From assembly GCA_023213395.1 (NCBI GenBank), contig CM041465.1:199213741-199277740 (forward strand): a stretch of 64,000 nt of DNA. Direction: 5' to 3'. Shown one piece after another: positions 1 to 64,000 of the stretch. Every line of letters begins with the position of its first letter. Position 1 is the first letter of the stretch. The translations under genes were made by a program, and so were the position numbers. A model generated the notes under the pieces. The model worked only from the letters and a program-made list of their open reading frames with translations, was not told the DNA's origin and ran no database searches. Source of the DNA: Cycas panzhihuaensis. Lineage: Eukaryota > Plantae > Cycadophyta.

Positions 1-980
1 GCTACTGAAAGAAGGCTGAGAAATCTGCCAAGGAGTTATAGAACAATGGGTTTAGAATCCCTGCTAATGGAGTTGAAGGAAACACCTACACTTTGAAGAT
101 GCTTGATGGCTGCCTGAGCAAGAAAACACTGAGATCTCTCCAAAGGGGCCCTCTCCAAGGTGTGTGAAGGGCTGGGAAGATGTCCTAGCCATACCAAAGG
201 AGAGCTGGGTGATGGAGGAGAGGTGCAGGTCCTATAGCAGTAGTGGAGCAGCAGGGAATAGTAGAGCAAAGAGCGTTTTTCCTTGAGAAGCATTCAAAAA
301 ATGAGTAAAAGATCCTAAAAATGAGTTAAAGAGGACTTAAATACCTAGCCCAAATCCTAAAACGAGTGATTAGGGTGTAGTTGGCAGTGAGTCAATCGCG
401 AAACAAGTGGAAGTTTTGCAATAAATGCGAAATTACCATGGTAGATTTTTTAAAAATAAACTTGAACAGTCGTCCCGCCATAAATTTTATGATCAGAATT
501 TACTACGATACCATGATATTCTACGATACATGACCGGGGCTAAATCGGCGGGAAGCCACTGGTCAGGCCAATGACAAAAGAGGCTAATGGGGGGCTAAGA
601 CACCTACCCGAGGGCAAACAAGCCAATAAATGAGACCAGAAGAGCAAAAATAGGATTCAAACGATGTGGCTAGTCAACTAAACGATGACGAATCATCACA
701 CGGGCAGAAGGTGACGCAAGCCAAATGGATCTTGGAGTAAGTAGGGCAGAATGCGGGAAGTGGAATGGCCACCGGGGTGCCATACTCACTAGGAATGTGC
801 CCCCGCTATAGTCGTCATAGGCTGAATAAGTGTAGATGAAGATAAGATCATCTACAAGGTCACAACATGTAAACATGCAAGCATACACTCATCTCAAAAG
901 AAAGCAATGATAAGGTGAGAAGCATACCTGCATTTACCTGAGTTAATAACTCTGTATCCATTCCCGGAAGCCAGGAAACA
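1..980 (-). repeat. 3' LTR of Tat element (partial; about 1.75 kb lies left of the window)
   Basis: Position 1 aligns with 14080; ends ...CCAGGAAACA at 980 (TGTTTCC on minus), same terminus as 15074. Confidence 0.93.
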
Positions 981-990
981 CTGCCCCCTT
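981..990 (-). promoter_or_regulatory. Polypurine tract of Tat element
   Basis: Minus strand AAGGGGGCAG directly precedes the LTR start TGT. Confidence 0.85.
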
Positions 991-1380
991 GGTAGTAGAG
1001 CCTCGCCGCTCAGAAGCTTGGTGCGATGGCGAAAGCTGGCAACACATGTGTATACAGATATATAAATCAAGACTATAATAGTAGGCAAGGGTGCTAGCGA
1101 GTGTCATGGCAGAATGCGTGGATATGAAAGTAGAGGTGGAGACAACATAGGGGTTGCCTATGCGCCACCTAGAAACCAACTGGAAGAATAAGAAAGGCGA
1201 GGGGGTTGCCCCCACCGTAAAAGATGCAGAGAGATGTGCATAATCAAGTAGAAGAGTGAGCAAAATTGGTAGTCGCCATAGTTTAACCTCATTAGCGGCT
1301 AGGTTTCAGAGGTGCGAATGGATCACAAGGCGATGCGTACGACAGCCTAAGCCTTGGGTGACAGAGAAACCAGATAAGTC

Positions 1381-1929
1381 TCAGGGACAGTCAGCAAGAA
1401 GAGGAAGGCGGTGCTCAAGGATGAGGCGAACGAGACCATCTGACTCAGCGTTGAGGGCCCAAGGGATATGCTGGATGTCAACAGACGAGAAATGAGCTAA
1501 GAGGGATCTGGTGGCGAAAGCAAGAGTTCTCAAGTGAGGGCATCGCACCTGGTAAACCTGGGTGAGATAGGACACCACAACTTGAGAGTCACAAAGTAAG
1601 ATGATAGATCCGTGATGGAAACGGAGAGCATCAGTAAGGGCTTCAATAACAGCTGTGTATTCGACTTCATTGTTAGTAGCCTCTGGGAGAAAGACCCCAG
1701 AGCATAGGAAATTATGTCCAGAGGGGCTGCGGAGAATCCACGTGGTAGTAGAAGGTCCAAGGTTACCGCGGCTTCCACTGTCGATAAAAATGTAGATGGA
1801 CATGGGTGACACAAAGTCCTGGTAGTAAATAGGCAGTGGTGGAGCAGAAGAGGAGCTCGAGAGATAAGCAAAAAGTGGCCATGAAGGGTAGGAGGACCTA
1901 GCAATGAGGCTACCCAGGGGTGAGAGCAA
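1381..1929 (-). CDS. Archaeal-type / plant RNase H1-like ribonuclease HI (aRH), stand-alone ORF; first ATG at 1803
   Basis: Motifs IFIDSGSRGNLGP, ATNNEVEY, CDSQVV, HIPWALNAESD correspond to DGASRGNPG / NNxAEY / DSxLV / HxxRxxNxxAD; four acidic catalytic positions present, frame open. Confidence 0.9.
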   Translation of the reverse strand: MLSPLGSLIARSSYPSWPLFAYLSSSSSAPPLPIYYQDFVSPMSIYIFIDSGSRGNLGPSTTTWILRSPSGHNFLCSGVFLPEATNNEVEYTAVIEALTDALRFHHGSIILLCDSQVVVSYLTQVYQVRCPHLRTLAFATRSLLAHFSSVDIQHIPWALNAESDGLVRLILEHRLPLLADCP

Positions 1930-2329
1930 GCAGTCTGATCACTATGTGAGAGCGGGCGGAGAAAAAGCATCCTGGAGCACCAAAAGGTCGCTTCGGGAAG
2001 CGAAACATGCCCTCGGACGAGGGAGCATTCCCTTTGGGGACCCTAGGAGCGAAAAAGGGCTGCAGAAATGAGTCCAGGGTGGCGAAACGAGCCAAACGAG
2101 TATAAACTCAGGCATACATGGGAGTGGCACGCAAAACGAGACAGAAGGGCCAAGCGAAAAAGTGCAAAAATGATGCGTCATAAATGCACATGCAAGAGAG
2201 TGCAAAAAGGCCATCAAAAGAGCACAACAGGTGACAGGGCCAGAAGGCAAAGGCAATCAGGGAAACAGGACGGTACCAACGGCTGTTGCGAGGCCAAAAA
2301 CGGAAGAAGCGCCCGTTGGGGCCCCTGCC

Positions 2330-2336
2330 TATATAA
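2330..2336 (+). promoter_or_regulatory. Candidate TATA box between divergent aRH and PMD genes
   Basis: CCTATATAAGG preceded by GC-rich sequence; TATATA core reads the same on both strands. Confidence 0.45.
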
Positions 2337-2495
2337 GGAAATCGAATGGAAAATGGATTCATTTTCACCAGCTCTCATGAGAAACCAGAGCCATCTCCTT
2401 ATGAAGCGGAGAGTCACCTAACTTTGGAGGCACGCAGGGAGAGATCAGACCATTGGATCGGGCGCAGAGAGAGCCAATGGGATCATCAGGACAAG

Positions 2496-4846
2496 ATGAC
2501 GACAGTGAGACCACATCCAGTGAGTAGATATCACAAACCCCGGCCCATTTTAAAGTTTTAATTTCATTACTTTTTATAGTCTTTTGTGTGATTTTTGGTG
2601 CCACTTATGGGCAATTGGAGGCCTCTCAGAGTCTGAATTAGACCTAGAAAGAAGTGGGACCTAGGCATTAAGGAGCCCTAGTCTTGGTCGGCCCCACGGG
2701 GTCCACTAGAATTTTTTTTAATTTTTCAGGCGTAAATCCCCTTTTGGGGGTTCTGGATCATCTGCGACAAAGATCACAATGCTGCGATCTTCGCCGCGAG
2801 GCCCGAATCGCCGCGGGACCCAAGCTAAACTTAGTGGTACCGCTAAGTTTAGCGCGGTACGAAGGTAGAAAAGGAGAAAAAAGAATAGAAGGGGCCATAA
2901 GGCCCCAAATCTCAAACAGAGAGAGTTGAGAGAGAGTCAGGAGCATTGATAACTAACATGAGGCTGACTTTGATTATTTTTGACGTGGACAGGCTGTCAT
3001 CATGGTGGATAACCATGAGAATGTAGGTATGGCTATGCTGAGCTACATAGAGATGACGTCCCGGGAGGACAAGGAGACCCTGCGGAGGTGTGGCCTATCC
3101 AAGGCCCTGAAGACACCTCAATTCACATTCGATCAGATACTTCTAATTGACATTGTATCCCATTGGGATAAGAGGAGGCACGTATTCCACTTACCTCAGG
3201 TAGGTGATGTGATGGTTACGCCGAGAGATATTCTACGGACATCGAGTACCAAATGACCGGGAGGCCAAGGACATGGGAGTGCCGCCAAGACCGAGGCAAA
3301 GACACAGAGAGGCAGCCCTATTCTTCATAGGGGCTAACAGGTGGAAGCGGAGAGGAGTTCTCCTCCAGACTATGCTGATGTCGAGGATTCCTCGGGTGAG
3401 GAAGCTGATTATATTATACATTTTGTTCCAGATTTCCTAGAAATAGAACTATAAGGAGATACCAGGTGGCTAGATAGATGCAGTGTGCCACTGCGAAGCC
3501 AGCGAGAGGATGGACTGGGCTATCCTGATAGTGGCGAACCTCGTCGCGCAGCTAGATACCATCAGGACGACCGGCAGAGGGGGACTATCATACAGCACGC
3601 TGTTATAATGATGGTTCTTTAATCATTTTATGGCAGTGGCACCAGCGGGGGGACCACACCCCATAGCAGAGTGGGCCATGATGGTCCACAAATGGTAGAC
3701 TCGACTGAAGGGGGTGGAGGACCAGGCCCACATCTGACGATCAGTGGAGGCGACATCGTTGGACCTCCTCACCCTGACAGACTATGTGGCAGATCCATAC
3801 AGATCGGTGAGGTGGGACAGTGATGACGAGGCAGGCAGAGCAAGAACGCCCATAAATGACGACGATGATGATGGAGGAGATGGGGCCAGCCCGTCACGAC
3901 CTATGGGGGAGACAGATCCTTCAGGGACAGCAGGAAGAACAGAAGGACCATCCAGGACTGCCGGAGGAGAGGCAGGCCCATCAGGGACAGCTGAGGAGAG
4001 CAAGGGACCAGTGACTAGGGCCCTCAGGCTGCAGATCGCGAGGAGATCCAGGGAGGTGAGAGTTGAGCCCATCCCTACAAGGAGGGAGGCCCAGCCGGAT
4101 GAGGTACCCGAGGATGAGGTACCAGCAGCTGGTAGAGAGCCAGGAGGAGAGGATGTCACACGAGCAGAGGAGCCGGCTGCCATGGCAGGTGAGGCCTTAC
4201 CATTTCCTAGTCGTTCGACAGCTAGGTAGATATTTGTTTTGATTTGATCATGGTATGTGGTGGGATATATACTGACACATGGCATGTTACATTAGTAGGT
4301 ACAGTAGAGGTCCGAAGACTAGTAGAGGCCATAGTGAGGGAGATGTTCCCTCAGGTGTATGCAGAGGGGCAACCACCCAACCAGGCAGAGGATGCGCCTA
4401 GATCGGCAGGTGCACACATGGAGGTATTCACCCCGTTAGCTAGGGCGAGAGACATCTGGGCTGCAGAGTCCTAGGAGCACATGACATTTAGGGGACAGAT
4501 GCAGCAAGAGCTGGATGAGGTGAGGAGTAAGAGGGATGAGCTACGCGAACGGGTCCAGGCTCTAGAAGCTCAGAGAGGAGCAGGTGGAGATATAGGGAGC
4601 ACAGTCTGGATAATGGTACTGGAGGAGCGCCTCCGAGAAGTGGAGCGCAAGAGATATCATATCCAGGCTAGATACGATCAGCTAGTAGATCAGGTAGTGT
4701 CGAGGTCAAGCAGGAGCAGGACATATACCCATACAGTGGCAACGACCCTGAGATAGCCATGTGATGAAGGGAGCGAGGCAGGGAGCTCACGGAGGCCCAG
4801 GAGGAGCCTCGGAGGGATGTGGTCCCTAGGAGAGGGATCACACTGA
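2496..4846 (+). pseudogene. Antisense plant mobile domain (PMD, aminotransferase-like) gene with two predicted introns (2520-2992, 4189-4298), acidic linker and coiled-coil-like C-terminus; disrupted by frameshifts and stops
   Basis: LRRCGLSKALKTPQFTFDQILLIDIVSHWDKRRHVFHLPQVGDVMVTPRDI matches the PMD N-terminal pattern (ALVERW..ETHTFHLP.GEMTITLEDV); MDWAILIVANLVAQL...STLL**WFFNHF (~3570-3630) matches the PMD W..A.LA.LY..L / LLQ.W..E motifs; both GT-AG introns restore frame. Confidence 0.8.
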
Positions 4847-5527
4847 CTAGGAGATGGTACCCCAGGAGCGGGGCAGCAGTAGAGTAAGACACATGTATAT
4901 GATTTGATAGGAAAGCATGGGCCTCTAGGGGGTCATATATAAAGTCATATGATTGTATCCCCCCTGCAAGGACACCAGCTTCCCATATGTATGATGTAAC
5001 AAATGATTTTGATGTATATATATATACGGGGTAATTGGAACCCCATTTTGACATGAGATGCTGTATATATCATGTGGTAGATAGCATATATATTTGTTTT
5101 ATATGTTATAAACGTTATATTGTAAATGTTTTATTATATGATGCATGTATTTCCTTCCATGCATAGCTATATATACCTAATAGGAGCACACACATCCACC
5201 ATGAGTAGGGGTGATAGAGAGGTGTGAGGTTAGAAATAAAGCGACATGCACGTCCATGGGGAAACATAGCGGAATTTGCGAAGAAAATAGCAGGTAGGAG
5301 AGGGGAGTAATGGTACTCCAAAGTATTGTCCTAATTGGGGGATGCCCAAGTAGGAAGACAAAAGGTTCCCGAGAGGATACGGGAATACGGGTTCCACGGG
5401 AGGCACCAGGAAGGAAGAGAAGAAGCCACCTCAAATTGCCATTCTACCCGTGGCTAGGAAGAATGGGGACAACCTAAGATGGTAGTTTAGGCTCATTTCA
5501 GAGCATGGCGAAGGGATCACCAAAAGA

Positions 5528-8500
5528 TCATGCATAAAACTTCTTAAGAAATCTCCCATTAATAGCTTTTTCAAATTCAAGCCCTTCTAAGGTGGCTATC
5601 CTATAAGAACCATTACCGAGGGCCTCGATAATGACGAAAGGACCAACCCATCATGGTTTGAATTTGGTCAAACGATCATGGAGATATTCGAGCTTGAGGA
5701 TGTGGTCCCTGGGAAACAAAGGATGAGAATGAAGATGTTTATCGTAGGTCCTTTGTGAGTGAGCTTTAGACGCTAGTTTAGCCTGATAAGTGGCTAAGCG
5801 TCTCTCGTCCAAAGCCTCGAGGTCCAATAGGCGAGCCTGACAGATAGACTTTTCGTCAATGAGACCTCAGAGGGAGACTCGTAAAGAAGGAATCTCCACC
5901 TCTAGCGGGAGTACCACCTCAGTAACGTAGACTAAGGAGAACGGGGTCATTCCCATGGTGAAACGGATAGAGGGACGGTAAGCCCACAAAGTGGAGGGCA
6001 GCTGAAGGTGCCAATCCTTTTGGGACTGAGCAACGGTTTTCTTTAGGATACTGACGAGAGTCTTATTGAAAGACTCCACTTGGCCATTTGCCTAAGGGTA
6101 GTAAGGAGAAGAAGTTTTGTGATAAATCTTGAACTTCTCGCAAAGCTCATCCTTCTCCTTATTACAGAAAGGGGTTCCATTGTTAGTGATTAGGACATCT
6201 AAAATCTCAAAATGGCAAATGATGTACTGGTAAATGAATGTGGCTATCGTTTTACCAGGAATTGTGATCAAGGGGATGGCCTCTACCCATTTGGTGAAAT
6301 ACTTTGTGGCAATCAAGATAAACTTGTGCTGTGACGACGAAGGTGGGGAGATAGCCCCAATGAGGTCGAGTCCCCACTTAGCAAAAGGCCATGGCAAAAC
6401 AATAGGGTGCAGGGCCTCGGAAGGCACATGGGAGATGTTAGAATGCTCTTGACATCACCGACACCTCAGGGCAAAAACATGGGCATCCTTGAAAAGGGAC
6501 GGCCAGAAATAGCCCATGCAAAGGATCCTCTAAGCCATAGACTGGCCCCCAAAGTGACCTCTACAAATACCATGGTGGCATTCATGGAGTATTTGGTCAG
6601 CTTCGCCGGCAGTGACGCTGTGGAGGAGGATCCCATCGAAGGACCTCTTGTACAATACTTCACCCACGAGGAAGTACTGCTTGGCAGAATTCTGGATGCA
6701 AGATCTAACTTTACTACTAGCATTGGGCGTTATTGCTGCTACGTGAGATACTGTACTATATCACCATACCACTCATTATCGATGAGTGGATGAGGAGAGA
6801 TGCCTTGAATTGTTAAGATAGATTCATCAGGGAGAGAGTCGTCGATGGGGGCACCAAAGGAGTTAGGGATAGGGGCGTCTGCGAGCTGCTCAGCCACTAC
6901 CATTCCCTTCTTTGATTTCCAGTTAACGATATGAAGGTCAAATTCTTGAAGCAGATGCCCCAATGACCACCCACCAAATCTGAACGAGTGAGCAAGTATT
7001 GCAAGGGATCGAATTGAACGATCACTTTGGTGGTATTGCCAAGCAAGTAGTGTCTGAACTTCTTGATTGCATGGACCAAGGAGAGACACTCCTTCTCGGT
7101 AGGAGAATAGTTAAGTTCAGCAGCCACGAGGGTACGGCTGATGAAATATATAACTCTCTTGGTTCCTGAGTCATCCTCCTGAGCTAACATAGCACCCAAG
7201 GATTCATCACTCGCCGAGGTGTACAGGACGAAGGGCCTATCGAATCGAGGAGGTGCCAGTGTAGGATCGGAAGCGAGGGCTTCCTTGAGTCCTTCGAAGG
7301 CCTTTTGGGTCTTGTCAGACCAGACAAAAAGAGCTTCCTTCTTCAATAGGTTCGTAAGGGGTTTAGCGCTTACAGCGAAGTCCGCTAAGAAGCGCCTGAG
7401 AAAACCGAGCCTACCTAGAAATGACTTAATCTGTCGTTAGGTCCTAAGAGGCGGCATGTCAAGGATTATCTTGACCTTATCAGGATCAATCTGAATTCCT
7501 TGTTTGGACACAAGAAACCCAAGGAGTTTGCCTGAGGTAACGGTAAACACGCACTTGAGCAGATTTAAACTAACGTGATACTTGCGGCATCGTGAAAAGA
7601 TGGGCCGCAAGTTAGAGGGATGATGGGCCCTGACACGGGAGAGGCCCATCATATCATCCATAAAGACCTCCAATGTGTTATCAATGAGGTCGTGGAAGAT
7701 GAAATGCATGGCTCTTTGGTAAGTAGCACCTACAATTTTAAGGCCAAAGGGCATTGCCTTGTAGGCAAAGGTACCCCAAGGTGTAGTGAAGGTCATCTTG
7801 TGGTGGTCCTCAGGAGAAATCTGAATTTGGTTATAGCTGGAGAAGCCGTTCATTAAAGACATAACTTTAAATCCAGTAGTATGATCAATAATTTGATCGA
7901 TAAAGGGGAGCGAGAAGTTGTCCTTAGGACAAGCATTGTTAATGTCGCGGAAATTGACACATATACAAATTGCTCCGTTCTTTTTAGCAATGGGGATAAT
8001 ATTGGAGACCCACTTGGGGTAGTCAATGGAAGTAATAAGTCCAGCGTCCAAAAGCTTCTCAACCTCCATCTTAATGGCGGCTGAGAGCTTTGAGTGAAGG
8101 GGACGCTACTTCTGGCGCATGGGGTGGGTACCAGGGATGGTGGTAAGATTATGGGCGACAATGGAGGGATCAATTCCCTTCATGTCAGCATAATCCCACA
8201 CGAAAACATCCTGAAACTCTTGGAACAAAAGGGAGTACTCCCTTACCTCATCAGAAGAACATTCTAACACAACCTTAATGACCTTGCCAGGGGCCAAGAC
8301 TACGTCTTAGGTTGCCCCAATGTACATGGCATTGCCCTCCTCGAAGTGGAGAGGAGCAAGGTCAACAGGAGGAGGTGGAATAGGAGATGGGATCGGATCA
8401 GCAAGTGTGAATCCAACCACAAGGATCTTTTGGTGACCAAGCTTGTAGTGGCCAAAAGGCGAGTTAGGCGCAAAGCCCGCTAGGTGCTCAAGTAGGGCTT

Positions 8501-11500
8501 CATCATCCTCGAGGTAATCCACCCCATGGATGACCTTACTTCAAGTAGATGAAGCACTAGAGGGAGTGGAGGCAACAGGACCATGGTAGTCGTCAGGTTG
8601 CCCAACTTCCTTACGAGACTCTGAAGGAGAGTCAAAAAGAGGCTCCTCGGAAAGAGTGAAAGGTAGTTCTTCAAAGCCATCACCTGTAGGGGGTGATGAA
8701 GGAGAAGAACTGACGATGGGTGAGTCAACATGAGCGATGACATGTGACACGTAGGAGTGGCTAGCCTCACTAATGAAAGAGGTTCTAGATGGAGATCTAG
8801 AATGAGATGGGTATGACCTACTGGTGTGGACGCAAGAGACGGGGTAAAGACAATCCTCATCCTCATCATATGACTCATTGTCACTAAACAAAGCAAGGTA
8901 CCCATAGCTCCCAACGCCAATAGGGGTGAACCGCATGAGACTAGGGGAAGAAGATACAGGATCTTCTTCAGATGGATTAGATATACCAATAGAGCAAGTC
9001 GAGGCATGTGTAAAAGGACCTCGGTTTGTCGAATTGGTAGAACAAGTTTGTTTGGTAAGTAGACGTTCGTGGGGAATCACTCTCATTTGCCCATCATGGA
9101 TGAATTTAAGTTGTCCCCAAAGAGTCGAGAACATGGCTCCCATTTGGTCGGGCCATGGATGACCTAGAAGAAGGTTATAGTCAATGTCAACATCGAGGAC
9201 CACTACATCGGTAAGAACAGTCTTGCCCTCAAGGATGAGCAGAATCGCGACAGATCCCAAAGAGGTCTCGCTACTGTCATAACCTTGGCATCGCCATGGA
9301 ATAGGGTCCAAGGCGGAAATACCAAGCTCTTACATGACACGCAAGGGCATGGTGTTCACGGAAGAACCATTGTTGACAATAGTCCTTCGAAGGGTACAAT
9401 CAGGGGTATCGATAGTGATAGTGAATGGGAAGTTCCATTGATGTTCCCTTTCACATGCGGGAGGAAGGTCCCTAAGATCAAATGAAATAACGGGTTCGCA
9501 ACTTTGGGTAATGCCCAAAGTGTGAATAGGTGTGTTGTTTAATCCTAAAGCTTCTAGGAGGAGGGTCCGCTGCTCAGGACAACTCCTGAAAATGTCCATC
9601 AAGGACATTCCTGCAGCAACAGTATGAAGCTCGTCCATGATAGAGAAGGGCTTACCCTTTGCGGTAGGCTAGGTAAGTGCCCTTCGAAAATCGTAACGAC
9701 CCAGGTACACAGGAATGGCCTTGGGGAAGAGAGGTATTTCCAGAGGAGGGTTCTCCGGAAAAGGGTTGAAAGGAGCAAAAGAAGAAGAAGCCCCTGCTGC
9801 TCCCTTTGCGGCCTGAGACCGCGTAAGGGCATAAGAAGGAGTTGCCTCAAGTAACTGGATCATCTTCTTCCCCTTACTTCAGGGTTGCGAAGGTGATAGG
9901 GTACAATATCTAGGGGAACAAGAGGAAGAGAATGAATCCCTAGCGCCCTTCCCTTTATCGCGAGAAGGACATGAATTAGGCGATCTTCCTCGGTTCCGGT
10001 TATTCTTGGTTTGGGCATTGCGATCGCGTTCCCTGTGTTTAGGGAACGGATCCTTGTGAACTGGTTAGTTCAAATTAGGCCTTGAGGCCCGTTTAGGGGA
10101 AGTGTCACATCGAGGGGCGTCCTTAAGATGCTGGGCCCTGCAACGCGAGTCATCATGGAAGTACTCCCCATGAATGGAGCACCACTTCTTCTCAAGTGGG
10201 GGATCTGGCCTTCTCGCTTGAGAGGACTTGGCATTTCCATTCCTAGGGAGAGGAGCTTGAGTTATTTTTTAGATGTTAGGGATGAAGGGGCTTGAAGCTT
10301 AAGCTCCTTCATCGTACGCTCGAATGAGCATATGGCTAATGTGAGAGGGTCTAAGGTCCTCTCAATCGGGTGAGAGGAAGACTTGGCAGGTTATGAAGGT
10401 TTGGTATCTTTGGTTGAAGGTGGTGCCTCACGTCGTTATGAGGGCTTGAGAGGTTTCTTTAGACCGGCTTGGATCTCAATAGCCTCCAATGCCAAGCACT
10501 TGGCGATCGCGGAGTCGCATGTGGTCGCCCCCATTTTAAGGACTTCCACATACACTTCAGGACGAAGTGCATTAACAAAGAGATCTCGCTTCAACTCCCC
10601 AGGCAATGTTACCTTAGTGGAGTGAAGCAAGTCATGGAATCACCGCACAAAGTCACGATTCATCTCATCGTGACCTTGTTTGAGCGAAAGGAGTGATTTC
10701 ATTTCGCTTTTGAATAGATGGGCTACATTAAAGTAGTTGATGAACTCGTCCACCAATTGCTGGAATGAATAAATGGAGTGGGCAGGGAGACAGTAAAACC
10801 ATTTAAGGGCGTCGCTCTGTAAGGATCGTGGAAACAATTTCATTAGAATGTGGTCGTAAGCCCATCAATCGATGCATACCATAGAGAAGTTACGTACATG
10901 CTCTGTTGGGTCTTGCGACGAAGTTCTGTCGAATCTAGGAACTTTAGGGGGATGAGGCGACAGATTGGTTCTTAATGCCTCAATGGATAAAGGTGTTGAT
11001 CTATAGTCCATGAAGGGACATGCCCTTGCCTAGGCTATAGGATCAACGAATGACGTAGCAAGAAGTGAACAAGGAGCGGACAGGGGTGGCACACTCATCC
11101 CTCCTTGAGGAAACGCCCCTTGTTGAGAGGGGACTTCAAGATAAGTGCCTTGGAAGAGAATTGAGTTCCCTTGTGAAGACACGACAAAAGGGCTAGATGA
11201 TGGAAAAGACAGATGTGGAAATGGGTTTTGCCCATATGGGCCACCTGTAGGTGGGGTGACCCCATATGGGTGTAGCAGATCTACTCCATAAGCTGGGAGG
11301 TGGCTTCCCCTACCCTGGCCCCAAGGTTGAGAAGTAGACCCTGGGGGAATATAAAAGGAAGCCCCAACAGATTGATTTTGAGGGTGTGTGGGAGTGGGTC
11401 CCACACAACTAATGATTAGAGGGTTAGTAGGACTAGTAGGCCTACTAGGGAAAGTATGTGCCACATTGGGAGATGGCACATTTGTTTGGCTAGGGAAGGG

Positions 11501-12172
11501 TATGCTAACCTTCAACTGAGGAAAAGACATACCACGGGAAGATCCTGAAACACTAGGACCTTGGTGAGGAATAGAAGGTGCAACATGTGCCCCCACAATA
11601 GAAACAGGAAAGGAGCGGGATACATGCATAGGCACGAAGGGATTGGTTGTCACAGGAAGAGTAGATGAGGATGAGGCATGCGGGGGAGGAACAGAAGAAG
11701 AAGAGGCTCCTCTATAAAGAGCATCCTCAAACCATCTAGGATGCAGTTAGAAATGATCTGCGTAATGGCACTCGTTGAGAGCTTCAACTACATCGACAGG
11801 AGGGGTGCCTACATGCTCGTAAGGGGTAGTTGGGACCTCGAACGAAGTAGATCCCTCAGGACGTTCCTCATAAGAGTCACCAACTGAGTAGTAAATATCA
11901 AGAGGAAAGGATCCTTCTACCACATGGGTAGAGGGATGGATGTCGAGCGGGTGATGTTGGTCACCCGGGTAGTAAATGGGATCATCACCCTCTTAGGTGG
12001 ATCTCGGAATAGAAGAAGGAAAATTATGGGTTTCCAAAGTTGAGGTGTGGTAGGTCTAATCAGAAGAGTATCCCTCCATAGTCAAATCAGAATCTGACAA
12101 AGGAAGAGGACGATACTCGGGGTCTTCTAACAATGGAGGCAGACCGCATAAACGACGAGAGAAACGTCGCAT
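5528..12172 (-). pseudogene. gag-pol of Tat element (Gag, CHHC zinc knuckle, protease, RT, RNase H, integrase), many stops and frameshifts
   Basis: MRRFSRRLCGLPP start at 12172; KLFPRSLQSDALKWF (gag); WCSIHGEYFHDDSRC (~10140-10190); IVNNGSSVN (PR); YNQI, FTTPWG, MPFGLK, FMDD (RT); LYTSAS, NYSPTEKECL (RH); WGLDLIG, SSPYYP, VGPF, NGRFLKKFYA* (INT). Confidence 0.93.
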
Positions 12173-12315
12173 GCAAGGTCAACCAACACTGTTAGGTAAA
12201 GGAAAGGGCGATAAAGGCACATGCATTGGGGAATGCCCAATGGAGAGAACGAAGTAGGAAAAGAACCACAAAGAGGTAGCAAAACCAATGGAAGAGAGCA
12301 GAAACTAGCTGGCAG

Positions 12316-12333
12316 TCCCCAGCATGGTCGCCA
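12316..12333 (-). promoter_or_regulatory. Primer-binding site, tRNA-Arg type
   Basis: Minus strand TGGCGACCATGCTGGGGA, 1 nt from the LTR end; resembles the Tat/Ogre PBS TGGCGACTC(C/T)(A/G)CTGGGGA. Confidence 0.8.
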
Positions 12334-12334
12334 G

Positions 12335-15074
12335 TGGACACGCGTCTACAGGATAGCTACCTAACTGAGTAGGAATGGTAAGAGTGGTCGATGGTGCAAT
12401 TGAGAAAAGACCTACAAGTAGGGCAAATACCACGCAGGGCACCCCGTACGCCGGAGCATAAGTTCGAGACCTGCAAATGGAATCTAGCTACCCGGAAGTG
12501 GTTCCCCACTTCAAACAAGAGGAGAAGAGGCGTAGGGTTAGCCTGGGTTGACCTAAGGGAAGGATCCTCCCACCCTTAGATGGCCAGAAGGGGAAGGAGA
12601 GAACCCTTCAAGGGTTTCCCTAGAGTAACGGGAAAAAGGAAAAAGTAGGCAAATGGTGTCCTACGAACGGGATCCGCTCGATTACCGGCTAAGTGGAGAA
12701 CCGAAAGAACATAAATGGAACAACCAAAGGGAAGAGGTTATTATGTGTGTAAGAAAACTAACCAAGTAAGTAAATGATGAAGTGAGAGGGAAGTATGCAA
12801 GGCAAAAAGGGGGGGAAAGGTGAGAGGGAAGGTTTCCTATGACTTTTTCCTATAGCAAATAAAATGCAGGCGATAAAGTAAGCAAAGTATAAACTAAGAC
12901 AAAGGTTGATTTCCCTTCTCTTTCCGATGAGCTAATTACTGCTACGTAAAAGAACTCAAAAGGAAAATAAAAGTGGTGAAGTGGAGCGAGAGTGTGTACC
13001 CAGAATAGAAGCGTGACGAAGTGACGACGTTCACACGAGACACTCGAAGTTGCTCCACAAGGCATAGCAGACGTGAAGGGTTAACGGTAGACCGGAATGT
13101 GGGGCTCCCTTACCTTCTCCGAAAATAGTACTAAAGTACCAAGAAAAGAAAGGAAAGGAACAAAATGCTAACAATAAATGAGATATGAAAGTAAAGCATA
13201 AATGGAAGCACTTACCCGCGAAGGAAGAAAGAGGAATGGATCCTTTGCATCTTCCAAATACCTGCAAGTAAATGACAATATCCCCCTTTGTAGAGAAAGG
13301 GTACTAGCATACAATAGAGAGTCCTAACAATACATGTACATATGAAGCACGTATAAACTTAAATGCATGCACGTTAGTATTCAATATTACAACGATAAAC
13401 TATGGCAGAAAATAACCAAAGTCAAAGATAAATGAACCGATAAGCCTCAGAGTAGCCCACCTCCCACAAGGAACAACCCTACTCTCCCCTAAGAAGCCAT
13501 GCAGTAGCGAGGGTAAAGCTATGCAAGAGGGGTGGAAATGGAGATAAAAGAGTTGAAAAGAGCCCAAGAGGATCTACAGCAAGCCGGGGTGCTACAGGGA
13601 GCAAACTGAATTGCCGGGGAAGGAGTTGAGCAAGGGACAAGTAACTGGGGCTTATGTGAGTTGCTTGGATTAAGGTGCAAGCCCTCAAACCAGCGCTGCA
13701 ACGTGTGACAGCGCTGATTTCAGTGGCTAAAAATAGCCTAACAAACCCTTGTTTCATTGCCAAGAATAGCACGGGGCAAAAGGGAAGGTTTGGGGGGCAA
13801 AGAGCCACCTGAGGAGCGTGGAAGGTGGTGCAGAATCCACCCAGCTCTCACCCAAACACTATGCAACCCCTCTTTGCCACTGCCTTGAGCAAGAAACACA
13901 AGAAAGGAGGCACTAATGGCAGAAATAAGATAGCCCAAAACAAAGGAAGAGCAACCTCCAAAGACCAAAGTAAGGAGAGCTAGAAGTGACAAGCAAAATG
14001 GGGCATAAATTAGACAAGAAAGTATCTTAAACCAATGAATACTTGAGAAAACGAAGGGAGACTCTTGCCTCAGTCAAGAGCTACTGAAATAAGGCTGAGA
14101 AATCTACCAAGGAGCTGTGGAATAGTAGGTTTGGAACCCCTGCTAATGGATTTAAAGGAAACACCTACACTTTGAAGATGCTTGATGGCTGCCTGAGCAA
14201 GAAAACGTTGAGATCTCTCCAAAGGGGCTCTCTCCAAGGCATGTGAAGGGCTGGGAAGATGTCCTAGCCATACCAAAAGAGAGTTGGACATTGGAGGAGA
14301 GGTGCAGGTCCTATAGCATCATTGGAGCAGCAGGGAATAATAGAGCACAGGGTGTTTTTCCTTGAGAAACATTCAAAAAATGAGTAAAAGATCCTAAAAA
14401 TGAGTTAAAGATGACTTAAATACCCAGCCCAAACCCTAAAACGAGCGATTAGGGCGCAACTGGTGGTGAGTCAATCGCGAAACACATGGCAGTTTCGCAA
14501 TAAATACAAAATTGCAATGGCAAATTTTTTAAAAACAAACTTGAACAGTCGTCCCACAGCAAATTCCGCGATACCACAGAATTTGCGGCGGTACTGTGAT
14601 ATTTGCGGCGGTATGTGACCAGGGGCTAAATCTGGCCCAGACAGCCAGCCTGGGCTGTGGGCCAATGACAAAAGAGGCTAATGGGGGGCTAAGACACCTA
14701 CCCGAGGGTAAACAAGCCAACAAACGAGTCCAGAAGAGCAAAAATAGGATTCAAACGATGTGGCAAGTCAACCAAACAATGACGGGTCATCACACGGGCA
14801 GAAGGTAGCGCAAGCCAAATGGATCTTGGAGTGAGTAGGGCAGAATGCAGGAAGTGAAATGACCACTGAGGTGCCACACTCGTTGGGAATGTGCCCCCAC
14901 TATAGTCGTCATAGGTTGAATAAGTGTAGACGAAGACAAGATCATCTACAAGGTCACAACATGCAAATATGTAAGCATACATTCATCTCAAAAGAAAGCA
15001 ATGATAAGGTGAGAAGCATACCTGTACTTACCTGAGTTGATAACTCTGTATCCATTCCCAGAAGCCGGGAAACA
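12335..15074 (-). repeat. 5' LTR of Tat element (2740 bp)
   Basis: TG...CA termini, adjacent PBS, right 1 kb repeated at 1-980. Confidence 0.88.
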
Positions 15075-18000
15075 GATTACAAGCTCATATTAAAGAACAT
15101 AACAATATTTCCAAATGAAAGTTGGTGATAAAGAACATCATTGGGTCATAAGACCCTATATTTATAGTCAGGACATTGGGCAAGTCTATTATCAACCGAC
15201 AATGGTATTAAGAAATACTATTTAAAAACAAGCATAAAAAATACATACATATCAGTTGATATCGGCTGTTGGTGGTCCCATGGCATTCTAAAGCATCGTG
15301 CACACTCTTTAATATAATAAATGTACATTATCTCTAACATTCTCCTCCATAATATTCTTTTTATATGAGTCCAATCTTATCTTTGAACTTATGAAAATTA
15401 ATTTTCCCAAGTTCCTTTATAAATATATCTGCCACATGTTCTTTAGTGTTATACTAGACTAATTCTATTTCTCTTACCTAAACTAATTCCCTTATGAAAT
15501 GATGTCAGGTTTTAATATGTTTTATTCTTCCATGGAATATTGGATTACATGTCATCTCTATTGTTCTCTAGTTATCATACCAAATTTTAGTAGGACCATT
15601 TTGCATTACTTAAAGATCATGAAGTGACATTATAACCAAACTATTTTATATGCACCTAGTACTACTTTATATTCTACTTCTACAGTCGATAAGGAGACTA
15701 TATTCTATTTCTTGGTACTCCAAGCTATGGAGGTTGATCCCAAATTGAATTTATATCATGATGTAGATTTCCTATTATTAATGCATCCTACTCAATCTAA
15801 ATTTGCATACCCAATTAAACTAAAATTTATTGAAGATTTGTAGTGTAGTGCAAAATCTATGGTGCCTTTTAGATATCTAAGAATTCTCTTAGCATCTTAC
15901 CAATGTGTAGTCTTAAGATCATGTATGAATCTTGATGTAATACTAACTGAATGCATAATTTATGGTTGTGTTGATGTCAAGTAAATCAAGCTTCTATTAA
16001 ATTACCTATAGAGTATAGGATTAATTGAACCAGAATCATCAAGTTTGGATAATTTAAATCTAACTTCTTTAAGTGTAGCTAACGCTTTGCAATCACTCAT
16101 CTTATACTTTTGAAGTAAGTCTAAGGTATACTTTCTTTAAGAGACAAATACTCCATCTTCATCTTACTAAACTTCTAATCCTAAGAAGTAGTGTATAAGA
16201 CCTAAGTCTATCATCTCGAATTCCTTACACATATCTTCCTTATATTTTTGTGATAATTTGGAGTCATTTCCTATGTAGACTAATTCATCAACATATAGAC
16301 CCACAATGAGTATAGAATCTCCCTTAATTTTGATAAATAAATTGGAATCTGATTAGCTTCTTTTGAATCCTTAATCTCTAAAGTATTCGTCGATCCTAAA
16401 GTACCAAGCTCTAGGTGCTTGTTTCAGTCTATATAGGGGATTTTTGAGTTTATATACTTTGTCTTCTTCCCCCTTGACTTTGAAACCTTTTGGCTAATAA
16501 AAATAGATTTCTTCTTCAATGTAACCATTTAGAAATATACTTTTGACATCCACTTGGTGGATGTTCGATCCCTTTTGAGCTGCTAGACTTAGCATCATAT
16601 GAATAATTTCCATTCTTGCAAAAGGAGTAAATGTTTCACTGTAATCAATGCCTTCTTTTTTTTAGTAACCCTTGGCTACTAACCTTTCTTTGTATTTATC
16701 TATTGATCCATCTGATTTAAACTTAGTCTTATAAACCCATTTTATCCTAATAGATTTCTTATTTAAAGGTAGATCAACTAGCTCCTAAGTGTCATTTTTT
16801 ATAATAGAGTTATATTCATCTTGCATGGCATTCTTCCATCCATCCTTGGTATTTACCTCTTCAAAGGTACCTTTGACTTCCTTAATATCTGACTGGTAGA
16901 AATCATCTTCTTTGAATACTACATATATGCTTATAATAACTTTTCTTTCTTTAGGGATCATAGATCTAATCGAATTTGGAAACCTCACAATATCCTATAA
17001 ATTTATATTTAGTGTTTTTATCATCAAATTTTATCCTCTTCTTATCTTGAACGTGAGCAAATGTAAGGTAACCTAATACTTTTAAATAGTATATGCTTGG
17101 TTTGTATCTAGTCTAAGTTTGTTCTAGTGTAACCCACCTAAGGGCTTTAGTGGTATACCTATTTACTAAATAGACTATAGTATGAATAGCTTCTACCCAA
17201 AGTTTATGGCCTAATTTCTTATCTTTGAGCATGCACCTAGTCATTTCAACTATGGTGTGATTCTTCCTTTTAGCTACTCCATTATATTATGGAGTCTAAG
17301 GATTAGTATATTGTTTTCTCATGCTATGATAAGTATAATAGGCATTGAATTCATTAGAGATAAACTCTCCCCCATTATCTGATCTTAGGGAGAGTATTTT
17401 ATGTCCACTTTAATTTTTTACAAAGGTTTTGAAGTCTATAAAACATTAGAATGCATCTAATTTAAACTTCAAGAAATATACCCATGTTTTCCTTATAAAA
17501 TCATCAGTGAAGGTGATGAGGTATCTTACTGCATCTAAAGATTGAACATCCATAAGACTACATAGGTCTATATAGATTAACTAAAGTGGACCTTTAGCTC
17601 TATAGCTTCCATCTAAAAAGCTTTCTCTATGTTGTTTACCAAGAAGACATTCCTCACATATTTCTTTATTTGTTACAATTGGAGGTAATCCTTCCACTAT
17701 ATTCATTCTTTTCATTAGGGCCAAACTCTTATAGTTTAGATAACTAAATGTTTTATGCCATATATCACTATCAGTTTTAATGGAGGTCTTTAATGTATAG
17801 TTGTCAGATAGGAGAATGACTAGTTTAAATAGTCTATCACTAGTCCTTTACCTTTAGCTATAATAGCTTTGTTCAACCTTTTATCTTTGATTGTGCATTC
17901 ACCATTATAAAAAATGAGCTTATAACCTTGTTCCATCATCTGGCCTATTGATAGTAGATTCTTCTTGAGTGTTAGGGCATGGAGGATATCATCAATGCAT

Positions 18001-21000
18001 ATAGTCTCTCCTGAGTCTATGGTGATAAAGAAGTTACCTCTACCACTAAATTCATTAAATATAATTCTCTCTTTCTTGGTCTTGTCACTAGTTTTGAATA
18101 TTTTCTCCTTATGTGTCATGTGGGTTGAGCACCCTAAATTTATGTACCAGCTATCCTCTTCTTCATTGGCAATAAGGCTTAATAAGAATAGTCGGTCATT
18201 ATCCCTATTTTCAATGATTGTGTTGGTACTTCCTCTTGGTGGATGGCCATTTTTAGTAATATATCTTATCCTATGGCAATATAAACATTGAATAAGTTCT
18301 TTGCTTCTTTAGCTAAGACTTTTATTTCTGGAGATTCCTCTACCTCTAGACATTATTCTTCTCCTTCTACATATAGACCCTAATTTTGGCTTTGAGAGTC
18401 ATTTTAGTAATGTATATTGGGTCCTTAATGGCTGCTTTAACCTTGGAAATAATTATGGCCATGACAACATTGGCTAGACTATTGATATATCCCTTCATTA
18501 TGGAAATCATTCTGACTTGGGCACCTTTGACTTGAACCTTGATATCTTTGATGTGGGGCTTGATATCTAGGTTTTCGTTCTTGATGGGTATCTTTCCTTT
18601 AGTTTCTTTCTCTTCCTATTAGAGATGGTTCCCTTGCTCAAGTGCACTGAACTTGGTTATTTGATTTGATCTTAGTCTTTATAGCAAAGGCATACTTTAA
18701 TGTCTCTTGGGCACCTTTTTTCTCTTCCACAATGAGTAACATTAAACTTAGTTATTCCACTTTGAGGGTTTTGAGATATTTGGATACTTCAATGCTTATA
18801 GCAACCATTTCAAATCTGTTAACTTCTCCTATGTATCTTAGAATCATTTTAGCTACCCTTTGTTCAGTCAACACTTCACCAAGGAATCTCATTTAGTTTA
18901 CCCAAGTCCTATACCTTGGTTATGAATCCATTGATGCTTTCACTAGGTGACATTTTTAATTTCTCAAACTTTCTTCTAAGTGTTTGAAGCTTAGATAAGG
19001 TAGCTCCTTCATAGATTAATTTCAATATATCTCATGCTTCCTTAGATGTGCTTACTTCACTAACCCTTAGGAATATATGGTCCTCTAAGGCACAAAATAT
19101 AAGAGATAAAGCTTCATTATCCAACTTGACATATTCCTTGTAAACATCTTTCTCATCGTCATTAGCATTGTTATCAATATCATCATAACCTATCTTAATA
19201 ATTTCTTATGAATCGTTAGCTATAAGGATGGGTTTCATCCTTTTACTCTAGTTTAGAAAATTAGATCCACGAAATTTTGGAATACTCATGCTACTAAAGG
19301 TAGTTATCATTGTTTTCAAAATGTTTATTTAAAGTATCCCCTAAAAGTTTTAAATTTAATTGTATCCTATCTACCTAATGGGTTTCTATTCTAAAGTTCT
19401 ATGCCTTAGGGTCTCTAAAGAAAGTTTTTAGTTAATATCTTTTCTAATGGTGTTTTTAGTTAATATATTTTCTAATGGTGCCTGCCCATAAGTAGAAAAC
19501 TAATGACTTAATACATCAGTATGTGAACTCTAAGCTCTATATATCTTAATATACAGGTTACTAAGAAGGTATAAGACCCCCTTGATTTATTGCTCCACCT
19601 ACACTAGTCTTATGCCTAATGCCAGATCTAGTAGTGAAAGCTTGACCAACTAAGAAACTCACCCCCTCCAGGTCTAGGCTAATCTCCAAACTCTAAAAGG
19701 ATAAAAGTTCTAAACCTCAAACTACCATAGAATACACCTGATAGTCAATGGTTTCCTCAACAAATTAGTGTCCACTAAGGATATGTGTGGGGTTGTAGCT
19801 TTAGGGGTCCTAATTGTTCCTCTTATAAGGCTAAAAAATAAGGGTGGTTTATTAAGGAAATTATCTTATTTAATGTGAATAATTTAGTATTAGATGTGGT
19901 CTAATTTACAAGCAATTGATTCCTTTTACCACTAATAAAAAAATTTAAAATATTTATAATAAAATAAAATAAAATCAACTCTAATAGAATAAAATAAAAC
20001 CAAATGACTTTAAATGAAATAATTGTATAGGAAAAAAAATTTAGAATGCACTTTGTTTATAAGGAATTGCTCCAAAATATTTACTTCCTTTTAAGAGTAA
20101 ACTTACATCAAAATTAATCAAAACACAATTATAAGCTTAAATATTAAACTCAAATATATTATCAATGGTTAGTATAGTAACATATTATTAATATCCTTAA
20201 ATAATTTTAAGAAATTACTTCAAAAATAGTAAGAAATACTCAAGTAAGGACCAATTAGATGCATTAAATTTAATAGCTGAAAAGACCTACAAAACAACCT
20301 CAAATCAATGTTAAATAGATTATAAAGCATAAAGCTCTAAGTGATCTTTCCAACGGTTCAAATCATTCAAAAATTAGACTCCTGGTTTAAAAGATATTAA
20401 TGGAATAGTACAAACACTTACTTATAAATAAAAATTAAGAGGAGGGCTCCTCAAGCCCCTTAGAAAATTGGACTCTTGGTCACCAAGCCAGTAATCTCCT
20501 TCTGATTGTAAAGGGTGCTATAGATTTTAAATGTTATTAAATTTGCTTTAATTTCTTGAAAATAAAAATTATGAAATATGGTTTAATTGGGTTTGAAACC
20601 TACGCTTATTTTAAAAGGATAAGGTCATATGGGTCCTCAATGTGACCAACAACTAAAGGGTAAAGGGGGATAACAAATTTCAAATGTGATTCCAATATAA
20701 TTAAATTTTTTAAAAGCAATAGAAAAAAATATATAAATCAATAAAAATTATAAACTTTAGCCACACAACAAATAGAGAAGGAAAATAGGTAAATACGATA
20801 AAAAACTCGATTGAATCAAATCAAATCAAGCACTAAATCTTTAGGTAAATAATGAATCTTTAATGTAGATAGATTCCAACTAATTAAGAGCACTCGGGCA
20901 TAGGATTTTTCTCAATCAAGCTTCATAGAGTAATAAGAGTAGGTAAAGCGATGGATCAAAAAAATATAATTTGATTATTATCCAGAGCTTGAGGGAAAAT

Positions 21001-22184
21001 ATCCATATAGTACAACAAACACACAAAGCTTATGCAAAGGTAGATTTTTACAAATCTTAGTGTTAATATTGAATAGAATAATTCTATTACAAGCTGTCTA
21101 CGTAACTTTAGCTCTACTGAGATACTTAATGCTAAGGATAAATTCTTTATAATAAGTGTTGAAACTTGCAAGAAGTATAGAAGAGAATGAAAATAAAGAC
21201 TAAATCTTGAAGATTATTGTTTGTATTCTACCTAAATACTAGCAAGTAATATTATCTGAAGACTGAACAACTACATAAAGGTCGTACCACTATATGGAGG
21301 TCATAAGACCCAAATAATTAATAGAAACACCAAAGAGATACACTAAATAATCACTGGAGGGAATGTGACCTTATATAGGCAGCCACACTAAGAGAAACAA
21401 GTTATATCCTTTATTTTTATAATAAGGTAGGTGGGGTTTCGGTAGACAAAGGAGTGAGGCAACTTTTGGGAGTTATATCTCTACACTATGGTGATAATTT
21501 TCTAAACTGTCTACTTCACTACAATCTAGGTTCAATAAGGAGTGAAACAAGTAGCCATATGCTTACATTATGTTCATCCATTAAAGTGCACTACTCTGCC
21601 AAAGTATAGTGATGCTAAGAATCCTGAAAAGTATGATGCAAAATCATTAAAAAATGATGAAATGTGTTTTGAAACGTTAGTAAATTTCTTCTAAAACACT
21701 ATTATGCTACAAGTGACTATAAATTCTACAAAAGATAGTTAATAGATGGAGTATTCAAGCAATAATATAATATCACATAAGTATAAGTAATATTAACATG
21801 AAAATCTATATAAAACTATCAAAAATAAAGTAAATATTTGAAATATATCAGGTAATATGCTATTGTAATGCTCCATAGATTAAAAAAGTCAAGCTCTGGT
21901 ACCAAATGAAGGCTCAAGGATAGAGTAGAACTACATTACAAGTTCATATTGAAGAACATAACAATATTTCTAAATGAAAGGTGGTGTTAAAGAATATGGG
22001 TCATAGGACCCTATATTTATAGTCAGGGCATTAGGTAAATTTACCATCGACCAACACTAGTATTAGGAAATACCATTTAAAAATAAGTATAAAAAATGCA
22101 TACATATTAGATGTTGGTAGTCCTATAGTATTCCAAAGCATCATGCACACTCTTTAATATAATAAATGAATATTATCTCTAATA
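15075..22184 (-). mobile_element. Ty1/copia LTR retrotransposon A (degenerate); 3' LTR interrupted by the Tat element
   Basis: LTRs 15075-15339 (first ~28 bp displaced beyond the window) and 21907-22184; PBS TGGTACCAGAGC at 21893-21904 (tRNA-iMet type); purine tract at ~15340-15348. Confidence 0.9.
15345..19310 (-). pseudogene. copia A gag-PR-INT-RT-RH pseudogene
   Basis: IPKFRGSNF (gag start), WYINLGCSTHMT (PR), LRSDNGGEF (INT), WKNAMQDEYNSIIKNDT and GLYVDEL (RT), RIKHIK and VADIFIK (RH); numerous stop codons. Confidence 0.9.
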
Positions 22185-24018
22185 TAAATGGGCCAATCCT
22201 TTTGTACTTCAATTTATTACATGTTCCTTGAGGAAACCTTTCCCTCCTCAACTAAATCACTGCCAAGTTATCAATTAAGAATACTTTATGCCTCATAGCC
22301 ATGTTAATTATTGCTTTATATCTTTTATTATTATCTTGTAGTTTTTGTCTCACCTTATCGCATACCTATTATATATGCTATATAATTGTCTTTACATCAT
22401 CACTCACTATATCCTTTGATGGTAGTTATCCTAAATCTAAAACTTCCTTTACATTTCAACCATAAATAATCTAAAATGATGACTTTAGTGTTAACTTATT
22501 TAGAGACTTATTATATGTAAACTCAACCTATGCCAATACCAAGTCCTACTAATTGGTGGGATTTTCCTCCACAATGCATCCCAACATATTCCCCAAAGCT
22601 CTACTCACCACTTTTGTTTACCTATATATAGTAGGGCCATATAAATAGCACCTAAATGAGATCAGTTATATTGCAATACCCTTGAAGGGAGTAATCTCCT
22701 AGTCATATATAATAACAATGATCTTTAAAAGGTAGTCCACTCTAAGGATTACATGAATATATAGGCTTTATGGTTGATACACAACCTCCTTCTTATCCAT
22801 ATGGGATATTAAGAAGAGAGAAGAAGTAGAAGATATAAGAGAAGATAAGAGAAGGTAAGTTAGGGGTTAGATTCCTAACAAGTCTCACCCCTTTAAAAAT
22901 GATTTACCCTCAAAGCTTGTTGATCTTAAGATGTTCTTAGACAACTTACTCATTCTTCCAAGTTACATCTTCTTTTGAGAGTTGTTTCCATTTAATGAGA
23001 TACTCAATGATTTGCTTGTATTATAGATGTTAGACTCTTTTTCCAATAATACATTCTAGAATGAGTTGAAGTCATCCCTTCTCATTTAATATAGGTAGAT
23101 CAATTTAAACTTGTACCTACTACCCAATGACCCCCTTGAGATATGAAACATAGAAAGCATTATGGATCCTTAATGGTGGTGGTAAGTCTAAGGCATATGC
23201 AACTTCATCAATCTTCTTTGAGGATTTTATAAGGTCCATAGAATCAAGGTTGTAATTTATGTTGCCCATCTTTTTTAAGAGAGGATTACTTATACGATTA
23301 TAACCATAAGTATACTTGATTACCTAATTGGAATGCTTATTCATTTCACCCTTTATCTACTTATTGTTTCATTTGATTTTATGTAAGATAAAGATTATTC
23401 TTAAGTATCTTAAAGACCTCTATTATTTGATGGATGTGTTCATCAACTACTAACCTTAGAGCTAAGTATGGTATATTTTTTTAGTGTGGGTAGTTTATAA
23501 CCATATAATACTTCAAACAGAGTCATTCTTGTTGATGCATAATAGTTTGTATTATAGTATCACTCTACTAAAAAAAACTAATGATGCCACTAAGCTTGCT
23601 TATCTGAAGCATAACAATAAAGGTATCCTTCAAGGCACTTATTCACCACCTATAATAAGCCTCAATGATGTATTTACACATAAATAATCATAATTAGATT
23701 AATGAAAGGTCATGTATATTTATTAATCAAACGCATCCTTCTATGGATAGATTATAAATATATTCTTCTATGTAATATTAAATATCATTCATCATTGTTA
23801 ATCAATTATCCTTTGGATATTAGGTCTTTGACCAAAACTATCTCCTATTTATGAATGTGACTAGCCTAGGTCATCTCAAGTGATATTATAGCCATAATCT
23901 TATAATTAAGAAAATAAATAAATATACATTATTTATATATATAAGCTACTAAAACATTAATCTACCAAAATATATATTTGTCATAAGCATTACACAGATC
24001 TACATATATCTGTATGTG

Positions 24019-24120
<102 letters not shown>

Positions 24121-24613
24121 TGTATGTATATGTAGATTAGTCATTCAAGGTGAGGCATAACAATGCATATCTGTTGAAGCTATAATACTAAATTGCATAA
24201 TAAATACTATAGTTATATCCATTTAAGCATAGTCTACCAACTAGTTCACCATAGAAGTCTCTAATTTGGGTACTTTACTATCCACTTAAAATCCCTATAA
24301 TCACTAGCCTAAGGTGTCTCTCCTTCTAATGTAATCATTATTACAAACTTATATAAAGTGGCATCTTGATTTCCCATGTAATTGCCTCAGCAAACCACTT
24401 ACTAGGGTGTATTTGGCTGCTACTTGAAGGCCAAAATAACTCACTTAAATAAGGGCATCTCTACTTGCCCACATAAAAAACTTAAACATAGGGCCAACAT
24501 GGGTTATTACTTGAACTCTACAAAAGCCTAGATGTTAGATGTCCTAGCTACCCACTCTAATATATAAAAGCTCAAACACAAAGGTGTTTGTAGTTGTTAT
24601 TATAGAGTTACTT

Positions 24614-25395
24614 ATATTATTTAAGAGTAGTAATGGTTCGAAGAAAAGATTGCCATTCTGGCTTCTATCATAGAACATCCTGATTGACGTTGAGCTTGCT
24701 TCTTCGTATTGACACCCTATATCAAGCTTATATTTGTATTATTTGGTTACTACATGCTTATCACTACAATTCCATATAATATTATGATTCTCATTATCAT
24801 CACCGCAGTCATCCATCCATGCAATTCATCAGGTAAATCAATAGCATTGCCATTACACTGAGTTTCCCTTATATTAAATGGTGTATAAAGTCATCAAGTA
24901 TAATATATAGTGTTATGTTGCCAGCATCACCATCAATGCTAGTTGCTTTAGTATTATACAACATATTAAGTTATCTTAATATATAACTTAAATATGTCAT
25001 CTCATACATTATTTTAGAGTAGTAATGGTTCAAAGAAAAGACTATCATTCTAACTACCATCATGTTACAACTTGGCTTGCATTGATCCTACTATTTCATA
25101 TTAACATCATGCATCAAGCTTATGTCTATATTATTCAGTTACTATGTGTTTATCACTACAATTCTATATAATATTATGACTCTCACTGTCATTATTATAG
25201 TTGTTCATGCAATTCGTTAGTAAATCACTAATTCTGATATTATAGTAAGTCACCCTTGTATTAAATAGTGTATAAAGTCATCAAGCATAGTATATAATAT
25301 TACATCACCAACATCACCATTAATATTAATCACTTTAGCATTATACAACATATTAAGTCATCTTAGTATTTAATTCAAATATGTCATCTAATATA
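24614..25395 (+). repeat. Diverged tandem duplication, two units of about 390 bp
   Basis: AGAGTAGTAATGGTTC.AAGAAAAGA occurs at ~24623 and ~25016; ATTATACAACATATTAAGT occurs at ~24954 and ~25340. Confidence 0.85.
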
Positions 25396-25509
25396 GTCAC
25401 CTTATAGTTATAGACCATATATCATATTATATATTATATCATACTATCTTATGTCATGCCAAGGTTATAATATAAATAATATTATATGCATACATACATG
25501 CATACATAC

Positions 25510-25861
<352 letters not shown>

Positions 25862-28800
25862 TACGACATTATATTTCATAGTATATTAAGATCATTATGT
25901 GGGTGTGTATGGATGTGTGGGTGTGTGTGTATGTGTATGTGCGTGTGTATAGATAGATAGATAGATAGATAGATGTTTAGTATATATAAGTATAGTTACC
26001 TAAGTATAGTGTTATAAACATTACCGAAAACATAACTATTTTAATATATTTTATATATTACATACTTCACCTTATATATATTAAAAGAAAAAAATAACTT
26101 TTAAATATATCTTCATGTCGGTTATATATTTATATTTTTGAAATCTATTTCATCATAATATTTAATAATTTAAAATATAGCACCTATTTACCCTTTATAT
26201 TTACTCTATAAGTATTCACATCATTACTTATTTACTTATTAATAATTATACCCTCAATAAGCACTACAATTTAAGTGGTGATTCACCTGACACCTTATAA
26301 GGCTTCATAATTAGGTATATTAATATACTTATACTTGCCAAGTGACCAACTAGTTTCTTTTGACTATTTAAGCACTTATGTGGAATCGTTAGTTATTCTC
26401 TTAAGTACAAAGAAGACCGTAGTTATCTTGCCTACATTAACCCATCTACAAGGACAGTATAGTGATATGTATATAATCATAGTCTAAGGACTAACATTAT
26501 AAATATATTATTTTATCAATAAGATTAAAGATAGAGTTACGATAGGTTAGTCCAATTATGATATATATCTATATATATTGCATTGATTAGGAGGCTTCAC
26601 CCATTATCATATTAGCTATTTTCTATGCCCAAATTGTAGCCTCTATAGCCTCGCATTATCCAACATCCATATAGTCAAAAAATAATGGCAAGATTATGTT
26701 TAAAACATTACCATAGAATATTCTCTATCAAAATACCTAAAGGAATTAGAGTATTTAAATTCTGTGCATAGATAAGATATGTCAAAAGTCAAATATATAA
26801 AATTATATTTGTTGTGTTTGCCAATATAAAAGATTAAAGAGAATTTTAGAATTTCACAATTCTATGATTTAAATGAATACATTGTTTTATGGCTATAAGA
26901 GTTAAAAGATTTTGTCTTACTTCAAAACATTATAAATGATAAAAAAAAAATATTATATGCCACATTTCATATATATATATAATGGCATTCAATTGGTGGC
27001 AAAACTGGTTGGAAGAATAGGAAAACAAGAACCATAAAACTATAACTTAAGAACTATTTTCACTAGCATTTAAGAATCGATTTAAAGAAGTTGACACCAT
27101 TATTACTAAGGTATAACTTTAGATACACAACTTACTACTGAAGGGGGTCCTAGAGAAAATCTAGTAACATCAAAAGTAGATAAAGAAAGTAAAGAACCCC
27201 TTTATTAAATGCCATTTAAATATCAATCAAAACTAGATTCATCATTGAAACTAATAAGCATCAATGATACACTATTATTGGCAACACTCAAAGAAGAAAA
27301 AGAGCAATTGAGAATGAATTAGGAATTAACAAATATTAAAAAAAATATACATTTAAATATATTAATGAAAGTGATAAATAACTGAGAATATGGTCCTAAA
27401 CTATAACAAATATCACAATACCAAAGTAATCAAATATCTATACTAATAGAAAATCATATTACAAATACATTGATAAAATAATGAAATGATCACAAAATTG
27501 AATCCATGATTAGAAATTGGATAACTCATAAAATAACTAATAATCCTCTTATGTCCACTAAGCATCCCTATTAGAAGTAATATGGAAATAAATATCAATC
27601 TAGGCAACTATTTTTAAGTACAGATATGGACCACAATTAGAAAGTTTAAAAAAACTATCTTCACATGTAGATGAAGATAATAATTAGAGAATTTAAAAAT
27701 AAAATATCCCTACTATTTACATTAATTCCAAGGTTTCTACTAAAGAAGTTAATAGTAAGCAAAAGTCTAATGAAAGAATATCTCCCCAAGTTCTTCCATC
27801 AAATAATAAACTATCTAATGAAGAATTAACTCCCAACACTGATAACAATAAACATGTTACACCTACCAATGATAAAAAACTAGGATTAACAACTAATGAT
27901 AATAAATCAAAAGAATCAACCAAAAATAGTAATATAGACATCAAGTTATACAAAAGGTATGTAAAAATATTATTACTTTAGTATCACCTAGTTATATTTA
28001 CTTGTCCTAGAACTATCATCAATACTCCTTTTATTCCATTAAAAGTTAAAGAAATTGTGTTGGATATCTCCACAACTCATATTCAAAATATAACAAAAAT
28101 TGGATAAAAATTTTAAGGAATTAAGATATCTAACCACAATTTTTAGTGGAAGAACCCTTAGGATATCATAACACTAATATACTTAAAAAATGAATATACC
28201 ATGCCAATATTACAAAGCTAGAAGTCTTATTAAACCAAAAGACAATGATTTATAATGTAATGACTTAATAAAAGAGTAACTAGAATCCAAGATAAAGCAT
28301 CTTTTGGATCACATATTCAACACTTCTTTTGCAATTTAAATTAACATCTAAATTTCACAAATTTATATGATATTATGTTGCTTGCATAAGGACTATTCTA
28401 TTTTAATAGCCTTTAAGGATAAAGCCTTTCAAGAAAGAAGAACTTATAGTGAGCATAAATGGTGTATTTACATGTAACTAATTATAATTAGATTAGTAAA
28501 GGTTCATGTCTATTTATTACTCAAACTTGCCCTTCCATGGATAAATCATAAGTACATTCTTGTATGTAATATTAAGCATCATTCATCATTATTAATCAAT
28601 TATCCTTAGGATATTGGATCTTTGACCAAAACTATCTCCTATTTATGAGTGTGACCAACCTAAGTCACCTCCCCATCTTAGTTTGACTATATATTTATGG
28701 ATGGTAGGATGAGCTCATTGTCAATTTGGTACTTAGTAGGCAAAAAAGTTCTATCTAAAAGTTACTTATGAACTTAGGATCTCAATCATTGACTATGTAT

Positions 28801-29892
28801 TTGGGCATGTCATGCAACTTATATATCTCCTTTAAAAATATCTCAATATTTTTCTTTACTTTATATATTGCCTAGATACCACAAAAATGAGCATATTTGG
28901 TTAGCTTATCAACAACCATAAGAATGATATGTTGTCCTTCTGACCTAGGCAATCCCATAATGAAGTCCATGGAAAATTCTTCCCATCTTTGATTTGGTAT
29001 AGGTAGGGGTTACAATAATATTAGGGCCTTAATTATTTTTGCCTTATGTCATTGATAAATTTCACATAAGGCCACATATCTCTTTACATTCCCTTTTTGG
29101 CCCTCCCCAAAAGAAAGATTATTTTAAGTGGTGGTATGTCTATAGAAAATCTGAGTGACCTATTATTAGGGAAGCGTGTGCATCATGCAAAATTTGCTCC
29201 TCGAGCCTATATATATATATCCTATTATTATACTAAAGGATATTTGTGGACCGTGTATAGTGGGTTGAGTTCCCTACCTTAGCTTGAAGGTCCTAAATGA
29301 TCTACTTTATAATGGGGTCTCACTTCCATTCTTACTTAGCGACCTATATCCAAAAGTGGTTGACCATGGTTATAAAGTATAATGACATTCCTTATTCTTT
29401 ATGAGACAAAGAATCAACCACTATATTATCCTTACATTTTTCATAGAGTATTTCAAAGTTAAAGGCTTGCATTCTGGTGACCTATTTTTGTTATTCCTTC
29501 GATGTCATTCTTTGATCTAAGAAATAGTTGAAGTTGTCATGGTCTATTTTTATTTAGAAATATGTCCCCGTTAAGTATTATCACCATTGCTTTATTGCAT
29601 GGAGAATTGCTAACATTTCCTTCTCATAGGTGGATTCGACTTGATTCTTAGGAGTAAGTTGTCTACTCTTAAAGGCTACAGGTTTTTCTTATTGTATTAA
29701 GATCACTATAATGCCTTGGTCTAATGTGTTTTATTTAATGGTGAATGTCTTTCTAATGTTTGTTATCTCTAGGACTAGAGTGTTGGTTAAGGCTACCTTT
29801 AACTGGTTGAATGCTTTAGAGGCCTTATGATTCCAATGAAAGGATTCCTTTTTTAATAGGTTGATCAAAGGGGAAGAAATCCTTTCATAACT

Positions 29893-30192
29893 CTAAATAC
29901 TATATACATCTAACAAAATACAAAGTAAAACTTTTAAAATAATAAAGTATTTAATCACACAAGAGTAGAATTGAGATGTGCAAAGGTTCACAAGCAAACT
30001 TGTCACTTTATAAGGCTCCAATCTAGCAAAGATTTCATATTAATAATAATCCAATGTATAAACAATAGGGAAAATGACCAATATATAGGAAATCCACTAA
30101 GGTTTACAATAATATAATTGGCTGATATATCAGTATAAGTGGTAGACCTGACATATTTACATAATATGATTAAATTACAAATGAGGTCCTGC

Positions 30193-30265
<73 letters not shown>

Positions 30266-33200
30266 GGTAATGAAGTTAACGTTACAAGTTTTAATACCCT
30301 CTCTTAACGGCAACTTTATTACATTTGATATTGAGGTCATGTCAAAACCATTCAAACTTAAGTTTACAAAGTTCTTTAGTGAAGATATTTGCAACCTGGT
30401 CCTTGGTTGGTTAATGAAATTGGTCAATGAAGTCATCAGGAGGTTGTTATAAGAGAACTTCTTTTGTGAGCTTTCCATTTGAGAAGGCACTCTTCAGTAC
30501 CAAATGAGCTTTATCATACTCAATAGGGTCATTGGTATAAAATCTTGCTTTATAAAGCCTTCTACATTTAACCGACTTCTTTTTAGGTGGAAATTCTATC
30601 AACTTCCAAGTTTCATTTTTTATGATAGAGTTCATCTCTTCATCTATGGTTCCTTTCCATATTTGTTCTATGACTATCTCCTCAAACATGGAAGGTTTAG
30701 GGTTTTCCAAGACATGTGCCATTAAGACAAAATTGGTAGAGTGTCTCATCTTTGATGGCCTTTTGGCAGTTGTGGAAGGAGAAGGAGCATCCTTTAATAA
30801 CTGTTGAACCCACTTAATATGTCATTTAACGTTGGTGGCTTCCACCTAAAGGTCATCGACCAAAATAAGTGACATAGTTGTGCTTACTTCTGTTATAGAA
30901 GTGGAGACTACTAGAATTGATGAAGGACTAGTTGTGTAAGAGGAGGTTGGTACTGGTGGCTCTAAATTTATCTAAGAGGCACTTGAGGCACACCAACTTC
31001 ATATACAATTATAACTTGAATTTGAGATAAATTTAGGCCCATGAATCTTTTGTAAATTTGATATCCTGAGTTATGTATGCTTGGTTCCCAACAATATCAA
31101 ACACTTTGTAGACTTTTCAACCAAGTATATAGCAAAGGAAGATATACTTAAGCTTTTATCATCAAGTTTCTTTCTATTCTCTTTTGGGATAAGTTTGTAT
31201 GCCATACATCTAAATGTTTTCAAGTATACAACAATTGGTTTAAGACATGACCAAGCTTCCTTAAGAATGATATTCCTAACTTCTATAGTTAGACTCATGT
31301 TGGTTAGGTATGTTGTAGTTATAATTACATCAACCCAAAATCTAGTGGCGAGGTTGGTAGTACTTGGCATGGCTTTTCCTTTATTTATTAATGTATGGTT
31401 CATCCTTTTAGCTATTCCATTTTGTTCTGGTATGCAAGGTGCTAAAAATTGACGTTTGATGCCATGTTCCTTGTAAAAATTTATGAATTGATTTGAGATG
31501 TATTCACCACCATTATCAAATCTAAGTATCTTAATGGTCATGCCACTCTCATTTTCTACCTTAACTTTGAACTCCTTGAATTTATCCAAGGCTTCGTATT
31601 TATTTCTTAAGAAATAAACCCACACTTTCCTAAAATAATCATCATAAATATCATGAAATGTAGGCTACTATTGAGCGATTGTACTGACATAGGCCCACAA
31701 ATGTCTAAGTGGACTAACTCTAATGGTTGGGAGGCTCTTCATGCATTCTTAAATTGGAATTTTTCTCTTTGTTACTTTCTCACAAGGTATATCTCATAAA
31801 TATTGTTGTATTTCTTCATCTTGGGTAAGCCATGTACCATATAAAGCCCTAACATGAGGTTCAAACTCTACATATTTAGGTGACCTAGGTGTTGGTGCTA
31901 TAACTGGTCTCTAGTACTATTGGAGGTAAATTATTCATCTGAGTAGGAGAATTCACCTAATTCTTAGACAGAAGGAGAGTCTTCCATCATGACATATTTC
32001 CCCTTATGAATTTATGTACTTTGGGCCATTGAGTGTGATGTTGTTGGTGGATTGATAGTTATAGGAACACCATCTAACTTGTATAAACCATTATCTTTAT
32101 TACTAGTTACTACAAGTTGTCTAGTTGCGTGATTTGTGATGGTGCAGATATCCTAGCTAAAGAGGACATCCAAGTTTTACTTATTTATTTGGCTGACTGA
32201 AAGTAGATTCATTTTCATTCTTAGAACTAGAAATACATTGTTGATATAGTGTCAAATGTTAGAATCTTTGTATGCTATTGGGGCACTTCTAATTTTGGTC
32301 AAATCATATGTCAAGTTGTCACCAAATATGATTATTTGTGTGCTTATAGGATAGGTCTCTTCCAACATCTTTTATAAGCCAGTCATGTGGTGAGTGGAAC
32401 TTGATTCAAGAAGGCATGAGTGGTCATTATATTATGATGACAATTCTATAAAGAATATGTTTTATAAGGAGGTGTCCTATGTGTCTGCCACATAGCCTCC
32501 TTGATAATTATTAGGGTTCCTTTGATTCCTGGGTAGAAACTGTTACCTATTATATTATCTTTGATTTTGATTGAGTCTTGGGGTTTAATTCTATTAATAG
32601 AATTAGCCTGGTTATTAAAATGATAACCATCCTTATTAGAAGATAGGGCCTCCTTATTAGAAGTAGGGGGCACCTTGTTGTAGAATGTGGCCTACTTGTT
32701 ATGGATAAGGGGCTTCTTATGGAGGGAATGGTCCTCCTTATTAATAACTTTGTCCATGTTGTTGATAGTTTTATCTACCTTGTTGAAAGTTAGGTGCTCC
32801 TTATAGATAAAATGGGGTTATTTCTTAATAACATAGGGATGCTTGTTAAAAGCTAGACCTATAAGATTAGCTCCCTTAATTTTACAACATTTATAGATCA
32901 TCCTAACATCTCCTACATTCAATAGAAAGGTGACCAATTTTTCCACAATATAAGTAGGTGATATTGGATATACTCTATTGATTCTTCTTTGTTTAAGGCT
33001 ATGGTGGTTATTGGCACTATTGAGGTTACTGACCTTGGTGTGAAGATGTGCCAACTTGATCTGGTTAATGTTAAGTTGACAATTGATTTAACTCTTGAGA
33101 GATGTCTAAGGAGTCTAATTATTGAGTAAGATCTTGAAGTTGACTAGGTTTCTAACTTGGTCATTATATAGTCTTACCCCTCTCTAAATTTTACACTATA

Positions 33201-36171
33201 AATGTAAGGGCTAAGTCAAAGTTAGATGTTACCTCTAGTTGATTGAGAATATTCTCTTCTCTTACCAGAAGCCCCTCAAAGGTGATAAAATCTATTTTTA
33301 TATAGTTATCATAGAGTTTAGAGATAATGCTATTATATTCTATAGGGATAATATTAAGGATACTAGATATAAGGTCATGGTCTAAAGGAGGTTCTTCTAG
33401 GATTATTAATTGATTTCTAATGGTCTTTGCTTCAGTTAGATGTGCTATGATATTTCCTACAAATAGGATGATAAAAAGATGTGCTTTGAGAGTCAATGAT
33501 CTTGACTCATCTTTCCTCTCATAGAGAGCATAAAAGATAGTCCATGCTTCATGAGAGGTTTGGGTTGTCTTAATGTTTGGGTCCACTTGGTCTTCTACTA
33601 CTAAGTAGAGGAAGGACAAGGCAATATTATCCTTAGTTTTAAAGTTAGCTAAGGTAATAGGATCTAGTGGAATTACAATGCTAGATTCATTGGGGTCTTG
33701 TGTTGGTCTAGGTAGGGGTATGTCACCATTAATATAGACTAAAAAGTCATTTATAACAAGCAGGTTCTTTACCTATTTCTTCCAAGGGATAAAGTTATTG
33801 ATACTATTGAGTTTAATTATGTTTGATAATAACATTTGTGATGCCATTTCTAAGTGTCTTTAGTTTTGGATTTTAAGTTTTAAGTGCTTGTGTACTAATC
33901 TACCTAAGGGCTACTAATCCAAAGTTTTAAGTTTTAGTGTCCCTAAGAAAGTTCTTAGTTACTATCCTGTCTAATGACACCTACCCATAAGTGGTAAATC
34001 AAGGACCTTATATACTAGTATATGAGCTCAAGGCTCTATATACTTTAGTACATAGATTGTTATGAAGGTTAAAGATCCTCATAACTTATAGATCCAACTA
34101 CATCAAAATTATGCCTAATGAAAGATCTAATAGTGAGAACTTAACAACCAAGGCACTCACCCTCTATGGGTCTAGCCTAGTCTCCACTCACCAAAGGAAA
34201 ATTTACCACCTTAGCATGCCACTTTATACATCTTATAGCTAATGTTTTCTTTAGAAAACTAGAAAAATATTAAAGGTGTGTGTGTAGTGATAGCTTTAGG
34301 GGTCCTAACCATTCCCCTTACAATACAGGTAAAGTTATATTATTAATTTGGGATTATTTTGATTAATGTTCCAAGTTAAATATTGATTTTAAGGTGAGTT
34401 TCTTATAACCAATGGTTCTTTTTAAAAGAAAAGTTAAAAAGTAAAAGGAAATATAAGAAATTAAAGAAAAATAAGAGGTATAGAAAGCTCTTTGAGTAGG
34501 CTTACACCAAGAAGATCCACTACAATCTATAAGGAGAACACCTATAAAAAACTAACCACAAGCACTTTATTAGCCCAAAAATTAGATTAGAATAGTTAAC
34601 TAGCAATCAACAGTAGTATAAAGCAACAAAGAGTCTCATAAAAATCTAAATTTAAGCTTTCAAATGATGAAAGAAATTTTAAGAATACTAAAAAAATTAC
34701 CCATCTTTAGTAGGTTAGAACTCATATAAATTAAACTCAAATCAAGCTCAAACTAACTTAAAACTATAGCCCTTTGAATTAGATTTCTAATGGTTTAGAC
34801 AACAATTGATTATGACTCCTAGTTAGAAAGTTATAATAGAAACTATAACAAGTATTCCTTGTAAGCTAAAAGACATGAAGTTTAGGCTTAAGCCCCTTTG
34901 AAAGTTGGCCCTCGATTGCTATACTATGACATGTGACCACCCATTGGAGTGTTAAGGGGGTTGTAAATTTTAAATCACAATGAAATATGGCCTAACCTTT
35001 TTGCAAATATAAAAATTATAAAAGATAGTTAAGCCTATTTGAGATATATCTCTTTTTGGCTAAGAAAAGAGTCATAAGAAGATGAAATATGATCAAAAAG
35101 AGGGTTTAAATGCAAATTTGAGTCACTGAATCAAATGCAATATATTTTTTTAAAAATTTTACAAATTAAAAGATAAAAATATCATTTTTTTATATGTAAA
35201 GAGGTCATATAACTTCCATGGCTTGTGTGCACCTCTCTACAGAGAACAAAGGCCAAACAAGCTTTAAAATTCCTTATAAAAGCTCATATCTTAATAGCAA
35301 ATGGATTTTAGCATTGTAGCACCCCCTTTAAGCTCAAATAGAATTACACTAGTGAGTAATGCTCTCAAATACAGTCACAAAATCTCACAAAGGCCAAACA
35401 AATGCCTAGGGCTATAAACGAACAAACAAGCGTAAAAGACTCCATGAAACTACCTACAATAGGATTTGAATAACTTTAGAGGACTACTATAATCAACAAA
35501 ACTTCATTTGCATGTGAAATATAGCCTACACCAACACATTAGGATTTAAAAAAAGGCAAAAATAAAGTTGCTTCAACAAAAAAAAATAGAATTGAAAGCT
35601 ATGTACCTTATAACAAACTTAAAATTCAATAAATACACATTATTGTGATATCAAAAATACCAATAGTGGCTTCAAACTGATTGGAGACCACTTAACATAA
35701 AGAGAAAAGCTTTAAAAATGTGAGAATGGGGTGCCATTATGAGTAAACGAGCCTCTTTTTCTCATTTGTCTCTCAAATAACACCAAATGAAGCACGTAAT
35801 GGCTTTGATACCATACGAAAACTCGTCCAATATCTAAATACTATGTGCATCTAATAAAAATATAAAGTAAAACTATTAAAATAATAAAATATTCAATCAC
35901 AAAAGAGAATAGTTAAGATGTACAAAGGTTCACAGGTGAATTTATCACTCCATAAGGCTCCAATATATAAATAATAGGGGAAATGTCTAATATAGGCAAT
36001 GCACCAAGGTTTACAATAATATAATTGGTTGATATATCGACACAAGGTGGCAGACCTGACATAGTTATGTAATATGATTAAATTACAAATGAGATCATAC
36101 CTAAAGTACATAATTATTCACATATACATGTAATTTACATGGTAATGAAGCTAATATTATGAGTCTTAGCA
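29893..36171 (-). mobile_element. Ty1/copia element E with RT/RH internal deletions
   Basis: LTRs ~29893-30296 and 35814-36171; PBS TGGTATCAAAGCC 35801-35813; PPT TTAAGAGAGGG; gag ATG at 33847; INT ILRFDNGGEY and PEQNGIAKRMN; host RT GYY*KF|YERISSPL rejoins across it. Confidence 0.9.
30195..30260. repeat. (AT)n followed by poly-T inside the 3' LTR of copia E
   Basis: Direct reading; absent from the partner LTR. Confidence 0.95.
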
Positions 36172-39100
36172 TAAACTTTCAATAATACCCTATGATTCCT
36201 AAGAATCCATGAAGGTCCTTAATATCTTAAGGTTCAAACCAATTTGTTATAACTAAAATTTTGTTAGGATCCACCCTGACTCCCTCTTGGGATATAATAT
36301 GGCCCAAATATTCTATTTTTATTTGCTCAAATTGATACTTTAATTTTTTGGCATAAAGTTAGCTATCTACAAGTACCTAAAATGCTTATCAACATGCTAG
36401 AGATGGTCTTTCCAAGTTTGATTAAAGATCAAAATGTCATCAAAGAAGGTTAGCACGAACTTTCTTAAGTAATGCTAAAAAAGTTCATTCGTGAGGCCTT
36501 AAAAGGTGTTTGGGGTGTTAGTTAGGCCAAAGGGCATGACTAAAAATTCATAATGGCCTTCATGTATATAAAATACCATCTTATGAATATCAACTACTTT
36601 GATTCTAATTTAATGGGATCCTGACCATAAGTCCAATGATATGAAGAATATTTCTCTATGTAGCTCATCTAATAATTTATCAATGGCTAGTATGGGAAAT
36701 CTATCTTTGATGGTTATCTTATTAAGTTCTTAATAGTCCATTCACATGTGAAATGAGCCATCCTTTTTCCTTACTAAAATCACAGTAGTAGAAAAGGTGT
36801 TTTTGCTTTCCCTATTTGTATTAGAATCAATGAGTTCTTGAACTAGTCATTCAATTTCATTCTTTTGTTGGTAGGGATACTAATATGGTCGAATATTAGG
36901 GGGATTACTTCTAGCTACTAGGTTAATGTCATGATCTTGTTCATATGTTAGGGGGATATCTTAAGGTATATATTAAAAGACCTAGTTGTGGTGGTTAAGT
37001 ACCGCTTTTAAGTTAGTTAGGATATCATCATCTTAGAGAACATCCACCTTTGTTGAAAGTTCTTAATCATCTAAAGTATAACATTTGGTAATGATGCCTA
37101 CACCACCCTTTTTAATGATCATCTCCATATAGTGTGAGCTAATGATTTAGATTAAGGGAGGAATAATTCCATTCAATTGATATTATATTCCTTTAAAAGT
37201 AAATCAAATGAAAATCTCCTATATTTTTAATTAAATGGTCCCCAATGGTTTAAGCCATTATACCTCTAATATAACATTCACTCCTCTAATAGGAATGGCA
37301 TACATGGAGCTGGAGAGTTGGCAGTCAGCCATTTGTAACTTGATATTGTAGCATTTCCTCCTACAAGATAGTGTCTCACTAGTAGCTACTATAACTTAAA
37401 AATTTTTAATAGGATATATAAAATAGTTTAATTCTTCAATAAGTTTACAATTAATAAATTATGGGTGCTACCAGAATCTATTAATACTACCACCTTCCTT
37501 TTCTTGATATACCCAACAAATTTGAGTATTTGTGGGATCTCAATTCTAGTTAGGGCATGCATTAATATGGTAGAAGTATCTTTATCTTCTTACTTTAGTA
37601 GGTCATGGTCATTATTTTCTAGTTCTTAAGGGAGTTCTTCCACTAGTTCATTGACTTAGGTATCATTAATAGTGAATAAGCATCATTTAGGACACTTATA
37701 CTCCTTAATCCACTTTTGATTATAACAAAAATATAACCCTTTCAACCATTTTCATTCTATTTCTTAGAAAGTCATTTGTCATATACTAGGGACTTGTTAT
37801 TATAGATGCCTTGTTAGAAATATTCATGTAAAGGGTATGGAGGCCTTATTTTTTGCTTAAATATGGCAATCATAGTTGATGGTGATAGATATGTTAATAG
37901 GTTTTAGGAGTCATAACTCATGTTTGATGTCATCTCATAATCTACTAATGTATAACTCAAGTAAATTATCTTATTATAAACCATCAACCCTTGTGAAGAG
38001 ACATTGGTATTTTATTATATAAGCTGAAATAGTGCCCTCCCATCAGACTTTAGTTAGCTAGTTGAAGTGGTCATGATCCTAGGTACTATCATATTGGGTT
38101 GTAAAATTATTGACAAAACCTCCCACTAATAACTGAGTCCATCAATTATTTTCTTAACCCATTGGTGCCATTAGTAAGGCTCTAGTTCCATATGCAAAAA
38201 GGTGAGTGGGATCTCTTTATCTATTGGAACTTAGTGAAGAAAAAATTATTGTTCTTTTTGTGTTACCTAAGTTTGTACATATGTGCCACTGAGTTTCTTA
38301 ATTTTAACTTTGGGAAAGTAGTTAGGTTGAAAGTATTAGTTGTCATGATCCTTATTATCCTTGTTAAAATGGCTGACACTTATGTGAGTAGTGTTCTCAA
38401 ATTTGATCTTTCCTTTAGAGTTTTTATAGTTACCTTCTTCTTGGGTATGTTTTATACTTCTTAACTTGAGTATTACCCTTTCAAAATTTTTGTGTAAATC
38501 TATTTGGATGTGTTACATATCTTCTCAAAGTTAGGTAACAACATCATTAAGCTCTTAATTCTTATTAGGGTTCACCGTAGGGGCCATTTGGTTGTTAGAC
38601 CAAAATAGAACCCTAGGTGGTGAATATGAATAAATGGGTCTAGTGGGATGCATATATACTATTTATCCCCAAAAATTATAACTAGGGATGCTTGTATGTC
38701 ATTTAACCCCAATTGTTTACAATGAAGGAATGTGAAGGGAATTTTTTTCTTTTTTGGAAAAGGGTCCAAAAATTTTATTTAAGTCTAGAAGTAAAAGGGG
38801 GCTAGGGTAATTCAGCTACTAAATGAGGTGTTATATGAATTTCTTATAGATTTTTAGATCTCTTGGTTAGGTTTAAATCCTTATAAGATGAAATTCTCTG
38901 ACTTTTGTAAAAAAATGGTAGTGTGTCTATATAAGGTCTTTGGTCTAAAATTATAAGAGGCTTTTACTCCTGAATTTCAGAGGAAAATCAAGTTGTTATT
39001 GATGAATTATGATCTCGAGAAGAAAAAATAGAAATTAAAATTTTCTAAGAATTCAATATATAATTTAGATAGGAGTCATAAAGGGATATTACATGCAGAA

Positions 39101-42100
39101 TGATATTCTGGATGGTTTCCCAAAGTTTGAAATTAAACCAAGCTCTTAGTAGTGAGTCACTTATGAATAACTTACTAACTAACTAATTGAGTACATATAG
39201 ATTATAGATTGATTAACTAGGTGTATTAGGTTTAGTGATTATCTAGTTTGTAGACCACTTTATGGTACCATTACTAAGGAAAGGGTATGTGAAGAGCAGT
39301 TTCTTAGTTCTAACCACTAACTAATACACTACAAGTTATAGATAATCGGCACATTTCCTATGGCTATATTACTAGGAAAACCTACTTAGAGGGGCCCTTT
39401 TATATACCTATAGGTACATGGAGGTACAATTCCATAGTAGAGTTCTACCTAAGGCTTAATTTAGAAGTGTGATCTCTAATCCTTCACGCACAGGTATATA
39501 CCCCCATATGCTTAGCCTAGAATGATAGATCCTCGTGATGTTTAAAGACCCTCAATATAGGGTCTCTATCTAAATGAGAGGAAGAAAACTACTTGGTGGT
39601 AGTGTTAAAGTATTTGTTTGATTGTAGTATAGTCCACCCTAGAATGTAAAAGTTTAAAAGAAAAACTAAAAAGAGAATAAAAATTGATAGAAATAAAAAC
39701 TAACAAAACTAATTTAGTATCTTTGACTCTCCCACTAGTTATGGAGCAACTACCTTGATACCACTTAGTAGGATACCACTCCTTTAATAATAAAAAGCAC
39801 ATAAATATAGCACATAGATAGCACCAAAATGAGAGCACTTATATTGCAATACTCTTATAGGGGGTAACCTGCCAGTTATATAAAATAACAAAGATCTTTA
39901 AAAGGTAGTCCACTTTAAGGATTACATGAATATATATAAGCTCTATGGCCACTACACAACCTCCCACTTACTCATATGGTATATTAGGAAGAAAGAATAA
40001 GTAGAAGATATAAGAGAAGGTAAGAGAAAGTAAGTTAAGGTTGGGTTCATAACAATCTATCTATGGATGATAGGTACTATTGAATTGTAGTCTTGTTCCT
40101 AAATGTTTCTATATAGTCTTTCAAAAATAACTTAAAATTTTACTATCTCAATTTGAGGTAATAATCTTCGGAATGCTACATAGTCTAACAACCTCCTTGA
40201 AAAATAAATCAACCATCCTAATTATATCATTTATCTTTTTACATATAATAAAATAATCTATTTTTAAAAATATCTCTATAATAACAAATATAGAATCATT
40301 CTCTCATTAGATATTCGATAATCGTAGCATAAAGTCCATGTTGAGGTCAACCCATGCTTCCTTAGGTACTAGTGACAACATGTGCAAAACTATATTTGAG
40401 GTTATCCTTTTACCACTTTGTACACTCTACATTATATCATTAACTTCTCCATCTCACTCCTCATATTTGACTAATAATACTTCTTCTGCACTAAGTCCAT
40501 AATCTTGTTGTTTACCAAATGTTCCCTAAGATCTCTATTATATAACTTCCTTATAATGTTATCCTTCTTAGAACTAATATAGATATATAATTGCCTTGTT
40601 TTAAATAAATAACCATCCTATAAAAATTAATCATTATATAATGAACCATTACTATCAATTAAAGGATACTAGTAGTGTTTAATTACATTTCTAAAGTCTA
40701 AATTTGTTTCATTCAAGTCCTTTATAGCCTCAAACTTGCCCATTTCACTTACCATTGTAATTGACATTGCCACCTTTATGCTTAATGTATTTGCCACTTG
40801 GTTTTTCTTCCATTATTTATGCTTTAATAAGAAAGTAAGACCTCGCAAATATGAAATTCACTTCATATGTCTAGAATTCAACTTCTTTTGGGTGTTGACA
40901 TACCTCAATATTTGATGGCTAATAAACAAAATAAACTCCTTAGGTACAAGGTAATATCTCCAATGTTTTAAGGCCTATATAATAGTATAAAATTATTGGT
41001 CATACATAGAATATCCCTTCCTTGCTTCATTTAGTTTATTACTATAAAATGTAATTGTCCTTTCCTCCTAACTTCTCATAACTCTAATAATAACATGGGA
41101 GGCATCGCAGTCAACCTTAAATACTTTTATAAAAATTGGAAGTTCTAATATCACCACCTTTGTCACTTTTTTATTCATTAAATTGAAACTTTATTATGCT
41201 ACTAGACAAATCCCTTGCTCTTTTTACAATCTAACAAAGTTGCAATAATATCTCTAAAAATTCATGAACTTTCTCTAAAATATGGCTAACTTATAAAAGT
41301 TCCTTACCTTTGTTATACTCTTAGATATAGGCCATTTAATAATGACTTTGATCTTCTCATCATATATGCGTAGTCTATCTCAAAAAATTACAAATCCCAA
41401 AAATACTAGAGTATTCTATATAAACCTACATTTCTTTAGGTTTACATATAACTTTTCTATCTATAATACATACAGCACCATCCTTAGGTGCATTAAATAC
41501 TTCTCTTTAGTATTATTAAATATTAAAATATCATCAAAAGATAGGTTATAATAAACTTGCTAATATATGGTCATACAATGGTGTTCATCAATCTTATGAA
41601 TATGCTTACACCATTTGACATGTCGAATGGCATGACTAACTACTCATATAGTCCCCTCTTATTTTGAAGGCTATTTTCCATTTGTCCATTTCCCAAATTT
41701 AAATCTAATAGTAACCACTAGTTGAGACAAATTTAGTGAAATAAGATGTATTTATTAAAACATCTATCATATCATCCATATGAGGGATAGAAAACCTATA
41801 CTTAATTATTATTTTATTAATTACTTTGCAATCAACACACATCCTCCAAGAGCCATCTTTCTTTGAGGTCAAAAGTATTAGAGTCACACATGAACTTAAA
41901 CATTTTTCACTAGCCCTCTCTTTATCCACTCATTGATTTATCTATTTAATTCTTCATTCTCCATAGGGATTAATTTGTATGATATTTGACTTAGTAGTAG
42001 AAATTACATAATCAACTCAATCTAATATTGCATGTCTCTCTTTCAGTAGTAAACCTTATAGAACCTTATCAAATATGATGGCATTATACTCTTATGATAT

Positions 42101-44592
42101 TTCATTCACTTCATATAATATCAATGCCTTCTCATCATTGTCTTCCATATGATTTATTGCTTAGGCATAATAAGTCCCTATCTCCTTTACTTCCCTTAGA
42201 AACTCATTTATAATTAGCATTCTCTCACCATTTCCTTCTTCCTTCATATATAGCAACACCACATTCACACCATCCTTCTAGAAGATATAAGTATTCTCCC
42301 TTCCATCATGATAGGCACTCCTATCATACTACCATGGCCTCCTTATTAACCCATGGCATGCATCTATTAGAAGAAAATCTCCCCATACCTCATCTTAGTA
42401 TATATTCTTGATTATAAATTTTACTAAATACCTCTTATCCACAACCACCTCACTATATATTTTGACCTAAGAGATTTAGTAAAGAGTAGGATACCTTTCA
42501 CAATGCAAGCCTATTTTTCTATCATCTCACTAGAAACCATATTCTTATAACTATTAATATCAATAATAATTTTGCAAACCTTATCTAAACATGAATCTCA
42601 TCTAGAAGATATTACTATGTAGATATAAACCAACACTTGCTTTTGCTTTCCTTTCATCTTGTGCTTGGCCTTGTTTTGGAGAAATCAAAGTGCTCCTCAA
42701 TATCAGGTTCTCTCCTACATCTATAATAATCCCTATATTTTATTCTTCTACTTAAGCTAAGTTTACTTAGGGCTACTCCCCTTAGTTCCTTAGATGATCA
42801 TAAAGATAAAGATATTTGAATGCCTTATGATCTTATTTATTATATATGAAGCAATTAATGGGATTTCTTAGTGTATTATCCCCCTTGCCACCACTATGAC
42901 CTTTGCCCCTTTATGCTTCTTAAAAACCTTTGTCTCTTTGTTAGATTTGGAATCCTCTTTATTCTTGCCTTCCTAGGGCTACATATTACATCACATCTTC
43001 TTGTCTCTCTAACTAAGTAGAAAACTTTCCCCAAAAGTAGTTAAATCCATCCTTACCTATAAATAGAGGTGATGGTTATTTCTTATCATAGATGATTTTT
43101 AATAATATTTTTGTTTTATTTCTCATCTCCCTTCAATGTAAATTAATAAGAATTTTCAACACTGTTAATCCTAAGTATACTTAATTCATCCTAAAGGGAT
43201 ATATTTAGGTCATCTATATACTTAGCAATCATTTGTTCTTTTACATTCTTGTTCTCTAATTTTAGAGTCAATTTGTGAAACTCATCTATATAATCTTGGA
43301 TGCTTATTTGTATTTTCCTTAAGTTTTAAAATTTTCTAAATAATATCCAAGAATAATCAATTAGAAGGAATTTCTCCTTGAGTTTTTGTACCATCTTATT
43401 CTAACTTCTAACATTATCCTTTATTTTCCTCACCCTTTTCTTTTATAAGTGATCCCATCATATTACTACATGACTCTTCAACTCAGTAGATGTAAGTTTT
43501 ACTTTTCTTTCCTCACTCATGTATCTTCATTTGAAGAACTTCTTAATGTTGTTAAACTAATTAATTAACTCTTCCAACTTTGTTATGTAGCTATTATCAA
43601 TAGTAGAACTTGATTCTTCGTATGTGTGATTGAGGAACCTAGTTATTAGTGTGAGCCATTAATATTTATATGAAAGCCACTTACTCTTGCTAATAGAATA
43701 CATATCACTTACACCCACCAATGGAAGTTTATAAAGGAGATCTCAGTTGACTTTATAAGGTCCCATCAAATATAGAAGAAGGATTATGAAATATGTAATA
43801 CGTTATATGTCACATACCACGATACTACTTTGGTGTTATTTTTGGTGTCTTTTAATTCTATAATTCTTTTTTTTTATTAATAAAGGTCAATTTGTTATAT
43901 TTCTATTCATAATATTATGCTCTTTAAGCTCTCTTAATCAAATATTTATAGTATTAATTAGGGTAGACCTATCCCAAGTGGTATTATAGCTCAGTTTGAG
44001 GCATCCTTTGATAACAATAAAGTGAAAGTAAGGCAAAAGAAGTGGATTTCCAGTAGTCTTACTACAAATTTTTTATTTCCTTATGCTAATATTTGTAATT
44101 CTTCTTTTTTTTTTTTTTTTTGGTAATATTCTTCTCTTTATACAAGTAGTGGTCTAGGTAGAATCCCTATTCTAGGTGTTTTAAAACATCCATAGGAAAT
44201 CTACCATTATTAGCTAAGTGTACTTGGTGATAGGCTAGTACATGAAAGAAGGTGGTGCATTTGCTAATGCCTAGCATTTATCCAATATCTATATATAAAA
44301 TTGAGCCTCTGCATACCCTTGAATATATAAAAGGTCCCTAGTAGGATTTTTCAAAGCCTTAGAATAGGTAATGAGTCAATTGTCTATAACCCATACTGTA
44401 TTAGTTGGTGGTTAGTGCCATGAAGATACTCTCCATGAATACCTTTAATAAGGATAACACAATTATAGGTATGATAATTATTTTTAGTTAGTACCTTGAG
44501 ATATTAGGCTAGTGGTATTAATGACTAAGAAGTTTATAAGAAGACCTACATACTAGATAAACCTTGAGTTAAGTGTCTATCTAAGTACTCAT

Positions 44593-44812
44593 TCTCTAAA
44601 TTATGGTTTTTAGGTTTGTAATAACACTTGCTTAAAATTTCCATCTACAGGCTCACTATTATCAAAACCATCACTAGTATACTTTACATAAAGAAAAAAG
44701 ATATATTTTTTCTTTATTCAAAGTATACTAGTGATGGTTTTGATAATAGTGAGCATGTAGATGGAAATTTTAAGCAGCTATTATTGTAAACCTAAAACCC
44801 ATAATTTAAAGA
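44593..44812. repeat. Foldback inverted repeat, ~107-bp arms with a 6-nt loop
   Basis: 44593-44699 is the reverse complement of 44706-44812 with about 10 mismatches by hand count. Confidence 0.95.
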
Positions 44813-47800
44813 TCATTATTTTCTAACTACCTTATTTTAACAAAGGCATTGCATTTATCATGTTGTACTAGGTTAGTTTTAATCCTTGTTTTTGGTGAAA
44901 AATGATATATAAACATTTTGTTATCCCCATGACCAAATTTTTTAGTACATACTCTTACCTACATCATCTTGATAAGTCTATCACACTTGTTCTAGTGCAT
45001 TAAGTAAGCTTATTACATAAATTTTAAGGTAAATAGCCTACATACACCTTGTTTAGGCTTACTTAACTTTTACTTAAGAGGTTAATGAGATATTAACACC
45101 CTCCATCCCCCTCCTCCCACTTGCCTCCATCCCCTCTCTTTCCCTTCTACATCACTCCTTAACTCTTTAGTTCTATTCTCTCTATCTAATCCCCTTTTCT
45201 TTAAATTCCTTCCTCTTCCCTAATCCATTTTATTTGAGTCCCTTTCTTTGAACTCATATCAACAACTTATATATATTTTTTATATAATTTCTCCTCTTAC
45301 TCAAGCAAGTTAGATTTTAGCACTATAAATCCAATACAATACTTTAACTGATAATATCATGAACCTATTTGATGAGACTAAGAAGCTTTCCACATAAATA
45401 TCTAATATGCCCTCACGCTCTAATTTAATTGATAGCTCCCCACCGCATCTACCCTACCTTATCATGCCCTTACCATATTAGCATCCATTATACCATAAAA
45501 TCACCATCTAGAGATTCAACCTTAACCTTAATAAGGATACCATATAAAGTTAGATTAGTAAGTTAGAATCATATTTCTACCTAACCCCTTATCACCAGAT
45601 CATTAATTAATCTTTACCTCCAAACACCTTAAAAGTAAAGCATGTTAATGGTTTTATTAGTGGCAATGCAAGAATCCCACTAACTAAATATGGGATTTAT
45701 TTTATAAATGTTTCTTTGACTAGTACAAAGACATGTGAAACTAGTCCTTATTTAGTTAACTTACCTATCTCAAATAAACAACATTGATTAAATAATATAT
45801 TAAAGAATTTTTGACCCTATAGAATCAAGTCTCTCAATCCCTCGATCAGTAAACTATCATTGATGCATATGTATTTGGCCTTAAGGACCACATCCAAGTA
45901 TACCATAGCGTGGTTCTTCTAATGACTATCAGAGAAGCCATATTTATAATAAAGGCAACTAAAGTAGAGTTTGTGGCAGAACAACTAGCTATGTTTCATT
46001 GATATTCTCCTTGATACCAACAACCTTACCTCATAGATCAGCAATGCCAATGTTAACTCATGGATGATTTATACTACATAACAATAGAACTCTCTTTATA
46101 TCCTTTACATGTACTCATAGTTAAAGTGAATAAGTGTTGAGAGGTTGGCCTTTACATTGAGTACTCAGAGAAGTGAACCCTTGATCATGGCAAGGTATAC
46201 AAAGTTAGGTAAATGGTCTTTATAATTGATCTTAACCTATATGTAAAAGAAGATTTAGATTCTAAGCATAATACAAGTGATAGGCACCCCTTAAGAATCC
46301 TCCCCAGACCATAAACTAAAAGTCTCTTTGGTAATCATTTCCTTTATATCTTTCCTTAAATGCCATAGAGTTAAAGGCATACTGTAAAAATCCCATATTA
46401 CCATCTTGATTAATAGTGGCATATTACTAAATTTCAATGACATAACCTTTACTAAATAAATTAACCTTTATATTATCCCCAAAATCAATTTCACTTGCTC
46501 TTTACTAGGATACCATACTCTTCATTGGGTAGGCATAATCAAGAATTAGCATATCCAAATTCTCACTTACCACTTAATATCTAATTTTTACACTCTATTT
46601 AAAGGAGGATTAGATGTTATCCTAGGAGTCTAATGGCTTCAAACCTTTAATGCATACAGCATAAATAACTCCCCTACTAACCCCTTTATCTTGTTTAAGG
46701 ATAACCTTAGTTAAGCATACAAACTCCATGGAATTTAACCTCTCCTAAAAAAATACCTCTCTTAACCTAATGTGTAAGAAACTAAATAGTAGTATAGGTT
46801 ACATAGTCTGTATCAATAATATTAAAGCCTAACCCATGATCCACCCTGGCATCTAAGCTATCTTGAACCAATATTAGTCTATATTTTCCCCTAGTGGATT
46901 TCACCATCCTATCAAGATGAAAAACCTTTATGAACTTATTAGTCTTAGACCTTACTATAATTCATATTTTTAAAAGAATAAAATTAGAAAAATCACTACT
47001 ATGATTATGGATATGGGAATTACTCAATGAAGAAAAAGTCCTTACACTACCCCCATCATTCTTATTTAAAAAGGAGATGGATCTTTTCAACTACATTTGA
47101 TTACTAAAAGATCAACAAAATCATGTTAAAAAAACAAGTATCTACCCCCTTGATTGATGATATGTTTGATGAAATACATAGTGCCATAATATTCTCCAAG
47201 CTTGACCCCCAATTTGGGTACGATCAAATCCCCATTGCCCCTAAGGATTATTAAAATATTACCTTTTGTACACACCAAGACCACTTCAAATTTTAAGTCA
47301 TGTTGTTTGGTCTTTATAATAACCATGCCATGTTTAAATCTCTAATAAATAACAAATTTGTACCATATCCTTAAAATTTTATCATTGTCTTTTTTAATTA
47401 CATACTCATTTATAATTCCCTACCAACATCCCCAATACTTAGAAGTCATCCTTAAGTCCTCCACTCAATAACAACTCTATGCTAAATTATTTAAATATGA
47501 ATTTAGGAAATTTAAATTACAATGCCTTTCCCACATTATTTTCTCTAAGGGTATCTAGGTTAGCCTAGATAAATTTTTAATTATTCTTACTTGTCCAGCC
47601 TATTAAAGCCTTACTTGGCTATGAATTTTCTTGGGGCTCACTATTTCTACCATTGTTTTTCCAACAACTATGCTTCTCTTATCAGTTGCCTCACTAATTT
47701 ACTTTGTAAAGACTTACTTTAGTGGTCTCCTTCTATAAACAAAGCCTTTAGCTACCTTAAAATAATTATGACCTCCATTCATATCTTTGTTACTTTAAAT

Positions 47801-50335
47801 TTCTCTCAACTATTTTAACTTCAATATAACACCTCTTATTCAACTTTGGTATAATAGTCATGCAAAATTTTGACCTAATTATATTTAAGAGTATTAAGCT
47901 TAAAATGCATAAGTGTTGCTTCACTATATATTAAAAGGAGATGAAATTTATTTTACATGTGTTAGATAAATGGTGCTAACACATCCTTGACTCATGCTCA
48001 CCATCCTAATTGATTGTCACAGCCTTCACCATCTTCCTAACCAGTTAGTCCTACCTGAAGAAAGCTAAGTGGATTAATCAGTGTTAGGTGTTAAACTTTA
48101 TATAAGAAATCCAAGGACAATATTATTATTAATTCTCTATCTTGCCTTCTATCTAAACCCATCATTCATGCTATCTCTAAACCTTAATCCACTTAGCTAG
48201 CTAAGTTGGCCATAACTAATCCATCCTAGCATGATTACATCCATTGGACTATAAACATCTACATTCAAAAAAATGGATCTGAACATAATATCCATCTCCT
48301 TTATAAAAATTGTATCTTCATCCACCTTACATCCTCTTTCATTCCCTACATCCTCTCTAAATACTATTCCACCCACTTAGGTAGCCGCTTTGGCTTTAAT
48401 AAAACCTATTGTCATATTTGTATTGATTTTTACTGGTCATATATAAAGTCTAATATCCTTGCCTTCACCTCTTAATGTGACATATTCCAACATAACAAAC
48501 TTGAGTTAATTTCTTAGTGAGGACTTCTCTAACCCTTGCATATTCCCCAAGGTAAATGATAGGATATTACCATAGGATTTATCACTAACCTTCCATCATT
48601 TGTTACGTTCAACTCCATCTTAGTTATCATTGATAGAATAATCAAGTATGCTTACTTCTTACCATTTCACACCACTTATAAGGTCCCTCACCTTATTAAT
48701 CTAAATATCAATTGATTTTCTATCTTTATGGGTTTCCTTCTACCATATATATGGCCAGGACCCCAAGTTTACCAGTTTATTTTGGCAAGAGCTCTTTCCT
48801 ATTGTTAGAAAGGTTAATGTTACTTTTTAAGTTATTAAGGTCAATGTTATAAAGTTTTAACATTTAATTATTATTCATTATGTAAAGTTCATTGAAATTA
48901 GCAACTGTCCATTTCAACGAATCTTTCACTTCTTAAAAATCCTCTCCTAGAATCTAGGAGAGATAATGGAAGGTTGTCTAGTTGTCCTAAGCCTATCTTA
49001 AGGCTAGTCTAAAATCTTTAGCTGGTATGTAGGTGGTATTCATGTTCATGTCTGATTATCATGGCTATGTAAATGTTTTTAGAAATAGAATTTCTCTTTA
49101 AGAGGTGGTTTTTCTTCCCTATAAGGGGTTTTCCACTTGCCAAATATGTGTATCTGTGCAATATTATTTTGATGATTGTGTATGCTCATTTTTTAGATCC
49201 TCTTGATATTGTACATGATATTAATCTTTAACATGGTATCAGAGCCATATGCCAGGTTTGTCCTAGATCTATATATATATCACTTCTTATAATGCTCTTT
49301 TGCCCAGTTCTCAGATCTAGTGTGTTTTCCTGAGGCTAGAAGCCTTACTATCATCAACGATTCACATTCTTTTGAACAAGAAAACTGAGGACCAATTACT
49401 CCATTCCTATCATCAAGTACAAAACTCTATGGAATGTATCCTTCTAGTGGAAGAAGGCCATTCTCAAAATAAAACTCCATCTGTACATTAAAATTCTTCA
49501 ACAGAATATGAGAGAAAACTAGCTAATATCTTTAAGGGAGATTATAGCCTAAAAGAAGCCCTTGGGGTCCCAGACCTGTCTGTCTTCTTTGCTCTACCTT
49601 TCTCCTCCTCATGGTTCACTTGAAAATCCTCTCTTAAATGTCTAGACGAGGATAGGTGCAGGAGATGTCTCCCAACCAACACCGCAACCTACCAAGTCGA
49701 TTTTATCTCTAAGTCATTTTCCTCCTTCCATAATCTCGTTGCTACCCAACCAACATGATCTCCTCCTAGTATGCACCTGCTATAACAACTAAGAAGCACT
49801 TGTTAATGGCTCCATTTAATCGAACTCTGCTCCAAATAAGATGTTTCCAGAAGCTCTGTCCATAGTCATGTAAGAGAACAAAGAGGAGAAGGTGGAAAAA
49901 GATAATAGTAAATGCTTGAGAAGAAAACACCAACATTGATTCACGACTGGACAACGTGATACAGAGGAGACGCCAACACTGAGAACTGAAATCAACCATG
50001 AGATAGAGAAGATGCCAATTATGTTTGACCCGTAGACCTCAACAACATTGTGGCCACTGTTGTTGAATGCCATCGGACGTCACGCCACTCGCAGACTTAA
50101 ACGCCATAGTCATCGCCTCGAATGCAAAGCCGTCGCTAATCTAAAGCTAAAGAACCAGCTCTCAACACCATACAAAGACGAAGATTCATCATTGCTGACT
50201 CAACCTGGAATAGTTAGGGTTTCATTAACAAATAACGATCCCATTGTTAAAATAAATTTGATATATTTTTATTTTAATAAAAAATCTTGTATTTTTTTAA
50301 TATTTAATTCGAGTCTATGTCGCCTCACCCCCCAT

Positions 50336-50337
<2 letters not shown>

Positions 50338-50398
<61 letters not shown>
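50338..50398. repeat. (AT)n microsatellite in copia D leader
   Basis: Direct reading. Confidence 0.97.
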
Positions 50399-50400
<2 letters not shown>

Positions 50401-51300
50401 TTTAAAATTAAACTTAGTTAACTTTAAGGTAATTATGTAATTAATTAAAACATACATTCTTGAAGGGCCTACCTCTCTTATTTTTTTATTAATTCATCTT
50501 AATTTAAAAACTCCCCTTCCCTTAATCATTTATTTTTAAACCTTATTATTTAAATGTTAGTACATAGTTAAAACCACCCCCTTATCCATCATTTAATAAA
50601 TTCATAAAACTTTAGTATTTCTTAAATTGATTTGATAATTTCATTTTTTGATTTAACATTAATTTACTGCTTCTTTATAAAATTAATTAATTATTCTCCT
50701 CTCTCCTTATTAAACCAATTATAACATAATTTAAATTCTTTTGAAAGATAATCATAGTTATAAGATAAATTGGGCTAAATACAAACCCCACCCCCCCCCC
50801 CCCCCCCCACTTCACCACTCTTAAAAATGAAATCATTAGCTATATAATAAAGCAGTTTTTATAATTAGCACATTAAGTATCTTAATTTTTAATCTTTCTC
50901 GTTAATAACCTGTAATTTGTTACAAATTAATTTTTTTTTTCTTTTCTTTAATCAACTTAATATTCTTTCAAAATATTAAGTTATATTAATAACAAGGGAA
51001 GTATTTATCACTAATTTTCTTTTTTTCTCTAAGGGGATGATATTTAAACAAATTATCTAAATTAACAGCAATGATCCTAAACACTTTTATTCATGTCTCT
51101 ACCACAAATATCTGATTTAAACATCTCTATTAATTATCTATGGAAAATTAAAGGATACCTTTAATGTTCAATTGTTATCAATGAGTTTTGTGAATCATTA
51201 ATTTATCTACAGTCAAACTTGTCAAACCTCTTTCAAGAGGATCTCTAAACTTGACAAAACCTATTTCAAGAGGATCTCTAATCATTGTTTTGTATTCATA

Positions 51301-54300
51301 ATGGCACTCACAGCAAGTTCAACCCCCTGTATACCAATTCCAGTTTTAAATAGCTCAAATTATGCCGACTGGAAGAATCGAACATCCCATTAGTTTAAAT
51401 AGCAAAAGATATGGCAATATGTTACAGGTAAATTTATAAAACCCAAAGACAAAAAATTAGAAAGCTATATGGTCTATCTGATGAATTGTGATGGAGCCCT
51501 AGGCACCATCCTATCAACTCTTTCACCAAACATTAGTCAATAATTTTCTAATACAGACAAACTTGAAACCGTCTAGAAAACCCTTAAGGAGATATATGAC
51601 AAGGTTGATACACAACAATTAGCTATCCTAGAACAACAATTATATGACCTCAAGTATGATGACTTTTCTAAATTCAAAGATTTCTTATCCAAAATTTAAC
51701 TTATCAACAAAGAACTAGAGAATTGTATTGAATCTATAGTAAAAGTAGGTGATAAAGAAGAAAAAGTCATGCATGCCAAAGACGACGATACACTCATTCG
51801 GTTGGCAATAAACAAACTTTCAAAGTATTTTAATCTCTTTAAAACTACTAGACAGCAAGTTAGTAATCCACAAATAACCTTCAATTAGTTGACAAATCAA
51901 CTAATAGAACACCAAACAATGTTAATTCAAACCAAAAAATTAAAGGATCCTTCTTAGGCTTTCTTTTCAAAATCAAAACTTCAACATAAAACTAAACATC
52001 AAAATAATTATAATAGTAGTCCTAAGTTTCAGAAACCTCACAGAGGTCCACCATCTACTTCTCAAAATAATACTGAGTATTCTAGACCACCAAGATACCA
52101 GAATACCTCTAAACAGTTCGTTCCAAATCTGAACATTGTAAATCCTTCACAGAATATTAGTTGTGCTTATTGCCATAAACAAGCCTACACTATTAATGTT
52201 TGTAAAAATGGAATAGCTTCAAAAGCTTAGAAAGCTTCTAAGGGAATTTAATCCTGACCCCAATCATATAATTGGTCTTTAACTACTTCTACCTCTTCCT
52301 TTGTTGCTCTATCTAGTATATCACCGCAATGAATTCTTCACTTTGGTGCTTCCCATCACATGACATGACACTAAGAGAATTTAACCACTTATCAATCTGA
52401 TACTAACTTTGAAAAAGAGATTTCTTTCAGGAGTAGATCTAAACTCAAAGTGAAAGGATCGGATGATGTCACTCTGAATGATGGTTTAATCAAAGTCATA
52501 TTCTACATACTTGGTTTGTTACCAAATCTTCTTTCTATTTACCAAATCTGCTAGAAAGATCTTATTATCGAATTCTGAAAAGATAAATTTATTATTAAAG
52601 AACCATTAAAAATAAATAAATCTATTGCCTTTGGACTTGTTGATCATAAAATAGGTCTTTATAACTTAATTAATTTACAAAATACTAAAATAAAGTCCTT
52701 TAGTACCTTTATAGCCAAATTTGACCCAGTTAGTAAATTATGGAATGTACGGTTTGTCCATACTAGCTATGGCAAACTTCACTATCTAAAAAGACATGGT
52801 ATAGTTCATGATCTTCCTATCCTAAATACTATTTATGGTGTTTGCGAAGCCTATATAACAGGTAAGGAACACATGGATCCCTTTCAACATCAGACCCAAT
52901 TCAAAGTAAAAGTTCCACTTGAACTTGTTCACTCTGATATATGTGGAACATTCCATGTAACTTCATACTCTAGCAATTGTTATTTCATCATCTTTATTGA
53001 TTATTTTTGAAAAAATATTGGGTGTACACACTTAAGACTCGTAATCAAGTGTTTGATATCTTCACTAAATTCAAAAGACTTGTCGAAAATCAATCAAACT
53101 CAAAAATTTAAATTTTCAGATTTGACAATGCTAAAGAATACGTAAGTAGCAAATTTATTTCCTTTTGCAAAAAACATGGAATTCAATTTCAATATTCTAT
53201 TGCTTACACTGCACAATAAAACAGTGTTGTTGAACATAAAATCTGTACTCTAGTTGAAATGACTTGATGCATGCTACATGCAAAGAATCTTGATCTAAAG
53301 TTATGGGCAGAAATAATTGTTTGGTCTAACTATCTCCTAAATCGCCTACCTAGTAAGACCTTAAAGAATATTACACTGAAACAGAAATAGTCTAGTCATA
53401 AACCTTCAGTTAAACATCTTAGAATCTTTGTAAGTATTGCGTGGCGACATGTTCCCAAAGAAAAATACAAGAAACTATATCCTAAAAGTTTAAAATATAT
53501 CTTCGTTGGTTACAACGAAGAGAGCAAAGCTTACAGACTTCTAGATCCAATCACGCATAAGATCTCAATCTTACGTGATATAATATTTGATGAAGAAGGA
53601 TCTACATCAAATTCTACTTACGTAGAACTCCCAATTGAGAATTTGTTAACCAACACTTATTTAGTTGGACCCCTCAGAAAGACAACCTAACTCTGAAACG
53701 ATAGAATCCTTATCCACACAAGTCCAGAACTGGACTCTATCTGAGCTAACCATAATAGATCATTCCTCTCAATATAGTTCTTTAGATTAACTTATGACTA
53801 TAGAAACTATCATAAACAAACATCCTATATGGGTAAAGAAAACTCTTTATGATGCTAGATCTGACATAGGTAATCCTTCAAATACTAGGAGAACACGTTC
53901 TAAAAAATTAGAAACTAAGTATATACTAATAACCAAAATAATAGCCAGTGATGATCCTAAAATATTTAAACAAGCTAGTAATAATCTCATATGGCAGCAA
54001 GCCATGTAAATTAAAATATATGCTTTAAAAAAGAATTAAACTTGGGATCTTGTTACTTTACTGCTAGGAAAGAATCTAGTTGATTATAAATGAATTTATC
54101 AAACTAAATTTAATTCATCAGGAGCTATTAAAAAATATAAAGCTCGCTTAGTTACAAAAGGTTTCTCACAAATTGATGGCATTGATTATAATGAAACATT
54201 CACCTCTATTACAAAAATGAATACTATCAAAACTATTATTGCTCTAACAGCCAATTTTGGTTGGGAAATCCATCAAATGAATGTTAAGAGCACTTTTTTA

Positions 54301-55470
54301 AATGGTGATCTCGAAGAAGAAATATACATGATTCAACCTCCTGGCTTTATTAAAAATCCTAACTTAGTTTGCAAGTTAAAGAAATCAATCTATAGATTGA
54401 AACAAACTCCTCAAGCTTAGTATACAAAGGTATATGATTAACTTACTCAAAATGGATACACTAGATGTATTAGTGACCCAAACCTCTCCTTTAAATGTGA
54501 AGATAAGAATATTACCATATTAATTCTATATGTTGATGATATCATCATTACAGGATCTTCAAATAATAACATTCATCAACTAAAAATAACCTTGATGAAT
54601 AAATTTAAAATGACCGATTTAAGTCTCCTGCACTATTTTCTTAGATTACAAATTTACCAACATGAATAAAAAATAATTGTATCTTAACCAAAATACATTG
54701 TAGACTTAATCAAAAGGTTTAACATGGAAAATGCTAAACCTACTTCTAATCCCTTACAATTAGGAGTTAAGTTATCTATTGATTGTTCTACAGTACTTTG
54801 TGATCCAACATTATATAGGCAACTTATTGGTAGCCTAATTTATCTAATACATACTCGACTTGATATATCCTATGCTATTGCTCTATATTTACGATATATG
54901 TAAAAACCATATGAATCACACTAGAAAGCCGTTAAACGTATTCTTAGATATCTACAAAATACTATTTTTTATGGCCTAACTTATAACATTTTCAATAATC
55001 CTATGATATTAACAGGATATACTGATTCAGATTGGGAAGGAGACTCCAATAGTCGTAAATCAACAGTTGGTTATGTTTTTTTCCTAGATTCCTCACCAAT
55101 TACTTGGTCTAGTAAAAAGATACAAGCTCTAGCATTATCAACAACAAAAGTTGAATATTGAGCACTTGTTGAAGCAAGCAAATAAGCATTATGGATGAAA
55201 TCTCTTTTAAATAAAATTGGTCTATTTCCTAACTCTTCTATAGAACTTAAAGTCGATAATTAAAGTGCTATTGCTATTGCTACCAATTTAGTTGCTCATT
55301 CTAGAACTAAACATATAGAATTGCATCAACATTTTATCCGTAATCTTATTATTGATAATATTATTCATTTGTCTTATTATCCTATAGATCTACAGGTTGC
55401 TAATATCCTTATAAAACCATTGACTAAAGTCAAGTTTTTAAACCTACAATATTTGTTAAAGATAAAATAA
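51301..55470 (+). pseudogene. copia D gag-pol pseudogene
   Basis: PVLNSSNYADWK, CAYCHK (knuckle), GASHHMT (PR), LELVHSDICG (INT), HQMNVKSTFLNG and LYVDDIIITG (RT), GYTDSDW and RTKHIE (RH). Confidence 0.92.
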
Positions 55471-58400
55471 GTCTCCATCAAAAAGGGATCAATATGATGA
55501 AGGCCTTCTTTATCTTCTATATTGTACAAAAGGTTAACATTAAAGGGGGATCTTAGAAAGGTTAATGTTACTTTTTAAGTTATTAAGGTCAATGTTATAA
55601 AGTTTTAATGTTTAATTATTATTCATTATGTAAAGTTTGTTGAAATGAGCAACTACCCATTTCAACGAACCTTTCACTTCTTAAAAGGCCTCTCCTAGAA
55701 TCTATGAGAGATAATAGGAGGTTGTATGGTTGTCCTAAGTTTGTCTTAAGGCTAATCTAAAATATTTGGTTGGTATGTAGATGGTATTCATATTCATGTC
55801 TGATTATCATGGCTATGTAAATGTTTTCAAAAATAGAATTTCTCTTTAAGATATGGTTTTTCTTCCCTAAAAGAGGTTTTCCACTTAGAAAACATGTGTG
55901 TCTATGCAATATTATTTTGATGACTATGTATGCTCAATTTTTAGATCTCGTTGATATTGTACATGATACTGATCTTTAACATATATCTTAGGAACTTCCT
56001 TTGATATAAGTTTAGTATGACACTTATAGACTAATGGTAAGTCAATGGTCCTTAATAAAATAGTAGAATTCTATCTACATCATTTTGCCTTAGAGCATTA
56101 AAACAAGTGGACCTCTTGGTTAGCCCTCATTGAATACTAGTATAACTACTTTCATCATTACACTATTGACATATCCCTATTCATGGCCCTTTATGGTTAT
56201 CCCCCACCATCCCATCATACCCTTGCCACTAACTTATAAATGACTACCATGTAGTAGAAACTCTAGCACATGGATCAAATTTTCCATACTCTCAAGTAGA
56301 ACTTATTCACCACCCAAATCACATGAAAGAACTCATTGACCTCCATCATTCTAATTATTAATTTTTAGTGAGTGACCTTGTATTTCTCCACTTCTAATCG
56401 CATAAGCAATAATCCTTAAAGTAAATAAAAAATCACAAATGAATCCCCTATCATGTCAATCCTTACGAAATTCTCTAACATATTAAAAAAGTTGCTTATA
56501 TCATTGAACCCCCCCTGAACACTAAGATTCATAATGTTTTCTATATTTCTTTCCTCAAAAAAGCATCTTGGTAAATCCACCACCATATAAACTATCCTTC
56601 TTATCCTTAATAAAGAGTAAGTCCTCATTATTCCTCTTAATCTATCTTAGTTAGTTGACAATACTACATCTATAATAGGATTATCTCTAAGCACCTTCTA
56701 TAACAAATTAGATATGAAGCAGAAGAAGTAACATAAGAATTGATAAAATTTGTTTATCAACATCCATATCTTCTTAGTTTCATGGACTTAACATCTCAAG
56801 GGAAGGGACCTATTACATAGCTACCATCAACAATCAGACCTAACCGCTAACACATGTGACTAGTAAACTTAATTGTTAGTGTTAACTATTAACATTTATC
56901 TGTGGCCCACTTACTCTTGCCAATGGAATGCATGTTGATAATAGTTGCTAATGAAAATTCATGAAGGATGGCCCTATTATCTTTATAAGGCCCCACCAAA
57001 TATAAAGGAAGAATTATGGTATACGTGAAATATTATATATATCATACTGTAATACTAATTTAGTTTTCTTTTAGGTGTCTTTTAATTCTATAATCTATCT
57101 TCTTATTAATAAAGGTTAATTTATTATACTACTATTCATAATAATATACCCTTTGAGATCTCTTAGTCAAATATTTATAGTATTAATCGGGTAGACCTAT
57201 CCTAAGATTTAAGTTGGCTACAAATTCTAGAACATCAAGTTTTACCCATTATTCTTTTTTTCAAGTGCTCTTAATATCCTCTCCTCATATGATGGTAGTT
57301 CCTGTTATTTCTCTTTATCATGTTCTACTTTAGATTTAGGCTCTATTTTACATCATTGTCATATATGCTTGGATCTTAAGCAAATTTCTTGTTATCTCAT
57401 CACCACCTCAATAAGCTCTTCTACTTTCCTTTGTACCTCTTATATATTTTTATTCAACTGTGTAGTTTCTCCTCTTCTTATTTTTATCTTTTTTACTTCT
57501 TATAAACACTTTAGGCTACTTCAATAATTCTCAAATAAACTTATGCAAAAAAATATAGAAACTCACTGAAGTCTACTGCAATCTTCCTTTTTTCTCTTAG
57601 AGCTAAACCATACTCTAATATTAGAAGATGGGAAGGAGGTTCCTTTAATAACAAAGTATGCATGTAAAAGAAGTTAAGAAATTTATAATAAAAATAAAGC
57701 TAATATTCACAAGAATACCTTTGGTAAAGATTTTCTATCTTCTATTCCAAAAAGACTAAAAAAAATCATTTTCTTACAATTTTAAAGTATTTAAATTTGA
57801 AAGTCATTTTCTTACAATTTTAAAGTATTCAAAATTGAGGCATCTATCCATGAAAAAATCCTAATTACTATCTCCTAAAATTAGGTAACTGATTTAGAGC
57901 AAAAAAGTTCCTAATTTAAAATTTTACTATTTTTGGCAAATTTCTAACTATTATTATTTTTAGTAAATTTTTAAAAGATCTTAAATTCACTCAAAAATTA
58001 TCTAATGGCTAGTTAAAAATATCATGAGCCACATAAAATTTTAATCTTCTAATTACCTTACCTAAACATAATTAATATTTTATATCCTAAAAGTCACATC
58101 TTACCCTTTTAAGAACTTTTATACAGTTAAACTAAAAATTCAATTTTGAGACCCTAAAATACCTTTTCTTAAGGATGTCTATGTAGATATACTAATGCCT
58201 ATGGTAATTCTATATAGCTAATTTATACTATAACTTATAAATCTTAACCCAAACACTAATTTTAGTAGTTGCTTTATTAAAAATAGACTAGTGATAATGG
58301 TGATATACTAGTTTTAGTACACGTAAAAGTTTTGCACTAAGATTATAGATGCTATTACATAAAATTTAAACCTTTATAAAGTTTATAATTATACTCCAAA

Positions 58401-59339
58401 ATCTATAATATAATCACTCTAATTATTCTAAACAAGCATAATTGACTCAAATATATAGTTTCTTTTCTTAAATTTATCCATTTATATCCCTAAAATTATA
58501 AATCTATAATAATATTCTAATTGGCAAAAACATGGTCTAATGTGACTTATGATAAGTATTATAAGGTCGTTGATTGATTAGAAGTACAAATACTTCAATA
58601 ATAATGAATATCAAAATTTAGGAAAAAAATAACACAAATAACCACTTTGAATTATATTAAAAAGAAAAAATACTCATAAGATAATAAAGATGGTAATGCA
58701 AAAATTAATAAAAATGTAATTAATATAATAGCTTTCAATAGAATAAAATAATATCTAATAATAAAACTTATTTATATTACAAAGCTTCCACAAAATAGCA
58801 AAAAAGTCTTCTATAAATGCTTGTCCCTCTTTGAGGCAAAGAAGAATTCTAAAATGAAATCTCCTCCTAAAGAAATAAAGGAAATAGATAAAATTTAAAA
58901 CGATAATCTTCCAAATGAACTAACCACTCCTTATATATGGTTGTGTATCTAATTCCTACTAAAATCATATGATATCTTAAGCTAGGGCCATTCCTAAATA
59001 ATAATTAATAAAGTAAATTGAAACCAATCTCTAGCAATTTATATTTAAGACTATAAACTTAAAACTAGCATAACTTTTTTATATGATATCTATTTGGAGC
59101 TCACAACTACTAATTTACAAGCTAATAAGAATAACTATATTTTATAATTTCTTTTAATATCATAATTATAAATAACTAATATATCATAATTTTGAAAGGT
59201 GGCTTGGCCTATTAATAGGGTTTAGCACGCAATTGGTAACTTCATTCTCTTTGTGGAATTTCTCTTCTTAAATCAAGTAGATAAATGTTATATAGGTAAC
59301 TTGTTGATGATGCCTTTCTTCCACCTATTATTATCAAGG

Positions 59340-60900
59340 AATATGTTGCTATATTATTAGGTGATTTGGATTATTTTTTCTTAGTCTTATGCTCTACAAT
59401 TTCAAATTTGAAAAAATGGTTTGTTATTACTTCAGATTCAAACTCAATAACTATTTTAATTATTAAGATTTATTTTAAATTTTTAGTGATAGCTAAATTG
59501 TTTGAATTCTAGATATCTCTTTTTCTTTTGATACCACTCCTTCTCAAATGTGAGATTAGATTATAAATAATCTTATTAAAGAGAAACAAATTATATTTTT
59601 TTCAATAGCTTTCTCTAATAAGACTAATTCAGGTGATTCAAAAATTTTTATTTGCACTCTAAATATGTTGTTATTATTTCATGGTACTAACTAATTTGAC
59701 TTTAAAAAGTTTCTTTGCTTATTTAATATTTCTTTATGGTCTAGGGCCCTATATAAAACAGTCACTCTAAATTTTGATTAAAATATTTATTACATGCCCA
59801 TTAATCGTAGGTTACATCTATATTCAAAAGAAAATCATACCAAAACTTACGAAGTGGTTAATCAAACTTTAGGATTGGAATGTCCCCTAGTAAAGTTTAT
59901 TTTGATTTCATAACTCTAAGGGTTTACAATTGGGCTTTAAGGCAAGGAGTTATCTCTTACCTAATTTAATTTATGACCTACCAAAGTTAAACTCAAAGGC
60001 TTAATGGTTCCAACGTCCATTTGGAATATATATGGTATTTGTATATTAAATTCTTTATTTAGAATAGGGGTGTAGCTTAAAATAAATCTTTTGTATAAGA
60101 TAGCCATCTCTAGTGGTCACAATTAATGAGTATTGGTAATAAGTGTTTTTCTTTGTTTGGTTTATATTTTGTTAAATGCCATTATAGGAAGGGCATTTAT
60201 TTAGTGAAGCATTTACTTGATTTGTCTTTAGGTAAATTTTTATATTGATTAATTTCTAGGACATATTTAGTCTACCTTCTGTCTTTTCTTCTTCATTTCT
60301 TCATCTCACTTACTCGATATCTCAAGTGTTTAGATTTTACATTGAAGTTCCTCTAGTTAGTATATGGTGGATAAATTACTTTTAGTTTCTAAAAATATCT
60401 TTCTTGTGCTTTTCTATTAGGAAACTATACAACCTTATTCTAGCTAAAATAGATATTGTGGATTAGCTTAAAAAGTATTGGAATTAGCAAGAGTCTATAA
60501 ATACATGTCTTTCTCATTCTATTTCTCTTTGGCATATAAAAATTACTTTTAAAACACATCACTTCCTTATGCCTACTCTATATATAAGCCTTATAGTATG
60601 AGATTTATTGGCTACATTAAAATTTATAGTTGATTCCCATTTTTGTCATGATGTCAAGATTATATTTCATTTATTTTAGGCCCATCCTTTTGCCTCTCTT
60701 GCCTAGTATATGATTCAAGCCAAAATGATCATTATTTGATTTTTATAATTTAATTCTATACATGTTTTTTTGGTAATATTAAGGCTTTCAACAAGGGTTT
60801 TATAAATGCATGGCATGTTCTTCAAGTGGAAGTTTTGTAGAAAATGTAGAAAGTCTATAACTTGATCATTTTAAATCTAAAGATCCACCTTCTTCTTTTA
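59340..60900 (+). mobile_element. Very decayed L1-type LINE ORF2 3' fragment
   Basis: Remnants FEFLDISFSFDTTPSQM*D*II (cf. YLGIP), IQVIQKFLF, KLTKWLIKL, RKLYNLIL, and zf-RVT-like HFCHDVKIIFHLF*AHPFASLA* (~60638-60707). Confidence 0.5.
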
Positions 60901-62559
60901 AGTTCTTCTCTAAGCCAATTCCCTCTCTTGTGTTATAGATGAAAATTGCTTTGGATGCCAACACTTTGGTTGTAGATATGCTCAAAAATATGTTTATGAC
61001 ATTACCTCTTTTCTTAAGATAAATGAGTTCATTTCTATACCTTATATACTTACTTCCCCATTGAAAGGAAGAAGATGAAGATTTATTATTAGGCATGGCA
61101 CAAATGTTTATCATTGCTTTGGCTTATCTACTACTTGCTTCGATGTTCCCACGGTATGTTAGCATTACTTTCACCCCTATAAAGACATATAGATAACTAC
61201 AACCATTGTTGTGGAAAATATTTATCCACCATTCTTTATCGCAACAACTATTGCTATTGAAGAAGAGCCTTAAGATGGTGATGGGAATCTAGGTCTTAAC
61301 ACATTTCGTGCAAATAAAAATCTCAAGCTAGGTTGATCTATTGATGCTTTTGGTTCTCTCACATTGTTAGATTTTTGGTTATACAACCTTTGGTAGATTT
61401 GAGTAGGTTTAGTCAAGTATTTTGTGTATGTTCAAAGTTGATGGGCAAATACCTTTTGGTTTATCTTTTTCTATTTACAAGATAGGGCTTCACCCTGATC
61501 TTGTTTTGTATATAATTTAAGGAACCTCTTTAATATGTACTTACTCTTTTCTAAAGTTATTGTAGTAAATGGTTGATTCAAGGGAAATAGGAATTAATAA
61601 ATTACTACTTAGGGTTGTTGTACTTATTCAATAGTAGCAAACTCTATTAGAGGATGCATTCATCTCAATATCTTGATTCTTTATTACATTGATGAATGGA
61701 TTTAATGGTTTTCTAATGTTAGCATCTATGAAGTATCTTTTTACATGGGTTAAACGATTTGATATATCTACTTGATATAAGCATTTATGTAGTGGTTGTC
61801 CTATTGTGCATGTTATTACATGGATGAATGGATTGAATGTTCTCTATAGTAGAAGTATGTATGTGGTAGTTGTTATATTGTGCAACATAGATGAATGGAT
61901 TCAATGTTTTTCTTTAATATAATCATCTATCTAGTGGTTGTTGTATTTTACATGAACATATGGCCTTTTTCACTTAAATGGGAATAACCAACAGATAAAA
62001 ATATAAATATTTGATTATGTACATCATGTTTTCCGTTACAAGAACAAAACAAATAGAAATATTACACAATAAATCTTTTTATTTTTTACACACAATATTA
62101 AATATTGGAAATAACACATAATCACTTCTCACAACTTGTCCCATGGTCTTTTGGCATACTCTTGACACCTTTATTTAAGAAAATAATCATGACCTAATGA
62201 AATTGTGATGAGCATTTAAAAAATCTCCCTTTTAAGATAGAAATAATTCGAAAATCTCTACAAAAATATCTTCCAAATTATGTTTCAAAGAATCTTCCAC
62301 CATTACATAATTCTCCTATTTTTTCCAATCTTTTTAAAACATGTTTTTTTTTTAATCACAAGAAACTAACCAATATTCCATCAATTTGCAACCCAAGGTT
62401 GCTTACCCTTTCTAAAATGAAATAGAGATTGTTAGGGGCGGAAATAGTGAATATTTCCCCAAGTGTCAATATCTAAGGGTTACTTAATAGAAAATCTTCT
62501 GAAATTTCTTGAATAGAATATATTCTTAAGATTCTTGTCCACTTCATGGGGCCAAGTTG

Positions 62560-63600
62560 TGGAGTCACAGACTTGCGTGCTACATAGGGCAGTTCTATTT
62601 AAAAAGGAATATCACGTTAATATTTTGACTGTCAGCGGGTGTCATGGATGCTTTTTGATTGCCCTTTCTGCAACCCAAAAAGTAAAAGTAACCCTAATCT
62701 TAGAGCAGTTATAAGGAATGGATGGGTATGGGCATCCAAAGGGACGACATCAGACTTTTGGCAGGTTCTGTCACCCTTCCACTGAGCCGTCACACTTCCA
62801 CTTGTCTTCTTTATGTACCGTCAGCTTTTACGTGTCTCAAATACTGTGGATACGGTTTGTGTTGAATCTTATATTGCAGACCGTCAATTTCTATCCCTCT
62901 CAGGCACCACGCCAAGCTTATGAAAATATCTGAAATTTCAGGTCTTGGACTTGTGAAATTTGTGTGGCCAGCTTGAGTTTCATTTTCGGAGTTGTCGGTG
63001 ACATAATATCTTCTCCCTGAATGCTGTAATATAATCAGTTTCCAGTAGCAATCTAATAATCCGCCATTATAGTTAAAACAAATTTGTGGCTTGAATCGAT
63101 CAATAAGATTACAGAGCGAATGCATGGATTTATATCATTTGATTTGGTTGCAGGGAGCGTGTTATCGAATCTGGTTTTCCCCTCGCCACTGTATGTTCAC
63201 TTTATAATTATAATTAATCGGTGCGTCGAAATTGTTTGGGATATTCAGTTTAGATGTATGATGTGTTGGTGATCCGGTTGCACAGAACAACTCTCTGGCG
63301 GCAAATCGAAAGAGAATTTCAGAGGATAACCTTACGTCTTCACGTCGCTTAGCACCTCAATTTGAACGTAAAAATCACAGTACAATTATTAGACTTTGGC
63401 AAATTTCGAGATTCGAGGTTGGTGTATGCCAAGGAGGAAGGGAGATGGTAGCTCAATTTACAATGAGCCATGATTGTTTGTCATACTTTCATTAATGGCG
63501 CTCTAAACCTTCGGTTGGGTTTGGCAGCTTCTAAGCTTCTTTCAACTTCTCTCCCATTGATTTTTTTTTTTTCGGGCAATTCATCCATCTTGACATTGTA
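62560..63600. other. Non-repeat, CpG-retaining island; possible promoter/5' region or non-coding RNA locus
   Basis: CpG dinucleotides are frequent compared with the flanks; TATTTAAAAA at 62596; TAACCCTAA at 62689-62697; no transposon motifs and no convincing ORF. Confidence 0.35.
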
Positions 63601-64000
63601 TTAGGATGAGTCTTACAAAGTGTGTTAGGGTTCAAATGGGTTGCAACTATGTTGCAACTTCATTCTAGCTCACATTCATGTCAACCACCTATCCACCTAT
63701 CGCTTAATCTCTTGGTGATTGTTTGAGGTGGAATTTTAGTGCAAGTAAACTTTATGTGATGATGATGGAGGGTATGGAAACTCACTCATTGGTCCATATG
63801 ATCAATGAATGTTGTTGTGAGGCTTGTGATGGTTGTGCTTCAAGGTAATGAACTTTGTATTTTATTAAGTTTGAAGTACATGATTATGAAATATCCTTTA
63901 TTACATTTATGTTGGCACTATATTTTCTCAATCATATTCCTTCTACACTCCATCCTAGGTAATGGATGTAGGTTATTTGGGGGGAAAGAGACAAATAAAA

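What the first reader, a model, noticed from the sequence alone, without database searches (positions are those of the whole stretch)
1381..4846. Divergent two-gene accessory cassette (aRH <- -> PMD) in the 3' region of a Tat retrotransposon
Seen: after the integrase stop (5528) the element carries an antisense PMD gene and then a sense RNase HI ORF. Their 5' ends face each other across a ~0.6-1 kb GC-rich spacer containing a strand-symmetric TATATA (2330-2335). Known: Tat elements carry an extra aRH at lineage-specific positions, PMD ORFs occur in some Ty3/gypsy elements, and host PMD proteins MAIN/MAIL1 act in transcription and silencing control. Inference: this is an independently transcribed module driven by an internal bidirectional promoter, pairing an RNA:DNA hybrid nuclease with a chromatin/anti-silencing factor. 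That would be an accessory-gene system analogous to those of complex retroviruses. I do not know of this head-to-head arrangement being described, but cannot search for it.
Basis: partly seen in the sequence, partly recalled or inferred. Interest (0 to 1): 0.8.

Follow-up and report, generated by a model that had tools for sequence, protein, structure and literature searches.

The report
Head-to-head RNase H and PMD genes
An old plant jumping gene keeps a second RNase H enzyme as a separate gene placed head to head with a backward-facing, spliced plant-mobile-domain gene, and both are likely read from the stretch between them, which would explain how such elements make an enzyme they likely need but do not carry in their main protein.

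Summary
The anatomy is real. In a decayed Tat Ty3/gypsy element (LTRs 87% alike), an archaeal-type RNase H ORF (1803-1381, sense, D-E-D-D intact) lies 3.7 kb past the integrase stop, head to head with an antisense PMD gene that is broken in this copy. The native RNase H lacks its first catalytic Asp and pol has no second RNase H, so the aRH is likely the essential replication nuclease, not an accessory. This fits the gymnosperm TatIII / post-integrase type, where both ORFs are known. I did not find this order, or a promoter between them, in print, but could not see the figures. The family is very high-copy. In one probable RNA run, two contigs lack a 110-nt GT..AG intron that joins the PMD-side frame to a coiled-coil-like exon in frame. 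Summed contig depth there is about 36 times higher on the cassette than on gag-pol (DNA runs 0.5-0.6); this is only a hint. The strand of the aRH-side RNA, start sites and dN/dS were not shown. The TATA context favours PMD, and the spacer is not especially GC-rich. The anti-silencing pairing has no support. New variant of a known kind.

The parts
1..980 (-). 3' LTR, runs off the window
   Evidence: 87.3% identical over 995 columns to 14080-15074; begins TG; K2P 0.126
981..990 (-). Polypurine tract next to the 3' LTR
   Evidence: sequence
1381..1803 (-). Stand-alone additional RNase H (aRH) ORF, 140 aa, archaeal-type RNase HI, D-E-D-D present
   Evidence: Pfam RVT_3 9e-15; PDB 4e19 E 1e-17; matches the in-pol aRH of P0060 residues 607-706
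1804..3001 (.). Spacer between the two start codons (1198 nt), inferred internal promoter region and 5' leaders
   Evidence: covered by DNA and probable-RNA contigs
2330..2365 (+). TATA box (TATATAA) with initiator-like element, predicted PMD start near 2361; the core hexamer also reads TATATA on the minus strand
   Evidence: start site not shown
2520..2729 (+). Predicted T-rich 5' leader intron of the PMD gene
   Evidence: donor-like start read from the sequence, T-rich acceptor; X24/X7 depth ratio falls to 3.4 per 1000 at 2510-2670 against 32-43 just upstream and 18-30 just downstream; no joint seen; one X24 contig runs through it unspliced
3002..4188 (+). PMD coding region and acidic linker, broken in this copy (frame change between 3232 and 3273, in-frame stops)
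4189..4298 (+). 110-nt GT..AG intron
   Evidence: X24 joint 4186-4297 skipping 110, and a second contig with the same net loss; 0 in X7 for that joint; removal keeps the frame
4299..4846 (+). Last exon of the PMD gene: coiled-coil-like stretch and short basic tail; in-frame stops at 4472 and 4754 are likely decay
   Evidence: weak hits (E 0.006-0.08, below cut-off) to several helical or coiled-coil families; frame joined by the intron; X24 depth falls after about 4925
5528..9329 (-). pol: protease-like region, RT, native RH lacking its first catalytic Asp, integrase; no aRH inside; broken by stops and frameshifts
   Evidence: the protease was read from the translation, Pfam gave no hit there
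10370..12250 (-). gag (approximate bounds), broken
   Evidence: Pfam Retrotrans_gag E 3e-7
12316..12333 (-). PBS-like site starting TGG one base after CA
   Evidence: sequence; tRNA identity not tested
12335..15074 (-). 5' LTR, about 2.7 kb (inner end inferred from the PBS-like site)
   Evidence: outer end agrees with the edge of a flanking repeat whose other copy is at 21935-22185

Best explanation
This is an old, broken copy of a high-copy Tat retrotransposon of the post-integrase (TatIII-like) build, in which an RNase H gene sits outside pol, head to head with a spliced antisense PMD gene, and both are likely transcribed outward from the spacer between them, the RNase H likely serving as the element's replication nuclease supplied in trans. 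Shown: gene order and strands, intact aRH active-site residues, loss of the first catalytic Asp in the native RH, no aRH in pol, family-wide presence of every part, and + strand splicing of the PMD gene in one probable RNA run. Inferred: the TATA at 2330 starts the PMD mRNA near 2361; a minus-strand start in or near the same block makes an aRH mRNA; the aRH protein enters the particle by binding Gag or RT and cuts the RNA template while the native RH serves as a tether; the PMD-coiled-coil protein is a nuclear regulator whose task is not tied to the aRH enzyme. The antisense direction lets the PMD gene keep its intron through retrotransposition, since the LTR-driven genomic RNA reads the other strand.
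For: aRH lies 3.7 kb past the integrase stop with an opposite-strand gene between, so it cannot be part of Pol. P0060 and P0061, which carry aRH between RH and INT, match pol on both sides of that domain and match 1423-1737 with the domain itself. Native RH has Ser where Ty3 RT has its first Asp; PMC10508981 reports such decay in all aRH-bearing Tat structures, and the neighbouring-clade protein P0031 also lacks that Asp and runs from RH straight to INT. Probable RNA run X24: GT..AG joint of 110 nt in two contigs, keeping the frame. 649 X24 contigs lie on 900-5700 and 774 on 1-15200. Mean summed depth is 421 on 1015-5070 against 11.7 on 5578-12168, ratio 36; the same ratio is 0.49 and 0.59 in DNA runs X1 and X4. 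X24 depth is also low on 4925-5700 (13-55) and on the 5' LTR and leader bins (2-53), which LTR-driven RNA would cover. TGTA occurs 8 times on + and 0 times on - in 4757-5250, as expected at a + strand 3' end. An own internal promoter for an antisense ORF is reported for maize Grande (PMC7264820).
Against: All RNA evidence is one run whose kind is a guess, held as contigs; the tool states that contig depth cannot rank genes or show start, strand or level. No strand for RNA on the aRH side. No depth dip at the TATA (X24/X7 ratios 24, 32, 43 per 1000 across 2027-2509). One X24 contig spans 1990-2439 and on to 2706 without splicing, at depth 14.7, near the gag-pol background, and another reaches from 1904 to 2296 and beyond. 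The minus-strand reading of the box is weaker, and the aRH leader of about 500 nt holds 9 upstream ATGs in this copy. The aRH 3' region shows no TGTA strand bias (1 and 1), and its X24/X7 ratio is about a third of that over the ORF. The open aRH frame in this copy is weak evidence of selection: pol has 7 stops in 816 codons, which leaves roughly a 30% chance of none in 140. No single contig spans the cassette, so its order in sister copies is shown only piecewise.
Confidence: 0.57

Rival explanations
1. Only PMD has an internal promoter. The aRH is made from LTR-driven RNA, by env-like splicing to an acceptor just before the ORF or by internal initiation on the genomic RNA.
For: Pyrimidine-rich minus-strand acceptor-like sites at 1942 and 1819; the TATA context is better on +; spliced env-like sense ORFs are known in Bagy2 (PMC7264820).
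Against: X24 depth on the 5' LTR and leader bins is 2-53 against several hundred over aRH; no LTR-to-aRH joint among 15 of 299 joints shown, and no such loose end among the 6 X24 rows shown. The unlisted rows were not seen.
Confidence: 0.18
2. The RNA over the aRH side is + strand: a long first exon or upstream read-in of the PMD transcript, starting near the 3' LTR, so aRH is covered in antisense and is expressed only weakly by another route.
For: A + strand TATATAAA lies at 1059-1066; depth runs on through the 2330 box; contigs bridge it.
Against: The X24/X7 ratio at 1061-1382 is 5-7 per 1000 against 14-23 over the ORF; the 2330 box has canonical initiator spacing for a start at 2361.
Confidence: 0.13
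3. One reading: the two genes form a coupled accessory module in which aRH clears RNA:DNA hybrids in chromatin and PMD counters host silencing.
For: Both regions are high relative to gag-pol in X24, more than a packaged enzyme might need; PMC5418596 speculates on anti-silencing for MULE-borne PMD.
Against: The decayed native RH gives aRH a plainer job. The two parts vary independently across Tat lineages: lineages I and II have aRH without eORFs, and lineage VI has Tr28 instead of PMD (PMC4408406). I found no functional test of a Gypsy PMD in the passages read.
Confidence: 0.1
4. A chance nest of unrelated insertions in this one copy.
For: The copy is old and broken; no single contig spans the cassette.
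Against: All bins are covered by tens to hundreds of thousands of contigs in runs under three organism labels, at depth of the same order as pol; contigs bridge aRH start to spacer (1787-2189) and spacer to PMD start (2893-3020); both ORFs are known traits of TatIII.
Confidence: 0.02

Closest known systems
TatIII (REXdb, PMC6317226) = lineage III (PMC4408406) = structure #3 / post-integrase, clusters Tat H and Tat I (PMC10508981, PMC13468544)
   Same: aRH after integrase; antisense PMD eORF in the 3' part; decayed native RH; size about 16.8 kb (inferred) within 12.7-17.3 kb; LTR identity 87% near the 89-93% means given for structure #3.
   Different: PMC4408406 places aRH at the C-terminus of Pol with the PMD eORF at the 3' end and gives lineage III a PMD without coiled coil. 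Here PMD lies between INT and aRH, head to head with it, and an intron joins it to a coiled-coil-like exon. PMC13468544 calls the pol-versus-separate-ORF question controversial and has 0 hits for PMD, promoter or antisense. Figures were not visible and may show this order.
Maize Grande gene23 and Retand/RIRE2 antisense 3' ORFs (PMC7264820, PMC11963269)
   Same: Antisense accessory ORF between pol and 3' LTR; own internal promoter and high transcription reported for gene23; retroviral accessory-gene analogy already drawn.
   Different: Those encode Transposase_28 and similar domains, and aRH stays inside pol; no sense enzyme gene faces them.
Ogre PMD-coiled-coil eORFs (lineages IV and V of PMC4408406; 431 antisense 3' hits in PMC6317226 supplement)
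   Same: PMD followed by a coiled coil, antisense in the 3' region.
   Different: Ogre keeps aRH between RH and INT; an intron inside the eORF is not mentioned in the text I read.
Host PMD proteins MAIN/MAIL1 (PMC5418596)
   Same: Share the PMD domain.
   Different: They belong to clade PMD-C, Gypsy PMDs to PMD-A; clade not tested here, and their silencing role cannot be carried over.

Membership tests
Ty3/gypsy Tat clade | LTR pair with gag, RT-RH-INT order | tested here: met
Ty3/gypsy Tat clade | Additional archaeal-type RNase H with DEDD core | tested here: met
Ty3/gypsy Tat clade | Native RH catalytically decayed | tested here: met
   first Asp absent against Ty3 RT; one old copy, but neighbouring-clade P0031 also lacks it
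TatIII / structure #3 | aRH after integrase and absent from PR-RT and RH-INT positions | tested here: met
TatIII / structure #3 | RT groups with REXdb TatIII or Tat H/I references | tested here: inconclusive
   No labelled references were available. In a quick tree of 114 rows (113 of 120 hits plus the window) the RT pairs with unnamed P0002 (99) and sits outside the 68-row clade (96) that holds all 27 rows with an aRH-like hit in the same protein; its nearest other rows are an unnamed 15-row clade.
TatIII / structure #3 | Antisense PMD eORF in the 3' region | tested here: met
TatIII / structure #3 | PBS to tRNA-Arg or tRNA-His; 5-bp TSD | not testable with these tools
   PBS-like TGG site seen, no tRNA set; the 3' flank is outside the window
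TatIII / structure #3 | Gymnosperm host | not tested
Ogre / Retand | aRH between RH and INT | tested here: not met
Bidirectional promoter gene pair | Head-to-head 5' ends within about 1 kb (criterion recalled) | tested here: met
   start codons 1198 nt apart; leaders would bring the starts closer
Bidirectional promoter gene pair | Divergent transcription starts on both strands | tested here: inconclusive
   + strand shown by splicing; minus strand and starts not shown

The most novel reading that the evidence does not exclude
Post-integrase Tat elements run reverse transcription with an RNase H made in trans from its own internally promoted gene. One symmetric TATA core fires both ways to co-express this enzyme and an intron-bearing PMD-coiled-coil regulator, well above gag-pol, giving a retroelement with a two-gene second transcription unit that could stay on while the LTR is silent and serve other elements.
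Probability: 0.3. Interest if true: 0.75.

Novelty: new variant of a known kind. Interest (0 to 1): 0.5.

Why it matters
PMC10508981 asks how an aRH outside pol can function, and PMC13468544 calls its place (in pol or separate) controversial. This layout settles the second point for this family and gives a concrete, testable answer to the first: an internal promoter region shared with the PMD gene. Structure #3 makes up mostly 12-47% of aRH-bearing Tat elements in Pinaceae (1.6% in one poor assembly) and 68% in Cycas, so the arrangement could be common in very large genomes. An intron inside the PMD eORF would also mean that ORF-based surveys have clipped these proteins.

Tried and rejected
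No host genome was held, so no copy collection and no dN/dS. aRH search by word index: 0 of 302 candidates. Metagenome scan with aRH: 2 loci of 223 stretches, 32% and 42% identical, not sister elements, not used. Viral contig scans with P0139 and P0126: nothing. Search with P0125: 2 proteins of 7998 scored. P0123 was dropped from the PMD argument as a repetitive chance hit with no PMD. No RNA holder was listed; X24 came only as a same-label addition. RAD-seq run X21 (154 reads) was uninformative. A second predicted leader intron (2857-2992) was not shown by X24. Other X24 joints (1796-1866, 1904-2296, 2893-3020, 3169-3303, 3547-3633, 3836-4712, 4480-4714) lack clean GT..AG ends on either strand and are read as diverged stretches of sister copies, unproven. 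A simple heptad count on the last exon was not decisive (best 0.43 hydrophobic at a/d), so 'coiled-coil' rests on weak Pfam hits and the known PMD-CC build. The careful RT tree did not finish. Earlier-findings look-ups by words, relatives and sequence gave nothing. No fold or complex prediction was run.
Full report
Setting. The first 15 kb of the window is one LTR retrotransposon on the minus strand. Its LTRs (1-980, cut by the window edge, and 14080-15074) are 87.3% identical over 995 columns, K2P 0.126, so the copy is old. A PBS-like site at 12333-12316 puts the inner end of the 5' LTR near 12335, giving an LTR of about 2.7 kb and an element of about 16.8 kb (inferred). Pfam finds gag, RT, RH and integrase in Ty3/gypsy order, and integrase stops at 5528. 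Pol carries 7 in-frame stops in the 816 codons of two aligned stretches. No host genome was held.

The two genes. The ORF 1803-1381 (140 aa, same strand as pol) is an RNase HI: Pfam RVT_3 E 9e-15, best solved relatives 4e19, 3u3g, 4h8k and 3hst at E 1e-17 to 3e-11, far above E. coli-type entries, with all four acidic residues aligned. Two Pol proteins that carry aRH between RH and INT (P0060, P0061) match the window's pol on both sides of that domain and match 1423-1737 with the domain itself, so the aRH is absent from pol and present only here. The native RH has Ser in place of the first catalytic Asp of Ty3 RT. The PMD gene is on the + strand and is broken. Pfam missed it in whole frames and gave E 0.0015 on 3237-3800. 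A search of 1.84 billion representatives with 3002-3253 returned 5 proteins. Of these, P0121 (73% identical) and P0125 carry PMD (E 3e-5 and 4e-24), P0122 and P0124 are short close relatives without a Pfam hit, and P0123 is a repetitive chance hit that I dropped. P0125 matches 2984-3238 and 3492-4088 in order, and P0121 spans the frame change between 3232 and 3273.

The spacer. The start codons are 1198 nt apart; GC is 49.5%, no higher than the PMD region. TATATA at 2330 is the only one in the spacer; 6% of Markov shuffles of the whole spacer contain one. On + it reads TATATAA with an initiator-like A 31 nt on; on - it reads TATATAG with a pyrimidine patch and a weak YR about 34 nt on. So the box looks built for PMD, and use in the other direction is possible but unshown.

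Family and RNA. 20 of 24 listed runs hold part of 1100-5300, under 14 coded organism labels; none is on record as RNA. I laid 5 of the 24. X1 and X4 gave 349,003 and 326,256 contigs covering 30 of 30 bins of 1-15200, and X7 gave 51,458 covering 30 of 30 bins of 900-5700. The cassette is therefore a family trait, though no contig spans it whole. Run X24, guessed to be RNA and added by species label, shows a joint skipping 110 nt with GT..AG ends at 4189-4298, a second contig with the same net loss, and 0 for that joint in X7 (15 of 50 joints shown). Removing that intron joins the PMD-side linker frame to the last exon in frame. This makes X24 very likely RNA, fixes the PMD gene's strand, and gives a PMD, acidic linker, coiled-coil-like protein. 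Summed contig depth in X24 averages 421 on 1015-5070 and 11.7 on 5578-12168 (ratio 36; lowest cassette bin 78, highest gag-pol bin 19), against ratios of 0.49 and 0.59 in X1 and X4. Relative to X7 it dips at the observed intron, at the predicted leader intron near 2520-2729, and beyond 4925. The tool warns that contig depth cannot rank genes or show strand or starts, so this is a hint from one run. Against the simple bidirectional model, depth does not dip at the TATA, two low-depth contigs reach across or into it, the aRH leader has 9 upstream ATGs in this copy, and nothing shows the strand of RNA on the aRH side.

How it most likely works. With the native RH decayed, reverse transcription needs the aRH (inferred, in line with PMC10508981). 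It cannot be translated as part of Pol, because an opposite-strand, intron-bearing gene lies between. RNA is high over both genes and low over the LTR, leader and pol, so the simplest source is the spacer, firing outward. PMD transcription from it is well supported; aRH transcription from it is likely; one shared TATA core is possible. How aRH reaches the particle and what PMD does are untested.

What is known. PMC6317226 (passages; supplements 4 and 5): TatIII of gymnosperms has aRH after INT, 12.7-17.3 kb, antisense 3' eORF in 18% of 39 elements. PMC4408406 (passages and sections 5, 6, 11; supplement list, search and table part 1): lineage III has aRH at the C-terminus of Pol and an antisense PMD eORF at the 3' end, with the coiled coil only in later lineages. 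PMC10508981 (whole main text; supplement search and part 2 of 3): structure #3 has aRH in a separate ORF in conifers, Cycas and Ginkgo (its text says upstream of pol, the later paper says after integrase), and it asks how this can function. PMC13468544 (abstract, results, section 3.6, legends part 1, term search): calls the point controversial, never mentions PMD, promoter or antisense. PMC7264820 (parts 1-2 of 3) and PMC11963269 (passages): antisense 3' ORFs, the own promoter of Grande gene23, and the retroviral analogy. PMC5418596 and PMC9289625 (passages): PMD clades, function unknown. Steinbauerova 2011 and Gomez-Orte 2013 were not read, only seen cited. Nine searches listed no paper whose title, abstract start or read passages describe the INT, antisense PMD, aRH order or a promoter between them. 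Figures are not held, and the structure schemes in PMC4408406, PMC6317226 and PMC10508981, and two large supplements of PMC6317226 that could not be read, may show it. Lineage placement by tree is inconclusive for lack of labelled references.

Verdict. A real feature and a new variant of a known kind. The parts are known for TatIII. The head-to-head order, the intron joining PMD to a coiled-coil-like exon, and the hint of cassette transcription well above gag-pol are what this adds, and they make a published open question directly testable. Interest 0.5.

Noticed in passing
window 2824-2853: Near-perfect 30-nt palindrome in the predicted PMD 5' leader; 2790-2870 folds at -34.3 kcal/mol, z -3.2, 0 of 200 shuffles as good. 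An X24 contig changes strand at 2824/2902. It may be a protein-binding site or an RNA hairpin.
   Followed up: partly
window 15076-15340 and 21935-22185: The Tat element inserted into another repeat; a second copy (82% identical) lies 6.9 kb away and marks the LTR edge.
   Followed up: partly
protein P0126: A database protein joins an unrelated N-terminal part (shared with P0127) to a Gypsy-type PMD; possibly a host exon spliced into a PMD eORF. The identity of the N-terminal part was not tested.
   Followed up: no
window 29400-29900, 36150-36860, 41260-41890, 47070-47360: Old fragments of other RT/RH-coding elements, 24-37% identical to Tat Pol queries.
   Followed up: no
window 23990-24140 and 25470-25720: Long (TA)n microsatellites flanking a stretch with a roughly 390-nt tandem duplication (24613-25393).
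   Followed up: no
window 48805-49104 and 55553-55852: Direct repeat 91% alike and 6.7 kb apart, possibly the LTRs of another element.
   Followed up: no
window 1059-1066: A second strong plus-strand TATA-like word between the 3' LTR and the aRH stop.
   Followed up: partly
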